Source of the DNA: an uncultured Actinomycetes bacterium
GTDB taxonomy: Bacteria; Actinomycetota; Actinomycetes; S36-B12
DNA: 64,000 nucleotides
Direction of reading: 5' to 3'
Assembly (NCBI GenBank): GCA_963842725.1
Contig: CAWJHN010000004.1
Span: 254,098-318,097 of the forward strand
In this document: piece by piece, positions 1 to 64,000 of the stretch
How positions within the stretch are numbered: position 1 is the first letter of the stretch
Layout: the number at the start of each line of letters is the position of its first letter
Translations under genes and position numbers: made by a program
Notes under the pieces: model-generated
Database searches by the model: none
The model's input: the letters and a program-made list of their open reading frames with translations, nothing else
What the model was told of the DNA's origin: nothing

Positions 1-239
1 GCGAGGTAGCGCGGGCGTGACTGGGCGAGTGAGGCGTCCAGCACGTCCGCGGCGAGGTCGAGGTTCGCGATGACATCGCCCGGCAGGTCGGGCAGCGGCT
101 CACGGAGCATGGCGAGCAGGCTCTCCGACGGAACCGTCTCGACGTCGCGGGCGGCGTCGAAGCCCTGCCAGGCACGGGCCACCAGCGCGGCGGCATGCTC
201 CAGGGCTGGTGCGCGCTGGTCGCCGAGGGTGAGCCTCAT
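1..239 (-). CDS. PLP-dependent (group II) amino-acid decarboxylase, N-terminal part; runs off the window
   Basis: Not in the ORF track. ATG at 239 overlaps the reductase stop (ATGA). Reads MRLTLGDQRAPALEHAAALVARAWQGFDAAR...LREPLPDLPGD...VLDASLAQSRPRYLA; the PLP..P and PRY(L/F)A pattern resembles the group II decarboxylase N-terminus. The catalytic Lys is outside the window. Confidence 0.6.
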   Translation of the reverse strand, partial: MRLTLGDQRAPALEHAAALVARAWQGFDAARDVETVPSESLLAMLREPLPDLPGDVIANLDLAADVLDASLAQSRPRYL

Positions 240-1414
240 GCTCGTGACATTAGCTGCTTGCGGTAGGGAGCGAGGTCCGCGGTCCGATCGACGCCCACGA
301 CGCCGACGAGGCCCGAGTCGTCCGTGTACTCGACGATGCAAGGTCCGTCGATGTCGCCGTCGGCGAGACGGACCCGGTCGGCGATTCCCGGCATGCCGAA
401 CGACTGCAGCTTGTGGTGGTACTGGTCGGACCAGAAGGAGGGCATCGCCGAGAACGGAGAGCGGTCGGGCTCGCGTCCGTCGAGGATCGCGGCGAGCGTG
501 CGACCGGCTCGACGCCCCGTCTCGGTGGGCATGTTCCAGTGCTCGATTCGGCGCGGCGGACCGCCGAAGATCGCGTTCGGATGACGGGCGATGTCGCCGA
601 CGGCCACGACGGGTGCCATCGGCGTGGCCACCTGCATGGCGTCATCAACGAGGAGCCCGTCCGAGAGGTCGAGGTCATTGCCCTCGAGCCACTCGGTGTT
701 GGTCACGGACCCCACCGCCTCGATGACGATCGAGGCCGGCAGCTCGGTTCCGTCGCTGAGCGCCACGGCCTGCACGCGCTCGCCGCCCTCGAAGCGATCG
801 ATCGTGTGGCCGAGATGGAAGTGGACGCCGTGCCGCTCATGACGCCGCCGCATCGCGGCGCCGAGCTCGCGGCCGAGCGGCCGGATCATCGGCTCCTCGT
901 CGATGGCCACGATCGCGACACTGCTGCCGAGCATGCGAGCCGTCGCGGCGACCTCGCACCCGATGAACCCGGCGCCCATGATGATCACGTGCGAGCCGGG
1001 GGTCAGGCTCGCCCGCACGGCGTGCGCGTCGGTCGCCGTGCGCAGGACGTGGCGGCCGACCTCGGGTCCGGGGATGGGGAGGCGCCGCGGCCGGATGCCC
1101 GACGCGACCACGAGTCCGTCGAAGGGCAGGACGTGACCATCGGCCAGCGTGACGGTGCGTGCCGCGAGATCGCAGGAGCGGGCGGGCGACCCCAGGCGCC
1201 AGGTGACGTCCTCGACGGTCGCCTTGCGCCGGAACTCCAGTTCGGGCACGTCGATGCCGCCGGACAGCGCCTCCTTCGACAGGGGCGGTCGGTTGTACGG
1301 CAGGTGCTCCTCGTCGCCGACGACCGTGATCGGACCCGGGTACCCGGACGCCCGAAGGGACTCCGCGGTCCGCAGTCCGCCGAGTCCCGCACCGACGATG
1401 ACGACGCCGCTCAT
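236..1414 (-). CDS. NAD(P)H-dependent ferredoxin reductase (FAD, putidaredoxin-reductase-like)
   Basis: GAGLGG and GAGFIG dinucleotide motifs, PYNRPPLSK, FWSDQY; adjacent to a ferredoxin. Confidence 0.92.
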   Translation of the reverse strand: MSGVVIVGAGLGGLRTAESLRASGYPGPITVVGDEEHLPYNRPPLSKEALSGGIDVPELEFRRKATVEDVTWRLGSPARSCDLAARTVTLADGHVLPFDGLVVASGIRPRRLPIPGPEVGRHVLRTATDAHAVRASLTPGSHVIIMGAGFIGCEVAATARMLGSSVAIVAIDEEPMIRPLGRELGAAMRRRHERHGVHFHLGHTIDRFEGGERVQAVALSDGTELPASIVIEAVGSVTNTEWLEGNDLDLSDGLLVDDAMQVATPMAPVVAVGDIARHPNAIFGGPPRRIEHWNMPTETGRRAGRTLAAILDGREPDRSPFSAMPSFWSDQYHHKLQSFGMPGIADRVRLADGDIDGPCIVEYTDDSGLVGVVGVDRTADLAPYRKQLMSRA

Positions 1415-1423
1415 GCCGGGCTC

Positions 1424-1612
1424 CTACTCGACCGTGATGGCCTGCATCGGGCACACGTCGGCTGCGCTCTCGATGTCGGCGCGGCGACTCTCGTCGGCCT
1501 CGGCCACGTACTCGAGCTTGCCGTCGTCGTCCAGCCGGAAGATGTCGTCGGCCTCGAAGCAGCACTGGCCGTAGTGCTGGCACTTCTCCATGTCGACGTG
1601 GACCTTGACCAT
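1424..1612 (-). CDS. 3Fe-4S-type ferredoxin (P450 partner), 62 aa
   Basis: MVKVHVDMEKCQHYGQCC...DVCPMQAITVE; CxxYxxC...CP motif; start chosen at ATG 1612. Confidence 0.92.
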   Translation of the reverse strand: MVKVHVDMEKCQHYGQCCFEADDIFRLDDDGKLEYVAEADESRRADIESAADVCPMQAITVE

Positions 1613-1614
1613 GC

Positions 1615-2490
1615 CTACTTCTCCTCGATCGTTGATGGGTACAGATCCTTGGATGGGGTCCGGATGCCGCGGAACTCCCAGTCGCCGCCCTGGGCGGTGG
1701 AGATGACCTCCTCGCTCTCCGTCGGCTGGGCGCCGACGTCGGAGCGGATGGGGGTCGGGCCCTCCACGATCGTGTTCGACAGCGTGCCGAGGCCCTCGAC
1801 CTGGACCTCCACGACGTCGCCGGGGTAGACGGTGCGCGAGTTGGCCGGAGTGCCGGAGAACAGCAGGTCTCCCGGCACCAGCGTGATCGTCCGGGCGATG
1901 TCGGCGACGAGGTAGTGCATGTCCCACTCCATCTCGTCCGTGGTGCCGTCCTGCTTCACGACGCCGTTGACGAGCGTGCGGATCTGCTTGCCGCGGAAGT
2001 CCCAGTCGGTGACGAGGCCCGGACCGACCGGCGCGAGGGTGTCGGCGCCCTTGACGCGGAGCATCGACCCCGCGTCGGTGTCGCGGAAGTCGTGCAGTCC
2101 GTAGTCGTTGCCGACGGAGTAGCCGGCGATGTGGTCGGCCGCCTCGTCCGGTGAGATGTTCCGGCAGGTGCGACCGATGACGATGACGATCTCGCCCTCG
2201 TAGTTGAGCCACTTGCAGCGCTGGGGTCGCACGACGGCGCCCTTGTGCGAGTTGAGCGCGGTGATGGGCTTGTGGAAGTACGTGGGCGCAGCGGGCAGCC
2301 TCGTCATGAATTCCTGCGTGCGGGAGTCGTAGTTCAGGTGCACCGCGATGATCTTCGTCGGCTCCGAGGGGGCGAGGTGGATCGCCTCGTCGACACCGAC
2401 GATGCGCCCGTCGGGTGCGACGAGTTCGTCGCCGTGCCGCTGGGTGAGGACGGGGGCACCCTCGAGGAGGATGCGACGGTACTCGGTCAT
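1615..2490 (-). CDS. Fumarylacetoacetate-hydrolase-family isomerase/decarboxylase (HpaG-like)
   Basis: KIIAVHLNY, YEGEI, GYSVGND, KGADT, PGDLLFSGTP motifs; ATG 2490 overlaps the upstream stop. Confidence 0.9.
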   Translation of the reverse strand: MTEYRRILLEGAPVLTQRHGDELVAPDGRIVGVDEAIHLAPSEPTKIIAVHLNYDSRTQEFMTRLPAAPTYFHKPITALNSHKGAVVRPQRCKWLNYEGEIVIVIGRTCRNISPDEAADHIAGYSVGNDYGLHDFRDTDAGSMLRVKGADTLAPVGPGLVTDWDFRGKQIRTLVNGVVKQDGTTDEMEWDMHYLVADIARTITLVPGDLLFSGTPANSRTVYPGDVVEVQVEGLGTLSNTIVEGPTPIRSDVGAQPTESEEVISTAQGGDWEFRGIRTPSKDLYPSTIEEK

Positions 2491-3383
2491 GCGCGCGGCT
2501 CCTTGCGTGTCCAGCCGGTCTCGGGTCGGTCGAACCATACGTGGACCTGGCTGGTGCCGATCGAGTTCTCGTAGTCCCCGAACTGGACGCCGGGCGCTGC
2601 GAACTCCGACTCGCCGAGGGCCGCTGCCATCATCAGGTAGTGCGCGAACCTGCCCTCCGGGCGCACGGTCAGGAAGTCGTCCATCGTGTCGAGGACGCGA
2701 TCGTGGCGACCCTCCGCGAACCACGCCAGGCGCTCCATGTCCATGTCGCGGGCGCGCTGGCTGAAGATGTGCGAGGGGTCGCTCGCCTCGTGACTGCGTA
2801 GCTCGCGAAGGGGATAGAACGTGTGCGACAGCGAGCCGGTGGCGATGATGATCACCTTCCGGTCGATGTCGCGGATCGCGGACCCGATCGCACGTCCGAC
2901 GCGCAGGAAGTCCTCCGAGTCCCCGGTCTGGCAGACGCTCATGGAGATCCACTGCTTGTCGAGCCCCTTGCCCAGGTAGCTCCACAGGTTGATCGAGGGG
3001 TAGTAGAGCGGCAGGTACGGATCATCGAGGGCGGTGATCCAGGTGCCGTTGTCCTCCGCCCGCGCGGCGATCGCCTCGGCCAGCCCGGGATCGCCCCGCC
3101 ACTCGTAGGGGATCCGGCACATTCCCCTGGGCAGTTCCTCCGCCGTGAACAGGCCCGCGCGCAGGTGGTGCGAGGTGACCACGAACTCGACGGTCGTGAA
3201 CCAGTGCGAGTCCAGGACGATGACCGTGTCGTAGTCGAGGGTCTCGAACTTCTCGGCCCTGATCCGCCTCAGCGCCGGGACCAGCGAGATCTCCCTGCCC
3301 TCGTTCAGTTCCAGCCGGGTCTCCAGCGGGAGCATGATCGTCGGCACGTGCGATAGGAGGCCCGCTCCTACGACTTCGCCCAT
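2487..3383 (-). CDS. LigB-family extradiol dioxygenase (homoprotocatechuate 2,3-dioxygenase-like)
   Basis: SHVPTI, DSHW and GSLSH metal-ligand motifs; C-terminal GTSQVHVWF; flanked by hpaE-like and hpaG-like genes. Confidence 0.88.
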   Translation of the reverse strand: MGEVVGAGLLSHVPTIMLPLETRLELNEGREISLVPALRRIRAEKFETLDYDTVIVLDSHWFTTVEFVVTSHHLRAGLFTAEELPRGMCRIPYEWRGDPGLAEAIAARAEDNGTWITALDDPYLPLYYPSINLWSYLGKGLDKQWISMSVCQTGDSEDFLRVGRAIGSAIRDIDRKVIIIATGSLSHTFYPLRELRSHEASDPSHIFSQRARDMDMERLAWFAEGRHDRVLDTMDDFLTVRPEGRFAHYLMMAAALGESEFAAPGVQFGDYENSIGTSQVHVWFDRPETGWTRKEPRA

Positions 3384-3387
3384 GGCA

Positions 3388-4854
3388 CTACTCCTTCGTC
3401 CAGCCGTTCGGTGCGTACACGGTGTTCTTGACGTCGGCATAGAAGTCGAAGGACCACACGCCGCCCTCCCGCCCGATCCCGGACCTCTTGGAGCCGCCGA
3501 ACGGGGCCGACAGGTCGCGCACGAAGAAGCAGTTGACCCAGATGGTGCCGGCGACAAGGTGCTTGGTGAAGGCCTCGGCGCGCTCCCGACTGCCGGTGAC
3601 GACACAGGCCGCCAGTCCGAAGTCGGTCCCGTTGGCCAGGGCCAGGCCCTCATCGTCGGTGCCGAAGGTCTGCATGGTCAGCACGGGTCCGAAGACCTCC
3701 TGCGTCAGGATCTCGCTGCCCGGCCTGGCGTCCCGGATCAGCGTGGGCGTGAAGTAGTGCGTGCCGAGTGCGGCATTGCGCTCGCCGCCGTACACGATGG
3801 TCGCCCCCTCGGCCCGGGCGCGCTCGATGAAGCCCTCCACCCGCTCGACGTGACGCAGGTGGATGCTCGGCCCGATCTGGGTCTCCTCCTCGCGCGGATC
3901 CCCCTGCCGGATGCGTGCCGCTCGCTCGACGAACCGGGCTGAGAACTCCTCGGCTATGCCGTCCTGGACCAGTAGTCGCGTCCCGGCCAGGCACACCTGG
4001 CCGGCGTTGTCGTACTGCTCGATGGCCAGGTCGACCGCGAGATCGAGGTCGGCGTCGTCGAGGATCACGGTCGGGCTCTTGCCGCCGAGCTCGAAGGAGC
4101 AGGGGATCAGGTTGTCGGCCGCCGCATGGGCGATGACCTTGGCGGTCGGCACCGACCCGGTGAAGCAGATCCGCGACACGTCGGCGTTCGCGGTGAGGGC
4201 GGCGCCGGCCTCGGTGCCGAATCCCTGGACCACGTTGAAGACGCCGGCCGGCAACCCGGCCTCGTGTGCGAGGTCCGCGAAGTACGACGCCGTCAGCGGA
4301 GCCCACTCCGGCGGCTTCAGCACCACCGTGTCCCCCGAGGCCAGGGCCGGGCCGATCCGCCAGGTCGCCAGCATCAAGGGGGCGTTCCAGGGGGTGATGA
4401 TGACGGCGACCCCGGACGGATCCCAGGACACGTGGTTGGTGTGCCCACGCGTCTCGAAGTCGGGATGGGACAGGCGGTTAGCCGCGTAGTCGGCGAAAAA
4501 GCGGATGTTCATGGCCACTCGGGGCATGACACCGCGCCGGTGCGAGCGAAGCAGCGAGCCGTTGTCGGCGGTCTCGAGCTGCGAGAGCGCCTCGAGGCTG
4601 CCCTCGACGGCGTCGGCAACGCGGTAGAGGATCTCGGCCCGGTCGGTCGCGCTCATCGCGGCCCACGCAGGGAAGGCGGCCCGCGCTGCCGCGACCGCGG
4701 CGTCCGCCTCCGCCTGGCCGCCGCGATGGACCTGGGCGATCTCGGCGCCGTCGATCGGACTGATGCTGGCGAAGGTCGTCGGGGACGAGACTCGCTCGCC
4801 GCCGATCCAGTGCCGGGTGTCCACGGGGACACCGGCGACCTCGACGATCGACAT
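3388..4854 (-). CDS. Aldehyde dehydrogenase (hydroxymuconate-semialdehyde dehydrogenase, HpaE-like)
   Basis: ITPWNAPLML, FTGS, ELGGKSP, AGQVCLAG, EVFGPV, VNCFFVRDLSAPFGGSKRSGIGREGG. Confidence 0.9.
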   Translation of the reverse strand: MSIVEVAGVPVDTRHWIGGERVSSPTTFASISPIDGAEIAQVHRGGQAEADAAVAAARAAFPAWAAMSATDRAEILYRVADAVEGSLEALSQLETADNGSLLRSHRRGVMPRVAMNIRFFADYAANRLSHPDFETRGHTNHVSWDPSGVAVIITPWNAPLMLATWRIGPALASGDTVVLKPPEWAPLTASYFADLAHEAGLPAGVFNVVQGFGTEAGAALTANADVSRICFTGSVPTAKVIAHAAADNLIPCSFELGGKSPTVILDDADLDLAVDLAIEQYDNAGQVCLAGTRLLVQDGIAEEFSARFVERAARIRQGDPREEETQIGPSIHLRHVERVEGFIERARAEGATIVYGGERNAALGTHYFTPTLIRDARPGSEILTQEVFGPVLTMQTFGTDDEGLALANGTDFGLAACVVTGSRERAEAFTKHLVAGTIWVNCFFVRDLSAPFGGSKRSGIGREGGVWSFDFYADVKNTVYAPNGWTKE

Positions 4855-4951
4855 GCGATCCCTTCCCGTCCGGTATACGTCGGCGGCACAATGGGCGAGG
4901 TGCTGCCCACTGTGCCGTGTGGTGTGCGGATTGCGAACCAGAGCCTGCAGT

Positions 4952-4969
4952 TCGTTCGGACCCTAATAG
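4952..4969. promoter_or_regulatory. Palindromic operator copy (TCGTTCGGACCCTAATAG)
   Basis: Matches consensus TCGTTnGGnnCCnAACGA with 3 mismatches; lies between the divergent dehydrogenase and amidotransferase genes. Confidence 0.55.
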
Positions 4970-5018
4970 ATAATGTGCGCCACGTCGACCCCCGCGTCGA
5001 ACCGATTCAGGAGGAGAA

Positions 5019-5714
5019 GTGCCCCGACCCCGTATCGCCGTCCTCGGCCGGTTCACCGAATCGGCCAGCGCGCTCCGGTACCGGGGGCTCGTCTCGTCGC
5101 GCGCCCTGCTCGAGGTCGTGTGGGCCGCCGGCGGCGACCCGGTCACGCTGCTCCCCGGGGCGGATCCGGATGCGCTGGACTGGTCGACCCGCCTGTCCGG
5201 GTTCGGCGGCGTGCTGATGGCAGGAGGCGGCGACGTGGATCCGGCGCGCTACGGCGGCGACCCTGACCACGACACGGTCTATGACGTGGATGCCGTCCAG
5301 GACGAGGCGGACTTCTCCCTGGCTCGCCACTGCCTCGAGCACGCGGTCCCGACCCTTGCCGTCTGCCGAGGGCTGCACGTCGTGAACGTGGTCCGAGGCG
5401 GGACCCTCGTGATCGACATGCCCGAGAACCACCGGCACCTGGTTCAGCAGGTGCCGCTCGACCGGGGTGCCGAGCCCCTCGGCATCGGATTGGAGCCGAT
5501 CGAGATCTCCTGCTACCACCATCAGGCCGTCGACCGGGTCGGAGCGGGCCTGACCGTGGTGGCCCGGGCCGAGGACGGGACGGTCGAGGCGGTCGTCGTG
5601 GACGCGCCCGCCTGGACGGTCGGCGTCCAATGGCACCCGGAGGACACCTACGCCGTCGACCCCCGGCAGGTCGACCTGGTGCGGACGCTCGTCGCGCAGG
5701 CCGCTCGCGCCTGA
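5019..5714 (+). CDS. Gamma-glutamyl-gamma-aminobutyrate hydrolase family (PuuD-like, class I GATase)
   Basis: GGGDVDPARY, AVCRG nucleophile elbow, YHHQAV, QWHPE; RBS AGGAGGAG upstream of the GTG. Confidence 0.9.
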   Translation: MPRPRIAVLGRFTESASALRYRGLVSSRALLEVVWAAGGDPVTLLPGADPDALDWSTRLSGFGGVLMAGGGDVDPARYGGDPDHDTVYDVDAVQDEADFSLARHCLEHAVPTLAVCRGLHVVNVVRGGTLVIDMPENHRHLVQQVPLDRGAEPLGIGLEPIEISCYHHQAVDRVGAGLTVVARAEDGTVEAVVVDAPAWTVGVQWHPEDTYAVDPRQVDLVRTLVAQAARA

Positions 5715-5739
5715 CCGGCCATGACGCGCGCGCCATTCG

Positions 5740-6240
5740 TCAGCGGCGCTCGGAGGCCGTGATGCACATGAGCCGGAGGGCCTCGGCCACGGTGGCCCGG
5801 TCCGCCTTGGGGATGCCCGACACGGCGACCTGCTCCTGCGCGTTGAACTTCGGGAAGAGCCTCTTCATGAGTCTTCGGCCCGCGGGGGTGAGGCTGACCA
5901 GCACCAGTCGGCCGTCGTCCGGGCTGCGCTCGCGGATGAGCAGGTCGCGACCCTCGAGCGTCTTGAGCACGCCGGAGAGCGTTGCCTTCGAGAAGCCACC
6001 CTCCTCCGCGATCACGCGCGTCTCGGCCTGCTCCCATATCCAGGTGACCCACAGGACGACGAACGCGGTCCAGGTGAGGTCGTGCGGCTGCAGGACGGTT
6101 CCCTCGAGGTGGTTGCGCACGGCGTTGGCTGCGCGGAAGAGATTCGAGGCGACCGCCATCGCCTCGAAGTCCAGGTCCATGCCCGAAAGCCGGCTCTCCA
6201 CAGCGCGCTCGGTCTCCGCGAGGGTGTACGGGCCGGCCAT
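5740..6240 (-). CDS. MarR-family transcriptional regulator
   Basis: KATLSGVLKTLEGRDLLIRERSPDDGRLVLVSLTPAG wHTH signature; AAGGAG RBS before ATG 6240. Confidence 0.9.
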   Translation of the reverse strand: MAGPYTLAETERAVESRLSGMDLDFEAMAVASNLFRAANAVRNHLEGTVLQPHDLTWTAFVVLWVTWIWEQAETRVIAEEGGFSKATLSGVLKTLEGRDLLIRERSPDDGRLVLVSLTPAGRRLMKRLFPKFNAQEQVAVSGIPKADRATVAEALRLMCITASERR

Positions 6241-6330
6241 GAGGCTCCTTCGGTGAGGGTGTGCGGACAACCTACGCGAAAGTTCGTCAAAGGTGTTCAA
6301 ATCGCCGACGGGGCATTACAGTCTGCCGGA

Positions 6331-6348
6331 TAGTTCGGGCCCGAATGG
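6331..6348. promoter_or_regulatory. Palindromic operator copy (TAGTTCGGGCCCGAATGG)
   Basis: Consensus match, 8 nt downstream of a TACAGT -10-like hexamer (6317-6322) upstream of the P450. Confidence 0.6.
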
Positions 6349-6382
6349 TTGCGCGGCCCCATCGGACGACCCCGGAGGTTCC

Positions 6383-7628
6383 ATGACCACGACGACCGAC
6401 GTCACTCTCGCCGATCTCGGACCTGTTCGCCAACGGGGCACCCTGGGCGACGTTCGAGGACCTGAGAGCGAACTCCCCGGTCCACTGGAACACCGAGCCC
6501 GAGCCGAATGCGGGCTTCTGGTCCGTGACCCGCTACCACGACATCGTCGAGGTGCTGCGCAACACCACCACGTACTCGAGCCAGATCGGCGCGGTGAGCC
6601 TCGAGGAGCTGGACACGCGCCAGATGGAGATCCGCCGCTCCATGCTGGAGACGGACGGGACCCGCCACCGCGCGCTGCGCAAGATGCTCCAGCCCGAGTT
6701 CACGCCGCGGGCCATCGCCGGCTACGAGACCTTCCTGCGCGGGCTGTCTGCGTCCACTCTCGACGCGGCCCTCGTCAAGGACGAGTTCGACTTCGTGGCG
6801 GACGTGGCCGCCGACTTCCCGATCCGCGTCTTGGCCCGGATGCTGGACGTGCCCGAGTCGGACATCCCGCAGCTGATCAAGTGGGGCAACCGGATGGTCG
6901 GCAACACCGACCCCGAGCACGCCGACGTGCTGGCCGACAGCCCCGAGAGCGAGGCCTTCCGCGACCTGCCGTTCCGGTCGCCGGCCGCGCTGGAGGTCTT
7001 CAAGTACGGCTACGAGCTCGCCTGGAACCGGCGCGGCGGTGACGGCAAGGACCTCGTCTCCATCGTCCTCAACACGCCCCCGTCGGACGGTATCCCGATC
7101 GACGCCCGTGACTTCCGCAACTACTTCCTGCTCCTCGTCATCGCGGGGAACGAGACGACGCGGCACACGATCACGCACACGATGAACAACCTCATGAAGA
7201 ACCCGCAGGCCATCGACCTGCTGCGTGAGAAGCCGGAACTCATCCCCTGGGCCGTCGAGGAGTTCCTGCGGTACGCCAGTCCGATCTACCACTTCCGACG
7301 CACGGCGACCCACGACGTGATGCTCAACAACAAGGAGATCAAGGCGGGCGACAAGGTCGTCGTCTGGTTCGGGTCGGGAAACATGGACACCGACGTCTTC
7401 GATGACCCCTACGCCTTCGACGTGACGCGCAAGCCGAACGAGCACATGACGTTCGGGCGCGGCGGACCGCACATGTGCCTGGGCAACGCCCTGGCCCGCC
7501 TGGAGATCCAGATCATGTTCGAGGAGCTCCTGGCGCGCGACGTCAATCTCGCGCCCAACGGCACGCCCGAGTTCCTGCGCTCGAACCTGGTGCACGGCTT
7601 CAAGCGGCTGCCCGTCAAGAAGGCCTGA
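6383..7628 (+). CDS. Cytochrome P450; apparent +1 frameshift near 6416-6420
   Basis: GGAGG RBS plus ATG 6383 gives MTTTTDVTLADL, then DLFANGAPWATFEDLRANSPVHW...GFWSVTRY continues in the +1 frame; AGNETT I-helix, EEFLR, FGRGGPHMCLG heme-Cys motif. Confidence 0.93.
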
Positions 7629-7656
7629 ACGCGGAGCCATCGCCCCGCGGCGTGAG

Positions 7657-8370
7657 TCAGGCGACGATGGGGAAGGCGATGCGGTCCAGGAAGGCGTCGA
7701 CGAGGGCGTGCGCCCGGCGGCCCGCGTCCTCCCCCTCTGCGAGCGTGTGCTGGTAGAGGATGTCGGGGTCCTGCCCGTCGGCGACGACCAGGTCGCGTCC
7801 GTCGAGCTCGAGCCAGCCCTGCAGCGTGGCTGCCGTGACCTCGGGATGGAACTGCACCGCGAGGTTGCGACGCAGCACGAAGGCCTGCGACGCCCGCGAG
7901 TTGCGCGCGATCTCGCGCGCCTCGGGCGGGACCTCCCAGCGGTCGTAGTGGAAGTGGAACCACGGTCCGCGACCGACGATGTCAGGGGCCTGCGACCAGA
8001 TCGCGGTCCAGCCGATCTCCGGACGCGGTGCGCGCGCGACCGACCCGCCGTGGGCCCGTGCGAGCAGCTGCCCGCCGAAGCAGATCCCGAGCACCGGCAC
8101 GCCGAACTCGTCGGCTCGCCGCAGCCACTCGATCTCGGGCAGCAGCCAGGTGCCGATCTTCTGGTCGTCCCATGCCCCCCACGGCGCGCCCATGGGGACG
8201 ATCACGTCGAACTCGCGCGGATCCGGGAAGTCGAAGGGCTGGTTGGGCTGTCGGAAGTTCTCGGGCGCCACGACGATCCGCTCGACGACCTCGAATCCGC
8301 GATGCGCGAAGCGCTCGGCCACCGGCCCGGGCGGACTCACGTGATCGTGCTGGAGGAACAGTGCCCGCAC
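7657..8370 (-). CDS. Type 1 glutamine amidotransferase (GMP-synthase-like, stand-alone)
   Basis: PVLGICFGGQ nucleophile, PEIGW, AVQFHPE. Confidence 0.88.
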   Translation of the reverse strand: MRALFLQHDHVSPPGPVAERFAHRGFEVVERIVVAPENFRQPNQPFDFPDPREFDVIVPMGAPWGAWDDQKIGTWLLPEIEWLRRADEFGVPVLGICFGGQLLARAHGGSVARAPRPEIGWTAIWSQAPDIVGRGPWFHFHYDRWEVPPEAREIARNSRASQAFVLRRNLAVQFHPEVTAATLQGWLELDGRDLVVADGQDPDILYQHTLAEGEDAGRRAHALVDAFLDRIAFPIVA

Positions 8371-8430
8371 AGCGATTCCCTTCCGTCAAGGGGGCGACAG
8401 ATTGTCGGTTTGCGTCTACTATCCGCTAGA

Positions 8431-8448
8431 TCGTTGGGAGCCTAACGA
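8431..8448. promoter_or_regulatory. Palindromic operator, best copy (TCGTTGGGAGCCTAACGA)
   Basis: Full consensus match, 8 nt downstream of a TACTAT -10 hexamer (8417-8422) upstream of the GS-like gene. Confidence 0.7.
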
Positions 8449-8497
8449 CCCAGCCACGCGAACCTAGCCGTTTGACGCCCACAGCGAAAGGCCATCC

Positions 8498-9847
8498 ATG
8501 CACACCGATCTCGCCGACATCCGTCGTGAGCTGGACACCCTCGGCATCGACGTCCTGCGGCTGGTCTGGTCGGACGTGCTGGGGATCGCCCGGTCAAAGG
8601 ACATCACGGTCTCGCAGCTGGAGCGCGCCGCCGGCCACGGCCCGACCTTCTGCCAGGCCACGTGGACGACGAACACCCGGGGCGATGTGCTCGACGGCCA
8701 CGGCAGCCTGCGTGACGGCCTGTCGGACATGGTGTCGCGGCTCGACCCGAGCACGATCCGCGCCATCCCGTGGGTACCGGGCGTGGCCTACGGGATCGCC
8801 GACATCGATGAGCCCGACGGCTCGCCGAACCCGATCTCGCCGCGCACGTTGCTGCGCCGGGTGATCGCCGAGTACAAGCTGCTGGGGCTCATTCCGATCG
8901 TCGGCCCCGAGCTGGAGTTCTACCTCGCCCACCGGCCGAACGGGTCGTGGGAGCGCATCATCAACAAGGTCGGCCGCGTCTACACGACGGGTTCGATGGT
9001 GGATCCGGACGGCACCTTCCTGCACCTGCTGCGCATGATGGACCGGCTGGCGATCGGTGCCTTCGCGGGAAACCACGAGTTCGCGCCGTCGCAGTACGAG
9101 ATCAACCTGTGGCACGGCGAGGCCCTGGACGCAGCGGATCGCACCTTCCTGCTCAAGGCCGGCATCAAGGACGTCTGCGCGAGCAGGGGCGTCATGGGCA
9201 CCTTCCTCGGCAAGCCCTGGAGCGACGAGGGCGGCAGCGGATTCCATCTGCACCTGTCGGTGACGGACATCGAGGGCGACATGATGATGGACGAGCCCGA
9301 CGGGTCCCCGTCGGTCATCTCCCAGCGCATGACCGCCGGCATCCTGGAGCATGCGGCGGCGCTTGTCGCCTTCTGCAATCCCACGGTCAACGCGTACAAG
9401 CGGCTCGGTCCGGACACGATGGCGCCGTACCGGGCTAACTGGGGCTACGACAACCGCACCACGTTCGTGCGGCTGCCACCGGAGCGAGGTCCCGGGGCGC
9501 GTATCGAGGTCCGGGTCGGGGACGGGGCCGCCAACCCCTACGTGGTCATCGCGGTGGTTCTCGCTGCGGCCCTCGACGGCCTGCGTCGACAGCTCGACTG
9601 CCCGCCCGCGTCCGAGGGCTGGTCGTACACCGACGAGTCGCGCCCGGCGCTGCCGATGTCCCTGGGAGCGGCACTGGATGCGCTCGCGGCCGACCGCTTC
9701 CTGACCGACATCATCGGCGAGCCGTTCGTCGCGGCCTTCGAGACGCTCAAGCGCGACGAGATCGCCCGCTACGAGGCAGCGGTCGACGATCCGGCCACGC
9801 GCGACACCACGCAGTGGGAGCTCGACGAGTACCTCGAGGACTTCTAG
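8498..9847 (+). CDS. Glutamine-synthetase-like gamma-glutamyl-amine ligase
   Basis: GPELEFY, HEFAPSQYEIN, GSGFHLHLS, NAYKRL, WGYDNRT, RIEVR..D.AANPY; the flap reads PDTMAP instead of the GYEAP of ammonia-assimilating GSI. Confidence 0.9.
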   Translation: MHTDLADIRRELDTLGIDVLRLVWSDVLGIARSKDITVSQLERAAGHGPTFCQATWTTNTRGDVLDGHGSLRDGLSDMVSRLDPSTIRAIPWVPGVAYGIADIDEPDGSPNPISPRTLLRRVIAEYKLLGLIPIVGPELEFYLAHRPNGSWERIINKVGRVYTTGSMVDPDGTFLHLLRMMDRLAIGAFAGNHEFAPSQYEINLWHGEALDAADRTFLLKAGIKDVCASRGVMGTFLGKPWSDEGGSGFHLHLSVTDIEGDMMMDEPDGSPSVISQRMTAGILEHAAALVAFCNPTVNAYKRLGPDTMAPYRANWGYDNRTTFVRLPPERGPGARIEVRVGDGAANPYVVIAVVLAAALDGLRRQLDCPPASEGWSYTDESRPALPMSLGAALDALAADRFLTDIIGEPFVAAFETLKRDEIARYEAAVDDPATRDTTQWELDEYLEDF

Positions 9848-9848
9848 C

Positions 9849-9920
9849 GCCGACGCGACCCAGAAGGTCGCGTAATCGGTGGTTCCGCGGCTGTTTCGCG
9901 ACCTTCTGGGTCGCGTCGGC
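9849..9920. repeat. Perfect 24-bp inverted repeat with self-palindromic arms (REP-doublet-like or bidirectional terminator)
   Basis: gccgacgcgacccagaaggtcgcg (9849-9872) and its exact reverse complement (9897-9920), 24-nt spacer, between convergent genes. Confidence 0.85.
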
Positions 9921-9971
9921 GGCGTGGGGTGGGCGGCGGCGTGGGGTGGGCGGCGGCGTGGGGTGGGCGGC
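9921..9971 (+). repeat. G-rich tandem repeat, 3 x 17 bp (ggcgtggggtgggcggc)
   Basis: Three exact contiguous copies. Confidence 0.9.
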
Positions 9972-10006
9972 GGCGCGGAGCGGGCTCGTCAGACGGCGCG
10001 GGCAGG

Positions 10007-10816
10007 TCAGATGGCGCGGGACGCATCGGTGAGCAGCGAGCCCCCCGCGAAGGTCGTGCCCACCTCGACGTAGTACCCCGCGATGACCTCGTCCACGGGC
10101 AGGAGGCTGGCGGGCTCGTCCCATGGCGAGTCGAACAGGGACAGCTCGGCGTCGCCGACCCACGGTTGGCCGAGGTCGACGTCGACCCCGCCCATGGTCA
10201 CGACCTGGGACAGCGACATGCCCGCCCCGGGCGTCAGGGACGGCATGACCCGGTGGTGCACCATCTTGTGGGCGTTGACGAAGCCGTTGGTGTCACTGGG
10301 TTCTCGCAGGGTCACCTTCGCAGTGGCGAGGCGGTGGTCGTAGGCGGCGAGCGACGCCCCGAAGGTGCCGCCCTCCGCGATCCGCGGCGCCGCCGTGCCC
10401 CGGTTGTAGGCACGCGTGACGTACGCGCTGCCGAGCTTCTTCGGGTAGCCCTGGAACCAGCCCCGTCCGATCGCGAAGTCCGTGGTCACCCAGATCAGCA
10501 CGCATCGGCTGTAGGTGACGCCCTGGTACGTGCACCGGACGACGACGAACGCCTCGAGGTACTGCGATCGCGAGGGGTCGAGCAGCTCGGCCCCTCCGCT
10601 GCTGCATGACTGCCAGTCGGCCCAGATGAACGCGACGGCCCCGGGGTCCTGCGGCGCCAGGTCGAGTTCGGGCGGCAGCAGCGCGCGGACGTTCGCCGGG
10701 TCGGTGCGGTACTCGACCGTGAGCAGCGTGCCCGAGTAGTGCCACGGCATCTCCGGCACGAGTGCCGACGCTCCGGACGGCGTGAAGGGCGGTAGGAATC
10801 CGCGGAGTTCTGACAT
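10007..10816 (-). CDS. Acetoacetate-decarboxylase-like superfamily protein, MppR-like aldolase/dehydratase
   Basis: PWHYSG..L.VEYRTDP, FIWADWQSCS.GG.EL.DP.R.QY.E, RGWFQGYPKKLG (Schiff-base Lys); layout matches recalled MppR-type proteins. Confidence 0.85.
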   Translation of the reverse strand: MSELRGFLPPFTPSGASALVPEMPWHYSGTLLTVEYRTDPANVRALLPPELDLAPQDPGAVAFIWADWQSCSSGGAELLDPSRSQYLEAFVVVRCTYQGVTYSRCVLIWVTTDFAIGRGWFQGYPKKLGSAYVTRAYNRGTAAPRIAEGGTFGASLAAYDHRLATAKVTLREPSDTNGFVNAHKMVHHRVMPSLTPGAGMSLSQVVTMGGVDVDLGQPWVGDAELSLFDSPWDEPASLLPVDEVIAGYYVEVGTTFAGGSLLTDASRAI

Positions 10817-10845
10817 AGCGCCGAACCATAGCCCACGGCAATCGA

Positions 10846-10863
10846 TCGTTTGCGCCCGAATGT
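10846..10863. promoter_or_regulatory. Palindromic operator copy (TCGTTTGCGCCCGAATGT)
   Basis: Degenerate consensus match upstream of the MppR-like gene. Confidence 0.5.
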
Positions 10864-10895
10864 CAAGGAAGTTGACGGCAAATCGAGCCAATCGC

Positions 10896-10950
10896 TTGAC
10901 GCGCGCATCTCCATGCATCAGTCTCCTCCCTATCGTTCGGGTCCTTACGA
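10896..10950 (+). promoter_or_regulatory. SigA-type promoter (TTGACG-17-CAGTCT) followed by operator copy TCGTTCGGGTCCTTACGA (10933-10950)
   Basis: Canonical 17-nt spacing; the operator begins 8 nt after the -10 element, as at 6331 and 8431. Confidence 0.65.
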
Positions 10951-10989
10951 CTCTTGACGCTGCCCCCGCGACCGACTAGGAGAACCTTG

Positions 10990-12518
10990 ATGGCTGGCCT
11001 GCAACCCGCTCCGGAGGAGACACCGGACACCGCGCTCCATCACGGTCGCCTCGGAGTGCTCGGGATCGTCTTCTTCGTCGTCGCGGCTGCGGCCCCCCTG
11101 GTCGGGATGACCGGCGCGGTGCCCGTCGCGATCGTGGTGGGCAACGGGGCCGCTGCCCCGGGTGCCTACCTCGTGGTGGGCCTCGTCCTCCTGCTCTTCA
11201 GCGTCGGCTACGGCGCCATGGGCCGTCATGTCACGAATGCCGGCGCCTTCTTCGCGTACGTGGGCCGCGGCATGGGCATCGCTCCCGGCGTCGGGCTCGG
11301 CCTTCGTCTCCCTGGTCGCCTACCTCGCCATCCAGCTCGCGATCTTCGGCTTCTTCGGCGGGCTCATGGCCGGCCAGATGAATGCCCAGTTCGGCCTCGA
11401 CTGGCCGTGGTACGTCTGGACGCTGCTCTCCTGGGCACTCGTCCTCGTTCTGTCCCTGGCGAGCGTCGACATCGGCGCCAAGGTGCTCGGCGTGCTGATG
11501 GGCCTCGAACTCCTGTCGCTCCTGGTCGTGGGGCTCGCGGTGCTCTTCAGCGGTGGCGGGCCCGAGGGCTTCGACCTCGCTGCCTCGTTCGCCCCGAGCA
11601 ACATCTTCGTGGGCGGCTTCGCCGGATCGGCTGGCATCGCCCTCGCGTTCGCGTTCGCGTCCTACATCGGCTTCGAGGCCACCGCGATCTACGGCGAGGA
11701 GTCGAAGGAGCCGCACAAGACCGTGCCGCGCGCGACGTACGTCGCCGTCATCGTGATCACGGTCCTGTTCGCGCTGACCGCCTGGGCCATCGTCTCGGGA
11801 CTGGGGACGTCGGTCGTCGTCGACCGGGTCGTCGAGCTGACGACGATCGACGGAGTGCCGCTCGCGGACCCGGCGCAGGCACTCTTCGCGGTCGCGACGG
11901 AGTACGTGGGCTCCTGGCTGGCGACCGTCATGAGCTGGCTCGTGATCTCGAGCCTGTTCGCCGGCCTGCTCGCGTTCCAGAATTCGGCTGCGCGCTACTT
12001 CTTCGCCATGGGCCGGGCCGGCGTGCTCCCGGCGAAGCTCGACCACGTGAACAAGTCGGGTGCGCCCGTGTGGGCGTCGGTGACGACGTCGGTGGTCACC
12101 CTCCTGGTCATCGTCATCTTCATCGTCCAGGAGCTCGACCCCATCGTGAACATGTTCTTCTGGTTCAGCGGCATGACGGTCGTGGCGATCGTGTTCGTCG
12201 AGATGCTGGTGTGCGTCTCGGTGATCATCTTCTTCCGGCGCGAGCCGCTCGACCGGCGCCCGTGGAACACGATCATCGCTCCGGCGCTGTCGTTCGTCGC
12301 ACTGCTCATCGGCGAGTTCCTGCTCACGTCCCGGTTCGGCCTGCTCGCCGGCACCGTCGCCGAGGGCGTCGATCCCGACCACCGCCGCGTGGGGCCTGAA
12401 CACCACCGGGTGGATCCTCGTGACGACGCCGTTCGTCATCTTCATCCTCGGCGTCCTCATCGGCTCGGTCCGGCAGAACAAGGAGAACGTCGACGCGGTC
12501 GCCGACCTCGTGACCTGA
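10990..12518 (+). CDS. APC-family amino acid/amine permease; two apparent +1 frameshifts (about 11293-11295 and 12374-12376)
   Basis: LGVLGIVFFVVAAAAPL, NAGAFFAYV, SYIGFEATAIYGEE..P..TVPRATY, RYFFAMGRAGVLP; removing one G and one C restores a single ORF ending ...AVADLVT*. Confidence 0.88.
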
Positions 12519-12555
12519 TCGGCCCGCACCTCGCCGAGCGACGTCGCCGGACCGA

Positions 12556-13515
12556 TCAGCGCGATCGCTCGGCGAGGAACACGCCCGCGAGGACCACGAA
12601 GGCACCCACCACCTGCAGGGGATAGAGGGTCTCGCCCAGCGCGACCCAGGCGATCAGGATCGCCAGCAGCGGCTCGGTCATGCCCACCACCGACGCCTGG
12701 GATGCCCGAATGTGGTGGAGCGAGACGACGACGAGCCAGAACGGCACGACCGTGCCGAGCACGATCATGTACGAGCACAGGGCCCATAGGGGCACGGCCG
12801 GCCCGGTGTCGCCGAGCGGGAATCCTTCACCGGACAGGGCCGACCACGGGAACGACCACCACGGCTGCACGATGGCCCAGAACAGGGCCGCGGCGCCGAA
12901 CCCCCACATCGTCAGCGACACGGGATCCCGCGGGTGAGGTCCGCGCACCTGCCGGTCGGCCAGCAGGTAGTAGATCGCCAGCGCGCCGGCCGCACCGAAC
13001 CCGGCGATGACGCCGAGCCCGTCGAGGGTGAAGCCCGCCCACACCTGGCCGACGAGGGCGAGCCCGAACAGGGCCAGGACGAGGGCGAGCCAGACCCGTC
13101 CGCTGACGTCCTCGTGCATGCCGAACCTGAACCAGAGGGCGACCATGATCGGTGCGGTGAACTCGATCAGCAGGGCGACGCCCACCGGCAGCCGGCTGAT
13201 CGAGACGAAGTACAGGTACTGCGTCATCGCGATCCCGAGGATCCCGTAGGCGAGCAGGACGGGGACCTCGGCGCGTCGGATCCGCAGCGCCGGGCGCCGG
13301 GTGAGTCCGACGACGACCAGCAGGATCGCGAACGCGGCCGTCACGCGCAGCTGCGAGAGTCGGGCGGCGTCGATCCCGCTGAGGAGGATCGACTTGGAGA
13401 TCGTGCCGTTCAGCGCGAACAGGGCCGCGGCGACCAGGTAGAGCGCGTACCCGCGAGCCGGACGGGGATGGCGTGAGGCAGTGACGCCGGGAAGCGGCTC
13501 GGCGAGGTCGCTCAC
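12556..13515 (-). CDS. EamA/DMT-family transporter
   Basis: About 10 hydrophobic segments, LPVGVALLIEFTAP, EPLLAILIAWVALGETL; GTG overlaps the glgA stop. Confidence 0.88.
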   Translation of the reverse strand: MSDLAEPLPGVTASRHPRPARGYALYLVAAALFALNGTISKSILLSGIDAARLSQLRVTAAFAILLVVVGLTRRPALRIRRAEVPVLLAYGILGIAMTQYLYFVSISRLPVGVALLIEFTAPIMVALWFRFGMHEDVSGRVWLALVLALFGLALVGQVWAGFTLDGLGVIAGFGAAGALAIYYLLADRQVRGPHPRDPVSLTMWGFGAAALFWAIVQPWWSFPWSALSGEGFPLGDTGPAVPLWALCSYMIVLGTVVPFWLVVVSLHHIRASQASVVGMTEPLLAILIAWVALGETLYPLQVVGAFVVLAGVFLAERSR

Positions 13516-14675
13516 GCCCGCAGAGCGGCCTCGTACACGGCGATCGTCTGGTCGGCGATCGCGTCCCAGCCGAACTCCGCAACGGCTCGGGTCCGGCCCG
13601 CGACGCCCATGGCCCGCGCTCGGGACTGATCGGCGGCGATGACGTTGACCGCATCGGCGAAGGCGAACTCGAAGGCCCTCGGCTCGCTCGCGTCGTAGGG
13701 CACCAGCAGACCGGTCTCGCCGTTGACGACGACCTCCGGGATGCCGCCGACCGCACTCGCGACCACGGCGGTCTCGCAGGCCATGGCCTCGAGGTTGACG
13801 ATGCCGAGCGGCTCGTAGATGGACGGGCAGACGAAGGCGAGGGCGTGCGTGAAGAGCTGGACCAGCTTGGGCCGGACCACCTGCTCCTGGATCCAGATCA
13901 CGCTGGCCTCGCCGCGCTCGGCGCGCAACTGCTCGACGCCGGCCGAGGTCTCCTCGCCGATCTCCTTCGTGTCGGGCGAGGAGGCGCACAGGACGAGGGT
14001 CACGTCGTCATCGAAACGGCGGGCCGCGTTGATGAGATGGACGATGCCCTTCTGCCGCGTGATGCGGCCGACGAACAGGACGTAGGGTCGGTCCTGGTCG
14101 ATGCCGAACTCGGCGAGCGCATCGGTGCCGCGATCGGGGTGGTACACGGTGGTGTCGATGCCGTTGTGCACGACGTGCACCCGGTCGGGGTCGACCTTCG
14201 GATACGCGGACAGGACGTCGCCGCGCATTCCGTGGCTGACGGCGATGATGGCGTCGGCGCCCTCGTAGGCGGTCCGTTCGACCCAGGAGGAGACGCGGTA
14301 CCCGCCGCCCAGCTGCTCCTCCTTCCAGGGGCGCAGCGGCTCGAGCGAATGGGCCGACAGCACGTGCGGGACGCCGTGCAGCAGCGCCCCGACGTGACCG
14401 GCGAAGTTGGCATACCAGGTATGCGAATGCAGGAGGTCGACCCCGGCGGTCGCGCCGACCATCTCGAGGTCGACTCCCAGGGTCTGGATCGCCGCGTTGG
14501 CGGCGAGCAGCGAGGCCGGGACCGCGTGCGCGATGGCGTCTCCGCGGGGCGCACCGAAGCAGTGGACGTCGACCTCGATCTTGCGCCGCAGCTCGGCGGC
14601 GAGGTGCTCGACGTGGACGCCGGCCCCTCCGTAGACGTCCGGTGGCCACTCGCGGGTCAGCATTCCGATTCTCAC
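13512..14675 (-). CDS. glgA: GT4 glycogen synthase / alpha-maltose-1-phosphate synthase (GlgA/GlgM)
   Basis: TREWPPDVYGGAGVHV, HSHTWY, FVGRITRQKG, YEPLGIVNLEAMAC; divergent from glgC. Confidence 0.93.
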   Translation of the reverse strand: MRIGMLTREWPPDVYGGAGVHVEHLAAELRRKIEVDVHCFGAPRGDAIAHAVPASLLAANAAIQTLGVDLEMVGATAGVDLLHSHTWYANFAGHVGALLHGVPHVLSAHSLEPLRPWKEEQLGGGYRVSSWVERTAYEGADAIIAVSHGMRGDVLSAYPKVDPDRVHVVHNGIDTTVYHPDRGTDALAEFGIDQDRPYVLFVGRITRQKGIVHLINAARRFDDDVTLVLCASSPDTKEIGEETSAGVEQLRAERGEASVIWIQEQVVRPKLVQLFTHALAFVCPSIYEPLGIVNLEAMACETAVVASAVGGIPEVVVNGETGLLVPYDASEPRAFEFAFADAVNVIAADQSRARAMGVAGRTRAVAEFGWDAIADQTIAVYEAALRA

Positions 14676-14743
14676 GATACGGAGCCTAGAGGTCTTGTCT
14701 GCATGCCGCCGCAGGACCGTCCCAATCTGTATATGGTGAGGTG

Positions 14744-15967
14744 GTGAGCGCTGATCCGCACGTCCTGGCAATGGTCCTTGCAGGTGGCGAGGGCAAGCGC
14801 CTGATGCCGCTGACAGCCGACCGGGCGAAGCCCGCGGTCCCCTTCGGGGGGTCCTACCGTCTGGTCGATTTCGTCCTCTCGAACCTCATCAACGCCGGCC
14901 TGCGCCGCGTGTGCGTCCTGACGCAGTACAAGTCGCACAGTCTCGACCGGCACGTGACGCAGACGTGGCGCATGCCGACCCTGCTCGGCGACTACGTCAC
15001 GCCGGTGCCGGCGCAGCAGCGCCTGGGACCGCGGTGGTACACCGGAAGCGCCGACGCCATCTTCCAGAGCCTGAACCTGGTCTACGACGAGGCACCGGAC
15101 TATGTCGTCGTGTTCGGCGCCGACCACGTCTACCGCATGGATCCGATGCAGATGATCCAGTCGCACATCGCGAGCGGCGCCGGTGTCACCGTGGCCGGGA
15201 TCCGGATGCCCAAGGCGATGTCGAGCGAGTTCGGCGTCATCCAGACGTCGCCGGACGGCCGCAAGATCGCCAACTTCCTGGAGAAGCCCGCCGATCCGCC
15301 CACCATCCCCGGCGATGACGAGCACTGCTACGTGTCGATGGGCAACTACGTCTTCACGACGTCGACCCTGATCGAGGTGCTCAAGGCCGACGCCGCGGAC
15401 CCGGCATCGGTCCACGACATGGGCGGCAACATCATCCCCATGATGACCGACCAGGGCGAGGCCCAGGTGTACGACTTCGCCGAGAACGTGATCACCGGAG
15501 CCACGGATCGCGACCGCGGCTACTGGCGCGACGTCGGAACCCTGGACAGCTACCACGACGCCCACATGGACCTGGTGTCCGTGCACCCCATCTTCAACCT
15601 CTACAACCGGCGCTGGCCGATCCTGTCCAACCTGCCCTCGCTGCCGCCCGCCAAGTTCGTCGAGGGCGGCAACGCCCACGAGTCGATGGTCGGTGCCGGC
15701 ACGATCATCTCCGGTGCCCACGTTCGCACCTCCGTCCTGGCCACGAGCGTCGCGGTCGACGCCGGTGCCTACGTGGAGGGCAGCGTCATCATGCCCGGCG
15801 TGCGGATCGGCCGGAATGCGGTGGTCCGTCGGGCGATCCTCGACAAGAACGTCGTGATCCCCGACGGCGCGCAGATCGGTGTCGACGTCGAGCGTGATCG
15901 CGCGCTGTACACGGTGAGCGACGCCGGCGTCGTCTGCCTCGGCAAGGGCGTCACGGCCCAACTGTGA
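14744..15967 (+). CDS. glgC: Glucose-1-phosphate adenylyltransferase
   Basis: [49 protein letters not shown] -10 lies 6 nt upstream (leaderless). Confidence 0.96.
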
Positions 15968-16001
15968 TCCACCGCGTCGACCGGTGACGGCCGGCCGGTG
16001 C

Positions 16002-16823
16002 CTACTGCCCCTCGGGTGCGTCGTCGACGAGGTCTGACGGAGGTGCGGTCAGGTCGAGCATCGTCCCGAAGTCGCTCAGCGACGTGGACATGAAGGCGGA
16101 TGCGGCCTCGCCGTCCGCGAGGCGCAGCAGACGGTCGACTCGGACCACGTGCTCGCTGGCATCGAGCCATACCGTGACGTCGATGCGTGCGTCGCGCACC
16201 GCGTCGCCGAGCCCGTCCAGCTCCTCGTCGGTGAGTCCCATGGCCCGGAGATCCGACGGATCGGCCCGAAGGCTGCCGCGGTAGCGGGTGGTTGCCTGCC
16301 CGGCCAGTATCTCCGTGCCGTCGACGGCCACCCCGCCCAGCGACTCGAGTCGGCGCAAGGGATCTGCCGCTCCCGAAGTGGGGGTCGAGCCCGCGTCGAC
16401 GCCGCTCGCGGGGAGCCGAAGCCATCGACCGTCCGGCGGACTGACCTGGACGAGGATCCACCGGTCGGTCACGAGCTCGCGGGTGGCGCCCGCCCCGCCC
16501 GTCCACGTGAAGTCGCCGAGGCCCGCGGCGAGGTCCGAGCCGCCCCTGCCGTGCAGCACGCGCTCCGTCGAGCCGACCCGGGTCATCAGGTCGACGGACA
16601 GGAGAGCCGATCCGATCGACTCGGTGCCGATGACCGCCGAGACGAAGCCGTCGGCGGACGGGCTCGGCGGGATCGGGGACGAGGCCGGGGACGAGGCAGG
16701 GGACGCGGCCGGGACGGACGACGGCCGAGTCGGCGCGACCACCACCTTGGTGCCGCAGGCCACCAGGGCCAGCGCGACGACGACGGCCGGCAGGGCGGCC
16801 AATGCGACGCTTCGCGCCTTCAT
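16002..16823 (-). CDS. Putative lipoprotein (LppX/LprAFG-like)
   Basis: Signal peptide with lipobox LVAC, Pro/Ser linker, C-terminal VWLD...SDFG..L..P. Confidence 0.65.
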   Translation of the reverse strand: MKARSVALAALPAVVVALALVACGTKVVVAPTRPSSVPAASPASSPASSPIPPSPSADGFVSAVIGTESIGSALLSVDLMTRVGSTERVLHGRGGSDLAAGLGDFTWTGGAGATRELVTDRWILVQVSPPDGRWLRLPASGVDAGSTPTSGAADPLRRLESLGGVAVDGTEILAGQATTRYRGSLRADPSDLRAMGLTDEELDGLGDAVRDARIDVTVWLDASEHVVRVDRLLRLADGEAASAFMSTSLSDFGTMLDLTAPPSDLVDDAPEGQ

Positions 16824-16851
16824 GCGCCTAGTGGACCACGGACCTGCGCGC

Positions 16852-17715
16852 TCAGCCGACTCGCCCCGAGATGTAGTCCTCGGTGCGTGGATCCTTCGGG
16901 CTGCTGAAGATGTCGCGGGTCACACCCGCCTCGACGAGGCGACCGCGCCGTCGGCCCAGCTCGTCGAGCTCGGCGGTGAAGAAGACGGTGCGGTCCGACA
17001 CCCGCGCCGCCTGCTGCATGTTGTGGGTGACGATCACGATCGTGTAGTCCTGCGCCAGCTGCTGCATCAGGTCCTCGATGCGTGCAGTGGCGACCGGGTC
17101 GAGCGATGCGCACGGCTCGTCCATCAGGATGACCTCGGGGCGGACCGCGATGCAGCGGGCGATGACGAGTCGCTGCTGCTGACCGCCCGAGAGTGCGTAC
17201 GCGTTCTGGCGGAGGTCGTCCTTCACCTCGTCCCACAGGGCGGCGCGGGTGAGGCAGTCCTCGACGAGGTCGTCGAGGTCGACCTTCATGCCGTTGACCC
17301 GCGGTCCGTACGCGATGTTGTCGTAGATGGACTTGGGGAACACGTTCGGCTTCTGGAAGACCATGCCGATGCGCCGGCGCACCTCGATCGGATCGACCTC
17401 AGGGCCGTAGAGGTCGGTGCCGTGGTAGCTGAGCAGCCCGCTGAGCCGCGCCTCCGGGATGAGGTCGTTCATGCGGTTGAAGGCACGCAGCAGGCTCGTC
17501 TTGCCGCAGCCGCTGGGGCCGATGAACGCCGTGATCTCGTTCTTCAGGATGCTCAGCGACACGTCGCCGAGCGCCTCATGGTCGCCGTAGTGGATTCCGA
17601 CGCTCTCGAGCGTGAACACCGGGCCGAGCGCCTCGGCCATCCGGTCCCGGTCGGACTGCGGACCGAGGCCCTCGAACGTCCAGCCCGGTACCCGCGGACT
17701 CTCGGAGTCGGTCAT
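16852..17715 (-). CDS. pstB: Phosphate ABC transporter ATPase
   Basis: [52 protein letters not shown]. Confidence 0.96.
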
Positions 17716-17764
17716 CGCAACCTCTCGGCGGATCGGGGCCCTCGTGCGCCTGCTGCACATCCTG

Positions 17765-18649
17765 TCATCTGCGGTGCGCCGCCCTCGCTCGGATCCAGAT
17801 GGCCAGGCCGTTCATGGCGAGCAGGGACACGACGAGCAGGACGCTCGTTGCGGCGGCCAGGACGTGGAAGTCGTCGCGTGCCTCCTTCGTCCACGTGTAG
17901 ATCTGGATCGGCAGCGTCGTGTAGCCCGACAGGAGCCCGGTGGGGTTGAACGTGATGTAGCCGGCCGCCCCGACCATCAGGAGGCAGGCGGCCTCGCCGG
18001 CGGCTCGCGACAGGGCGAGGATGACGCCGGTCGAGATCCCGGGGATCGCGGCCGGCAGGGTCTGGTGGTAGGCGGTCTGCCACTCCGAGGCCCCGAGCGC
18101 CAGCGAGCCGTGCCGGATGTCCTGCGGAACGGCGCGCAGTGCCTCCCGGGTCGCGATGATGATGATCGGCAGGATCAGCAGCGCCAGGGTGAGGCCGGCC
18201 GTGAGCACGCTCTGGCCCAGGGCCATGGCCCGCGCGAACACGGCGAGTCCCAGGATGCCGAACACGATCGACGGCACCGCTGCGAGGTTCGAGATGTTGA
18301 CCTCGACGATCCGCTGGAACCGGCTGCCGGGCCGGGCGAACTCCTCGAGGTAGAGCGCGGTGAGGATGCCCGTCGGCACGGCGAACACCGCGGTGACCGA
18401 CATGACCCACAGGGTTCCGGTGATCGCCGACTGGGCGCCGGCCAGCTGCGGGCGGCGGATCGTGGGCATGTTGGACCAGAGCATCGAGTTGAGCCGGGGC
18501 CAGCCCTCGATCGTGATGTAGGCGAGCAGGACGAACAGCGTGAGGACGGCGATCACGAGCGCGCCGAGCGCGAACCCGACGAACAGGCGCTCGCGCGACT
18601 GCCCTTGGGCGATGCGCGGCGTGCGCGTCAGGAGCGGTGCAGCGGTCAT
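17765..18649 (-). CDS. pstA: Phosphate ABC transporter permease
   Basis: [29 protein letters not shown]. Confidence 0.95.
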
Positions 18650-19584
18650 GGCTGCACCTGCCGGAATCGTCGGACGAATCGGATCATGACGAGGTTGAGG
18701 AAGAAGGTGATCACGAACAGCAGCAGGCCGACCGCGAAGATCGACGAGTACTCGATGCTGCCGGTCGCGAGGTCGCCCGAGCCGGCGGCGGCGATATACG
18801 ACGTCATGGTCTGGGTGCCCTCGAGCGGATTCATGGTCAGGTTGGGCTGCAGCCCGGCGGCGATTGTGACGATCATGGTCTCGCCGATCGCGCGGGAGGC
18901 GCCCAGCACGATGGCGGCCACGATCCCGGAGAGGGCGGCCGGCATCACCACACGGACCGTCGTCTGCATGCGGGTCGAGCCCAGGGCGACCGACCCGGCG
19001 CGCATGCCGGCCGGCACCGCCGTCATGGCGTCCTGCGACAGCGAGGCGATCGTCGGGACGATCATGATGCCCATGACGAGGCCGGCCGACAGGGCGTTGA
19101 AGATGTCGATGTCCGGGAAGATGCGGATCAGGACGTACTGAGTGACGAACTGGAGGGCGAAGAGGCCGAGCACGACGGTCGGGATCCCCGCGAGCATCTC
19201 GAGCACCGGAGTCAGCGTGCGGCGGACCCGAGCCGATGCGTACTCGGACAGGTAGACGGCGGTGCCCAGGCCCAGGGGTACGGCCACCACCATCGCGATC
19301 GCGGTGATGAGGAGCGTGCCGGCCACGAGCGGCAGGACGCCGAACGCGCCGTCGGCGAAGAGCGGGGTCCAGACGGTGCCGAAGAGGAAGTCGCCCAGTG
19401 GGACCTCCGCGAAGAACTGCAGCGACGGGATCACGAGCGAAACGATGAGCCCGAACGTGGCGAGCACGGAGATCGCCGCCGCCACCATCAGGATCGCCTT
19501 GATGACGCTCTCGCCGCGTCGGGGGGAGGTCCGACGCAGCGACGGCGGCGAGAGGGCGGCCGCCTGCCGGGGGTCATCGCTCAC
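18646..19584 (-). CDS. pstC: Phosphate ABC transporter permease
   Basis: YLSEYA, LAGIPTVV, SRAIGETMIV. Confidence 0.95.
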   Translation of the reverse strand: MSDDPRQAAALSPPSLRRTSPRRGESVIKAILMVAAAISVLATFGLIVSLVIPSLQFFAEVPLGDFLFGTVWTPLFADGAFGVLPLVAGTLLITAIAMVVAVPLGLGTAVYLSEYASARVRRTLTPVLEMLAGIPTVVLGLFALQFVTQYVLIRIFPDIDIFNALSAGLVMGIMIVPTIASLSQDAMTAVPAGMRAGSVALGSTRMQTTVRVVMPAALSGIVAAIVLGASRAIGETMIVTIAAGLQPNLTMNPLEGTQTMTSYIAAAGSGDLATGSIEYSSIFAVGLLLFVITFFLNLVMIRFVRRFRQVQP

Positions 19585-20513
19585 GACGGCGAGCCGCCGG
19601 GTGACGTCAGGCGTGCGTAGTCGGCCTCCAGACGACTCCGCTGACCGGCGCTGAGCGGGATGTACAGGGCGCCCCGCGCGATCTCCTCGTCGTGCGCGAC
19701 GTAGTGGTCGAAGAAGGCCCTGACCTCGGGACGCTGCAGGGCCTGCCGCGATGCGTACACGAAGAGTGGCCGGGACAGCGGAGAGTAGCTTCCGTCCTGG
19801 GCCGACTCCGTGCTCGGTGCGACGCAGCCGCGACCGTTGTCGACGGCGACCGCGTGCAGGCGTTCCTGGTTCTCCTCGTAGTAGGTGTAGCCGAGGTACC
19901 CGAGGCCGCCCGTGGAACCCTCGACGCCCTGGACGATCACGTTGTCATCCTCGCTCGCGGTGAAGTCGGTCCGGCTGGCGCCCTCGATGCCGTTGACGGC
20001 GGCGGTGAAGTAGTCGAACGTGCCCGAGTCGGTGCCGGGACCGAACAGCTTCAGCGGCTCGTCCGGGTAGGTCGGGTCGACCTGGTTCCAGTTGGTGACC
20101 TCGGATCCCGGTGCCCAGATGCGCCGCAGCTGATCCATGGTCAGGCACTCGACCCAGTCGTTGGCCGGGTTGACGACGAGGGTGAGGGCGTCGACGGCGA
20201 CCTGCAGCTCGCCGAACTCGATCCCGGCCGCACGGCACTGCTCTGCCTCGTCGGGGGTGATGGGGCGCGAGGCGTCGTTCGCGTCGGTCTCGCCACGGCA
20301 GAACTTCTCGAACCCGCCGCCCGTTCCGGACGCACCCACCGTCACGCGCACGTCGGGGCGGACCACCTGGAAGTCCTCGGCGGCGGTCGCGGTGAGGGGG
20401 AGCACCGTCGAGGATCCGTCGACGCGAACCTCGTCACCGGATGCGACCCCACCGGCGCAGGCGGTCAGGAGCAGCGGACTCACCAGCACGGCGAGCTGGG
20501 CGTGGCGTCTCAC
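19581..20513 (-). CDS. pstS: Phosphate-binding lipoprotein
   Basis: Lipobox LTAC, DGSSTV, SGTGGGF, DSGTFDYF, YSPLSRPLFVY. Confidence 0.95.
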   Translation of the reverse strand: MRRHAQLAVLVSPLLLTACAGGVASGDEVRVDGSSTVLPLTATAAEDFQVVRPDVRVTVGASGTGGGFEKFCRGETDANDASRPITPDEAEQCRAAGIEFGELQVAVDALTLVVNPANDWVECLTMDQLRRIWAPGSEVTNWNQVDPTYPDEPLKLFGPGTDSGTFDYFTAAVNGIEGASRTDFTASEDDNVIVQGVEGSTGGLGYLGYTYYEENQERLHAVAVDNGRGCVAPSTESAQDGSYSPLSRPLFVYASRQALQRPEVRAFFDHYVAHDEEIARGALYIPLSAGQRSRLEADYARLTSPGGSPS

Positions 20514-20531
20514 GGATCGGCCCGCACGCTG

Positions 20532-21461
20532 TCAGTCCCCAAGGAGGGTATGCCGCTCGACCCCGACGACCTGGACGGTGCCGTCGTCGGCGAAGTGCCG
20601 GTGGACCACGATGAAGCCGCCGGGCGGGAGCCGGTGATCCCACGCCCGTGCCGTGGCGGGGTCGTCGTCGTCGATACCGAGCTCGTGCCCGATGGCCTCG
20701 AGGAGCGTGGGCAGCACCGGGCGGTGGGAGCACAGGACGGTCGCCGCGGGGTCACGTGCGAGGGACGCGGCGCGTCGGGCCGCCGCGAGAGGGTCCCGGT
20801 GGTGGGCCTCCTCGGACAGCTCGGGCTCGGCCGCGACGTCTACCTCGAGGTGCGCGGCGAACCGCCGTACCGTCTCGGTGCAGCGACGTGAGCTCGAGGC
20901 GTGGACCTGCTGGATGCCGAACGCATCGAGCAGCGGGATGAGCAGCTTGCTCTGGCTTCGACCCTTGCCGGTCAGGGGGCGCTCGGCATCGACGGCGCCC
21001 TTGAAGTCGGCACGCTTCATCGCCTGCGTGTGCCGAAGCACGACCAGGGGGGTGGTCATGGGGCGTTCCGCGGCGATGAGCGCCAGCCGCGCATCGGACG
21101 GGTACGTCAGGAGCGCGGCGGCTTCGGCCAGTGGGACCCATCGGATCTCGTCGACCTCGTCGTCGGCCGCGAACTCCTCCTCGCCGCCAACGCGTGCATG
21201 CCAGTAGTTGACGACCTTCGGCATGCTCAGCACGCTGTAGCTCTGCGTGGGCAGGGGGGACATGAGGACGGGGGTGTAGCCCGTCTCCTCGTCGCACTCG
21301 CGGACCGCCGCGGCCACGACGTGCTCGCCGCTGTCGAGCTTGCCTTTCGGAAGCGACCAGTCGGGCCGCAGCGGGCGGTGGACGATCAGCAACTCCGGGA
21401 TGCCGCCGTTGTCACGGACCAGCACCACGCCGGACGCGCGGATGACCTCGTTTCGCGCCAT
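20532..21461 (-). CDS. mutT1: NUDIX hydrolase fused to a histidine-phosphatase-like domain (MutT1)
   Basis: WSLPKGKLDSGE...AAVRECDEETG Nudix box; LRHT..KR..RPL, RC.ET, CSHRP. Confidence 0.88.
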   Translation of the reverse strand: MARNEVIRASGVVLVRDNGGIPELLIVHRPLRPDWSLPKGKLDSGEHVVAAAVRECDEETGYTPVLMSPLPTQSYSVLSMPKVVNYWHARVGGEEEFAADDEVDEIRWVPLAEAAALLTYPSDARLALIAAERPMTTPLVVLRHTQAMKRADFKGAVDAERPLTGKGRSQSKLLIPLLDAFGIQQVHASSSRRCTETVRRFAAHLEVDVAAEPELSEEAHHRDPLAAARRAASLARDPAATVLCSHRPVLPTLLEAIGHELGIDDDDPATARAWDHRLPPGGFIVVHRHFADDGTVQVVGVERHTLLGD

Positions 21462-21464
21462 GGA

Positions 21465-23003
21465 TCAGGCGAAGCCGGTCTTCTTGGCGCACCGGCGGGC
21501 CGACGGCCAGAGCTTCACGAATCGGAAGCGGTCGATGATCTCCTCCTCGGACTCGAACTCGTACAGCAGGCCGAGCGAGAGGCCGGTGAGCCCGTCCGTC
21601 TCGGGATGGCCGGCCAGCTCCCGGATGATGCCCTGGGCGACGTGGGCGTCCTGATGGTCGCCCAGCAGCTCGGTCACGTCGGCCAGTCGGTCCGCGAAGC
21701 GCGCCATGTCCTTGCCGAAGATCGGCGCGACCGACTCCGCCGCGTATCGCGCGCGCTTGGCCTTGATGCGGGCGGCGTGCCAGGTGGGGCTCGGCCCGTC
21801 GATGTCGAGCTCATCGATGCATCGGCGCAGGCGGCGCCAGGTGCGGGCGACGAGCGGCAGGAGTGCCTCGGTGCAGGGCGTGAACGCAGCGTCCGTCACG
21901 GGCGGCTCGATCGCAGCGGTCATCAGGTCGTCGACGAGCAGTTGGTGACGGTCGCTGCGCAGCGCCGCGAGCGCACTGGATCGGGCGGCGGCGAGCCGGC
22001 GGTTGAGCAGCGGGTCGATGGCGGCGCGGGCGCGCTCGGTGTCCGACGCCTCGGACAGCTCGCCCGCGTGCCGGTCGAGGCGCTCGAGCATGACCTCGGT
22101 GTCGCGGATCGCACCGAGCTCACTGGCCAGCCACTTGAGCTCGTCCTTGAGCCCCACGGTCACGGATGGGTCCATCAGCGGTGCGAAGGTGGCCAGGGCG
22201 CTGCGCAGTCGGCGGGCCGCCACCCGCATCTGGTGCACCGAGTCCGGGAGATCGCGGCGCACGGAAACATCGGCCATCAGCAGGTGGCGGACGTGCATCG
22301 ACAGGACGCTTCGGATGGCATCGACGGCCAGTCCGTCGGGGCCGGGGGCCGGCCGGGCCGGCACGTCCGGAGGGGCGGAGGTGCGCGGTCCCAGAGCGCT
22401 GGCCGCCTTGCTCACCGAGCTCGGCTGCGCGCCAGCCTCGGTGAGGCAGTCGACTGCTCGCTCGAGTACGGCGCCGGCTTCGGGGTCATCGGAGTCGAGG
22501 GCCTCGATCTCGATCTCGCGGAAGACGCTGACCGTCCGGCCCTCGTGCAGGACCGTGACGATGTCGTCGACCAGTTCGGCACGTGGCACCCCGTCGGCGT
22601 CCGCGAGCATCGACGGCGTGCGCTCGGTGGACAGGGTGATCAGCGGGATCAGCGGCTGCTCGCGCAGCAACGGCGCGATCACCTCGACGAACCCGCTCGG
22701 GACCGAGCCGATGACGCCGGACTCGAGCGGCAGGTGCATCTCATCGCGAGTGGACCCGTCCGCCCCCGCGACCGGCAGCTTCATGTGCCAGCCCTCGTCC
22801 GACCCGCCCTCGCGGCGGCGCAGCGTGATGCCCCACCGGAAGAGCGTGAGGTCCTTGGTGTCGTGGTACACCGCGCGCATCACGAAGGGGGGCGAGGTGT
22901 CCAGGGTGGCGGCAACGCCGGCAGCCACCAGGTCGGGCATCTCGAACAGGCCATGGACACGGAGCTTCTTCTCGACCTCACGGTGCGACGTCGCCTTGGT
23001 CAC
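21465..23003 (-). CDS. CYTH + CHAD domain polyphosphate-binding protein
   Basis: N-terminal [30 protein letters not shown] motifs [34 protein letters not shown] overlaps the ppk1 stop. Confidence 0.9.
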
Positions 23004-25129
23004 GGGCTGAAGCCCCGCTGCCGCTTGATCTCGATCAGGCTCTCCTGGTAGTCGCGCAGCCGGTGGCCGTCGGCGTCGAACAGGCGACGGATCCAGGTGC
23101 CGTCGGGAAACAGGTCCCATGCGGATGTCAACGGGTCGAAGGCGAAGTCGAAGAGCGACGAGATGTCGGCCACCTCCTCGGGGTCCGTCAGGCGCACGAG
23201 CGTCTCCACCCGCCGGTCCAGGTTGCGATGCATGAGATCCGCCGACCCGATCCAGGCCTCGCGGTTGCCGCCGTTCTCGAAGCAGTAGGCGCGGGAGTGC
23301 TCGAGGAACCGGCCGAGGATGCTGAGGACCCGGATGTTCTCGCTCAGGCCCGGGACGCCCGGCCGGACGGAGCAGATGCCGCGCACCCAGATGTCGGTCG
23401 GGACGCCGGCGCGGGACGCCCGGTAGAGCGCGTCCGTGATCCCCTCGTCGACGATGGAGTTGCACTTGAACCGGATGCGGCTCGGCAGCCCCGCCCGGTG
23501 GTTCTCGATCTCGCGCTCGATCCGGTCGACCAGGCCGGTGCGCACCGAGTTGGGCGCGACCAGCAGGCGTTCGTACTGCGTGTTCATCGAGTAGCCGGAG
23601 AGCACGTTGAACAGGTTCGAGACGTCCTCGCCCACGGCCGGGTCGCTGGTCAGCAGGCCGAAGTCCTCGTACAGGCGGGCCGTCTTGGGGTGGTAGTTGC
23701 CGGTGCCGAGGTGGCAGTAGCGCCGCAGCTGGTCGCCGTCGTCGCGGACGACCATGGACAGCTTGCAGTGCGTCTTGAGCCCGACGACCCCGTACACGAC
23801 GTGGACGCCGGCCTCCTCGAGCTTGCGGGCCCACTCGATGTTGTTCTGCTCGTCGAATCTGGCCTTGATCTCGACCAGGGCGAGAACCTGCTTGCCCTCC
23901 TGGGCTGCGTCGATGAGGGCGTCGATGATCGGCGAGTCCCCGGACGTGCGGTACAGGGTCTGCTTGATGGCAAGGACGTTCGGGTCCGTGGCGGCCTGCT
24001 CCAGGAACAGCTGGACGCTGGTCGAGAAGGAGTCGTAGGGGTGGTGGAGCAGCACGTCGCGCTCGCGCACGACGGCGAGGACGTCCGGGGCGGAGGCGCT
24101 CTCGACCTCGTTGAGCTGGCGCGACGTCTTGGGCACGAACCTGCCCTGCTTGAGGTCGTCGCGGTCCAGGCCGTACAACGTCCACAGCCCGGTCAGGTCC
24201 AGCGGTCCGGGCAGCCGGAACACCTCGAGCTCGTTGACGTCGAGCTCGCTGACCAGCAGCTCGAGCACGTGCGGGTCGATCGACTGCTCGACCTCGAGCC
24301 GCACGGGAGGACCGAAGCGTCGGCGCATCAGCTCACGCTCCAGCGCCTGCAGGAGGTTCTCGGCGTCGTCCTCCTCAACCTCGACGTCCTCGTTGCGCGT
24401 GACGCGGAAGTTGTGGGTCTGGAGGATCTCCATGCCGGGGAAGAGGGTGTGCAGGTGCGCCGCGATCACGTCCTCGAGGGGGACGAAACGGGCTTGGCCC
24501 ACCTCGACGAAACGGGGCAGCAGCGGCGGCACCTTGACGCGGGCGAACAGCTCGGTGCCGGTGACGGGGTTCCGCACGACCACGGCGAGGTTGAGCGACA
24601 GCCCGCTGATGTAGGGGAACGGGTGCGACGGGTCGACGGCCAGCGGGGTGAGGACCGGGAAGACCTTGGCGTCGAAGAACACCTCGACGTCGGACTTCTC
24701 GAGCGGGGTCAGCTGGTCCCAGCGCAACAGTTGGATGCCGCTGGAGACGAGGTCGGGCAGGACCTCGAGGCTGAACAGGTCGGCCTGCTGGCGCTGGAGG
24801 TCGTATGCGCTCTGCCAGATGTTCTCCAGGACCTCGCGGGCGGTGTACCCGCTGGCGGCGCGAACCGCGATGCCGGTGGCGATTCGGCGCTTGAGGCCCG
24901 CCACCCGGACCATGAAGAACTCGTCGAGGTTGCTCGCGAAGATCGCCAGGAACTTGGCCCGCTCGAGCGGGGGAAGCTCAGGGTCGGCGGCCAGCTCGAG
25001 CACCCGTCGGTTGAAGGCCAGCCACGACAGCTCGCGATCGAGGAAGCGGTCCTTGGGCATGGGCGCGTCAGGAGCGGTCGCAGCAACGTCGGGAGGGATC
25101 ACCGCTGACGTGGCGGGCTCGGTGGTCAC
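23000..25129 (-). CDS. ppk1: Polyphosphate kinase 1
   Basis: [65 protein letters not shown]. Confidence 0.97.
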
Positions 25130-25176
25130 GCCGAGATCGTCCCACAGCCGCGAGGGGCCGCGCCATGCGGAGCCGG

Positions 25177-26109
25177 TCAGCGCGAACGGCGGAAGAGCAC
25201 GTCGGTGTCCCACCGGGCGAACCCGAGTCCCTCGTACAGCCGGATCGCCGTCGTGTTGGTCGTGTCGACGTACAGCATGGCCTGGCTGAGTCCGAGCGAG
25301 CGGAGGTGGTGGAGTCCGGCCAGGGTCAGGGCGCGTCCGAGTCCCCGACCCCGCGCGGCCGGGTCGACTCCGACGACGTAGACCTCGCCGATGGCTGGAT
25401 GGGAGTGCCCGTCGTCGGACACGCGGCCGCCGTGGACCTTCGTCCAGTGGAAGCCGGCCAGCGCGTCGTCGTGCCAGCACATCAGGAATCCGTCCGGCGA
25501 GAACCACGGCTCCCGGATGCGGCGGTCGAGATCGTCGCGCGTCCAGCCGCCCTGGTCCGGCAGGCTCGCGAACGCGCGGGCGTTGGCGACGAGCCAGGCG
25601 TCCTCGTCTGCTCCCACCCGGAACGGCCGGATGGCGTACCCGGCAGGCAGCGCCGGTCGAGGCAGCGGGGCGAAGAGGGACCGGCGCATCTGCCACAGGA
25701 CGCGCGCCCGCGTGAAGCCCATGCTGAGCGCGAGTTCCGCGGCACCGGCCTGCTCGCCGTGGGCCCACAGGCGCATGCGTCCGTCGGGCGAGTGCGCGAT
25801 CAGATCCTCGAGGAGCATCCGTCCCAGGCCGTGACGGCGGTGCGCGGGGTCGACCGCCAGTTCCGCGCTCGGACCCTCGACGGGATCCGTGACGTCGAGG
25901 TGGGCATAGCCGGCCACCCGGCCCGCGGCGTCGCGGGCCACCAGGTGCTGGCCGCGCTCGTCGCCGCCCTCCCTGAGATGGAGCCAGACGTGCTCGGACA
26001 GGGGCTGCATGCCGTCGTGCTCGGTGACGCGTTCGACGAGCGCGGTCACCTCGGGGAGGGTGTCGGCGTCAAGACGGTTGCGGGTTGCGATCCGGTAGGC
26101 ACCGGTCAT
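25177..26109 (-). CDS. mshD: Mycothiol synthase (tandem GNAT)
   Basis: [27 protein letters not shown]; downstream of glnR. Confidence 0.94.
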
Positions 26110-26127
26110 CGGCGGAGGTGCCGCCGC

Positions 26128-26868
26128 TCAGGCGAGCAGGGACGCGTCGTCGGGCACCGTGTCTGACAGGGAGCCGCGGGTGGCGGCGTCCGTGCCCTCG
26201 GGGACGAATCGGTAGCCCACGTTGCGGACCGTGCCGATCAGGGCCTCGTGCTCGATCCCCAGCTTGGCGCGCAGCCGTCGGACGTGCACGTCGACCGTGC
26301 GCGTGCCGCCGAAGTAGTCGTAGCCCCAGACCTCCTGCAGCAGCACGGCGCGGGTGAACACGCGACCGGGGTGCTGGGCCAGGAACTTGAGCAGCTCGAA
26401 CTCCTTGAACGTGAGGTCGAGGGTGCGGCCGCGGAGCTTCGCCGTGTAGGTGCCCTCGTCGATGTGCAGCTCTCCGCTGCGGATCTCTTCGGGCAGGTCC
26501 GGCGGCGCTCCCGTGACGTCGAGCACGCGTGAGATCGCGAGCCGCAGGCGGGCCTCGACCTCAGCGGGTGAGGATGTGTCGACCAGGACATCGTCCATGC
26601 CCCAGTCCCACTGGATGGCGGCGAGTCCGCCCTCGGTCGACACGAGGATGAGCGGGACGCCGACACCGGTCTGCCGCAGCAGCCGCGTCAGGCCGCGAAC
26701 CGCGGGCAGGTCGCGTCGCCCGTCGACGAGCAGGGCGTCGCATGCCGGCGCGTTGAGGAGGGCCGTGGGCTCGGCCGGCATGGTGCGCACATGGTGGGCC
26801 AGCAGGCCCAGGGCCGGGAGCACCTCCGCCGAGGACTCCATGGCGCGCGTCAGCAGGATCAGTCGCAC
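26128..26868 (-). CDS. glnR: Orphan OmpR-family nitrogen regulator GlnR
   Basis: [73 protein letters not shown]. Confidence 0.92.
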
Positions 26869-27053
26869 CGGCCACCTCCCTCGTCGTGCTCCTCGCAGCG
26901 GAAACGCTGGGCCTAGGCTACGGCACCGGGGGGCGAACGTGCCTCTGGCGTCTGGTGGGCGGCGGCTGGCATGCCCGCGGAGGCGTCCGCATCGCCCCGT
27001 GGGAGGTCGCATGGACGGGTTGTCCGCTCGGCCGTCGCCCGGATCGGGCGTCG

Positions 27054-27845
27054 GTGACTGAGCCGCGCGAGGAGCGTCGGCTGGTCGCCGCCGATGGGGT
27101 CGAGATCAGTGCGGTGCACCAGCCGGGACGCCGCGACGACGTCGGATTCGTCGTCGTCCACGGATTCACCGGCGGCTGGCGTGAGCAGCGCGTGCAGAAG
27201 GTCGTCGACCGGCTGCTGATGTTCGGCGGCGTGGTAGCGATCGACATGCGCGGCCATGGGCGCTCCGCCGGGGTGACGACCGTCGGCGAACTCGAGATCC
27301 TCGACGTGGCCGCAGCAGTGGAGTGGTGCCGCCGGCTCGGCTACGGGCGAGTGGTCACGGTCGGCTTCTCCCTCGGGGGCGCCGTCGTCCTGCGCGAGGC
27401 CGGGCTGTCCGCGTCGGGAGAGCTGGACCACGGGCGGGTGGACGCGGTCGTCAGCGTCAGTGCGCCGGCGTTCTGGTACTACCGAGGGACCCGCGTCATG
27501 CGCGTCGTGCACCGGATGGTCGAGACCCGGCCCGGCCGACTGGTGATGCGTGCCTCCGGGACCCGGATCACCAGCAAGGAGTGGGTCGACCCGCTGCCGA
27601 CCCCTCCGCACGAGGCCGTGACCCTGCTGGGCGCGACGCCGCTGCTCGTCGTGCACGGCGACGTCGACAAGTACTTCCCGCTCGAGCACCCCCGGGCCCT
27701 CGACCGGGCCGCCCGGGAGGCGGGCGTGACCTGCGACATGTGGCTCATCCCGGGTTTCGGCCATGCCGAATCGGCGATCTCGGTCGAGGTCGTCGACCGG
27801 ATCGGTGCCTGGGGTCGGGAATCGACCACGGGCGCGGCGGGTTGA
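27054..27845 (+). CDS. Alpha/beta hydrolase
   Basis: [19 protein letters not shown] nucleophile, VHGDVD, GFGHAE; start uncertain. Confidence 0.85.
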
Positions 27846-27852
27846 CGAGGGC

Positions 27853-28374
27853 ATGACAGGCATCTGGGTCGCGGTCGGCGTGCTGGTCGCCGCGACGGCG
27901 TTCGGGATCTGGAATCGGCGGACGTCCGGCCGGATCAAGGACTCGCGCCCGCCCGCCTCCCGAGCCGTGCCGGCGGCCTCGCCAGACGACCCCCCCGTCG
28001 AGATCGAGAGCGACGACATCGACGTCCGCGTTCCGGCGCTCGTCGAGGCGCTCGACGGCCGGTTGGGCACGGCGGCGACGATGGTGCAGTTCTCGAGCGC
28101 CTTCTGCCAACCCTGTCGAGCCACCCGACGCATCCTCGAGGAGGTGGCCGTCATGGTGCCGGGCGTGTCCCACGTCGAGATCGACGCGGAGGAGAATCTC
28201 GTCCTCGTCCGGGAGCTCGACGTGCGACGCACGCCGACCGTGCTGTTCCTCGACGCGCGCGGCGTCGTGCGCAAGCACGCGAGCGGACTGCCGCGCAAGG
28301 TCGACGTGATCGCGGCTCTGGGCGAGTTGATCCCCGCTCCCGGCGTCGGCGGACCGCAGGACTTCGAGATATGA
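27853..28374 (+). CDS. Membrane-anchored thioredoxin-family protein (ThiX-like)
   Basis: N-terminal TM segment, QFSSAFCQPCRATR, RRTPTV. Confidence 0.85.
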   Translation: MTGIWVAVGVLVAATAFGIWNRRTSGRIKDSRPPASRAVPAASPDDPPVEIESDDIDVRVPALVEALDGRLGTAATMVQFSSAFCQPCRATRRILEEVAVMVPGVSHVEIDAEENLVLVRELDVRRTPTVLFLDARGVVRKHASGLPRKVDVIAALGELIPAPGVGGPQDFEI

Positions 28375-28378
28375 GGCC

Positions 28379-28449
28379 GACGCTGCTGCGAGGGCTTCGC
28401 AGCAACGTCGTCTTGGCTGGTGCCGGACCCGACGCCGGGCCGGGTCCGG
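28379..28449 (+). terminator. Two tandem GC-rich hairpins after the thioredoxin stop
   Basis: gacgctgctgcga/tcgcagcaacgtc (1 mismatch) and ccggacccg/cgggtccgg. Confidence 0.4.
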
Positions 28450-28490
28450 GTTCCCCCTAGGTTTCGCGGATCGGATCAGAAGGAGCAGCC

Positions 28491-28973
28491 ATGACGTCCA
28501 TCGATGCACGGCGAGTCTCTGCCTCAGTGTCGTCGGCCGACTGCACGCGTGAGCAGATCGACCCGCGCGGACCGAGGTTCGGCGGTGCGGTGACGTCGAT
28601 CGTGCTCGTGGCCGCGCTCATCCTGGTGGGCACCACGGCGGGCACGGTGCTGGTCGCGTGGCAGACGCTGGTGTTCGGGCTCGGGGCGATCGTCGGACTT
28701 CATGCCCAGCCCTACGGCATCGTGTTCAAGAAGCTGGTGAAGCCGCGGCTCGGTCCCCCTGCGGAACTCGAGGACGCCGCCCCGCCGCGCTTCGCGCAGG
28801 CGGTTGGACTGGCCTTCATGACGGTGGCCCTGATCGCCTCGCTGGCGGGGGCGTCGGTGGTCGCCACGATCGCGATCGCGTTCGCCCTGGCCGCGGCCTT
28901 CCTGAACGCGGCGTTCGACTTCTGCCTGGGCTGTGAGATGTACCTGCTCGGCAAGCGACTGCTCCACCGCTAG
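28491..28973 (+). CDS. DUF4395 membrane protein
   Basis: IDPRGPRF, PPRFAQAVG, AAFLNAAFDFCLGCEMY. Confidence 0.9.
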   Translation: MTSIDARRVSASVSSADCTREQIDPRGPRFGGAVTSIVLVAALILVGTTAGTVLVAWQTLVFGLGAIVGLHAQPYGIVFKKLVKPRLGPPAELEDAAPPRFAQAVGLAFMTVALIASLAGASVVATIAIAFALAAAFLNAAFDFCLGCEMYLLGKRLLHR

Positions 28974-29003
28974 CGCGCCCGGCCGCGGGAGTAGGCTGCC
29001 AGC

Positions 29004-29105
29004 ATGGTTGAGGTTGCATACACGGGCCTGCTCATCGTCGCCATGGCGGCCGCGGGCTGGTTCGCGTTCTACGTCGTCTACAAGCTGTTCAAGGGCCAGG
29101 GGTAG
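29004..29105 (+). CDS. 33-aa single-pass membrane small protein (not in the ORF track)
   Basis: MVEVAYTGLLIVAMAAAGWFAFYVVYKLFKGQG*; TAGGCT -10 6 nt upstream; GC3-rich codons; the stop abuts the next GTG. Confidence 0.75.
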   Translation: MVEVAYTGLLIVAMAAAGWFAFYVVYKLFKGQG

Positions 29106-29666
29106 GTGCTGTCTCCTGACGGCTCGGGCGTCGAGGTGCCCGTACCCCTCCAACCGCTGTCCTGGCTCATCGGCCGGTGGGTCGGCGTCGGCACGGGTCA
29201 GTACCCGACCATCGACGACTTCCGATTCGGGCAGGAGGTCTCCTTCAGCACCGACGGCCGCCCCTTCCTGAGCTACGTGTCGCGCAGCTGGCTGCTCGAC
29301 GAGGACGGCAACCGGGTCAAGGCGCTGGCGACCGAGAGCGGCTACTGGCGTCCCCGTCCGGACAACGGCATCGAGGTCACGATGGCGCACCCGACCGGCT
29401 TCGCGGAGATCTGGCTGGGCCGGCAGGAGATCACCGGCATGGAGAACGCGACGATCACCGGTGCGCGGGCCGAACTGTCGACCGACGTCGTGACGCGGAC
29501 GGAGTCGGCCAAGGAGTACACGAGGGGCCATCGCCTCTACGGACTCGTCGAGGGCCGACTGCTCTGGACGTACGACATGGCGGCCGTCGGGCAGCCGCTG
29601 GTGAACCACCTGGCTGCGACGCTGCTCCCCGTCGGCACGCCGCCGGCAGAGGCGGGGTCGCCGTGA
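29106..29666 (+). CDS. Nitrobindin/FABP-like heme beta-barrel protein
   Basis: L.PL.WL.G.W.G.G.G.YPTI, ESGYWRP, RLYGLV, MAAVGQPLVNHL (heme His). Confidence 0.88.
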   Translation: MLSPDGSGVEVPVPLQPLSWLIGRWVGVGTGQYPTIDDFRFGQEVSFSTDGRPFLSYVSRSWLLDEDGNRVKALATESGYWRPRPDNGIEVTMAHPTGFAEIWLGRQEITGMENATITGARAELSTDVVTRTESAKEYTRGHRLYGLVEGRLLWTYDMAAVGQPLVNHLAATLLPVGTPPAEAGSP

Positions 29667-30109
29667 CCTCCGACTGGGAGCACCGCCTGCGCGATCACGG
29701 CTTCCGCATCACGCCGCAGCGTCAGCTGGTCCTCGAGGCCGTCGAGAGCCTGCGCCACGGCACGCCGGAGGCGATCCTCGTCGAGGTGCAGCGCACGGCG
29801 AGCGGGGTGAACCTGTCGACGATCTACCGCACGCTGGAGGTGCTCGAGGAGGTCGGGCTGGTGACCCACGCGCACATCGGCCACGGACCGCCCACGTATC
29901 ACGCCGTCGACGAAGAGGTCCACATCCACCTGGTGTGCGACCGCTGTGCCCGGGTGCTGAGCGTCCCGGCCGGCACGGCGGCGGAGTTCGTGAGCCGGCT
30001 CGACTCGGAGTTCGGGTTCCGCACCGATGTGTCGCACGTGTCCGTTCACGGCCTGTGCCGGTCCTGCCGGGATCGGGCTCTCGAGGTCGAGGCGGACGAG
30101 GAGCTGTGA
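29663..30109 (+). CDS. Fur-family regulator (Nur-like context)
   Basis: RITPQR, NLSTIYRTL, HAHIGHG, HIHLVCDRC, GLCRSC. Confidence 0.9.
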   Translation: MTSDWEHRLRDHGFRITPQRQLVLEAVESLRHGTPEAILVEVQRTASGVNLSTIYRTLEVLEEVGLVTHAHIGHGPPTYHAVDEEVHIHLVCDRCARVLSVPAGTAAEFVSRLDSEFGFRTDVSHVSVHGLCRSCRDRALEVEADEEL

Positions 30110-31146
30110 CGGGCGGCAGTCCGGGGGCCGTGCCGGCGCCACCAGGCGATCCCGACGAGGGTGTCCCGTGGCACTACGGCGACCCGCATCGCGAGCAGCG
30201 ACTCCTCGAGGCAGGCGAGGCGATCGTCGACATCTCGAACCGGGGCGTCGTGACCGTCGGCGGGCCGGACCGGCTCTCCTGGCTGCACAGCCTCACCACC
30301 CAGCACCTCGAGGGCCTTGCCCCGCACGGCTCCTCGCTGGCGCTGATCCTGAGCCCCCACGGGCATGTCGAGCAGGAGCTGCACCTGGTCGACGACGGCC
30401 GGCAGACCTGGATCATCGTGCCGCCGGGCATGGCCGCGAGCCTGATCGCCCACCTGCGCTCGATGCAGTTCATGCTCCGGGTCGAGGTGCGCGATGTCTC
30501 GGACGACTTCGCGGTGGTCTGGGAGCCGGTGTGGGCACCCGATCCGAATGCCGAGACCTGGCTGGTGCCGGCCGATTTCGCGGGGACCGGTCGGGTCGAC
30601 GCCGGAGCCGATCGCGGTGGCGACGCCAGTCGGTATGTCGCTGAGCGGCCGGCCGCCTTCGCCGGTCGCGAGGTGATCGTCCGGCGGTCCGACCTCGAGT
30701 CGCGGATGGCTGCGGCCGGGGCGAGGGCGGGCAGCTGGGCGCTGGAGGCCGTGCGGATTGCGGCTGCCGTGCCGCGGTTCGGGCTGGAGACCGACCATCG
30801 CACGTTGCCTCACGAGGTCGGCTGGATCGGCCCCGGGGTGCATCTGGCCAAGGGCTGCTATCGCGGGCAGGAGGCGGTGGCCCGCGTGCACAACCTCGGT
30901 CATGCGCCACGGCGACTGGTGCTGCTGCACCTCGACGGCAGCGAGGGCCACCTGCCCCGCCACGGCGACCCGGTCATCGTGGACGGCCGGGAGGCGGGCT
31001 GGGTCGGCTCGGCCGCGCGCCACTACGAGCTCGGTCCGGTGGCCACGGCCGTCGTCCGCCGGTCCACGCCGACTGACCTGCCGGCCGTGGTGCGCACCGC
31101 CGAGGGCGAGGTCGCGGCGACGATGGAGACGGTCGTCCTGCCGTAG
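30106..31146 (+). CDS. ygfZ: YgfZ/GcvT-like folate-binding protein
   Basis: WHYGDP.REQR, DRLSWLHSL, KGCYRGQE signature. Confidence 0.9.
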   Translation: MTGGSPGAVPAPPGDPDEGVPWHYGDPHREQRLLEAGEAIVDISNRGVVTVGGPDRLSWLHSLTTQHLEGLAPHGSSLALILSPHGHVEQELHLVDDGRQTWIIVPPGMAASLIAHLRSMQFMLRVEVRDVSDDFAVVWEPVWAPDPNAETWLVPADFAGTGRVDAGADRGGDASRYVAERPAAFAGREVIVRRSDLESRMAAAGARAGSWALEAVRIAAAVPRFGLETDHRTLPHEVGWIGPGVHLAKGCYRGQEAVARVHNLGHAPRRLVLLHLDGSEGHLPRHGDPVIVDGREAGWVGSAARHYELGPVATAVVRRSTPTDLPAVVRTAEGEVAATMETVVLP

Positions 31147-31153
31147 CGGTGCC

Positions 31154-31621
31154 TCAGTCGACGATGTCGAGCACCATCGTCATCGGCCCGTCGTTCGTCA
31201 GCCGGACCTGCATGTCGGCTCCGAAGACACCCGTCACGACCTCCGCTTGACGCTCCCGTAGGCGCGCGACCACCGCGGTGACCAGGGGCTCGGCGACCGG
31301 GCGAGGTGCTGCGGCGTCCCATGTCGGGCGTCGACCCTTTCGGGTGTCGCCGTACAGCGTGAACTGGCTGACCACCAGCACCGGAAGACCGAGGTCGGCG
31401 GCCGACACCTCGCGCGCCGTGGGTGTCGACGGGTCGCTCGCGTGCTCCGGCCCGAAGATCCGCAGGTCGTACAGCTTGTCGGCCAGGCGCCCGGCCCGGG
31501 CCACCGTGTCGTCGTGGGTGACGCCGACGAGCACGACCAGTCCCGGACCCCGGAACTCGCCCACGACGTCGCCCTCCACTGTCACCCGGGCGTCCCGGGC
31601 GCGCTGAACCACTGCTCGCAT
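31154..31621 (-). CDS. dtd: D-aminoacyl-tRNA deacylase
   Basis: MRAVVQR, SQFTL, KGRRP, FGADMQV.L.NDGP. Confidence 0.95.
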
Positions 31622-31647
31622 GGTGTGCAGCGTGCCATCATTCGCCC

Positions 31648-32598
31648 GTGACTCATGACCGCCCCGCCGTCCTGGCCACCTACGTGCGCAGCGGCTTCAC
31701 CGAGGGCCACCACTATGGCCATGCGGTCGTGGTCGACCCGAGCGGCGCGGTGATCCGCTCCTGGGGCGACCCGGGGCACCAGATCTTCCCGCGGTCGTCG
31801 AACAAGCCGGTGCAGGCGATGGCCATGGTCCGGCACGGATTGGACGTGCCCGACGAGTTGCGGGCCCTGGCCGCGTCCTCGCACAGCGGCGAGGACTTCC
31901 ACCTCGCCGGCGTGCGTGCCCTCCTGTCGGGCGCCGGCCTCTCGGAGGACGCCCTCCAGACCCCGTCCGACCTGCCGCTCGACCCGGTCGAGCGCGACGG
32001 ATGGCTGGCGGCGGGTCGTGCTCCGCGGCCGATCGCCATGAACTGCTCGGGGAAGCACGCCGCGATGCTCCATACCTGCGTCGTCAACGGCTGGTCGCTG
32101 GCCGACTACCGCGACGCCGCTCACCCCCTTCAGGTGGCGATCCGTGAGCAGCTGGAGTCGATGGCCGGTGAGCGCGTCGCCCACGTCGGCGTCGACGGCT
32201 GCGGTGCCCCGGTCCTGTCCGTGTCGCTCGCGGGGCTGGCCCGGTCCCTGTCGTCCGGTGCGCAGGCTTCGCCCGGCACGCCGGGTCGGCTGGTGGTGGA
32301 CGCGATGATCCGGCACCCCGAATGGGTGGGCGGCACGCGTCGCGACGTGACCGCCTTCATGCGCGCGGTGCCCGGACTCGTGGCCAAGGACGGGGCTGAA
32401 GGCGTCTACGTCGCTGCGCTCCCCGACGGCACCGCGGTCGCGGTGAAGATCGACGACGGTTCGGACCGGGCTCGGCAGGTGGTGCTGGCCGCGATCCTGG
32501 GCTCGCTGGGCGGGTGGGGGCCGGACCTGGAGAGGCTGGCGACGATCCCGGTGCACGGTGGTGGCCTCGTCGTGGGGCGCATCTCGGCGACCATCTGA
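31648..32598 (+). CDS. L-asparaginase II family protein
   Basis: RSSNKP.Q, ASSHSGE, NCSGKH, DGCGAP, AKDGAEG, KIDDG. Confidence 0.9.
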
Positions 32599-32640
32599 CC
32601 GGTGGGTGATCCTTCTCACGCTAACTGCTGCTAGCAGTGG

Positions 32641-32671
32641 TGTTTGCATTTGCAAGCACTTGGGGCATACT
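32641..32671 (+). promoter_or_regulatory. Leaderless promoter with an overlapping imperfect palindrome (TGTTTGCA-TT-TGCAAGCA)
   Basis: TTGCAT (32644) -16- CATACT (32666), 6 nt before ATG 32678; the palindrome covers the -35 element. Confidence 0.5.
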
Positions 32672-32677
32672 GGGGGC

Positions 32678-33130
32678 ATGGCGCGAATCGATGTGAGCGG
32701 TCTCGGGGGGTTCATCCGCGAGCAGCGCGATCAGGCGCAGATGTCCGTCCGTCAACTCGCCAAGGCGGCGGACGTCTCCAATCCCTACCTCAGTCAGGTC
32801 GAGCGCGGCCTGCGCCGGCCGAGCGCGGAGATCCTCAACCGGATCGCGCAGGGCCTGCGGATATCCGCCGAGACCCTGTACGTGCAGGCCGGGATCCTCG
32901 ACCAGCGCGATGGCGACGAGTCCGTGACCACGGCGATCGCAGCCGACACGACCATCACCGAACGGCAGCGCACGACCCTGCTGCAGATCTACGCGGCGTT
33001 CCAGTCCGAGAACTCGGCCCAGGCCGAGCGAGAGGCAGCGGCCAGGGCCGAAGCCGAGGCCGAGCGGGCGAACGTCGAGCAAGCGTCCGATGAAGAACAC
33101 CTGAAGGAAGACCGAGAGGAAGTTCGATGA
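32678..33130 (+). CDS. XRE-family HTH regulator (Rv0474-like)
   Basis: LGGFIREQR, SNPYLSQVERGLRRPSAEIL, ISAETLYVQAGIL. Confidence 0.9.
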   Translation: MARIDVSGLGGFIREQRDQAQMSVRQLAKAADVSNPYLSQVERGLRRPSAEILNRIAQGLRISAETLYVQAGILDQRDGDESVTTAIAADTTITERQRTTLLQIYAAFQSENSAQAEREAAARAEAEAERANVEQASDEEHLKEDREEVR

Positions 33131-33615
33131 CCACCGAGAACACCCCCGCCCACCCGACGACCCGCGTGAAGAAGACCTCCGCGAAGGCGGCCGCGACGGC
33201 GAAGACCACGACGACCAAGGCAGCCGAGGCTGCCAAGGCGACCACGACCAAGGCGGCCAGCACCGCCAAGACGACGACCGCGAAGGCCGCCACGGCTGCC
33301 AAGGCCACCACGACCAAGGCCGCCGGGGCTGCTCAGGACGCGGGCACGCGCTTCGGGCTGCCGAAGGTCGAGATGCCCAAGTTCGAGATGCCGAAGGTCG
33401 ACATGCCCAAGTTCGAGATGCCGAAGATCGACATGCCGAAGGTGAAGCTGCCCGAGGTCAAGATGCCCGAGTTCAGCATGCCGGACGTGCACATGCCCGC
33501 CGTCCATCTGCCCGACATGGGGCCGACCAAGGACCGCGTGACGGATGCCGCCCGGAGCGTGAAGGGCAACGTCACCCACACCGTCGCCCTGATCCGCGAG
33601 GCCGTCGGCGTCTGA
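33127..33615 (+). CDS. Low-complexity repeat protein (11-mer K/A/T repeats plus P-K-x-x-M pentapeptide repeats)
   Basis: GAGGA RBS, ATGA coupling to the XRE gene, GC3-rich codons, downstream terminator. Confidence 0.8.
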   Translation: MTTENTPAHPTTRVKKTSAKAAATAKTTTTKAAEAAKATTTKAASTAKTTTAKAATAAKATTTKAAGAAQDAGTRFGLPKVEMPKFEMPKVDMPKFEMPKIDMPKVKLPEVKMPEFSMPDVHMPAVHLPDMGPTKDRVTDAARSVKGNVTHTVALIREAVGV

Positions 33616-33641
33616 CGCCCACCGGTCCGCACATCGGACGA

Positions 33642-33677
33642 ACGAGGGGGACGCACCGCGAGGTGCGTCCCCCTCGT
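33642..33677 (+). terminator. Stem-loop terminator (16-bp stem, GCGA tetraloop)
   Basis: acgagggggacgcacc-gcga-ggtgcgtccccctcgt. Confidence 0.75.
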
Positions 33678-33733
33678 GCATCCCGCGGTCACGTCCATGG
33701 GCGCCATCTCCCGGGGTGCATTACCGTGGTGGG

Positions 33734-34021
33734 ATGTTCGACACCGTTCAGGGCCTGGTCCTGCTGGCCGTCTGGGTCGTGACGTTCGCGGCCAAGGCGT
33801 ATGCCTTCATCGACTGCATCCGCCGACCCGCTCAGGCCTTCCCCGCGGTCGGCCGGCAGAGCAAGCCCCTGTGGCTGATCCTCACCGGCCTGGCGGCGGC
33901 GACCGGGTTCTTCTGGGGCCTGACGCTGACCATCTTCGGGCTGGCCGGCATCGTGATCGCCCTCGTCTACCTCTTCGACGTGCGGACGCGCATCATCGAC
34001 ATCATGTCCAACCGCTGGTAG
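33734..34021 (+). CDS. DUF2516 membrane protein
   Basis: AF.AVGRQSKPLWL.., VYLFDVR; TACCGT -10 6 nt upstream. Confidence 0.85.
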   Translation: MFDTVQGLVLLAVWVVTFAAKAYAFIDCIRRPAQAFPAVGRQSKPLWLILTGLAAATGFFWGLTLTIFGLAGIVIALVYLFDVRTRIIDIMSNRW

Positions 34022-34023
34022 CC

Positions 34024-34557
34024 GTGCTCATCGAGGCCGTCCTCGGCGACATCACCGCCCAGGGCACCGACGTCATCGTCAACGCCGCGAACAGCTCCCT
34101 CCTCGGCGGCGGTGGAGTCGACGGGGCCATCCACGCCGCCGCCGGGCCGGACCTTCAGGCCGAGTGCCGCCTCATCCGGCAGACCGAGCTGCCGGGCGGC
34201 CTGCCCGTCGGTGACGCCATCGCGACGGGGGCCGGCGACCTCGCCGCTGCCTTCGTGATCCACACGGTCGGTCCGCGGCGCTCGGAGCACCCCGATGGCG
34301 GTCGCACGCTGCTGGCCGCCTGCCACCGCCGCAGCCTCGAGGTGGCCGACGGGCTGGAGGCGACGTCGATCGCCTTCCCGGCAATCTCCTGCGGTGCCTT
34401 CGGCTGGACCGCGCACGATGCGGCGCCGGTCGCGATCGGCGCCGTGCGCGACTACGCGGCCGGTCATCCCGACTCGGGCATCACGCTGGTGCGCTTCGTG
34501 CTCTTCGACCGGGACGCGCAGTCGGCGTTCGCGGCCGTCGTCACGTCCGACCGGTAG
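34024..34557 (+). CDS. Macro-domain O-acetyl-ADP-ribose deacetylase
   Basis: GDIT, NAANSSLLGGGGVDGAIH, VIHTVGP, FPAISCG. Confidence 0.92.
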   Translation: MLIEAVLGDITAQGTDVIVNAANSSLLGGGGVDGAIHAAAGPDLQAECRLIRQTELPGGLPVGDAIATGAGDLAAAFVIHTVGPRRSEHPDGGRTLLAACHRRSLEVADGLEATSIAFPAISCGAFGWTAHDAAPVAIGAVRDYAAGHPDSGITLVRFVLFDRDAQSAFAAVVTSDR

Positions 34558-34585
34558 GGCGCGTCAGCCGTGACCGCAAGAGGGA

Positions 34586-35311
34586 TCAGCCGTCCAGTGC
34601 GATGCGGATGCGCCGAAAGCCCTTGCCCTTGCTCTCGACCTTGACGACGCGCATGGCGCCGATCTGCCGCGTGGAAGCAACGTGTGTGCCGCCGTCGGCC
34701 TGGACATCGAGGCCGCTGATGTCGACGATGCGCACGATCTCGATGCTCGGCGGCAGCAGGTTCGTCGCGGTGCGGATCACGTCGGGGATGGCCAGGGCCT
34801 CGTCCCGGGGCAGCTCGTAGGCCGATATCGCCCGGTCGGTCGCCACCTCGGCGTTGCAGGCGGCCTCGACGGACTCCTTGAACCCGGCCGGAACCTCGTC
34901 GAGGTCGAAGTCGAGGCGGCCGATGAGCGGATCCATGTTCGATCCGGTGACCAGGGCGCCGAAGTCGCGGAACACGACTCCCGAGAGCAGGTGGAGTCCG
35001 GAGTGCGTGCGCATGAGTGCCGTCCGGCGCTCGTCCTCGACCGAGCACGCGACGACCGTGCCGATCGGCGGCAGCGGGTCGTCCTCGGCCGCGATCAGCC
35101 AGAGGTCGTCCCTTCGTCGCACGTCGACGATCCGGGTCTGGACGCCACCCCACAGCAGGACGCCATGGTCAGGAGGCTGACCGCCGCCGCCCGGGTAGAA
35201 CGCCGAGCGGTCGAGCACGATCCCCTCGTCGCGATCGCTGGCGAGCACGGTGGCCGGCCACGCGCGCACCGACGAGTCCGCGAGTTCGAGGCGGTTCGTG
35301 CGCCCCTGCAT
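34586..35311 (-). CDS. Stand-alone alanyl-tRNA editing protein (AlaX-M type)
   Basis: FYPGGGGQPPDHG, MRTHSGLH, QADGGTHV, KGKGFRR. Confidence 0.9.
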   Translation of the reverse strand: MQGRTNRLELADSSVRAWPATVLASDRDEGIVLDRSAFYPGGGGQPPDHGVLLWGGVQTRIVDVRRRDDLWLIAAEDDPLPPIGTVVACSVEDERRTALMRTHSGLHLLSGVVFRDFGALVTGSNMDPLIGRLDFDLDEVPAGFKESVEAACNAEVATDRAISAYELPRDEALAIPDVIRTATNLLPPSIEIVRIVDISGLDVQADGGTHVASTRQIGAMRVVKVESKGKGFRRIRIALDG

Positions 35312-35340
35312 CGAACCGCCCATCGACGTGCGACTCCCTG

Positions 35341-36108
35341 CTACTTCTTGCCCTGGGCCGCGACCGCCGCGACTGCCGTGGCCGCCGCCTCCGGATCCAG
35401 GTACTCCCCGCCCGGGACGATGGGCTTGAGGTTCTCGTCGAGCCGGTACACGAGCGGGATGCCGGTCGGGATGTTCAGGCCGGCGATGTCCGCGTCGGAG
35501 ATGCCGTCGAGGTGCTTGACGAGCGCGCGGAGCGAGTTGCCGTGCGCCACCACGAGGACGGTCTGACCGGCCCGCAGGTGCTCCGCCACGATGACGTCCT
35601 GCCAGTAGGGGATGAGCCGCCTGACCACGTCGGCAAGGCACTCGGTGGCCGGGTTGGCTTCGGGGGGCAGCGCCGCATAGCGGGCGTCGTGCGTCTGCGC
35701 CCAGGGGTCCTCGGGATCGATGGCCGGGGGAGGCGTGTCGTACGACCGGCGCCAGAGCATGAACTGCTCCTCGCCATACGCCTCGAGGGTCTCCTTCTTG
35801 TTCTTGCCCTGCAGCGCGCCGTAGTGACGCTCGTTCAGTCGCCAGTTGCGGACCACCGGGAGCCACATGCGGTCGCAGGCCTCGAGGGCGATCTGCGCGG
35901 TCTTGATGGCGCGCTTCAGCAGGGACGTCAGCACCACGTCGGGCAGGAGGCCCGCCTCGGCGAGCAGCTCGCCGCCCCGCTTCGCCTCGGCCAGGCCCTT
36001 CTCGTTCAGGTCGACGTCGACCCAGCCGGTGAACAGGTTCTTGGCGTTCCACTCGCTCTCGCCGTGACGGAGCAGGATCAGGGTGTAGGGGGCAGCCGCA
36101 TTCGTCAT
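35341..36108 (-). CDS. gpmA: 2,3-BPG-dependent phosphoglycerate mutase
   Basis: [35 protein letters not shown]. Confidence 0.96.
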
Positions 36109-36112
36109 GAGG

Positions 36113-36649
36113 TCATCCTGCCGCATCCGGCCCGGGCACCTCGTGGCGTGTGCCGATGACCGGCTCGGAGAGATGGGCGAAGGCGGCGAGGTTCGCCGTC
36201 GACTCGCCGCGGGACTGCCGCCATGCCCATTCGCGCCGGATCGCGGTGGCGAATCCCATCTCGAGGATGGCGTTGAACGAGCTGTCGGCGTTGTCCAGCA
36301 CGGCACCGATGATCTGATCGAGCCCCTCGGCGTTGACGGCACCCAGCGGCAGCCGGCCGACAAGGTAGATGTCGCCCAGCTCATCGAGGGCGAAGCCCAC
36401 GGCGAACATGCGGGCATTGCGACGTAGGAGCCACCGGTAGACGTCCTCGCGGTTCTCGTCGGGATTGCGCGCGACGAAGGCGACCACGGCGACGGCACGC
36501 TCGCCGATGATCACCGATGTCGCGGTCCGGAGCTTGCGGGTCCCCGGCAGGCTCAGCACGTACGAGCGCGGACCGACCATCTCGTGCTCGAGGCCGGTCT
36601 CGGCGAGGAATGCCAGCAGGACCGCCTCGGCGTCGTCCGCCTGGGTCAC
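36113..36649 (-). CDS. YbjN-domain protein
   Basis: [40 protein letters not shown]; between mshA and gpmA. Confidence 0.85.
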
Positions 36650-37959
36650 GGGCCTACGGCGGCGAGGCGCTGACCCGCACCCGAGTTGACCAGCGCCGCC
36701 GAGTAGCTGCACATGAGGCCGGCCGTGGTGGTCGCCCACCCGAACGCGGCCGCGTGCATCCGCGCACCGTGGGACAGCTCCTCGCGCAGACGCGGCTCGC
36801 GCACGATCCGCGCGATCGCATGGGCGAAGTCCCGTGGGTCATGCCCGTCGACGAGGATCCCGCTCACCGCGTCGGCCACCGCCGTGCGCAGTCCGCCGAC
36901 CGAGGCCGCCACGACGGGTGTTCCGCAGGCCTGGGCCTCCACGGCCACGAGGCCGAACGACTCCGAGTAGGACGGAACCACCGCGACGTCGGCGGCCCGG
37001 TACCAGTCGGCCAGCTCGTCGCGGCCGGACGGCGGCTCGAACCGCACCACGTCGGCGATGCCGAGCTGGTGGGCGAGGTCGACCAGGCCCGTCGGCTGGT
37101 CCAGCCCGCTGCCGGAGGGGCCACCGCACACCACCACGACGAGGCGCTCCCGAATCGCCGGATCGACCGCGATCATCTCGGCGGCGGCGCGCAGCAGGAT
37201 GTCCGGAGCCTTCAGCGGCTGGATCCGCCCGACGAAGAGCAGCACCGTGGCGTCCGGTGCCAGTCCGTGCCGGCGCCGCGCGGCCGATCGGTCACCCGGG
37301 CGGAACACCTCCAGGTCGACGCCGGGATGGACGACGTCGACCGCCGAGGGATCTGCCCCGTACAGGGTGACCAGCTCGTGGGCCTCGTCGTCGGTGTTCG
37401 CGATGAGCCGGTCGGAAGCGGCCACGACCTGCTCCTCGCCGATGACGCGCATCGCCGGCTCGGGCGCATCGCCCTCCGCCAGGTCGCGGTTCTTGACCTT
37501 GGCCATGGTGTGCATCGAGTGCACCAGCGGGACGTTCCAGCGCTCCTTGGACAGCCAGCCGACCTGCCCAGACAGCCAGTAGTGGGAGTGGATCAGGTCG
37601 AACCAGCCCTCGGGCCGGGCGGCCTCGGCCCGCATGACGCCGGCGGTCACCGCGCACAGCTGACCGGGCAGGTCCTGCTTGAGCAGCCCCTCGAAGGGAC
37701 CGGCGGTGACGTGGCGGATGGTGACGCCGGGGGAGAGCTCCACCACCGGCGGCAGGGCGGAGGACGTGGCCCGGGTGAAGACCTCGACCTCGATGCCGGA
37801 CTCGGCGAGTCGGCGGGCCGTCTCGACCACGTAGACGTTCATGCCACCGGCGTCACCCGTGCCGGGCTGGTCGAGCGGCGAGGTGTGGATCGACAGCACC
37901 GCGATGCGCCGTGGCAGCGGTGCCCTGCGGATCGCCGACAGTCGCGCGGGTGCGGTCAT
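36646..37959 (-). CDS. mshA: D-inositol-3-phosphate glycosyltransferase
   Basis: [52 protein letters not shown]. Confidence 0.96.
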
Positions 37960-38091
37960 GTGTGCTCACCGCCCCTCGTCGACCCTGCTCGATGTGGCAG
38001 GCAACCGACGAGAAGTCTGGACTATTCCGGCCCGATCGGCCACCTGAGGGGAGCGCGCCCGCCGGCCGAGGCCGATTGCCCGGGACAGTGC

Positions 38092-38748
38092 TCAGAGCGT
38101 GACGCCGACGTACGGCTCGCCCGTCACGATCGTGACGACCCGGCGGGTCACGGACACGGCGTGGTCGGCGTACCTCTCGTAGTACCGCGACAGGAGGGTC
38201 ACGTCGATCGCGGCCTCGACGCCGTGGGTCCACGAGGGTGACAGGACGATCGTGAACAGCTCGCGATGCAGGCGGTCCATCTCCTGGTCGTGCCGTGCGA
38301 TGTCGGCGCCGAGGGTGACGTCGCGTGTTGCGATGACCGAGCCCGTCTTGGACACGATGGCCTCAGCGAGACCGCCCATCTCGGCGAAGGTCGCCCTCAG
38401 CTCCTGGGGGACCGACGGCCGCGGGTAGCGGAGCCTGGCCTGCTTGGCCACGTGCTCGGCCAGGTCGCCCATGCGCTCCAGGGACGCGGCGATCCGCAGG
38501 GACCCGATGACGACCCGCAGGTCGCTGGCCACCGGGTGCTGCAGGGCGATCAGGTCGAAGCACTGCTCCTCGACGTCCGCGGTCAGGGTGTCGATCTGAG
38601 CGTCCGCATCGATCACGGCCTCGGCCAGCCCCAGGTCGGCGTCGAGGAGGGCCTGCGTGGCCCGGTTCATGGCGGACCCGACGATTCTCGTCATCTGCAC
38701 CAGCTCGCCGTAGACCGTGTCCAACTGCTCCTGCTGGGTCGCTCTCAT
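38092..38748 (-). CDS. phoU: Phosphate signalling protein PhoU
   Basis: Q.PVASDLR, LERMGDLA.H.AK, RYYERYADHA. Confidence 0.94.
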   Translation of the reverse strand: MRATQQEQLDTVYGELVQMTRIVGSAMNRATQALLDADLGLAEAVIDADAQIDTLTADVEEQCFDLIALQHPVASDLRVVIGSLRIAASLERMGDLAEHVAKQARLRYPRPSVPQELRATFAEMGGLAEAIVSKTGSVIATRDVTLGADIARHDQEMDRLHRELFTIVLSPSWTHGVEAAIDVTLLSRYYERYADHAVSVTRRVVTIVTGEPYVGVTL

Positions 38749-38821
38749 GCGGTCGGGCTCCTTCGTCCGGGCTGCGAGACCGCCACCATATGCCCGTGGG
38801 TGGGCGATCCGTTGCCTCGAG

Positions 38822-38869
38822 ATGAACGGCGACCGACGTCCGGATGAACACATGGTGGAGCAGGTGAAC
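38822..38869 (-). promoter_or_regulatory. Candidate PHO box (RegX3/PhoP direct repeats GTTCAY)
   Basis: ATGAAC at 38822 and 38844 (22 nt apart), GTGGAG at 38855 (+11), GTGAAC at 38864, in the phoU/senX3 divergent region. Confidence 0.55.
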
Positions 38870-38941
38870 GTCCGGAGAATCATTCGGCTGCCCGGGGGCC
38901 GATCGTCCGGAGCATCGCGACCGTGCTCCTATCCTTGCCAT

Positions 38942-40087
38942 GTGGTTCGCCGACGTCGTGCAGGAGCAGGGCCCGTGGAGGGCGTTCGCCGCCCTGCGGC
39001 CATCAGGTCGGCGGTTCCCGAGGAGGTCATCCGCGTCCTGAGCGTGCTGCCCTCGGCCTCCCTGGTCGTGGCGCCCGACGGCGCGGTCCTCCGCACGAGC
39101 GCTCGCGCCCTCGCCCTCGGCCTCGTGAGCCGGGGCACCGTGACCATCCCCGACATCGTCCACCTCATCGACCGGGTGGCCGGCGACGGCATGGCCCGGG
39201 AGCAGGAGATGCGGGTGCGCCGTCCGCCGCTGGGCCGCGAACTGCTCGAACTGCGCGTGCGAGTGGCCGCCCTCGGCATGGGTGCCATCCTCGTGCTGAT
39301 CGACGATCTGGCCGAGGAGCGCCGGGTCGACGTGGTGCGCCGCGACTTCGTGGCCAACGTGAGCCATGAGCTGAAGACGCCCGTCGGCGCCCTGTCGCTG
39401 CTTGCGGAGGCCGTGCTGGCGGCCAGCGACGACGCCGAGCAGGTCCGCCACTTCGCCGAGCGGATGCAGATCGAGGCGTCGCGGCTGAGCCATCTCATCC
39501 AGGACGTGATCGACCTGTCCCGGCTGCAGGGCGACGACCCGCTCACGCACGCGGATGTCGTCGACGTCGACGACCTGGTGAACCGCGCGCTGGACGAGGT
39601 GCGCACCGTTGCCACCACCCAGGACATCGAACTGGTCAGCGGCGACCCGACGGGTGGAGTCGTCTACGGCGACTACGGCCAGCTTCTCACCGCCCTGCGC
39701 AACCTGGTCACGAACGCCATCGCCTACTCGCCCGCGCACACCAGGGTCGCGATCGGCGTGCGCGTCGGCGACTCGATCGTGGAGATCTCGGTGAAGGACC
39801 AGGGCATCGGCATCCCGGTCAACGACCTCGACCGGATCTTCGAGCGCTTCTACCGGGTCGATCCGGCGCGGTCCCGCATCACGGGCGGCACCGGCCTGGG
39901 CCTGGCCATCGTGAAGCACGTGTGCCAGAACCATGGCGGTGAGTGCACCGTATGGTCGGAGCCGGGCGTGGGATCGACCTTCACGCTGCGGCTGCCCACC
40001 TATCAGGCGTCCACGCCGTTCGACCGACCCGAGCACCCGCTCGAGGTGGATCTCCTCACGAGCCCCAACGGAGAGGCGCACACATGA
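38942..40087 (+). CDS. senX3: Sensor histidine kinase SenX3
   Basis: RRDFVANVSHELKTP, NLVTNAIAYS, DQGIGI, FERFYRVD, GGTGLGL; start inferred from a TATCCT -10 6 nt upstream. Confidence 0.9.
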   Translation: MVRRRRAGAGPVEGVRRPAAIRSAVPEEVIRVLSVLPSASLVVAPDGAVLRTSARALALGLVSRGTVTIPDIVHLIDRVAGDGMAREQEMRVRRPPLGRELLELRVRVAALGMGAILVLIDDLAEERRVDVVRRDFVANVSHELKTPVGALSLLAEAVLAASDDAEQVRHFAERMQIEASRLSHLIQDVIDLSRLQGDDPLTHADVVDVDDLVNRALDEVRTVATTQDIELVSGDPTGGVVYGDYGQLLTALRNLVTNAIAYSPAHTRVAIGVRVGDSIVEISVKDQGIGIPVNDLDRIFERFYRVDPARSRITGGTGLGLAIVKHVCQNHGGECTVWSEPGVGSTFTLRLPTYQASTPFDRPEHPLEVDLLTSPNGEAHT

Positions 40088-40764
40088 CGCGGGTACTCGT
40101 GGTCGAGGACGAGGAGTCCTTCTCGGAGGCGCTGGCCTTCATGCTGCGCCGCGAGGGGTACGAGGTCGCCGTGGCCGCTGACGGCAACGCGGCGATCGAG
40201 CACTTCGAGCGGCATGGCGCAGATCTCGTCCTGCTCGACCTGATGCTCCCGGGGATCTCCGGCACCGAGGTGTGCCGGCACATCCGGCTGTCGTCGAAGG
40301 TGCCGATCATCATGCTCACGGCGAAGGACGGCGAGATCGACAAGGTCGTCGGGCTGGAGCTCGGGGCCGACGACTACGTGACGAAGCCGTTCTCATCGCG
40401 CGAGCTGCTCGCGCGGGTCCGTGCGGTCCTGCGTCGCAACGGCGAGATGGACGAGCTGCTGCCCGCCACCGTCGAGGCCGGGCCGGTCCGACTCGATGTC
40501 GACCGGCACGTGGTCACGGTCCGCGGCCAGACGGTTCCGATGCCGCTCAAGGAGTTCGACCTGCTCGAGCTTCTGGTCCGCAACTCGGGGCGGGTGCTGA
40601 CCCGCGGCCAGCTGATCGACCGGGTTTGGGGCTCGGACTACGTCGGGGACACCAAGACGCTGGATGTGCACGTCAAGCGGCTGCGCGCGAAGCTCGAGGA
40701 GGACCCGGCCAACCCGACGCACCTGCTGACGGTCCGCGGCCTCGGGTACAAGTTCGAGGCCTAG
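40084..40764 (+). CDS. regX3: Response regulator RegX3
   Basis: VEDEES, LLDLMLPG, ADDYVTKPFS, WGSDYVGDTKTLDVHVKRLR. Confidence 0.94.
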   Translation: MTRVLVVEDEESFSEALAFMLRREGYEVAVAADGNAAIEHFERHGADLVLLDLMLPGISGTEVCRHIRLSSKVPIIMLTAKDGEIDKVVGLELGADDYVTKPFSSRELLARVRAVLRRNGEMDELLPATVEAGPVRLDVDRHVVTVRGQTVPMPLKEFDLLELLVRNSGRVLTRGQLIDRVWGSDYVGDTKTLDVHVKRLRAKLEEDPANPTHLLTVRGLGYKFEA

Positions 40765-40798
40765 TAGGAGCGCCTCGGGTACGAGTTCGAGGCCTAGT
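40739..40798 (+). repeat. Direct duplication of the regX3 3' end (27 bp, 1 mismatch)
   Basis: gcctcgggtacaagttcgaggcctagt (40739-40765) and gcctcgggtacgagttcgaggcctagt (40772-40798). Confidence 0.9.
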
Positions 40799-40806
40799 TC
40801 CGACGG

Positions 40807-41337
40807 TCAGCCGGCGGCCGGCGAGGCGGCCGGCACCGGTGCCGTGGCCGGCTCGGGTGCGATGCCCTCGTAGTAGCCGGCGGGCGGCACCGTCAGGGCC
40901 GAGAAGGACACGAGCCCGGCGTCCTGGAATCCCAGCACGACCGGGACGTAGCTCGACACCGGGACGTCGAGCTCGTAGGTGTTGATGAAGTTGGCCGACT
41001 CGTACGCGAACGGGACGGACGCCCCCGGCGCGATCTGGCTGGCGCCCTCCGGGACGGTGACCTGCACGCCGTTGATGGTCGCGTAGACCAGCGTGTCGGG
41101 GACGGGTCCGGTGTTCACGATCCGGGTCAGCAGTGTCGCCGATGACGAGCCCTCGGGACCGAGGACCAGGGTGGCGTCCTCGACGTGCATGGCGCCCGCC
41201 TGGGCGTCGACGCCGTTGCCGGAGTTCATCGTTGCCTGCGTGGTCGTGGTCGCCTGCTGGCCGTTGAAGCAGCCCGTGAGTGCAGGGGCAGCGAGGACGA
41301 CCATGGCGGATACGGCGGCGAGGTGGGTGCGCTTCAC
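40807..41337 (-). CDS. Putative lipoprotein (LpqE-like), divergent from carD
   Basis: Signal peptide with lipobox LTGC; TACTCT -10 6 nt upstream of GTG 41337. Confidence 0.75.
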
Positions 41338-41453
41338 GGGCACAGAGTAGCGAAGGGCGGGCGGGTTCCCGTGCCTGCTCCACCGATTGGCGGCCGGAAT
41401 CGCAGCCGATCCCCCGTGGTAGCCTTGACTCCCTGGGAAAGGGGTTCTTCTCT

Positions 41454-41936
41454 ATGGCGTTCAACGTCGGCGACACTGTTGTCTATCCGCACCATGGGGC
41501 TGCTCTCATCGAGGCGGTCGAGATTCGGACCATAAAGGGGGAGGACCGCGAGTACCTGGTCCTTCGGGTCGCCCAGGGCGACCTGACCGTCCGGGTGCCT
41601 GCCGACAACGTCGACCTCGTCGGAGTCCGCGACGTCGTCAACGCCGAGGGCCTCGACCGCGTCTTCAACGTCCTTCGCCAGCCGTACACGGAGGAGCCGA
41701 CCAACTGGTCGCGCCGGTACAAGGCGAACCTCGAAAAGCTCGCATCGGGCGACGTCATCAAGGTGGCCGAGGTCGTACGCGACCTGTGGCGTCGCGAGCG
41801 CGAGCGCGGGCTGTCCGCCGGCGAGAAGCGCATGCTGGCCAAGGCCCGTCAGATCCTGGTGAGCGAGCTCGCCCTGGCCGAGAAGACGAACGAGGACAAG
41901 GCCGAGGCCATCCTCGACGAAGTCCTCGCCTCCTAG
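41454..41936 (+). CDS. carD: RNA polymerase-binding regulator CarD
   Basis: [35 protein letters not shown]. Confidence 0.96.
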
Positions 41937-41954
41937 CACCCGACTCCCCGCCAC

Positions 41955-42680
41955 ATGGTGGAGACTTCGGCGACCGGGCGCACCGCGGTGCTCGTCCCGG
42001 CTGCTGGCCGCGGTGAGCGGCTCGGTCCGGGCATGCCCAAGGCGTTGCGCCCCCTCGGTGGCATCCCGATGCTCGTTCATGCCGTGCGCGCCCTCGCAGC
42101 GAGCCGAGTCGTGGACCTGGTCGTGGTGGCCGCGCCCGAGGACAGCGTCGACACCGTCGCCGCCATGCTCGCGGAGCAGTCGTTCCAGGCCGATGTCACG
42201 GTGGTGACCGGCGGCGAGACCCGGCAGGACTCGGTCGTCCGGGCGCTCCTCGCGCTGCCGGACGACATCGACGTCGTCCTGGTCCATGACGCGGCCCGGC
42301 CCCTCGTCCCTGTCGAGATGGTCACGGCTGTCGTCAGTGCGGTGCGCCGGGGCCATCCGGCCGTCGTTCCCGGCCTGCCCGTCGTCGACACCATCAAGCA
42401 GGTCGATGGCAACGCGAACGTCGAGCGCACCGTCGACCGGCATGCCCTCCGAGCGATCCAGACCCCCCAGGGCTTCCGCCGCGAGGTGCTCCAGAGTGCG
42501 CACGCGGCCGCGGACGTCGACGGGCCGCTCGTGACCGACGACGCCGGCCTCGCGGAGCGCCTCGGCATCCCGGTGCACGTGATCCCCGGTCACGAGGAGG
42601 CCTTCAAGGTCACCCGTCCGTTCGACGTCGTCATGGCCGAGGCCGTGCTCGCCCGACGGAGGGCAGCCGGTGCCGTCTGA
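41955..42680 (+). CDS. ispD: 2-C-methyl-D-erythritol 4-phosphate cytidylyltransferase
   Basis: [37 protein letters not shown]. Confidence 0.95.
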
Positions 42681-43146
42681 CGCCTTCGTCGGGATCGGCA
42701 CCGACGTCCATGCCCTGGCACCGGGCCGACCCCTGTGGCTGGCCGGCCTGCACTGGCCCGGCGAGACGGGGCTGGCCGGCCACTCCGATGCGGACGTCGC
42801 CGCCCACGCGCTGTGCGACGCGCTGCTCTCGGCGGCCGGGCTGGGTGACCTCGGCTCGGTGTTCGGCACGTCCGACCCCGCCTGGTCCGATGCCTCGGGG
42901 GTCTCGCTGCTGGCCCACACGGCCGGGCTGGTGCGCGAGGCGGGTTTGCGCATCGTGAACTGCAGCGTCCAGGTGGTCGGGAACCGACCGCGCGTCGGGA
43001 CCCGCAGACAGGAGGCGCAGGATGTGCTGGGAGCCGCGATCGGCGCCCCGGTGCGCGTCTCCGGCACCACCACGGACGGCCTCGGCCTCACCGGCAGGGG
43101 AGAAGGCGTCGCCGCGATCGCCGTGGCGTCGGTGTGCCCGGCGTGA
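42670..43146 (+). CDS. ispF: 2-C-methyl-D-erythritol 2,4-cyclodiphosphate synthase
   Basis: [41 protein letters not shown]. Confidence 0.95.
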
Positions 43147-43172
43147 TCGCCGGGCCGGATGAGGAGTCTCCA

Positions 43173-43571
43173 GTGACGCAGATACCCGACACGGCCCGGA
43201 CCTGGCTGGACGGACCCGAGTTCGCGACGATCGCGACGATCATGCCCGACGGGCAGCCCCAGCTGTCGGTCGTGTGGATCGAGCGTGACGGCGACGATGT
43301 CCTCGTCAGCACCATCAAGGGTCGCCGCAAGCACCGCAACATCGAGCGTGACCCGCGGGTGACGGTGCTGGTCTACCCCCGCGACAGCCCGTACGAGTAC
43401 GTGGAGGTGCGCGGACGGGCCACGATGACCGACGAGGGCGGTCGCGAGCTGATCGACCGGCTCGCCCGCGCGTACAAGGGTGCCGATCGCTACCTCGGCG
43501 ACGACGGGACCGACAACGTTCGGGTGGTCGTCCGGATCACGCCCGACAAGGTGGTCATCCGCTCGTCCTGA
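43173..43571 (+). CDS. PPOX-class F420-dependent oxidoreductase
   Basis: ATI.PDGQPQLSVVW, K.RNI.RDPRV, YVEVRG. Confidence 0.88.
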   Translation: MTQIPDTARTWLDGPEFATIATIMPDGQPQLSVVWIERDGDDVLVSTIKGRRKHRNIERDPRVTVLVYPRDSPYEYVEVRGRATMTDEGGRELIDRLARAYKGADRYLGDDGTDNVRVVVRITPDKVVIRSS

Positions 43572-43601
43572 GCGCCGTCTCGGGTCGGTACTGTTCGGCC
43601 T

Positions 43602-45008
43602 GTGGCCCTCCGCTTCTACGACACCGCGACCCGCTCCGTTCGGGACTTCGTTCCCATCGAGGCCGGCAAGGCGGGCATCTACCTGTGCGGGGCCACGGTC
43701 CAGGCGCCCCCGCACGTCGGGCACATCCGCAGCGGAGTCGCCTTCGACGTCATCGGCCGCTGGCTGACGGCCCGCGGGCATGACGTGACGTTCGTTCGCA
43801 ACGTCACCGACATCGACGACAAGATCATCCGCAACGCCGAGAACGAGGATGTGCCCTTCTGGGTCATCGCGATGCGCAACGAGCGTGCCTTCGCCCGCGC
43901 ATACGACGCGCTGGGCTGCCAGCAGCCGACCTACGAGCCGCGGGCAACCGGCCACATCCCCGAGATGGTGACGCTGATGGCCCGGCTGATCGACCTCGAG
44001 CACGGCTATGCGGCTGGCGGGGACGTGTACTTCGACGTCCGATCGTTCCCGGAGTACGGGGCGCTGAGCGGACAGCGGCTCGACGACATGCTCCCGGCGG
44101 CCGATTCCGAGGCTCACCTCAAGCGCGACCCCCGGGACTTCGCCATGTGGAAGTCCGCCAAGCCGGGCGAACCGGCGTGGGAGACGCCCTGGGGTCCGGG
44201 CCGACCGGGCTGGCACGTCGAGTGCTCGGCGATGGCGCGCAAGTACCTGGGCGCCGCCTTCGACATCCACGGCGGCGGCCTCGACCTGGTCTTCCCGCAC
44301 CACGAGAACGAGATTGCGCAGTCGAAGGCGGTCGGCGACGGGTTCGCCAACTACTGGCTGCACAACGCCTGGGTCACGACGTCCGGCGAGAAGATGAGCA
44401 AGTCCCTGGGCAACTCGCTGCTGGTCGACGAGGTCCTGCGCAGGGTCCGCCCTGTGGAACTGCGGTACTACCTGGCCGGCGCCCACTACCGCTCGATGCT
44501 GGAGTACTCGGACGACTCGGTGTCGGAGGCAGGTCACGGGTACCGCCGGATCGAGGGCTTCCTGGCCCGGGCCGGCGAGTTCCTCGGCCGGACCGGGGCG
44601 CCGGACGTCCGCCCGGAGGCACGGCCGCCGGCGTTCGACGCGGCCATGGACGACGACATCGCGGTGCCGCAGGCCCTGGCCGTCCTGCACGAGACCGTCC
44701 GGGAGGGCAATGGCGCGCTGGCCGCCCGCGACGCCGACGCCGTGTCGGCTGCCTTCGCGGCGACGGTCGCGATGGTCGATGTGCTCGGCCTCAGCCCCTG
44801 GCAGCACCCCTGGTCCGCGGGGGGCGCCGGCGGACAGCGGCAGACCGAGGTCATCGACGCACTGGTGCAGGTGGTCCTTGCGCAGCGGCAGGAGGCCCGG
44901 GCCCGCAAGGACTTCGCCGCAGCCGACGCCATCCGCGACGGGCTCGACCGCATCGGCGTCCGGGTCGAGGACACCCCCGAGGGCGTCCGCTGGACACTCG
45001 ATGACTGA
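43602..45008 (+). CDS. cysS: Cysteine--tRNA ligase
   Basis: [45 protein letters not shown]. Confidence 0.97.
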
Positions 45009-45036
45009 GCGCACGCAACCGACGGAAGGCTGACCC

Positions 45037-45996
45037 ATGGCAGGTAACTCCCAGCGGCGCGGGGCGATGCGCAAGGAGGGCACCAAGAAGGGCGCCACGG
45101 TCGGATCGGGGGGCCAGAAGAAGCAGGCGCTCGAGGGACGCAAGCCCACGCCCAAGGCCGTGGACCGGCCGCACCATCCGGCTGCCCGACGGGATCGAGC
45201 CGTCAAGAAGCAGGCTGACGCCGCGGCGCGCCGAGGCGGCTCACCCCGCCGTGCCACCGGCACGCGACGCTCCTCCGGCGGCCTGCTCCTCGGTCGCAAC
45301 CCGGTCGTCGAGGCGCTGCGAGCCAGCATCCCGGCATCGGCGCTGTACGTGCAGGTCAAGGTCGATGCCGATGACCGCTGGCGCGAGGCGATGCGGCTCG
45401 CGGTGGCCGCCGGGATCCCGATCCTGGAGGTCGCCAAGACCGAGCTCGACCGCATGAGCGACGGCGCGGTGCATCAGGGGCTCGTGCTCACGGTCCCGGA
45501 GTACCACTACCGCGAGGCCGTCGACCTGGAGGCCGGCACCCTCCTGGTCGCCCTCGACGGGGTCACGGACCCGCGCAACCTCGGGGCGATCGCGCGTTCG
45601 GCCGCTGCGTTCGGGGCCGACGGCATCATCCTGCCCACCCGGCGATCCGTGGGCGTGACGGCCGCGGCCTGGAAGACATCGGCGGGCGCCCTCGCCCGCG
45701 TGCCCGTCGCCCAGGTGACGAACATGACCCGGACCCTGGAGTCGTACCAGAAGAAGGGCTTCACGGTCATCGGACTCGCCGCGGACTCGGACGTGACCCT
45801 GGCCGAGCTCTCGCGGGACGTGCTGACCGACCCGCTGATCATCGTCATCGGCGCCGAGGGCGCCGGACTGTCACGTCTCGTGGGGCAGACGTGCGACTGG
45901 CGGGTGTCCATCCCCATGGTGGCCGGCGTCGAGTCCCTCAACGCGTCGGTCGCCGCCAGCATCGTGCTTCAGGCGGTGTTCTCCGCGCGCTCCTGA
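45037..45996 (+). CDS. rlmB: 23S rRNA Gm2251 2'-O-methyltransferase (TrmH family)
   Basis: GRNPVVEAL, HQG, DPRNLGA, GAEGAGL, ESLNASVA. Confidence 0.93.
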   Translation: MAGNSQRRGAMRKEGTKKGATVGSGGQKKQALEGRKPTPKAVDRPHHPAARRDRAVKKQADAAARRGGSPRRATGTRRSSGGLLLGRNPVVEALRASIPASALYVQVKVDADDRWREAMRLAVAAGIPILEVAKTELDRMSDGAVHQGLVLTVPEYHYREAVDLEAGTLLVALDGVTDPRNLGAIARSAAAFGADGIILPTRRSVGVTAAAWKTSAGALARVPVAQVTNMTRTLESYQKKGFTVIGLAADSDVTLAELSRDVLTDPLIIVIGAEGAGLSRLVGQTCDWRVSIPMVAGVESLNASVAASIVLQAVFSARS

Positions 45997-47162
45997 GCAC
46001 GTTCGACGGGCTGCCGACCGCGCACCAGCCGGTCGCCGACGAGCGGGAACACCAGCACGGTCAGAGCGCCGGCGCCGACCAGCGCAGCGGCGTTCGCCGG
46101 GATCATGACGCCGGCATCGACCTCGATGCTGGTGACGGCCACGATGATCGGCAGCGCGGTGGCGACCAGCAGCGAGAACCGGGCCCGTTCCCGTCGGTCG
46201 GGGATGGCACGCCGGTAGAGCACGTACTGGACGAGGCCGCGAGCCACGAGCATGTAGACGAAGAATCGCAGCATCTGCCCGGGATTCTCGATGATGGAGA
46301 CGATGTCGAGAGTCGCCCCCGAGACCACGAAGAACAGCGGGATCAGGAAGCCGAACCCGATGGCCTCGATCTTGGTCTGGAGCACGGAGTCCGCGGACGG
46401 GGGTGCGAATCGACGCACGATCACGCCGGCGATGAAGGCGCCGAGGACGACGTCCAGCCCGAAGGACCCCGCGAGGGCGAGCAGCAGGATGAGCAGCAGC
46501 ATGGTGAACCGCAGGGCCGTCTGCGAGCTGGTGTGATGGCCCCTTGCCAGGATGGCCCTCACCCGGTCGCCGGCCAGCCGGGCCGGCAGGGTGGCCAGGA
46601 CGAGGGAGACGATTCCGAACAGGACCAGGCTCAGGATCGCGACGAAGGACGACTTGGTCCCGAGCAGCACCGAGATGGCGATGATCGGGCCGAACTCCCC
46701 CCACGCGCCCGCGCCCATGAAGAGCGTGCCGAAGCGGGTGTTGAGCTCGCCGCGGTCGCGCAGCACCGGCAGCAGCGTCCCCAGGGCCGTCGAGGTGAGC
46801 GCGATGGCCACGCCGACCGTGTCGTGCACCTTCCCCGTGGCGGTCATGATGATGGCCGCTAGTGAGGCGACGACGAGGGACAGACCCCAGCCCATCGCGG
46901 CGAGCCGGCCGCTCTCGCCCCTGATCGCCCGTTGCTCGAGCTCCATCCCGGCGAGGAAGAAGAGCAGGCCCAGGCCCAGATCGGAGAGGAGCTGGATCGA
47001 CTCGTCCGGAGTGATCCAGGCGAGGACCTCGGGTCCGAACACGATGCCGGCACCGAGGAGCAGCACCACCTCTGCCACCTTGATCCGCAGCAGACCGACG
47101 ATCAGGGGAACGAAGGCGGCGATGGCCGCGATGACCACGAGGGAGTTGAACTCCGCACTCAT
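45969..47162 (-). CDS. Cation:proton antiporter (CPA2)
   Basis: LFFLAGMEL, STALGTLLPVLRD, LGAFIAG, GFLIPLFFV. Confidence 0.88.
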   Translation of the reverse strand: MSAEFNSLVVIAAIAAFVPLIVGLLRIKVAEVVLLLGAGIVFGPEVLAWITPDESIQLLSDLGLGLLFFLAGMELEQRAIRGESGRLAAMGWGLSLVVASLAAIIMTATGKVHDTVGVAIALTSTALGTLLPVLRDRGELNTRFGTLFMGAGAWGEFGPIIAISVLLGTKSSFVAILSLVLFGIVSLVLATLPARLAGDRVRAILARGHHTSSQTALRFTMLLLILLLALAGSFGLDVVLGAFIAGVIVRRFAPPSADSVLQTKIEAIGFGFLIPLFFVVSGATLDIVSIIENPGQMLRFFVYMLVARGLVQYVLYRRAIPDRRERARFSLLVATALPIIVAVTSIEVDAGVMIPANAAALVGAGALTVLVFPLVGDRLVRGRQPVERAQERAENTA

Positions 47163-48427
47163 CCACTGTCCTCCGGGGGCAGCACGATCCGGAGCTCGGC
47201 CGTGTCATCGCTGGGCGTGCCGACCCGCGAGCCGAGGACCGACTGCTCGTCGGGCTTCTTGGCCAGGATGCTCGTGACGTAGTCGGAGACCGCGTCCTCG
47301 AACGGCACGCTGCAGCCGGCCCGCTCGGACATGAACCAGCGATGCTCGAGCACCTCGTGGAAGATCTGCGCCGGCTCGAGCTTGCCGCGCATGGCGGGCG
47401 GTACCTCGGACATGACCCGCTCGAACCGCTCGGTGACCCAGCGATGCGCGGCGATCTCCTCGTCCTCCGGTCCGACGCCGATCTTGATCCGGAACGAGTC
47501 GAGGTCGTTGAGGAGACGACGGGCCTGGTTCTCCTCGACGTCGAGGCCGGTCAGGCGGATCAGTCGTCGTGAGTGGTGACCGGCGTCGACGACCTTCGGC
47601 GTCACCGTGATGTGCTCGCCGTCGCCCTCCGTGCGCACCTGCAGCTCGGCGACGTCGAAGCCGAGCGTGTTGAGCCGGCGCACGCGGCCGTCGAGTTCGT
47701 AGCGGTCCTCGCGCGTGATGACGATAGGCCCGGTGAGCTCGTCCCACAGGCGGTCGTACCGGGTTCGCAGGCTGACACCCGTGACGATGGGGTCGATGCC
47801 CTCGTGGAGTCGACCGCCGGCCTGCAGGTCCATCAGCTCGCCGGCGACGTTGGTGGCCGCGGTCTCGAGGTCGTAGGTTCGCTGGCCGGTGGACAGCGAG
47901 GGATGCAGCTCGCCGGTCTCGGCATCGACGAGGTACGCCGCGAAGGCGCCGGCGTCCCGCCGGAAGAGCGTGTTGGACAGGGAGCAGTCGTTCCAGGAGA
48001 AGCCGGCAAGGTGCAGCTGCACGATGAGGACGGTCAGCGCGTCGAGCAGCCGGTTCGCCGTCTCGAGCCGAAGGCTGGACGAGAACAGGGCGCGGTACGG
48101 CAGGGAGAACTCGAGGTGCTTGGTGATGAGGCCCGCCGGCAGCGGCTCGCCGTCGGCGTCCTCGCGGTCGAGCACGACGCCGACGGGCTCGACGGTCGGC
48201 AGGCCGCGCCGCACGAGGTCGAAGAGCAGCTCGTACTCCCGCTCGGCGTAGTGCTCCTCCACCTCCTTGACGGCGTAGACGACGCCGTTCAGGCGCACGA
48301 ATCGGACGATGTGCCGCGAGATGCCCCGGGGCAGTGCTACGACGAGGTCGTCGGGCCACTCCTCGAGCGGGACCCCCCACGGCAGGAAGGCCAGCTCGGG
48401 CTCGCCAAGGCTTCCGGTCAGTCGCAC
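47159..48427 (-). CDS. DUF4032 domain protein (kinase-like fold)
   Basis: LPW..PLEEW, RGISRH.VRF, HLAGF.W.DCSLSNTLFRRDAG..AYLVDAETG, HEVLEHRWFMSE. Confidence 0.85.
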   Translation of the reverse strand: MRLTGSLGEPELAFLPWGVPLEEWPDDLVVALPRGISRHIVRFVRLNGVVYAVKEVEEHYAEREYELLFDLVRRGLPTVEPVGVVLDREDADGEPLPAGLITKHLEFSLPYRALFSSSLRLETANRLLDALTVLIVQLHLAGFSWNDCSLSNTLFRRDAGAFAAYLVDAETGELHPSLSTGQRTYDLETAATNVAGELMDLQAGGRLHEGIDPIVTGVSLRTRYDRLWDELTGPIVITREDRYELDGRVRRLNTLGFDVAELQVRTEGDGEHITVTPKVVDAGHHSRRLIRLTGLDVEENQARRLLNDLDSFRIKIGVGPEDEEIAAHRWVTERFERVMSEVPPAMRGKLEPAQIFHEVLEHRWFMSERAGCSVPFEDAVSDYVTSILAKKPDEQSVLGSRVGTPSDDTAELRIVLPPEDSG

Positions 48428-48504
48428 GGGGAGCAGCCTGTCATGCCGTTGGCGACCGCGTCACGCACCCCGCTGGCCGCGGGCCAGCCAATAGGGTGAG
48501 CGCC

Positions 48505-49536
48505 GTGACCGAGAATCCGCGCGCACGCCTGTCGGACATCGCCGATCAGGCCGGCGTGAGCGAGGCGACCGTGTCCCGCGTCCTCAACGACCGACCCGGC
48601 GTCTCGACCTCGACGCGGCAGGCGGTCCTGACCGCGCTCGACGTCCTCGGGTACGAGCGGCCCATCCGGCTCCGAGGTCGCTCGGGCCTGGTGGGCCTGG
48701 TGGTTCCCGAACTCGAGAACCCCATCTTCCCCGCCTTCGCGCAGGTGATGGAGACCCTGCTCGCGCAGCACGGCTACACGCCCGTGCTGTGCACCCAGAC
48801 GCCCGGCGGCGTGACCGAGGACGAGTACGTCGAGCTCCTGCTCGACCGGGGGGTGGCCGGCATCATCTTCGTCTCCGGGCTGCATGCCGACAGCACCGCC
48901 GATCACACCCGGTACCGGATCCTCGCCGAGCGCGGACTGCCGATCGTCCTGGTCAACGGGTACGCGGCCGGCGTCGACGTCCCGTTCATCTCCGACGACG
49001 ACGCGGCGGCGATGGACCTCGCCGTCACGCACCTCACCGCCATGGGCCATCGGCGCATCGGCCTTGCCCTCGGACCGATCCGGTTCGTGCCCGTCGTGCG
49101 CAAGCGGGCCGCGTTCATCTCGCAGATGGTCCGTCTCACCGGCGTGACGCCCGAGACGGCGGGCGGACTGGTGACGCACTCCCTGTTCGCGGTCGAGGGC
49201 GGCCAGGCGGCCGCCCACCACCTCCTGGGGCTGGGCGTCACCGCGATCGTCTGCGGCTCGGACCTGATGGCACTGGGCGCCATCCGCACGATCCGGCAGC
49301 GCGGGCTGCGGGTCCCGGAGGACGTCTCGGTCGTCGGCTACGACGACTCCCGCCTCATCGCCTTCACGGACCCGCCGCTGACGACGGTCCGCCAGGCGGT
49401 CAGTGCCATGGGAACGGCCGCAGTGCAGGCGCTCATCGACGGCATCAACGGCACTCCAGCCCCACGCGACGAGTTCGTCTTCCGGCCCGAGCTGGTCGTG
49501 CGGTCCTCGACCGGCCCGGCCCCGCGATCGGAGTAG
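48505..49536 (+). CDS. LacI-family regulator (MalR-like)
   Basis: LSDIADQAGVSEATVSRVLN, VPEDVSVVGYDD, PPLTTVRQ; TAGGGT -10 upstream. Confidence 0.92.
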   Translation: MTENPRARLSDIADQAGVSEATVSRVLNDRPGVSTSTRQAVLTALDVLGYERPIRLRGRSGLVGLVVPELENPIFPAFAQVMETLLAQHGYTPVLCTQTPGGVTEDEYVELLLDRGVAGIIFVSGLHADSTADHTRYRILAERGLPIVLVNGYAAGVDVPFISDDDAAAMDLAVTHLTAMGHRRIGLALGPIRFVPVVRKRAAFISQMVRLTGVTPETAGGLVTHSLFAVEGGQAAAHHLLGLGVTAIVCGSDLMALGAIRTIRQRGLRVPEDVSVVGYDDSRLIAFTDPPLTTVRQAVSAMGTAAVQALIDGINGTPAPRDEFVFRPELVVRSSTGPAPRSE

Positions 49537-49572
49537 CACCCGCCCCCGTCCGCCCAGTGCCAGACTGCTCCC

Positions 49573-50286
49573 ATGAGTCGCCCCGTCATCGGCCTTTCGT
49601 GCTACCTCGAGCCCGCCCGGTGGGGGGCTTGGGAGCTGCCCGCCGCCCTGGTGCCGGCGTGGTACGTCGACCTCCTGCACGAGGGCGGTCTCGACGTCCT
49701 GCTGCTCCCGCCCGACAACGACGCGACGGTCGTCGACCGCCTCGACGGCCTGGCACTGGCCGGCGGCGCCGACATCGACGCGCGACACTACGGGCAGGAG
49801 CCGCACTCGACCGCCGATGCCCCCCGCACCACCCGTGACACGTCCGAGCTGGCGCTGTACCGACGAGCCCGCGAGCGGGGCATGCCGGTGCTCGGCATCT
49901 GCCGAGGGCTCCAGGTGATGGCCGTCGCGCACGGCGGCACGCTGATCCAGCACCTGCCCGACCACGAGTCGGCGGGACTGCACCGCGAGCGGCCCGGTGA
50001 GTTCGTGGAGCACGAGGCGACGTTCGCGGACGGTTCGATAGCGGCCCGCACCTATGGTCAGGGACCGGTGGTCGTCAACTCCTCGCACCACCAGTCGGTC
50101 GCCACGGCCGGCGACCTGGTCGTCACCGGTCGCGCCGATGACGGCACCATCGAGACGTGCGAGGATCCGGGCGCGGACTTCTGCATCGGCGTCCAGTGGC
50201 ACCCCGAGCACCCGGACCGGCGGGAGGCGGACCTCCCGCTCGTCCGGGCATTCGCCGCAGCGGCCCGGCGCCATCGCGAGGGCTAG
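49573..50286 (+). CDS. Gamma-glutamyl-amide hydrolase (PuuD family)
   Basis: RPVIG, ARWGAW, GGADID, GICRG, SHHQSV, QWHPE. Confidence 0.9.
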   Translation: MSRPVIGLSCYLEPARWGAWELPAALVPAWYVDLLHEGGLDVLLLPPDNDATVVDRLDGLALAGGADIDARHYGQEPHSTADAPRTTRDTSELALYRRARERGMPVLGICRGLQVMAVAHGGTLIQHLPDHESAGLHRERPGEFVEHEATFADGSIAARTYGQGPVVVNSSHHQSVATAGDLVVTGRADDGTIETCEDPGADFCIGVQWHPEHPDRREADLPLVRAFAAAARRHREG

Positions 50287-50298
50287 CCGGGCCGCGAA

Positions 50299-51078
50299 CT
50301 ACAGGGGCGTGACGTACGCGCCGGCGATGCCGCCGTCGACCAGGAAGTTCGACGCCGTGATGAAGGACGAGTCGTCGCTGGCCAGGAAGGCAACGGCGGC
50401 CGCCAGCTCGTCGGCCTCGCCGAATCGACCCATCGGGATGTGCACCAGCCGTCGGGCGGCGCGCTCCGGGTCGCTCGCGAACAGCTCGATGAGCAGCGGC
50501 GTGTTGACCGGTCCGGGGGAGAGGGCGTTCACCCGGACGCCCGACCGGGCGAACTGCACGCCGAGCTCGCGGGTCATCGCGAGCACGCCGCCCTTCGACG
50601 CCGTGTAGGAGATCTGGGATGTGGCCGCGGCCATGGTTGCCACGAAGGACGCCGTGTTGATGATCGAGCCCTTGCCCTGCTCGAGCATGATCGGCAGGAC
50701 CGCCTTGCAGCACAGATAGACCGACGTCAGGTTGACCTCCTGGACCCGGCGCCAGGCCTCGAGGCTCGTCTCGAGGATCGAGTCGTCGTCCGGCGGCGAG
50801 ATGCCGGCGTTGTTGAAGGCGATGTCAACGCTGCCGTAGGTGTCCTTGGCGGCGGCGAACATGGCCGCCACGTCCTCGGGGCTCGTGACGTCGGTGCGCA
50901 CGAACAGCCCGTCGACCTCGTCGGCTGCTGCCTGGCCGGAAGCGGGGTCGAGGTCGCCGATCACGACGATGGCGCCCTCGTCGGCGAACCGCCGGACCGT
51001 GGCCAGGCCGATGCCGCTGGCTCCACCGGTCACCACGGCCACGCGGCCCTCGAGCCGGCGGCACTTGCTGTCACTCAT
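50299..51078 (-). CDS. Short-chain dehydrogenase/reductase
   Basis: TGGASGIG, NNAG, YTASK, PGPVNTP. Confidence 0.92.
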   Translation of the reverse strand: MSDSKCRRLEGRVAVVTGGASGIGLATVRRFADEGAIVVIGDLDPASGQAAADEVDGLFVRTDVTSPEDVAAMFAAAKDTYGSVDIAFNNAGISPPDDDSILETSLEAWRRVQEVNLTSVYLCCKAVLPIMLEQGKGSIINTASFVATMAAATSQISYTASKGGVLAMTRELGVQFARSGVRVNALSPGPVNTPLLIELFASDPERAARRLVHIPMGRFGEADELAAAVAFLASDDSSFITASNFLVDGGIAGAYVTPL

Positions 51079-51140
51079 CTGATGCCTCTCATGTATCTGC
51101 GACGGTGGTCGTGCGTAGTTCCTGGCGGGGGTGCCGGGGG

Positions 51141-52499
51141 TCAGTCGTCGGTGCTGATGAAGACGTTCTTGGTCTCGGTGAAGGCGTCGAGGGCATCGGG
51201 ACCGAGCTCCCGGCCGAGGCCGGAACGCTTGAAGCCGCCGAAGGGCGTCCAGTACCGGACCGACGAATGCGAGTTCACCGACAGGTTGCCGGTCTCGATG
51301 CCGCGCGAGACCCGGATGGCCTTGCCGAGGTCGCGCGTCCAGATCGAGCCGGACAGCCCGTACTCCGAGTCGTTGGCGAGGCGGATCGCGTCGGCCTCGT
51401 CGTCGAAGGGGGTGACGACGACCACGGGACCGAAGATCTCCTCCTGGAAGGTGCGATCGGTCGATGACACCGGGGCGAGGACCGTGGGCGGGAACCAGTA
51501 GCCGGGTCCGTCGGGGCAGTGCCCCCGGAAGGCGACCGGCGCATCGTCGGGCACGAAGCCCGCGACCGTCTCGAGCTGCCCTCGGCTGATGAGGGGGCCC
51601 ATCTCCGAAGTCTCCAGGCGGGGGTCCTCGACGCGGACGCCCTTGACCGCCGTCTCCAGCAGTTCCATGAAGCGGTCATACGCCCGCCGCTCGACGAGGA
51701 TCCGCGATCGGGCGCAGCAGTCCTGGCCGGCGTTGTCGAACACGCCGTACGGAGCGGCCGCGGCCGCCTTCTCGAGGTTCGAGTCGGCGAAGATGACATT
51801 GGCGCTCTTGCCGCCGAGCTCGAGGGTCACGGCCTTCACCTGCCGGGCCGCCCCGGCCATGATGCCCTCGCCGACGGCGGTGCTGCCGGTGAAGACGACC
51901 TTGCGCACGAGCGGGTGGTCCACGAACCGCTGGCCAACGACCGAGCCCTTGCCGGGCAGGACGGTGAACACGTCTGGCGGGATGCCGGCCTCGAGGGCCA
52001 GCTCGCCGAGCCGGATCGCGGTCAGCGGCGTGACCTCTGCGGGCTTGAGCACCACGGTGCAGCCGGCCGCGAGCGCCGGGGCGAATCCCCAGCCGGCGAT
52101 CGGCATCGGGAAGTTCCACGGGACGATGACGCCGACGACGCCGACCGGCTCCTTGAAGGTGATGTCGATGCCGCCGGCCACCGGGATCTGCCGGCCGAAG
52201 AGCCGCTCGGGCGACCCGGAGTAGTAGGCCAGGACGTTGGCGACGTTGTTCGCCTCCCAGCGTCCGTTGCCGATCGTGTGACCGGAGTTAGCGACCTCGA
52301 GCTGGGCCAGCTCCTCGACGTGATCGCGAACGAGGTCCGAGAAGGCCCTCAGCAGGTTCGCCCGGTCCCCGGGCGCGACGTCACGCCAGGCTGGGAACGC
52401 GGCGTGCGCCCTCGCGATCGCCTCGTCGGTCTCCTCGGCGGAGGTGGACGGGACGGTGGCGATGACCTGCTCGGTCGCCGGATTGATGACGTCGTGCAT
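51141..52499 (-). CDS. Aldehyde dehydrogenase (AldC/PuuC-like)
   Basis: IVPWNFP, FTGST, ELGGKS, AGQDCCAR, EEIFGP. Confidence 0.92.
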   Translation of the reverse strand: MHDVINPATEQVIATVPSTSAEETDEAIARAHAAFPAWRDVAPGDRANLLRAFSDLVRDHVEELAQLEVANSGHTIGNGRWEANNVANVLAYYSGSPERLFGRQIPVAGGIDITFKEPVGVVGVIVPWNFPMPIAGWGFAPALAAGCTVVLKPAEVTPLTAIRLGELALEAGIPPDVFTVLPGKGSVVGQRFVDHPLVRKVVFTGSTAVGEGIMAGAARQVKAVTLELGGKSANVIFADSNLEKAAAAAPYGVFDNAGQDCCARSRILVERRAYDRFMELLETAVKGVRVEDPRLETSEMGPLISRGQLETVAGFVPDDAPVAFRGHCPDGPGYWFPPTVLAPVSSTDRTFQEEIFGPVVVVTPFDDEADAIRLANDSEYGLSGSIWTRDLGKAIRVSRGIETGNLSVNSHSSVRYWTPFGGFKRSGLGRELGPDALDAFTETKNVFISTDD

Positions 52500-52565
52500 G
52501 GCTGCTCCTGAGCGGTGGGCGCGATGTCCCTGCTGGTGGTGAGAGGTGGCGGGATGCCGGGACCA

Positions 52566-53930
52566 TTAAAGCCGTTCGAAGCTGCGGTATCGCTCCCAGT
52601 CGGTCACCGCGCTGGTGAAGGCGGCCAGCTCCACCCGGGCCATGTTCGCGTAGTGCTCCTGGACCTCGCTGCCGAAGGTCTCCCGGATCCAGTCGGACCC
52701 CTCCCACAGCCGGAGCGCCTCGGACATCGTGTGCGGGACGCGGGTGGAGTCCGTCGCGTACGCATTCCCCTGGAATGCGGGCTCGAGGTCGAGACTCCGC
52801 TCGATCCCGTCGAGTCCGGCGGCGACCATCCCGGCCACGGCCAGGTACGGGTTGACGTCTCCTCCGGGGATGCGGTTCTCGAGGCGAAGTGCACCGCCGT
52901 GACCGACGAGCCGGAACGCGCAGGTGCGGTTGTCGCGACCCCAGCGGATGGCGGTGGGCGCGAACGAGCCGGGCACGTAGCGCTTGTAGGAGTTGATCTG
53001 GGGGGCGAACAGCAGCGTCAGCTCGTTGGAGTGGGCCAGCTGGCCGGCCACGAAGGCCTTGCCCAGGGCGGACATGCCGTTGTCGCCGTCGTCGTCCGCC
53101 ATCACCATCGACCCGTCCGTGCCGCGGAACGAGAGGTGGATGTGGCAGGAGTTGCCTTCGCGCTCGTTGAACTTCGCCATGAAGGTGAGGGCGTAGCCCT
53201 CCTGGGACGCGATCTCCTTGGCCCCGGTCTTGTACGTGACGTGGTTGTCGCAGGTGCTCAGCGCCTCGAGGTAGCGGAAGGCGATCTCGTGCTGGCCGAG
53301 GTTGCACTCGCCCTTGGCGCTCTCGACGATCATGCCCGCCCCGTACATCTCGTTGCGGATACGGCGCAGCAGCGGCTCCACGCGGGCACCGCCGAGCATC
53401 GAGTAGTCGACGTTGTACAGGTTCGCCGGGGTCAGGTCGCGGTAGCCCGCCAGCCACGCCTCCTCGTAGGTGTCCTGGAAGACGATGAACTCGAGCTCGG
53501 TGCCCACGTACGCCTTCATGCCGGCGTCGGAGAGGCGGGTCAGCTGGCGCTTGAGGATCTGCCGGGGCGAGGCGACCACGTCGGAGCCGTCCTCCCACAG
53601 CACGTCGCACAGGACGCCCACCGCGCCCGGCTGCCACGGGATGCGATGCAGGGTCGTCAGGTCCGGCATCATGACCATGTCGCCGTAGCCGCTGTCCCAT
53701 GACGACATCGCGTATCCGTCGACCGTGTTCATGTCGACGTCGACGGCCAGCAGGTAGTTGCAGCCCTCCGTCGCGTGCGCGAGCACCTCGTCGACGAAGT
53801 ACTGCGCGTGGATCCGCTTCCCCGCGAGCCGGCCCTGCATGTCGGTGATCGAGACCGCCACGGTGTCTATGCGCCCGTCCGCCACCTCCTGACGAAGTGC
53901 GTCGACGGTGATCGGTTCCGGCCTGGCCAT
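52566..53930 (-). CDS. glnA4: GS-like gamma-glutamyl-amine ligase (GlnA4 type)
   Basis: DMQGRL.GKR, EGCNYLLAVDVDMNTVDGY.MSSW..GYGD, KGECNLGQHEI, GNSCHIH, PGSFAPT; next to an aldehyde dehydrogenase, SDR and PuuD-like gene as in actinobacterial glnA4 loci. Confidence 0.88.
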   Translation of the reverse strand: MARPEPITVDALRQEVADGRIDTVAVSITDMQGRLAGKRIHAQYFVDEVLAHATEGCNYLLAVDVDMNTVDGYAMSSWDSGYGDMVMMPDLTTLHRIPWQPGAVGVLCDVLWEDGSDVVASPRQILKRQLTRLSDAGMKAYVGTELEFIVFQDTYEEAWLAGYRDLTPANLYNVDYSMLGGARVEPLLRRIRNEMYGAGMIVESAKGECNLGQHEIAFRYLEALSTCDNHVTYKTGAKEIASQEGYALTFMAKFNEREGNSCHIHLSFRGTDGSMVMADDDGDNGMSALGKAFVAGQLAHSNELTLLFAPQINSYKRYVPGSFAPTAIRWGRDNRTCAFRLVGHGGALRLENRIPGGDVNPYLAVAGMVAAGLDGIERSLDLEPAFQGNAYATDSTRVPHTMSEALRLWEGSDWIRETFGSEVQEHYANMARVELAAFTSAVTDWERYRSFERL

Positions 53931-53988
53931 CTGGTCTCCTCTGCGTGGGCTATCGGGCATTCAACCCCACAACCGTCCGCGCCGTGGT

Positions 53989-54006
53989 CCGTTCGGGGCC
54001 AAACGG
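53989..54006. promoter_or_regulatory. Palindrome CCGTTCGGGGCCAAACGG resembling the cluster-1 operator
   Basis: Same CGTTnGGnnCCnAACG core, in the glnA4/permease divergent region. Confidence 0.45.
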
Positions 54007-54211
54007 ATGTGTTGAACGTTTCGGGCGAGTGACCGTGAGCCGGGCGCCTCGGGCGCGAATGTCCATAACATATCGACCACGTAACTTTCAAGAGTCCGCG
54101 TGTCGGACATCACAAAAGCCCGTACACGAGGACACTCGCGCTATTAGTGTCCGCCTGTCGGGGGACTCGACATCTCGGGTCGAACATCGACCGCAAACCT
54201 GGAGGGCAGCG

Positions 54212-55912
54212 GTGGCAGATCAGAAGGAATTGACCGCGGACGAACGGCAACTCGCGGAACTCGGCTACAAACAAGAGTTGAGCCGGACGTGGAGCGGGTT
54301 CTCGAACTTCGCCATCTCGTTCTCGATCATCTCGATCCTGGCCGGGTGCTTCACCACGTTCTACTTCGGCTGGAACAACGGCGGGCCGATCGCCATCTCG
54401 CTGGGCTGGCCGTTCATCGCCGCCATCATCCTCGTCATCGGCTTCTGCCTGTCGGAGCTGGTCTCGGCCTACCCGACCTCGGGTGGCATCTACTGGTGGG
54501 CGAGCAAGCTGGGTGGCGTCAAGGCCGGCTACTACACGGGCTGGCTCAACCTGGTCGGCCTCATCGCCATCGTCGCGTCGGTCGCCTATGGCACCGCGAC
54601 CTTCTTCGACTACGCCATGTCCCGTTTCAGCGCGGCGTGGGCGGAGGGCTACTCCCTCGAGCGGGTCTTCGTCATCTTCCTCGTGATCCTGGTCTTCGCG
54701 TCGCTCGTCAACATCTTCTCGAGCCACCTGCTGGCGGTCTTCAACAACATCTCGGTGTGGTGGCACGTCATCGGCGCCTCGGTCGTCGTGATCATCCTCG
54801 TCTTCTTCCTCAAGGACGGCGCCGTCCACTGGGACGCGGCCAATGTGTTCACCGGCCGCATCAACAACACCTTCGGTCTCTTCGGCAGCACCGATGGCAG
54901 CCTCAACGGTCCGGGCACCGACGGTCTGGGCTTCTTCTTCTACGTGCTGCCGCTCGGCTTCCTTCTGACGCAGTACACGATCACCGGCTACGACGCCTCG
55001 GCCCACCTCTCCGAGGAGACCCAGGGTGCCGCCGACGGCGCCGCCAAGGGCATCTGGCGCTCGATCTTCTACTCGGCGATCGGTGGCTGGGTGCTGCTCC
55101 TGGCCTTCCTGTTCGCCGTTCAGGATCCGGACGCGGTCTCCGCGGGCGGCGGCGGCGTGCAGGTCATCTTCGACCAGGCGCTGAGCCCCGAGCTCTCGGG
55201 CACGGTTCTGATGATCGCAACGCTCGGGCAGCTCTTCTGCACGACGGCATGCCTGACCTCGGCTTCGCGCATGCTCTTCGCGTTCAGCCGTGACGGCGCG
55301 GTCCCCGGAGCCAAGTACTGGGCGAGCCTGAGCAAGAGCAAGACCCCGGTCCAGGCCGTGCTCGCGGTCTCGGTGGCCGGCCTCGTGCTCACCCTCCCGG
55401 CCCTGCTGAAGGTCAACATCGGCACCCCGGAGGAGCCGATCTACACCGTCACCGCCTTCTTCGCCGTCGTCTCCATCGGCGTCCTGGGCCTCTACCTGGC
55501 ATTCGCGATTCCCATCTGGTACCGCTGGCGGGCCGGCGCATCCTTCAAGCAGGGATCGTGGAACCTCGGCAACAAGTGGAAGTGGATGGCGCCCCTCGCG
55601 ATCGCGGAGATTCTCATCACCTCCGTCTACTTCGTCCTCCCCCTGTACCCAGGTGGCGCTCCGGCCTTCATGCGCGGCTTCCTCGGTGCGCCGAGTGCGG
55701 ACGAGGTTCCGTTCGACTGGAGGGCTGTCAACTACGCCCCGCTCGTCCTCGGCGTCATCCTGATCCTGCTGTGGCTCGGCTGGCACCTGTCGGCCAAGAA
55801 GTGGTTCACCGGACCGAAGATGACGATCGACCTCCCGCCGGAGGTGTCGTCTGCGGACGAGCTCGAGCTCGAGCACGAGCACAAGGGGTTCCACCAGCCC
55901 CCCGGCACCTGA
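54212..55912 (+). CDS. APC-family amino acid/amine permease
   Basis: LAELGYKQEL.R.WSGFSNFAISFS, ELVSAYPTSGGIYWW, TGYDASAHLSEET, RMLFAFSRDG; GGAGG RBS. Confidence 0.92.
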   Translation: MADQKELTADERQLAELGYKQELSRTWSGFSNFAISFSIISILAGCFTTFYFGWNNGGPIAISLGWPFIAAIILVIGFCLSELVSAYPTSGGIYWWASKLGGVKAGYYTGWLNLVGLIAIVASVAYGTATFFDYAMSRFSAAWAEGYSLERVFVIFLVILVFASLVNIFSSHLLAVFNNISVWWHVIGASVVVIILVFFLKDGAVHWDAANVFTGRINNTFGLFGSTDGSLNGPGTDGLGFFFYVLPLGFLLTQYTITGYDASAHLSEETQGAADGAAKGIWRSIFYSAIGGWVLLLAFLFAVQDPDAVSAGGGGVQVIFDQALSPELSGTVLMIATLGQLFCTTACLTSASRMLFAFSRDGAVPGAKYWASLSKSKTPVQAVLAVSVAGLVLTLPALLKVNIGTPEEPIYTVTAFFAVVSIGVLGLYLAFAIPIWYRWRAGASFKQGSWNLGNKWKWMAPLAIAEILITSVYFVLPLYPGGAPAFMRGFLGAPSADEVPFDWRAVNYAPLVLGVILILLWLGWHLSAKKWFTGPKMTIDLPPEVSSADELELEHEHKGFHQPPGT

Positions 55913-55932
55913 TCCACACCGTTTGACCACAC

Positions 55933-55973
55933 GTGAAGGGCGGGACCGGACTCAGTCCGGTCCCGCCCTTCAC
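55933..55973. terminator. 19-bp stem-loop between the convergent permease and tRNA
   Basis: gtgaagggcgggaccggac-tca-gtccggtcccgcccttcac. Confidence 0.8.
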
Positions 55974-55992
55974 TGTTCGGAGGCGTGGTGCG

Positions 55993-56064
55993 AGCCCCCG
56001 GTCAGGTTTGAACTGACGACCTACCGCTTACAAGGCGGTTGCTCTACCACTGAGCTACAGGGGC
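55993..56064 (-). tRNA. tRNA-Thr (TGT), CCA not encoded
   Basis: Minus strand GCCCCTGTAGCTCAGTGGTAGAGCAACCGCCTTGTAAGCGGTAGGTCGTCAGTTCAAACCTGACCGGGGGCT folds as a cloverleaf with anticodon TGT. Confidence 0.96.
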
Positions 56065-56141
56065 GTGGTGCGGCAGCAGGATATCGCCGGCGCGCGCAGC
56101 CGACCGCCGGTACCGTACTGCCGAGAAACGGAGGCGGCGCG

Positions 56142-56496
56142 GTGGCCGATGCATTCACGACGATCGACGAGTACGTCGACTCGTTCCCCGCGGACGTCCA
56201 GGCGGTGCTGCAGGCCGTGCGCGCGGCGATCCATGCCGCCGTTCCCGACGCCGGCGAGACGATCAGCTATCACATGCCGACGATCACGCTTGACGGGTCG
56301 CTATCTCGTCGCCTTCGCCGGGTGGAAGCGGCACATCGGCCTGTATCCCGCGCCCACGGGCGACGCGGGCTTCGAGCGCGAGATGGCGCCCTACCGGGCC
56401 GCCCAGGCGACTGCGAGGTTCCCGCTCGGCCAGCCGGTCCCCTATGACCTGATCGGGAGGGCGGCCGCGCTGCTCGCGGCGCAGCGCCCTCGCTGA
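56142..56496 (+). CDS. DUF1801/YdhG-like protein; apparent +1 frameshift at about 56295-56297
   Basis: TIDEYVDSFP...ETISYHMPT..LDG, then RYLVAFAGWKRHIGLYP...RFPL..P.PYDLI in the next frame; GGAGG RBS. Confidence 0.8.
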
Positions 56497-56533
56497 CCGG
56501 GCATCAGGGCTACGGCAGCGGGACAATTCCCGC

Positions 56534-57445
56534 ATGGACGACGTCATTGTCGTTTCCGGCCTCTGCAAGGACTACGGCCCGGTTCGGGCCGTCGACGACC
56601 TGTCCTTCACGGTTGCACCGGGGGAGGTCTTCGCCCTCCTCGGGCCCAACGGTGCCGGCAAGACGACCACGGTCGAGATCCTCGAGGGGCACCGGGATCG
56701 CAGTGCGGGCACGGTGCTCGTCCAGGGCTTCGATCCGGCCACCGGCGGTCGGGACTACCGCGAGCGGATCGGGGTCGTCCTGCAGGAGGCGGGATTCGAC
56801 GAGGAGTTCAGCGTCCGCGAGCTCGTGCGCATGTACGCGTCCCTCTACCCGCGCCGTCGTGACCCGGACGAGCTGATCGAGCTCGTCGGGCTCGGGGACA
56901 AGCGCGATGCCCGGACGAAGACGCTGTCGGGCGGCCAGCGCCGCCGGCTCGACCTTGCGCTCGGCCTCGCCGGGGACCCCGAGGTGCTCTTCCTCGACGA
57001 GCCGACGACCGGCTTCGACCCGACGGCCCGCCGGCGGGCGTGGGACCTGATCGCGTCTCTTCGGGCACTGGGCACGACCATCCTGCTGACCACCCACTAC
57101 ATGGAGGAGGCCGAGACGCTGGCCGACCGGGTGGCCCTGGTCGTTGCCGGTCGCCTTGTCGCGATGGGCACGCCGGCGAGCCTGGTCGCCCAGGAGGCGG
57201 AGGGCGTGATCGCGTTCACGGTCCCGCCTGGCGTCGACGCGACCACCCTGCCCGTGTTCGACGGGACCACGCGGATCGACGGCGCATCCGTCGTCATCGA
57301 GACGTCGCACCCCACCGCCGACCTGCTGGCCGTGACGACGTGGGCGGTCGGCGGGGGCGTCGAGCTGCCGGACCTCACCGTGTCGCGGCCGACCCTCGAG
57401 GACGTGTACCTCCGGCTGACGGGGGGCGCCGGTGACGAGGCATGA
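56534..57445 (+). CDS. ABC-2 exporter ATPase
   Basis: GPNGAGKTT, LSGGQRRR, FLDEPT, TTHYMEEA. Confidence 0.93.
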   Translation: MDDVIVVSGLCKDYGPVRAVDDLSFTVAPGEVFALLGPNGAGKTTTVEILEGHRDRSAGTVLVQGFDPATGGRDYRERIGVVLQEAGFDEEFSVRELVRMYASLYPRRRDPDELIELVGLGDKRDARTKTLSGGQRRRLDLALGLAGDPEVLFLDEPTTGFDPTARRRAWDLIASLRALGTTILLTTHYMEEAETLADRVALVVAGRLVAMGTPASLVAQEAEGVIAFTVPPGVDATTLPVFDGTTRIDGASVVIETSHPTADLLAVTTWAVGGGVELPDLTVSRPTLEDVYLRLTGGAGDEA

Positions 57446-59078
57446 CGGCGCAAGCCGGCCCTCGAGCCTGTCCCTGACCTGGGGCCAGTTCCGCTACTGC
57501 ACGCGCAGTTACTGGCGCAGTCCGGTCGCGGCGTTCTTCACCCTCGTCTTCCCCACGACGTTCCTTGTGGTGATCAGTGCGATCGCGGGCAATGCGATCC
57601 TCGACGAGCGGTCCGGCATCCGGCTTGCCCAGTTCCTCGCCCCCGTGTTCGCCGTCTTCGGCATCTGCATGGCGTCCTTCGTCTCGCTCGCCCTGGGCGT
57701 CGCCTACTCGAGGGAGGCGGGCGTCCTCAAGCGGCTGCGGGCGACGCCCCTGCCGCCGTGGATCCACATCGCCGGGCGGATCGCGACGGCGATGTTCGTC
57801 TCGCTGATCGCGCTGCTGCTCCTGGTCGGGGTGGGCGTCGCGTTCTACGGCGTCGAGATCGTCTGGCGCACCGTGCCGGCCGTCCTGCTCACCGTCATCG
57901 TCGGGGTCTTCTGCTTCGCCGCGCTCGGCCTGGCCGCGGTCGCGATCGCGCCCACGCCGGGAGCGACGCAGGCGCTGACGAACGGGGGGCTGATCCTGCT
58001 TGCCTTCATCTCGGACGTCTTCATCGTCGAACTGCCCGACTGGCTCGGCCAGGTCGGCTGGGCGTTCCCGTTGAAGCACTTCGTCAATGCGGTGGCAGAC
58101 GGCTTCAATCCGTTCCTCACGGGCAGCGGCATCTACTGGGACCACCTCGCCGTGATGTCGGCATGGGGCGCTCTCGGCGTGGTCGTCGCACTTCGCTTCT
58201 TCACCTGGGAGCCGCACCCCGCGCGACGCCGGCGTGCGGTGACGGCCGCGGCCGTGGAGCCGGCGACGGGGGCGGTGCGAGAGCTGTCACCGCCCACCCG
58301 GGTGGGGTCGCCGAGCCGTTCGACGCTCCTGCTCGGGCAGGTGCGCTACTCGACCACCGGGCTGCTGCGGGATCCCATGTCGGTGTTCTTCGCGGTCGCG
58401 TTCCCCGTGATCCTGCTGGTGTTCTTCTCGGCCATCTACGGCAGCGAGGCGACCTGGGGCGGGCTGCCGCTTCCCCAGTACCTCGCTGCGGCGTTCTCCG
58501 TGTACGGCGTCGCGGTCATGTCGTACGTGAACCTGTCGGGCGGGGTCGTCGACGACCGGTCGCGCGGGGTTCTCAAGAGGCTGCGCAGCACGCCGCTGCC
58601 GCCATGGGCGTACATCACCGGGCGCATCGGCGCCGCGCTCGTTCTGGGCCTGCTGACCGTGGTCCTCGTGTTCGGGATCGGGGCGGTGTTCTTCGGCGTC
58701 CGCGTCGGCCCGGTGGCGCTGATCGTGTCCGTGCTCGTCTACGTGGTCATCATCGGGTGCGCGGCCGCGCTCGGCATGCTGCTCGCCTCTCTCGTCGACT
58801 CCCCGCAGACCGCCATCGCGCTGGCACTGGCGACGCTGCTGCCGCTGTCGATGATCTCGGACATCTTCGTCAACGCGCCGAACCTGCCGCCGACCCTGTC
58901 GACGATTGCCTGGACCTTCCCGCTGCGGCACATGTCGTGGGTGGCCGCGCAGACCAGCTCGGGCGCCGCGATCGGCAGTGCGTGGGCGATGCACATGGCC
59001 GTCATCGCCCTCTGGGGTGCGGCGGCGGCGCTGCTGTCGTGGCGCCTGTTCCGCTGGGAGCCGCGTCGCAGGGGTTAG
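57432..59078 (+). CDS. ABC-2 permease with two tandem membrane domains
   Basis: Two homologous halves, each with R.P..FF..FP, GVLKRLR.TPLPPW, W.FPL.H and F.WEP. Confidence 0.88.
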   Translation: MTRHDGASRPSSLSLTWGQFRYCTRSYWRSPVAAFFTLVFPTTFLVVISAIAGNAILDERSGIRLAQFLAPVFAVFGICMASFVSLALGVAYSREAGVLKRLRATPLPPWIHIAGRIATAMFVSLIALLLLVGVGVAFYGVEIVWRTVPAVLLTVIVGVFCFAALGLAAVAIAPTPGATQALTNGGLILLAFISDVFIVELPDWLGQVGWAFPLKHFVNAVADGFNPFLTGSGIYWDHLAVMSAWGALGVVVALRFFTWEPHPARRRRAVTAAAVEPATGAVRELSPPTRVGSPSRSTLLLGQVRYSTTGLLRDPMSVFFAVAFPVILLVFFSAIYGSEATWGGLPLPQYLAAAFSVYGVAVMSYVNLSGGVVDDRSRGVLKRLRSTPLPPWAYITGRIGAALVLGLLTVVLVFGIGAVFFGVRVGPVALIVSVLVYVVIIGCAAALGMLLASLVDSPQTAIALALATLLPLSMISDIFVNAPNLPPTLSTIAWTFPLRHMSWVAAQTSSGAAIGSAWAMHMAVIALWGAAAALLSWRLFRWEPRRRG

Positions 59079-60076
59079 CTGCCGGCCAGGAACCGAACCG
59101 CGTTGCCGCCGAGGATCGCCGCACGATCTGCGTCGGCGAGTCGGGCACGCCTCACGACATCGCCGGCGGGGCGTTCGCCGAGCGGGTAGGGGTAGTCGCT
59201 GCCCATCAGCACGTTGTCGACGCCGAGCGTGTCGACGAGCAGTCTGAGCGAGGCCTCCGCAAAGACCACCGAGTCGACGCTGAAGCGCCCGACGTAGGAG
59301 CTGGGCGGTCGATGACTGCTGCTGCCGACGAGATCCCGTCGACCGTGCCAGGCGTTGTCGGCCCGGCCCAGCCAGAAGGCGAAGGAGCCGCCGCCGTGCG
59401 CGAACGCGATGCGCAGCGTGTCGGGCAGCCGGTCGAACGCGCCACTGAGGATGAGGGACAGCACCGAGAGGTGGGTCTCGGCGGGCATCCCGACCAGCCA
59501 CTGCGACATCCAGCGGTCGAGGCGCGGCGACGACGGCATGTCCCACGGGTGGACGAACACGGGGGCACCCCGCTCCGCGCAGTGCTGCAGGAACTCGACG
59601 ATCCCGCCGGCGTCGAGGTCGGCATCGCCCACGTGGTTGCCGATCTCGACACCGTGGTGGCCGTTCTCCAGGCACCGGTCGAGCTCGCGGCAGGCGGCCT
59701 CGGGGTCCTGCAGCGGGACCTGGCAGAACGGCAGCAGCCGCGATGGATCGACGGCCGTGATGTCGAGGGCGAGGTCGTTGAAGATCGACGCCACCGCCGT
59801 CGCCTGGGCGGGCTCTCGTCCGTAGGAGAAGAACACCGGGGTGGGGGACACCACCTGCATGTCGACTGCGTCGTGGTCCATGTCGGCAAGGCGTCGATCC
59901 GCGTTCCAGCAGGCATCGGTGACGGATCGGAACTCCCGCTCGCCCAGCATGATCGTCGCCTCGGCCGGCGAGTCGACCCGCAGCGACGGCCAGTCGCCGC
60001 CTCCGCACTCGACGGACAGGTCGGGCCAGCCCTCGGGAACGTAGTGCGAGTGGATGTCGATGACGGGCACGGGCAT
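59075..60076 (-). CDS. 2-amino-3-carboxymuconate-6-semialdehyde decarboxylase (ACMSD)
   Basis: IDIHSH, QVVSPTP.FFSY, FVHPWDM, WLVGMPAET, AHGGGSF, GSDYPYPLGE. Confidence 0.9.
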   Translation of the reverse strand: MPVPVIDIHSHYVPEGWPDLSVECGGGDWPSLRVDSPAEATIMLGEREFRSVTDACWNADRRLADMDHDAVDMQVVSPTPVFFSYGREPAQATAVASIFNDLALDITAVDPSRLLPFCQVPLQDPEAACRELDRCLENGHHGVEIGNHVGDADLDAGGIVEFLQHCAERGAPVFVHPWDMPSSPRLDRWMSQWLVGMPAETHLSVLSLILSGAFDRLPDTLRIAFAHGGGSFAFWLGRADNAWHGRRDLVGSSSHRPPSSYVGRFSVDSVVFAEASLRLLVDTLGVDNVLMGSDYPYPLGERPAGDVVRRARLADADRAAILGGNAVRFLAGS

Positions 60077-60083
60077 GCAGGCG

Positions 60084-60608
60084 TCAGCCCCTGCCGGGGT
60101 GGACGCTGCCGCAGGCCGTGCACGTGCGGGCCGCCTCGTCGGAGTAGAACGCCTCGAACACCGGCGGCAGGTCTACGACGATGTCGGAGACCTGGAGCTC
60201 CACGTCGTGGATGAGGTGATTGCACTCCCGGCAGTACCACTGGAAGTGCTCGAGGACGCCCGGCTCGCGAGGGCGCTCGAACACCAGGCCGATCGACCCG
60301 GCCTCCGGGCGCTGCGGGGAGTGCGGCACATTGCGCGGCAGGACCCACATCTGCCCGGGACCGATCGTGACCGTCTGCCGGCCCTCGGGCGTCTGGAGGT
60401 CGACGTGCATGGTGCCCTTCAGCTGGTAGAAGACCTCCTCGTAGGGCTCCTGGTGGTAGTCCGTGCGCTGGTTGGGCCCGCCCACGACCATGACGATGAA
60501 GTCCTCGCAGCCCGGGAAGACCTCCTTGTTGCCGACCGGCGGCTTGAGACCCGGGCCGTGCTCGGCGAGCCAGGCCTCGAAGTCGAGGGTGCGTGTCAGG
60601 TCACTCAT
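60084..60608 (-). CDS. nbaC: 3-hydroxyanthranilate 3,4-dioxygenase
   Basis: LKPPVGNK, GGPNQRTDYH, EEVFYQ, PHSPQR, CREC...CTAC rubredoxin-like site. Confidence 0.94.
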   Translation of the reverse strand: MSDLTRTLDFEAWLAEHGPGLKPPVGNKEVFPGCEDFIVMVVGGPNQRTDYHQEPYEEVFYQLKGTMHVDLQTPEGRQTVTIGPGQMWVLPRNVPHSPQRPEAGSIGLVFERPREPGVLEHFQWYCRECNHLIHDVELQVSDIVVDLPPVFEAFYSDEAARTCTACGSVHPGRG

Positions 60609-61026
60609 GGGTGCCTCCTGGCTTGAATGCGACGGCCTGGATCTCGATCAGCAGGTCCGGATGAGGCAGCTCCCGCACGGCGACGGTCGTCCGCGTCGGC
60701 GCCGAATCCGGGAAGTACTCCGCGTACGCGGCGTTGTATGCGGCGAAGTCGGCCATGTCGACGAGGTACGAGGTCACCTGGACGAGGTCACCGAGTCCGG
60801 CCCCGACGGCGGCCAGGATCCCGGCGATGTTGTCGAGGGTGCCGCGCGTCTGCTGCGTGACATCGCGAACGGTGACGCCATCGACGACGTCGACCCCCGC
60901 ATGGCTGCCGTCGGGTCGACGGCTCGACGTGCCCGACACGTAGATGAAGTCGCCGGCGATCCGGCAGTGCGGGTACCTGCCCAGCGGGGCAGCGCTCCCC
61001 GGGACGATGTGCTCCGAGGTCGCCAT
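60601..61026 (-). CDS. RidA-family protein (2-aminomuconate deaminase-like)
   Basis: PLGRYPH, VSGTSSRRPD, PTRTTVAV..LPHP.LLIEIQ. Confidence 0.85.
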   Translation of the reverse strand: MATSEHIVPGSAAPLGRYPHCRIAGDFIYVSGTSSRRPDGSHAGVDVVDGVTVRDVTQQTRGTLDNIAGILAAVGAGLGDLVQVTSYLVDMADFAAYNAAYAEYFPDSAPTRTTVAVRELPHPDLLIEIQAVAFKPGGTHE

Positions 61027-62372
61027 CAGTCCTCCTCCCCCGTGACCCGGCGCAGGAGTGCTGTGGCCGCGGCCGCGACCGCGAGGACGGCGCCCCCCGC
61101 GGCGACGGCGAGGACGCGCTGCTGGGTCCTGGACCTCTCGATCACCTCGGCGTACGGGATCGTCGTGAACGAGACCATCTCGTAACGGGACAGGTAGGTG
61201 CCCGGCAGCACCTTCTCCAGGCCGTGCTCCAGCCTCTTCGCGAGGAGGAAGGAGCGGGACCCGACCTTGTCGCGCATCTCCACGAAGTTCTCCTTCGCGA
61301 GCTGGGCGATGGCCTCTGCGTTGTGGCGCCGTCTCTCCTGGTACATCGGCAGGGCCAGCGCCCAGTCGTCGCCGACCTCGCCGAGGCAGCGGTCGAGCTC
61401 GACGACGTCCTCGAAGCCGCAGTTCGCGCCCTGACCGAAGAAGGGCAGGATGGCGTGCGCCGCGTCGCCGATCAGGGCGACCTTCCCGTCGACCTGCCAG
61501 GGGTCGGTGTGGATCGTGGCGAGCAGCCCCACCGGGTTGTACTGGTAGTCCTCGACGAGGGTCGGCATCAGGGGCACGGCGTCCGGGTAGGCCGCCCCGA
61601 AGTGGTCGAGGATCTCGTCGGACGTGCCGAGGGCGTCGAAGCCGTCCGGGCCGTCCTTGGGCCAGAAGAGCGTGCACGTGAAGGATCCGTCGGGGTTGGG
61701 CAGCGCGATCATCATCGACGCCCCCCGCGGCCAGATGTGGAGCGCGTCCGGATCCAGGGCGAACTCGCCGTCGCGCGCGGGAATCGTCAGTTCCTTGTAG
61801 CCGAAGTCGAGGCGGTCGGTGACGACCCCGACCCGACCGGCCCGTTCCAGGGACTGGCGCACGATGCTGCCGAAGCCGTCGGCGGCCAGCACGATGTCGG
61901 CGGAAACGGACGTCGTCGCCTCGCCGGACTCAAAGGTGAGCTCATTGGCGGCCAGGTCGTAGCCCGACAGCCGGGCGTCGAAGTGGATCGTCACTCCCGG
62001 CGTGGACGCGGCGGCGTCGAGCAGCGTCTCGTTGAGTGCGGCGCGCCCGATCGAGTTGATGGCCCGGTCCCCGGCGGACGAGTACGACTGGAACGTGACG
62101 GTTCCGTCGGCGGCGTGGATCATCCGGCCGTGCATCGGCAGGGCCGGTGCCATGACGTCGTCGACGAGGTCGATGCGGCGGAGCGCGTCGAGTCCGCGCT
62201 CGGACAGGGCGAGGTTGATCGACCGGCCCCGCTCGGCGGTGGCCGTGCGCGGATCGGGTCGACGCTCGTACACGTCGACCGGGTAGCCGCGACGTCCCAG
62301 GTAGCAGGCGAGCAGCGAGCCCACCAGGCCCGAGCCGACCACCGCCACGTGGGTCTCATCGATGGTCGTCAT
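61026..62372 (-). CDS. kmo: Kynurenine 3-monooxygenase
   Basis: GSGLVG, GRSINLALSERG, GYKEL.IP, ALHIWPRG..MMIALPN.DGSFTCTLF, GDAAHA..PFFGQGANCGFED. Confidence 0.93.
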   Translation of the reverse strand: MTTIDETHVAVVGSGLVGSLLACYLGRRGYPVDVYERRPDPRTATAERGRSINLALSERGLDALRRIDLVDDVMAPALPMHGRMIHAADGTVTFQSYSSAGDRAINSIGRAALNETLLDAAASTPGVTIHFDARLSGYDLAANELTFESGEATTSVSADIVLAADGFGSIVRQSLERAGRVGVVTDRLDFGYKELTIPARDGEFALDPDALHIWPRGASMMIALPNPDGSFTCTLFWPKDGPDGFDALGTSDEILDHFGAAYPDAVPLMPTLVEDYQYNPVGLLATIHTDPWQVDGKVALIGDAAHAILPFFGQGANCGFEDVVELDRCLGEVGDDWALALPMYQERRRHNAEAIAQLAKENFVEMRDKVGSRSFLLAKRLEHGLEKVLPGTYLSRYEMVSFTTIPYAEVIERSRTQQRVLAVAAGGAVLAVAAAATALLRRVTGEED

Positions 62373-63673
62373 GCGCCGATCCCCTCCCCGGTCAGCTCCT
62401 GGCTCAGCGCGTCGGCCGCCCGCCAGCAGTCGTGGAACGTGCAGTAGAGGGGGGCGGGCGAGAGTCGGATGATGTCGGGCCGGCGATCGTCGGCGACCAC
62501 GCCCCAGTTGGAGCTGAGGCGCTCGGTCAGGTCGGCGACGTCGACCGGGACGCGCACGGACAGCTGGGCGCCGTGCCGCTCGTCCTCGGACGGAGTCACG
62601 ATCGCCAGGTCGGTTCGCGTGGCGATCTCGTCGAGCAGCGAGCGGAGGTAGGCGGTCAGCCGGAGGCTGCGCGCGCGGATCGCCGGCATCCCGACGCTGT
62701 CGAAGATCGCGAGGGACGTGCGAACCGGTCCCATGGAGAAGATGGGGGGATTCGACAGCGCCCAGGCGTCGGCGGAGGCCTGCGGTCGAGATACCGGCCG
62801 CATGTCGAACCGCGTCGCGGGGTCGGTGCTCCACCAGCCCTCGAGCCGCGGGATCGCGGGGTTGCCGATGTGCCGCTCGTGGACGAAGGCGCCGGCGATG
62901 GACCCGGGTCCGGAGTTGAGGTACTTGTAGGTGCACCAGGCCGCGAAGTCCGCGTCCCAGTCGTGCAGTGCCAGGGGCACGTTCCCGACGGCGTGCGCGA
63001 GGTCCCAGCCGACGGTCGCGCCGATGGCTTGGCCCGCCCGCGTGATCGCTGGCATGTCGAGGACCTCGCCGGTGAGGTAGTTGACGCCGCCGAGCAGCAC
63101 GGTGGCGATCGAGTGGGCGTGGTCCTCGAGTGTCGATATGACGTCGCCGGTGCGCAGGGTGTCCTCGCCCGGGCGGGGAGTCAGCCGCAGCACCGCCGTC
63201 TCGGGATCGTGACCGCGCATCGCCACGTGACTGCGCACCGCGTAGGAGTCCGACGAGAACGCGTAGTCCTCGATGACGATCCGGTGCCTGATGGGCGTCG
63301 GACGGTAGAACGAGGCCAGGAGCAGGTGCAGGTTGACGGTGAGCGTGTTCATGCTGACGACCTCGTGCGGCAGGGCCCCGACGATCCGCGCGGCCGGCTC
63401 CCGGAGCTCCTCGTGGTATGACACCCACGGGCGGTCGGCGTCGGTGTGGCCGTGCACGCCGTACTCCTCCCAGGCGTCGAGGTCGGCCATCAGCTCGGCG
63501 CGCGTCGCCCTCGGCTGCAGCCCGAGGGAGTTGCCGGCCAGGTATGCGGTCAGGGGGAACTCGCCGCCGATCGCCGGCGGGATGAGGAAATCGGAGCGCC
63601 GCAGGGCCGGATCGGTCTGCTGGTCGTGCTCGATGGCGAGGTCCTCGCGGGTGTCGGTCGTCACGTCCCTCAT
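62369..63673 (-). CDS. kynU: Kynureninase
   Basis: YLAGNSLGLQP, MNTLTVNLHL, GWDLAHAVGN, WCTYKYLNSGPG, PAPLY. Confidence 0.95.
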   Translation of the reverse strand: MRDVTTDTREDLAIEHDQQTDPALRRSDFLIPPAIGGEFPLTAYLAGNSLGLQPRATRAELMADLDAWEEYGVHGHTDADRPWVSYHEELREPAARIVGALPHEVVSMNTLTVNLHLLLASFYRPTPIRHRIVIEDYAFSSDSYAVRSHVAMRGHDPETAVLRLTPRPGEDTLRTGDVISTLEDHAHSIATVLLGGVNYLTGEVLDMPAITRAGQAIGATVGWDLAHAVGNVPLALHDWDADFAAWCTYKYLNSGPGSIAGAFVHERHIGNPAIPRLEGWWSTDPATRFDMRPVSRPQASADAWALSNPPIFSMGPVRTSLAIFDSVGMPAIRARSLRLTAYLRSLLDEIATRTDLAIVTPSEDERHGAQLSVRVPVDVADLTERLSSNWGVVADDRRPDIIRLSPAPLYCTFHDCWRAADALSQELTGEGIGA

Positions 63674-64000
63674 TCAATACCTGAACGGGGGACCGCGGTT
63701 TGGTTTGCGCCATCAGGTCCGCCGGACGGCAGCCCGAGGCCGGCCAGCTCGGCCATGACGACCGACCAGGCGCGGCTGCCCGGGTCGATGAGCTCGAAGT
63801 GCCCGCAGTCATCGATGACCACGAGACGGTGCCGGTCGCCGGCGTACGACCGCGAGACGGAGAGTGGGACGAGGGTGTCGTCGTCGCCGTGGACCAGCGT
63901 TATGGGGATCGTCGGCGCGGCCAGCCGGGCGGGATCGAGGTCGGGCCTCCGGCGGGCCGGCGCTCCGAGGAAGTCCGTCACCGCGCCGTCGTCGAGCCCG
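63670..64000 (-). CDS. Alpha/beta hydrolase, C-terminal part (possible kynurenine formamidase); runs off the window
   Basis: LVHGDDDTLVP...GHFELIDP..AW acid/His motifs; its stop overlaps the kynU start. Confidence 0.6.
   Translation of the reverse strand, partial: GLDDGAVTDFLGAPARRRPDLDPARLAAPTIPITLVHGDDDTLVPLSVSRSYAGDRHRLVVIDDCGHFELIDPGSRAWSVVMAELAGLGLPSGGPDGANQTAVPRSGIE

Follow-up and report, generated by a model that had tools for sequence, protein, structure and literature searches.

What is the function of a gene cluster that places amine-handling enzymes and a three-component cytochrome P450 next to an extradiol ring-cleavage module? The cluster belongs to a freshwater-type actinobacterium and occupies positions 1-12518 of the window, the 64,000-nucleotide stretch of DNA that was analysed. 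The original prediction was that an aromatic amine is gamma-glutamylated, converted to a catechol by the P450 and cleaved with its nitrogen masked. Profile searches recovered all the families on which this idea was based, with intact catalytic motifs, and added two genes, one of the acetoacetate decarboxylase (ADC)/MppR family and one encoding a MarR regulator. We favour, at a probability of roughly 0.55, a conserved, probably MarR-controlled set that degrades tyramine- or dopamine-type 2-arylethylamines, the nitrogen remaining masked by glutamate throughout ring fission.

On the amine side, the cluster encodes a group II PLP decarboxylase (5' part at 1..239, minus strand; Pfam Pyridoxal_deC, 197 bits), whose gene leaves the window and extends to G000:C4:252924 (about 470 aa in total). 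Its start at 239 overlaps the stop codon of the reductase gene (ATGA). The best PDB matches are 4OBU and 7XIN ('DOPA decarboxylase'), with the DesA-type 5O5C scoring alike; the PLP Lys, the His and the loop Tyr are retained, and the protein is likely an aromatic amino-acid decarboxylase. The GS-like ligase (8498..9847, plus strand) scores well below the GlnA model (TIGR00653, 228 bits; cut-off 429) and carries Cys52 at the ammonium-site Asp and Met308 at the flap Glu. Among 65 orthologs, GlnA Asp50 is replaced by Cys in 63 and by Ser in 2, and Glu327 by Leu, Met or Thr in all, while Tyr179, Glu138 and His250 are invariant, leaving the metal/glutamate core intact and the ammonium site opened. 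This pattern places the enzyme among the predicted GS-like gamma-glutamyl-amide ligases; according to PMC6529630, the same ammonium-site residues are lost in GlnA4 and PauA7. The peptidase C26 protein (5019..5714, plus strand; Pfam C26, 134 bits) has the Cys-His-Glu motifs of a predicted PuuD-like gamma-glutamyl hydrolase. Neither the ligase (NF045547, 229 bits; cut-off 650) nor the C26 protein (NF008471, 63 bits; cut-off 266) reaches the Puu equivalog level, and no PuuB or PuuC gene lies within the window's cluster. A class I glutamine amidotransferase-like hydrolase (GATase; 7657..8370, minus strand), assigned by profile searches, is dispensable in Streptomyces clusters (12/80); it has no clear place in the proposed route and counts against it. 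An APC-family permease gene (10990..12518, plus strand) completes this group.

The P450 (6383..7628, plus strand; 414 aa in relatives) is accompanied by a ferredoxin reductase (236..1414, minus strand; Pyr_redox_2 and Reductase_C) and a CxxYxxCC-type ferredoxin (1424..1612, minus strand; Fer4_15, 45 bits). Three single-base insertions cause frameshifts in this assembly, one extra base at 6419 in the P450 gene and extra bases near 11292 and 12377 in the permease gene. Near-identical short-read contigs (four runs of one study) are free of the extra bases at 6419 and 11292 and have a single gap spanning 12377, so all three insertions are likely assembly errors. The nearest solved relatives of the P450 are CYP125/124 alkyl oxidases, for which ring hydroxylation is not typical. 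It forms a clade separate from the accessory CYP255-like proteins of related clusters, to which it is about 26% identical. A P450 of its own clade, 58-60% identical, belongs to another module (L235, L240), which contains an alcohol dehydrogenase and a GabT-like gene but lacks a dioxygenase; this suggests side-chain chemistry for at least some members of this family.

The ring-cleavage genes, all on the minus strand, encode an HpaG-like FAH-family protein (1615..2490), a predicted tautomerase/decarboxylase, an HpaD-like LigB-type extradiol dioxygenase (2487..3383) and an HpaE-like semialdehyde dehydrogenase (3388..4854). The Hpa proteins are their best family matches, with chemistry as outlined in PMC12718150, and the dioxygenase retains the 2-His-1-Glu iron site and the second-sphere Tyr/His of LigB-type DHPAO. 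However, all three score below the equivalog cut-offs (HpaD, TIGR02298, 126 against 316; HpaE, TIGR02299, 502 against 638; HpaG, TIGR02303, 185 against 276), and no HpaBC, HpaF, HpaH or HpaI is found among the genes of 1-12518. Instead, the ADC/MppR-family protein (10007..10816, minus strand; Pfam ADC, 197 bits; TIGR04460, 198 bits; PDB 4JM3, E 2e-49) is a predicted 2-oxo-3-enoate hydratase/aldolase in place of HpaH and HpaI. It keeps the Lys of GYPKKLG and shares sequence family and catalytic Lys motif with 4JM3, 4ZBO, 6EEJ and 5UPB, of which 4ZBO (Sbi00515) has hydratase/retro-aldol activity. The cluster's protein would differ from these in serving catabolism, with a glutamylated 2-oxo-3-enoate as its predicted substrate. 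For MppR itself, aldolase activity with pyruvate is cited in PMC7820114. True hpa operons adjoin the cluster in three genomes (G616, G685 and G745), and the copies in G616 and G685 pass the HpaD, HpaE and HpaG cut-offs. Since the LigB, HpaE and HpaG proteins, and the VOC-type dioxygenases of other families, score below theirs and true operons can lie next door, the cluster is unlikely to be a plain homoprotocatechuate pathway.

A 20-bp palindrome that the original prediction had overlooked is present in all four divergent promoters. It lies between the dehydrogenase operon and the C26 gene (4951..4970, 20.8 bits), between the MarR gene (5740..6240, minus strand; profile searches) and the P450 gene (6330..6349, 25.1 bits), between the GATase and ligase genes (8430..8449, 24.2 bits) and, as two sites, near the starts of the ADC gene (10845..10864, 18.2 bits) and the permease gene (10932..10951, 24.8 bits). 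In relatives it marks 57 of 59 corresponding divergent regions, and it is found again in Streptomyces and in three further families. This is the arrangement expected of a MarR regulon, and the MarR protein is likely a repressor acting at this candidate operator.

The predicted co-occurrence of the modules was borne out across Actinomycetota. The P450 is also found in 36 of 37 LigB-positive genomes of the phylum sample, within 20 kb in 24. Gene order is shuffled between relatives and the gene set is stable, even where the dioxygenase fold is swapped: in two other families a VOC-type dioxygenase takes the place of LigB while the rest of the set is kept (12/12 fetched loci). Among 331 Streptomycetaceae genomes searched, 51 were LigB-positive. 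Eight of these lack a P450 ortholog, and seven of the eight retain the ligase together with the ring-cleavage genes, which indicates that the ligase is independent of the P450. These seven fall in several separate places of the LigB+ALDH tree. G462 retains only 74 codons of the P450 gene and has lost the reductase gene, the remaining cluster being intact. Five P450-less loci (L104, L112, L160, L221 and L222) contain a tyrosine-decarboxylase-like gene, found at that identity in 1 of 73 P450-bearing Streptomyces loci; among solved structures it matches 5HSI and 7CWX best, both of them tyrosine decarboxylases. L112 has the P450 elsewhere in its genome, and for L104, a plasmid, the absence of a P450 covers the plasmid sequence alone. 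No decarboxylase was found in the fetched cluster DNA of P450-less G673, G685, G745, G773 and G781. Overall, the cluster decarboxylases fall into three lineages that are 28-37% identical to one another.

Further genes are consistent with GABA as a downstream product. PuuC-like and C26 genes occur in 72 of 80 Streptomyces loci, where three aminotransferase queries and HpaB gave no match. In all eight f26 genomes that were fetched, LigB is followed immediately by a GabT-like gene; the module of L235 and L240 weakens the GabT argument. Of 30 phylum-sample genomes only 7 have the PuuC-like gene, and none of 20 close relatives does. Both labels denote best matches under the cut-off (PuuC-like, 553-582 against 850 in relatives), and the PuuC-like proteins also resemble phenylacetaldehyde dehydrogenases, with 450-480 bits on those models. 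That no amine oxidase, transaminase, HpaBC or Rieske oxygenase is visible holds for 1-12518, but an isolated HpaB-family gene lies 1.5 Mb from the cluster in the same genome and a VanAB-like Rieske pair sits inside relatives' clusters in 7 of 20 loci. Searches for copper amine oxidase gave no match in this genome or in five of five relatives, and there was no VanA-like match in this genome.

From the genes, motifs, conservation and shared palindrome we infer the substrate and each of the following reactions. The permease would import the amine, or the decarboxylase would form it from tyrosine or L-DOPA, and the ligase would convert it to the gamma-glutamyl amide. With electrons from ferredoxin and reductase, the P450 would hydroxylate gamma-Glu-tyramine to gamma-Glu-dopamine, a catechol; substrates that arrive as catechols would not need this entry reaction. 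Homoprotocatechuate-type chemistry on the glutamylated catechol would fall to the LigB dioxygenase, the HpaE-like dehydrogenase and the FAH protein, and the MppR-like enzyme would hydrate and cleave the resulting 2-oxo-3-enoate to pyruvate and gamma-Glu-4-aminobutanal. An aldehyde dehydrogenase would yield gamma-Glu-GABA (in Streptomyces the PuuC-like enzyme; in the window perhaps the HpaE-like one or a dehydrogenase at 51141-52499), from which the C26 hydrolase would release GABA and recycled glutamate. Amine-bearing extradiol products cyclise, as stated in PMC12311729; the glutamyl mask would block pyrroline-ring closure between amine and aldehyde at two points.

As originally proposed, with gamma-Glu-4-aminobutanal as product, the masked-nitrogen route best fits the comparative data, because the ligase outlasts P450 loss, PuuC/PuuD-like and GabT-like genes are recruited, an MppR-like aldolase is present and true hpa operons are retained alongside. 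Its weaker side is the substrate, the individual steps and the atypical ring hydroxylation. The alkyl-oxidase relatives of the P450, the missing PuuC-like gene in the window's cluster and a variant in G192, where related LigB/ADC/FAH genes are accompanied by HpaB but ligase and P450 are missing, all count against it. Masked ring fission might also serve another substrate or P450 reaction, such as O-demethylation of gamma-Glu-3-methoxytyramine, or a benzylamine-, octopamine- or phenethylamine-type amine. Methyl oxidation would suit a CYP125/124-like enzyme, and relatives have a broad range of feeder enzymes: CYP255-like P450s (9/20 loci), the VanAB-like pair, F420-dependent LLM proteins and deacylases; G050 and G054 each also carry a pair of core-clade P450s. 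However, the formaldehyde-handling PurU tracks the accessory enzymes rather than the core P450 (6/7 PurU loci have CYP255, VanAB or an accessory Streptomyces P450), and decarboxylases of three lineages point to amino-acid-derived 2-arylethylamines; we consider this variant unlikely.

Retention of the ligase without the P450 bears on two further explanations. The tag could be a mere handle for the P450, gamma-Glu-tyramine being hydroxylated, the tag removed and dopamine deaminated by a transaminase or oxidase to give DOPAC for ordinary hpa chemistry. This order matches the Ipu pathway as given in PMC6776027, and the TC1 cluster likewise has both hydrolase types; in Ruegeria TM1040 the GATase, P450 and ligase genes stand with those for an omega-aminotransferase and a PuuC-like protein, no LigB lying within 12 kb, and an omega-aminotransferase is also present in G054. 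Against it stand the seven P450-less genomes with a ligase, the true hpa operons beside the cluster and the Streptomyces loci, 80 of 80 of which gave no aminotransferase match. We judge this order improbable for the cluster, and it may be restricted to the roseobacter variant. The P450 could also strip the nitrogen by hydroxylating the carbon beside the amide; glutamine would leave, and the PuuC-like enzyme would convert the remaining arylacetaldehyde to DOPAC for hpa-type cleavage. Such alkyl C-H oxidation agrees with the relatives of the P450, the required genes all lie within the Streptomyces cluster, the scores on phenylacetaldehyde dehydrogenase models fit, the Ruegeria copy adjoins a paa operon, and an oxygenase takes off nitrogen in the aniline and naphthylamine systems (PMC11335346). 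But the ligase would be pointless after P450 loss, and several lineages nevertheless have P450-less clusters that are intact and include both ligase and decarboxylase; tyramine, too, would require HpaB, which is absent from 10 of 10 other cluster genomes tested; we regard this as quite improbable. Finally, amine and ring-cleavage genes could be separate functions on one shared island, given that G192 and G708 hold related LigB genes without a ligase and that the cluster is split in G339 and G430. One palindrome at all four divergent promoters, in relatives and in further families, and the persistence of the set despite shuffled order and a swapped dioxygenase fold make this very improbable.

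The design itself is already known from the Ipu, aniline, Puu and hpa systems. The isopropylamine pathway of Pseudomonas sp. KIE171 and Paenarthrobacter aurescens TC1 (pTC1), a precedent that the original prediction did not name, shares a GS-like ligase, a P450 with ferredoxin and reductase, two hydrolase types, a permease and aldehyde dehydrogenases, and the window's cluster likewise unites ligase, three-component P450, hydrolase and permease (identities to Ipu proteins: ligase 33%, C26 36%, GATase 30%). In contrast, the two P450s are only 31% identical and fall in distant parts of the tree, with a long branch, arguing against orthology, and the 19 kb fetched for Ipu hold no ring-cleavage genes; the substrate there is an alkylamine and the tag is removed directly after the P450. 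Puu and the S. coelicolor GlnA2/3/4 systems share glutamylation ahead of an aldehyde, a PuuD-like hydrolase and, in the Streptomyces versions, a PuuC-like dehydrogenase, whereas the cluster lacks a PuuB oxidase and its aminoaldehyde would arise by ring fission. AtdA1-5 and NpaA1-5, as covered in PMC11335346, have a GS-like ligase and a dispensable amide-hydrolysing GATase upstream of catechol cleavage, but there the ring-borne amine is removed by a Rieske dioxygenase before fission; no two-subunit Rieske ring dioxygenase lies beside the ligase in 1-12518. A glutamyl tag retained through ring fission had no description in the literature searched. We give about even odds to a widespread, undescribed tyramine/dopamine/L-DOPA route that keeps the gamma-glutamyl group through extradiol fission and joins hpa to Puu. 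In that reading the P450s would form a new family of gamma-Glu-tyramine 3-hydroxylases, and adaptation to a glutamylated catecholamine would have arisen independently in two unrelated dioxygenase folds.

A distant operator-like site (53988..54007, 21.1 bits), found in only 3 of 29 scored loci including this genome, precedes a minus-strand operon (50299-53930) that encodes a second GS-like ligase, an aldehyde dehydrogenase and an SDR protein, and this operon is a possible source of the absent PuuC step.

An ORF listing and family scans of the window (C4:254098–318097; G+C content about 70%) recovered every gene named in the original prediction, which had read the cluster at 1..12518 as a candidate pathway for gamma-glutamyl-protected, P450-initiated meta-cleavage of an aromatic amine. 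The scans also added two genes to that list, one for a MarR-type regulator and one, at 10007–10816, for an ADC/MppR-family protein. On the minus strand, the dehydrogenase, LigB, FAH, ferredoxin, reductase and decarboxylase genes follow one another in this order, never more than 9 bases apart and twice overlapping by ATGA, so that the decarboxylase, whose gene extends past the window edge, can be counted as a member of the ring-cleavage operon. Three single-base insertions relative to related genomes fall in the P450 and permease genes. In one study, near-identical contigs from four runs have neither the extra base at 6419 nor that at 11292, and a single gap spans 12377; these insertions were therefore treated as assembly errors. 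Where the ligase and ADC genes converge (9849–9975), a long inverted repeat and, after it, a G-rich 17-base unit present three times likely form a terminator region. To the left of the window (L001:15599–18809), the decarboxylase is followed in the same direction by genes for a 515-aa protein, which has no Pfam or NCBIfam match, and a TPP-dependent enzyme; this pair is found in 7 of 20 relative loci and in none of the distant clusters.

The ligase has an intact metal and glutamate core, with Cys52 and Met308 replacing the ammonium-site Asp and the flap Glu of glutamine synthetase. Across 65 orthologs these positions are never Asp or Glu and the Tyr is retained; the same kind of ammonium-site change is described for GlnA4 and PauA7 in PMC6529630. 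The P450, whose family returned 5162 matches in the database search, has an ancestral CYP125 and CYP125/124 as its best solved relatives, shares 31% identity with the P. aurescens TC1 Ipu P450, and has one homolog (83% identity) labelled Candidatus Nanopelagicales. LigB, the dehydrogenase and FAH match best to HpaD, HpaE and HpaG, each under the family cut-off, the ADC protein matches MppR and its relatives, and the top matches of the decarboxylase, 4OBU, 7XIN and 5O5C, have similar scores.

As predicted, the modules co-occur in other genomes. The P450 was matched at E 1e-80 in 35 of 61 relative genomes, including that of the window, and 20-kb loci were taken from 20 of the other 34, mostly picked for long contigs. 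These loci are cut, and thus give lower bounds: ligase 19, GATase 19, dehydrogenase 18, MarR 18, ADC 17, LigB 16, FAH 15, PuuD-like hydrolase 15 and decarboxylase 11. Among 400 genomes sampled across the phylum, 37 carried LigB and 36 of these also the P450 (one of them, G458, is flagged unpublished), on one contig in 26 and within 20 kb in 24; G192, the only one without the P450, lacks the ligase and carries an HpaB-like gene. In two further families, 15 genomes had P450 matches and 12 loci were fetched, all with ligase, P450, FAH and ADC, and with LigB replaced by a VOC-fold dioxygenase; the three such enzymes tested scored 95–102 against an HpaD cut-off of 321. The genes are thus present in about 12% of the phylum-wide sample (37/400 with LigB plus at least 12 with the VOC dioxygenase), and LigB in 15% of Streptomycetaceae (51/331), in samples that partly overlap and whose related members are not independent. 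Named carriers include Streptomyces canus, Embleya and Novosphingobium replicons. As a control, no ligase was found near five remoter P450 matches (37–42%; L076–L080).

A 20-bp palindrome was found in 57 of 59 divergent intergenic regions of relatives, both misses belonging to a different module. The matrix was built on these 59 regions, excluding those of the window, although its seed was picked after inspecting the latter. In the window's genome, five of the nine sites above 13 bits lie within the four divergent promoters of the cluster. Twenty column-shuffled matrices gave a median of one site on contig C4 versus eight observed, but two gave more, so the evidence lies in where the sites fall, not in how many there are. 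The palindrome was seen again in 12 of the 17 distant loci examined (Streptomycetaceae and three other families), and it was not found in the VOC/GntR, HpaB and proteobacterial loci. Three other sites were set aside: the one at 53988, before a second ligase–dehydrogenase operon (50299–53930), is not a generally conserved element, occurring in 3 of 29 loci, this one among them; C3:488430 sits within a coding region; and C4:650247, which scores highly (28 bits) and lies ahead of a gene for a multiheme cytochrome-like protein, was dropped as a new regulon member. In L104 (17228–18697) the palindrome lies upstream of an M14 carboxypeptidase gene, and other versions of the cluster carry M20 and HDAC-family deacylases.

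The design is a mosaic of the Ipu, Puu/GlnA4, aniline-type and hpa systems, with the Ipu system as a precedent (PMC6776027 and PMC1713258), and the cluster falls outside each of them on a tested feature. A literature search at the level of listings and abstract openings, in a library with few subscription journals, found no description of the cluster or of glutamylation-dependent tyramine or dopamine catabolism. Our verdict is that the cluster represents a real, apparently co-regulated and undescribed pathway.

Clusters lacking the P450 bear on the function of the tag. Of 588 LigB loci, the best 80 came almost entirely from Streptomyces; among these we counted LigB in 80, dehydrogenase in 80, FAH in 79, ADC in 78, ligase in 75, P450 in 73, a PuuC-like gene in 72, the PuuD-like hydrolase in 72, GATase in 12 and decarboxylase in 4, with no match to three aminotransferase queries or HpaB. 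Among 331 Streptomycetaceae genomes, 43 of the 51 with LigB had the P450, and the three P450 matches without LigB were all partial. A full re-search of the remaining eight found no P450 ortholog, and seven retain the ligase; the eighth, G708, has a different, HpaB-containing cluster (L225), biosynthetic-looking, in which a 51% LigB homolog accompanies asparagine-synthase-like, TauD and PLP genes. G462 has a P450 reduced to 74 codons and a reductase with an internal deletion; its other cluster genes are intact. P450-less clusters occur in several places in a LigB and dehydrogenase tree whose Streptomyces core is modestly supported. Five P450-less loci (L104, L112, L160, L221 and L222) carry a decarboxylase with the tyrosine decarboxylases 5HSI and 7CWX as best solved relatives; the search for a P450 in L104 covered its plasmid, the genome of L112 has the P450 in a second cluster, L221 and L222 have distantly related P450s nearby, and no PuuC or PuuD-like genes were seen within 20 kb in L221. 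By coordinates, this decarboxylase lies beside LigB in 2 of 8 P450-less versus 0 of 43 P450-bearing Streptomycetaceae genomes. In five P450-less genomes no decarboxylase was seen in the cluster, and in three of these FAH is followed by an old-yellow-enzyme-like gene. Read most simply, the P450 would turn a phenol into a catechol and be dispensable when L-DOPA supplies dopamine, the tag being required for later steps.

A canonical hpa operon adjoins the cluster in three genomes (G616, G685 and, by homology only, G745), with HpaD at 381 and 384 bits and HpaE at 666 bits, above the cut-offs that the cluster's genes miss. Tests of 10 other cluster genomes yielded no HpaB, and no copper amine oxidase was found in the window's genome (84% complete) or in five relatives. 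Together, these observations support a substrate other than homoprotocatechuate. In all eight genomes fetched from family f26, moreover, the operon has a GabT-like aminotransferase gene (score below cut-off) after LigB, which would fit GABA as a product. The window's genome has one strong and four weak PF01593 matches. The window's genome also has an isolated HpaB-family monooxygenase gene beside a PucR-type regulator (C4:1803992–1805536), without an operator (best score −2) and absent from six close relatives tested. Since accessory genes in relatives encode CYP255-like P450s, VanAB-like pairs, PurU/FolD, deacylases and F420-dependent proteins, methoxylated or N-acylated amines are probably fed into the pathway, and the native substrate range may be broad. 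In L038 (5532–6728) and ten more Streptomyces loci, an accessory P450 is nearly identical to PDB 8Q5J, with XplA next closest, and PurU and a gene for an F420-dependent LLM protein often accompany it. This cluster may be the natural setting of the 8Q5J enzyme.

In our best mechanism, to which we give slightly better than even odds (about 0.55), the tag would be carried through ring fission of a tyramine- or dopamine-type amine. On the template of hpa chemistry, as outlined in PMC12718150, gamma-Glu-dopamine would give 2-oxo-7-(gamma-glutamylamino)hept-3-enoate. The MppR-like protein would then hydrate this product and split it by a retro-aldol reaction into pyruvate and gamma-Glu-4-aminobutanal. 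Free 4-aminobutanal cyclises. The ring-fission aldehyde likewise cyclises, to an imine, when a free amine is present (PMC12311729). A PuuC-like gene is missing from the window, and its step could be filled by the second ligase–dehydrogenase operon or by the HpaE-like enzyme, the A. baumannii HpaE oxidising the terminal semialdehyde too according to section 6 of PMC12718150. The GATase may limit amide build-up, in which we liken it to AtdA2/NpaA2, for which this role is proposed in PMC11335346.

Some observations speak against this mechanism. In Ruegeria TM1040 the module is paired with an omega-aminotransferase next to paa genes, which fits a less likely order of steps in which the tag is taken off before deamination. 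PuuC-like genes were seen in no more than 7 of the 30 genomes from the phylum sample and in 0 of 20 close relatives. A phenethylamine-to-phenylacetate specificity, suggested by the paa neighbours, was rejected, since the P450 placed closest in the tree (Novosphingobium, L101) comes with a complete LigB set. Two loci (L235 and L240) have a P450 58–60% identical to that of the window and in the same clade, within a module that has genes for an alcohol dehydrogenase, a GabT-like protein, an acyl-CoA dehydrogenase and a CoA-transferase but none for a dioxygenase; this suggests that part of the core P450 family performs side-chain oxidation. Work on tyramine and dopamine catabolism in P. putida U is listed in PMC10606097. 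To our knowledge, bacteria that degrade these amines by known routes begin by taking off the nitrogen. If the tag is instead kept through ring fission, opening the ring with its nitrogen protected would be a new pathway logic, would provide a role for a very large family of orphan P450s and for MppR-like proteins in catabolic clusters, and would offer a regioselective tyramine-to-dopamine biocatalyst. The question is directly testable, since cultured carriers exist both with and without the P450, P450-less candidates being Streptomyces sp. NPDC051636 (L160) and, judged from its plasmid, S. lunaelactis MM109 (L104).

A second glutamylation module, lacking the palindrome, was seen in L019, L022, L027, L033, L034, L106, L235 and L240. 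It comprises another ligase, a P450, a Zn alcohol dehydrogenase, a GATase, a CoA-transferase and an acyl-CoA dehydrogenase, likely serves an alkylamine, and has a related set on a Mesorhizobium loti plasmid. In L028 and L029, one ligase is flanked by two core-clade P450s (about 47% identical), which could perform two successive hydroxylations. Elsewhere in the window, kynureninase, 3-hydroxyanthranilate dioxygenase and amidohydrolase-like genes (59075–63673) form a tryptophan-breakdown set.

Follow-up and report, generated by a model that had tools for sequence, protein, structure and literature searches.

The Ipu pathway for isopropylamine and the Puu pathway for putrescine are gamma-glutamylation routes for amines, and aniline clusters carry LysR-type regulators. 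Gamma-glutamylation routes are also described for the aniline and 1-naphthylamine clusters (PMC11335346). Two MarR-family repressors of aromatic catabolism offer the closest regulatory parallels. PcaV represses the protocatechuate (pca) operon of Streptomyces coelicolor, with binding shown and release by the pathway substrate; its operators were found by Gibbs sampling and cross-species conservation, and lie just downstream of the operon start site and about 20 bp before the regulator start codon (PMC3616709). HpaR is described as the repressor of the homoprotocatechuate (hpa-meta) operon in E. coli W and Yersinia pseudotuberculosis (PMC7180172).

Here, we propose that an 18-bp palindrome recurring in a 64,000-nucleotide stretch of DNA from an uncultured actinobacterium (the window) is a conserved promoter-region site, and most likely the operator of a MarR dimer encoded in the same gene cluster, which would repress the whole gene set until a pathway compound releases it. 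As a kind of switch this would be ordinary, resembling PcaV and HpaR, and it adds no new mechanism to MarR repressors. As described for PcaV, an actinobacterial MarR gene lies divergent from an aromatic-catabolic operon and inverted-repeat operators (about 20 bp at pca) occupy the shared intergenic region, although the half-sites differ (TCAG-N4-CTGA for PcaV, TCGTTCGG-N2-CCGAACGA here) and one regulator is predicted from sequence to serve four to six promoter regions here, against one for PcaV (PMC3616709). The relationship to the PcaV protein itself is distant (profile E 1.3e-10 to 4FHT). With HpaR, the locus shares (predicted) MarR-type control of ring-cleavage genes of the HpaD/HpaE/HpaG type, two sites per control region, and palindromes of which one overlaps a -10 element (predicted here). 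The site of HpaR lies in a 15-bp region and reads TTAA-N4-TTAA (PMC7180172), and the regulon proposed here also includes glutamylation and P450 genes. The enzyme set resembles that of the aniline, 1-naphthylamine, Ipu and Puu routes (a GS-like ligase and amidotransferase- or PuuD-like hydrolases, together with an oxygenase, a permease, and an aldehyde dehydrogenase), with a predicted ring-cleavage branch following as in the aniline route (PMC11335346). Unlike in aniline-type clusters, the predicted oxygenase is a P450 with ferredoxin and reductase and not a Rieske dioxygenase, the predicted ring cleavage is LigB-type, and the predicted regulator is MarR-type.

A preliminary description of the window had listed five copies of the pattern TCGTTNGGNNCCNAACGA, covering all four divergent intergenic regions of the cluster. 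All five are present at the positions given (Table 1), but only that at 8431 matches the pattern exactly; the copy at 10933 has one mismatch and those at 4952, 6331, and 10846 have three each. The coverage stands: the ADC gene starts at 10816, not at 10918, so that the site at 10846 is intergenic. The consensus of 245 non-redundant sites from related clusters of other genomes is stricter and more symmetric than this pattern, a perfect 18-bp palindrome (TCGTTCGG-NN-CCGAACGA). The list also lacked a sixth site (53989-54006), and the proposed regulon extends past position 10950; together the six sites occupy five divergent intergenic regions of the window.

Table 1. Predicted operator sites, promoter elements and genes, with positions in the window.
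Feature	Position	Strand	Details
Ferredoxin-NAD(+) reductase	236..1414	-	Operon-internal, no own operator
Small single-cluster ferredoxin, 62 aa	1424..1612	-	PF13459 E 1.3e-11
FAH-family enzyme, HpaG-like isomerase/decarboxylase	1615..2490	-	True start 2490
LigB-type extradiol ring-cleavage dioxygenase, HpaD-like	2487..3383	-	PF02900 E 1.7e-21; TIGR02298 125 bits, below cut-off 316
Aldehyde dehydrogenase (ALDH), HpaE-like	3388..4854	-	First gene of leftward operon
Predicted operator site 1	4952..4969		TCGTTCGGACCCTAATAG; ALDH (-)/C26-type hydrolase (+) gap; score 20.3
Peptidase C26/PuuD-like gamma-glutamyl hydrolase	5019..5714	+	
marR, predicted repressor	5740..6240	-	166 aa; Pfam MarR
-10 of site 2	6317-6322		TACAGT; conserved
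Predicted operator site 2	6331..6348		TAGTTCGGGCCCGAATGG; marR (-)/P450 (+) gap; score 19.6
Cytochrome P450	6383..7628	+	Frame broken by one extra G near 6419
Class-I glutamine-amidotransferase-like protein	7657..8370	-	
-10 of site 3	8417-8422		TACTAT; conserved
Predicted operator site 3	8431..8448		TCGTTGGGAGCCTAACGA; GATase-like gene (-)/GS-like ligase (+) gap; score 22.7
GS-like ligase, predicted gamma-glutamyl-amine synthetase	8498..9847	+	
Acetoacetate-decarboxylase-family enzyme, MppR-like (ADC)	10007..10816	-	
Predicted operator site 4	10846..10863		TCGTTTGCGCCCGAATGT; 30 nt upstream of ADC-like start (10816, minus); score 17.8
-35 of site 5 promoter	10896-10901		TTGACG; conserved; 17-nt spacer
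-10 of site 5 promoter	10919-10924		CAGTCT; weak; 8-nt gap to site
Predicted operator site 5	10933..10950		TCGTTCGGGTCCTTACGA; before permease; score 23.0
Amino-acid/amine permease	10990..12518	+	Two single-base frame breaks, near 11292 and 12377
Second module, with site 6	50299..55912		
SDR	50299-51078	-	
ALDH of second module	51141-52499	-	
GS-like ligase of second module	52566-53930	-	
Predicted operator site 6	53989..54006		CCGTTCGGGGCCAAACGG; second GS-like ligase (-)/second amino-acid permease (+) gap; score 18.0
Permease of second module	54101-55912	+	

The pattern count alone is a weak signal, as TCGTTNGGNNCCNAACGA with up to three mismatches occurs seven times in the window against 3.35 expected from shuffles, and three of 100 shuffles reach seven. 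The placement of the sites is not weak. With a matrix built from the 245 sites of other genomes, the window excluded, the five sites and that at 53989 are the six best of about 64,000 window positions (17.8-23.0, the next best scoring 8.4), and de novo Gibbs sampling of the four intergenic regions only returned the same sites in at least 19 of 30 runs, with registers shifted by 0-4 nt. Genome-wide, strong matches number about 10 in 2.84 Mb.

Conservation was assessed with a matrix for which the five sites of the window were the sole training set (score of 14 or higher in the 250 bp upstream; 99 non-identical orthologous loci). A site precedes the aldehyde dehydrogenase (78/79), hydrolase (C26a, 53/56), MarR (79/97), P450 (88/94), amidotransferase (GATb, 67/73), and ligase (GS, 69/70) genes at frequencies of 81-99%, compared with 0/36 and 3/42 for the operon-internal FAH and FdR genes and 3/613 for coding controls. 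Across 80 collection loci, 180 matches to the pattern with up to three mismatches were found versus five for the reversed pattern. The base identities of the palindrome are kept over a G+C range of 47-71%, and sites are also kept in other families of the order. Sites are retained through rearrangements of gene order: in one genome (G017) the ADC/permease pair has been displaced with both of its sites, and in loci with marR behind GATb a site lies 13-16 nt before marR. Thus the earlier suggestion that the modules form one regulon is supported by conserved sites at the same promoters, sites that follow moved modules, and rarity outside the cluster, with four of four matches of a complete genome (G020) falling inside it. 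Named carriers of the site-regulator pair are Lacisediminihabitans profunda CHu50b-6-2, Rhodoglobus aureus JCM 12762, and Salinibacterium sp. The lake and sediment actinobacteria with the cluster include records labelled Nanopelagicales, Rhodoluna, and other Microbacteriaceae.

The promoter hexamers TACAGT, TACTAT, and CAGTCT, each ending 8 nt before a site, read exactly as first described. The conserved elements at this spacing (TACAGT/TAGAGT, TAnTAT, and TTGAC-17-CAnnnT) are kept in 9, 15, and 16 aligned loci, and three sites beginning 8 nt after a conserved -10 would therefore cover the predicted transcription start. Site 1 instead adjoins, from the upstream side, a -10-like hexamer (GATAAT/GATATT) that is conserved in the hydrolase promoter. 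When 4800-11100 was scanned for the strict sigma-70 consensus, no promoters emerged, and the -10 and -35 calls rest on conservation only. The predicted -10 of marR (TAGGTT, 6267-6272, minus strand) is overlapped by no site of the window, and the only site in the gap upstream of marR is 90 nt from its ATG. Of 97 loci, 26 do carry a site no more than 45 nt from marR, like the regulator-proximal operator reported for PcaV (PMC3616709), and 13 lack any site with a score of 12 or more within 250 bp of the gene; in the present genome the marR-proximal operator of relatives has decayed.

The marR product belongs to the MarR family (PF01047 42.7 bits, cut-off 24.6; PF12802 34.2, cut-off 27), and a profile of 15 orthologues retrieves 66 MarR-family chains of solved structure (E up to 1e-5), with solved relatives at E 1e-13 to 1e-10. 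Proteins of this family bind, as homodimers, (pseudo)palindromes of about 16-20 bp in their own or a divergent promoter region, and a small ligand relieves the binding. Over the 15 orthologues, down to 47% identity, the recognition helix (SKATLSGV) and wing (DDGRxV) of the marR product are all but invariant, which matches the invariant half-site. Pfam shows no other DNA-binding gene among the 13 of the cluster, and marR travels with the cluster in every architecture, which makes its product the likely repressor. There is no cysteine among the invariant or near-invariant columns of the 15 orthologues, pointing to a ligand sensor rather than an oxidation sensor. Two more specific assignments were rejected, namely an OhrR/MgrA-type oxidation sensor (no conserved cysteine; OhrR model 45.1 bits, cut-off 200) and the HpaR equivalog (TIGR02337, 41.5 bits against 121.2; its TTAA-N4-TTAA operator differs from the consensus here).

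What might the cluster do? The LigB gene had been masked by a spurious long open reading frame of the next gene, and the extra G in the P450 gene is absent in eight of eight relatives and in a contig of run X4. The newly found LigB dioxygenase and ferredoxin suggest an aromatic-amine ring-cleavage regulon, and the cluster probably degrades an aromatic amine. The permease would take up the amine, and the GS-like ligase would cap its amino group with glutamate. Hydroxylation would fall to the P450 with ferredoxin and reductase, and removal of the cap to the two amidotransferase-like hydrolases, before the LigB dioxygenase, the HpaE-like dehydrogenase, and the HpaG-like and MppR-like enzymes open and process the ring. 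The cluster matches a gamma-glutamyl-amine cluster at the domain level only (Gln-synt_C, Peptidase_C26/GATase, p450, Aldedh), all equivalog models scoring below their cut-offs (GGputSyn, for example, 228.8 against 650), and hence no specific pathway is assigned. As for its control, the MarR dimer would bind the palindromes and block RNA polymerase at -10/+1, a single site between back-to-back promoters would act in both directions, and the inducer would be the substrate or a pathway intermediate.

Beyond the cluster, site 6 is kept 58-60 nt upstream of the second ligase in three of 26 genomes with an orthologue (G000, G007, and G012). The genome holds four further strong matches: one before a multihaem cytochrome gene, one after an alpha/beta hydrolase gene, one within a Glu/Leu/Phe/Val dehydrogenase gene, in its 5' end, and one inside an unassigned open reading frame. 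Scores outside the cluster reach 27.1 (C4:650248) and 23.9 (both C3:488431 and C4:1822360), and these outlying matches make a wider regulator possible.

Such matches also bear on whose operators these are. They are what one would look for if the sites belonged to a regulator encoded elsewhere, such as a nitrogen- or carbon-responsive factor, with the cluster MarR binding something else, which we consider improbable. A genome with three matches and no MarR match (G035) speaks for it too, and since MarR and cluster are always found together, the comparisons show that the motif goes with the cluster, without singling out MarR. Yet a general regulator should retain targets in genomes without the cluster, and 12 of the 14 genomes without a MarR match hold only 0-1 pattern matches, compared with 2-10 in each of the 27 with one (reversed pattern, 0-2 per genome); an exception, G022, has seven matches and the cluster, with an assembly gap exactly at the marR position. 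The confinement of all G020 matches to the cluster and the tracking of marR by its site behind GATb likewise argue for the cluster MarR, as does the lack of a second conserved regulator gene in the cluster, where a TetR gene occurs in one insertion only (L022). There is a slim chance that MarR binds the sites without being a simple repressor throughout, and at some divergent promoters or outlying sites activates or acts with a second factor: site 1 lies upstream of a -10 and not over +1, single sites would serve two back-to-back promoters, and for HpaR, activation of one target from a distal site has been reported (PMC7180172). The 8-nt spacing at three of the five sites, however, is the classic repressor position.

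That the palindromes act as RNA or DNA hairpins (5'-end stabilisers or attenuators) and not as protein sites seems very unlikely to us, even though the sequence is self-complementary and three sites would sit at the extreme 5' end of predicted transcripts. A 2-nt centre cannot loop unless the stem opens, and compensatory changes make up only 74 of the 971 departures from the consensus pair (384 sites), against 684 that break pairing. Moreover, the base identities themselves are conserved over the G+C range of 47-71%, and a rightward transcript would not include site 1, which lies upstream of its -10. Chance similarity or a dispersed REP/MITE-like repeat with no regulatory role could account for the modest excess in pattern count, but hardly for six top matches that all lie in divergent intergenic regions, for positions conserved in 99 loci, or for so few strong matches in the genome; site ranking and conservation refute it as far as computation can, and we give it next to no credence.

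What is new here is the sixth site at 53989, the site before the multihaem cytochrome gene, the LigB dioxygenase, and the ferredoxin. The predicted operator likely ties the regulator gene and twelve genes for catabolism and transport, spread over five transcription units, into one unit of control, and this shared control defines the full gene set of a pathway for which no description was found in the searchable literature. The matrix is ready for calling the regulon in metagenomes. More tentatively, in abundant actinobacteria of lakes and sediments one ligand-sensing MarR may run an undescribed route, in which an aromatic amine is glutamate-capped, P450-hydroxylated, and LigB ring-opened, with a regulon that is still growing lineage by lineage and here has gained a multihaem cytochrome locus besides a second ligase/permease module of alkylamine type; we rate this possibility as less likely than not. 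The site-regulator pair occurs in culturable strains, offering a cheap route to the pathway substrate via the compound that releases MarR, and if MarR is indeed a ligand sensor, the compound freeing it from the palindrome would name the natural substrate.

Here, we propose that the palindromic sites of this cluster are a real and strongly conserved set of operators which, judging from sequence comparison, are most likely bound by the cluster's own MarR protein acting as a repressor. The preliminary description had listed five copies of one 18-bp pattern, TCGTTNGGNNCCNAACGA. All five places match it, but the copy is exact at 8431 alone (the one match of an exact search) and degenerate at the rest, with one mismatch at 10933 and three each at 4952, 6331 and 10846. 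With up to 3 mismatches the window holds 7 matches against 3.35 expected, the additional ones lying at 11445 and 53989; the pattern count by itself is weak, and the signal comes from placement. A Gibbs sampler given the four intergenic regions as its sole input returned the same sites, offset in register by 0-4 nt, in at least 19 of 30 runs. When a matrix built from the five sites was run over the whole genome, they scored 23.2-26.5, a range reached elsewhere only at C4:650248.

Having matched just one of the five sites exactly, the initial consensus was dropped for the palindrome of the relatives, as captured in a second, symmetrised matrix of 245 non-redundant sites from other genomes (window excluded). 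Its consensus is a perfect palindrome, TCGTTCGG-NN-CCGAACGA, in which T4, T5, G7 and the bases mirroring them hardly vary. Divergently transcribed genes flank every one of its six top-scoring sites in the window, and the seventh-ranked position scores 8.4, against 17.8 for the lowest of the six.

The cluster comprises five transcription units, as called by Pfam and NCBIfam searches plus ORF inspection, in a window of 70% G+C from a genome of 2.84 Mb in 4 contigs. Spurious long ORFs in neighbouring frames cover the extradiol dioxygenase and the 62-aa ferredoxin; with these two genes recognised, the cluster reads as "aromatic amine with ring cleavage" and not simply as "amine". Aligning the acetoacetate-decarboxylase-family (ADC) gene with its relatives places its start such that the site at 10846 falls in an intergenic region.

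Genes and operator sites of the cluster, and the sixth site at 53989, with matrix scores and the frequency of an upstream site among 99 non-identical related loci
Feature	Position	Orientation	Basis	Score (245-site matrix)	Loci with upstream site
Ferredoxin reductase	236-1414	leftward operon	Pfam/NCBIfam		3/42 (operon-internal)
Ferredoxin, 62 aa	1424-1612	(-), leftward operon	Pfam/NCBIfam + ORF inspection		
FAH/HpaG-like enzyme	1615-2490	leftward operon	Pfam/NCBIfam + ORF inspection		0/36 (operon-internal)
LigB/HpaD-like extradiol dioxygenase	2487-3383	(-), leftward operon	Pfam/NCBIfam + ORF inspection		
Aldehyde dehydrogenase (ALDH)	3388-4854	leftward operon	Pfam/NCBIfam		78/79
Operator site	4952			20.3	
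C26/PuuD-like hydrolase	5019-5714	rightward	Pfam/NCBIfam		53/56
marR	5740-6240	leftward	Pfam/NCBIfam		79/97
Operator site	6331			19.6	
P450	from 6383	rightward	Pfam/NCBIfam		88/94
Amidotransferase-like gene (GATb)	7657-8370	leftward	Pfam/NCBIfam		67/73
Operator site	8431			22.7	
GS-like ligase	8498-9847	rightward	Pfam/NCBIfam		69/70
ADC/MppR-like gene	10007-10816	leftward	start from alignment with relatives		28/45
Operator site	10846			17.8	
Operator site	10933			23.0	
Permease	from 10990	rightward	Pfam/NCBIfam		
Operator site	53989			18.0	
Coding controls					3/613

Two genes are frame-broken in the window. The P450 gene carries a single extra base near 6419 that is absent in 8 of 8 relatives, and the permease gene has two extra bases relative to its relatives. 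Assembly error or a strain difference is the probable cause, rather than decay of the regulon, because contigs from two public sequencing runs, X3 and X4 (95-99% or more alike; one contig per run at a depth of about 3), lack one base at each of 6419, 11292 and 12377. Contigs of all four runs compared (X1-X4) are thin over the stretch (depth about 0-5); they are uninformative on expression, and their gaps in cover are meaningless. The five sites are free of differences among those listed for the run contigs, with 41 further differences outside that list.

How widely are the sites kept? Within the genus, 21 of 24 other genomes have a MarR orthologue (62-83% identity), the cluster shows at least three gene orders among 20 fetched loci, and matrix hits lie in the gaps between cluster genes at all 20. 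Three further genomes, from other families of the order, retain cluster and motif alike, their MarR being 54-58% identical. When one genome per species was scanned, at least 579 relatives of the MarR came up, and the best 80 of these loci come from metagenome-assembled genomes and isolates labelled Nanopelagicales, Actinomycetes, Rhodoluna, Lacisediminihabitans, Salinibacterium, Rhodoglobus and others; their 726,640 bases hold 180 matches to the palindrome (up to 3 mismatches), against 5 for the reversed pattern. The upstream counts in the table, obtained from 99 non-identical loci by counting sites that score 14 or more in the 250 bp upstream, are independent of these relatives since the matrix was trained on the window. 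The lowered ADC count arises because ADC sits behind FAH in one operon in some gene orders. A permease count of 0/26 was discarded as an artefact of a query that was out of frame and started about 300 nt into the gene, the sites lying 310-506 nt before the query match. The preliminary description's expectation that the motif would recur in orthologous clusters and be rare in unrelated sequence was borne out. In a second gene order (L034:8825-10826, L024:5953-6930), the P450 is another one (about 52% identical), with a phthalate-dioxygenase-reductase-type reductase behind it and, at some loci, a VanA-like Rieske protein as well, inserted between P450 and marR.

Several other explanations for the palindromes can be weighed. 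Chance or a repeat element would account for the modest pattern count, and is ruled out by the ranking of intergenic sites in the top six places and by upstream conservation against the coding controls. A hairpin would likewise be palindromic. A set of 384 non-redundant sites (4 mismatches or fewer), each with 8 symmetric pairs, gives 3,072 cells, of which 2,101 hold the consensus pair, and the 971 departures comprise 627 one-sided breaks, 57 two-sided breaks, 213 one-sided G-U pairs and 74 compensatory changes. On these counts the hairpin reading was rejected; what is conserved is base identity, not pairing, as predicted for a protein operator. As for known actinobacterial operators of other regulators, the LexA box is TCGAAC-N4-GTTCGA and the GlnR box GTnAC-N6-GnAAC; the half-site and spacing seem to fit neither of these, nor the DasR and AmtR boxes.

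What, then, might bind these operators? Of the thirteen cluster genes, only marR encodes a DNA-binding domain by Pfam and NCBIfam. Its product scores above the Pfam MarR cut-off and below the HpaR and OhrR equivalog cut-offs, and its closest solved relatives are the MarR-family chains 6PCP, MgrA, OhrR, HpaR (7EL2) and PcaV (4FHT), at E-values of 1e-13 to 1e-10. The residues which, by analogy with solved MarR proteins, we take to be the recognition helix (S-K-A/G-T-L/V-S/T-G-V) and wing (D-x-R-x-V) hardly vary, if at all, across 15 orthologues, the most distant of them 47% identical, and the same alignment holds no conserved cysteine. This agrees with the conservation of the half-site and with a family member that senses a ligand rather than oxidation.

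The sites also travel with marR and with the modules. In one genome (G017) the ADC-permease pair is found about 30 kb away from the cluster with both sites retained, and where marR stands behind GATb on the same strand (L024, L025, L029, L031), a site precedes it by 13-16 nt. With up to 2 mismatches, genomes in which MarR has a match (27) hold 2-10 pattern matches each, and 12 of the 14 others hold 0-1; the reversed pattern gives 0-2 in all 41. The lowest count with MarR, 2, belongs to G031, whose homologue (36% identical) is not accompanied by the cluster. G035 has 3 matches and no MarR match. G022 has 7, with no MarR found down to E 1e-6, and its cluster is on short contigs, two of which break off precisely at the expected places of the P450 N-terminus and marR. 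All 4 matches lie inside the cluster in the complete genome G020, as do 4 of 8 in G009. Among 97 loci, 84 have a site scoring at least 12 within 250 bp of marR; at least two such sites are present in 30, and one closer than or at 45 nt in 26. The window's marR gap has a single site, 90 nt from the ATG. At L026, L030 and L040 there is a second one, which stands 17-18 nt ahead of the marR start codon and overlaps a conserved TAGGTT on the marR strand; in the window (6253-6275), L021 and L022 this -10 is retained and the second palindrome decayed, so autoregulation may be weaker in the window's lineage.

The -10 and -35 elements at the sites we infer from sequence. The three -10-like hexamers and 8-nt gap noted in the preliminary description are correct and conserved in the orthologous alignments: TACAGT/TAGAGT lies 8 nt before the P450 site (9 aligned loci), TACTAT/TAGTAT 8 nt before the ligase site (15 loci), and TTGAC, 17 nt and CAnnnT precede the permease site by 8 nt (16 rows). 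A conserved GATAAT/GATATT directly follows the hydrolase site, which would thus occupy the spacer and -35 region of the hydrolase promoter. A strict sigma-70 and terminator consensus scan of 4800-11100 returned 0 promoters and 0 terminators, which is uninformative for an actinobacterium of 70% G+C. The ALDH leader also holds an inverted repeat, GGCACAATGGGC...GCCCACTGTGCC (4885-4916), seen in 6 of 16 aligned loci (the window, L023, L026, L028 in part, L030 and L040); an RNA hairpin and a second control element are the two readings of it.

Beyond the cluster, the 53989 site is flanked by a second GS-like ligase (then ALDH and SDR genes) and a second permease. Such a site stands 58-60 nt before the second ligase in the source genome (G000), G007 and G012, and is absent in the other 23 of 26 genomes holding the orthologue. 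Hence, it is a lineage-specific recruitment, not a core member. G038 and G026 (L152, L153) lack the MarR-type site and have another palindrome, TCGGTCTAGACC..., 81-97 nt before the second ligase; we take it to resemble GntR/DasR-type sites, and by this likeness the module there is probably under another regulator. The best genome-wide match (G000:C4:650248-650265, L127:3749-3766; score 27.1) precedes a multihaem cytochrome c gene by about 110 nt. Among 40 relatives, that gene was found in G007 alone, where one of two copies has an upstream site (score 20.8, L159:1434-1451). The G000 cytochrome ORF is seemingly split into two frames (L127 3838-4752 and 4661-5446). Another strong operator-like match (G000:C3:488431-488448, L128; score 23.9) falls inside a Glu/Leu/Phe/Val dehydrogenase gene, within its first 20 codons, and further strong matches lie after an alpha/beta hydrolase gene and inside an ORF without a family.

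In S. coelicolor, the PcaV system pairs a divergent marR-type gene with two inverted repeats of roughly 20 bp; one directly follows the start site of the operon, and the other stands 20 bp ahead of the regulator gene. Both repeats are conserved across species, and the substrate releases the protein from them (PMC3616709). The window cluster resembles PcaV (PMC3616709) and HpaR (PMC7180172) in layout and logic, and differs in half-site sequence, number of promoters served and pathway controlled. A literature search, with subscription journals outside its coverage, found no paper on the cluster, regulator or motif, and the aromatic-amine pathway under these operators is apparently undescribed. 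The operator-MarR system is ordinary in kind and attached to this pathway.
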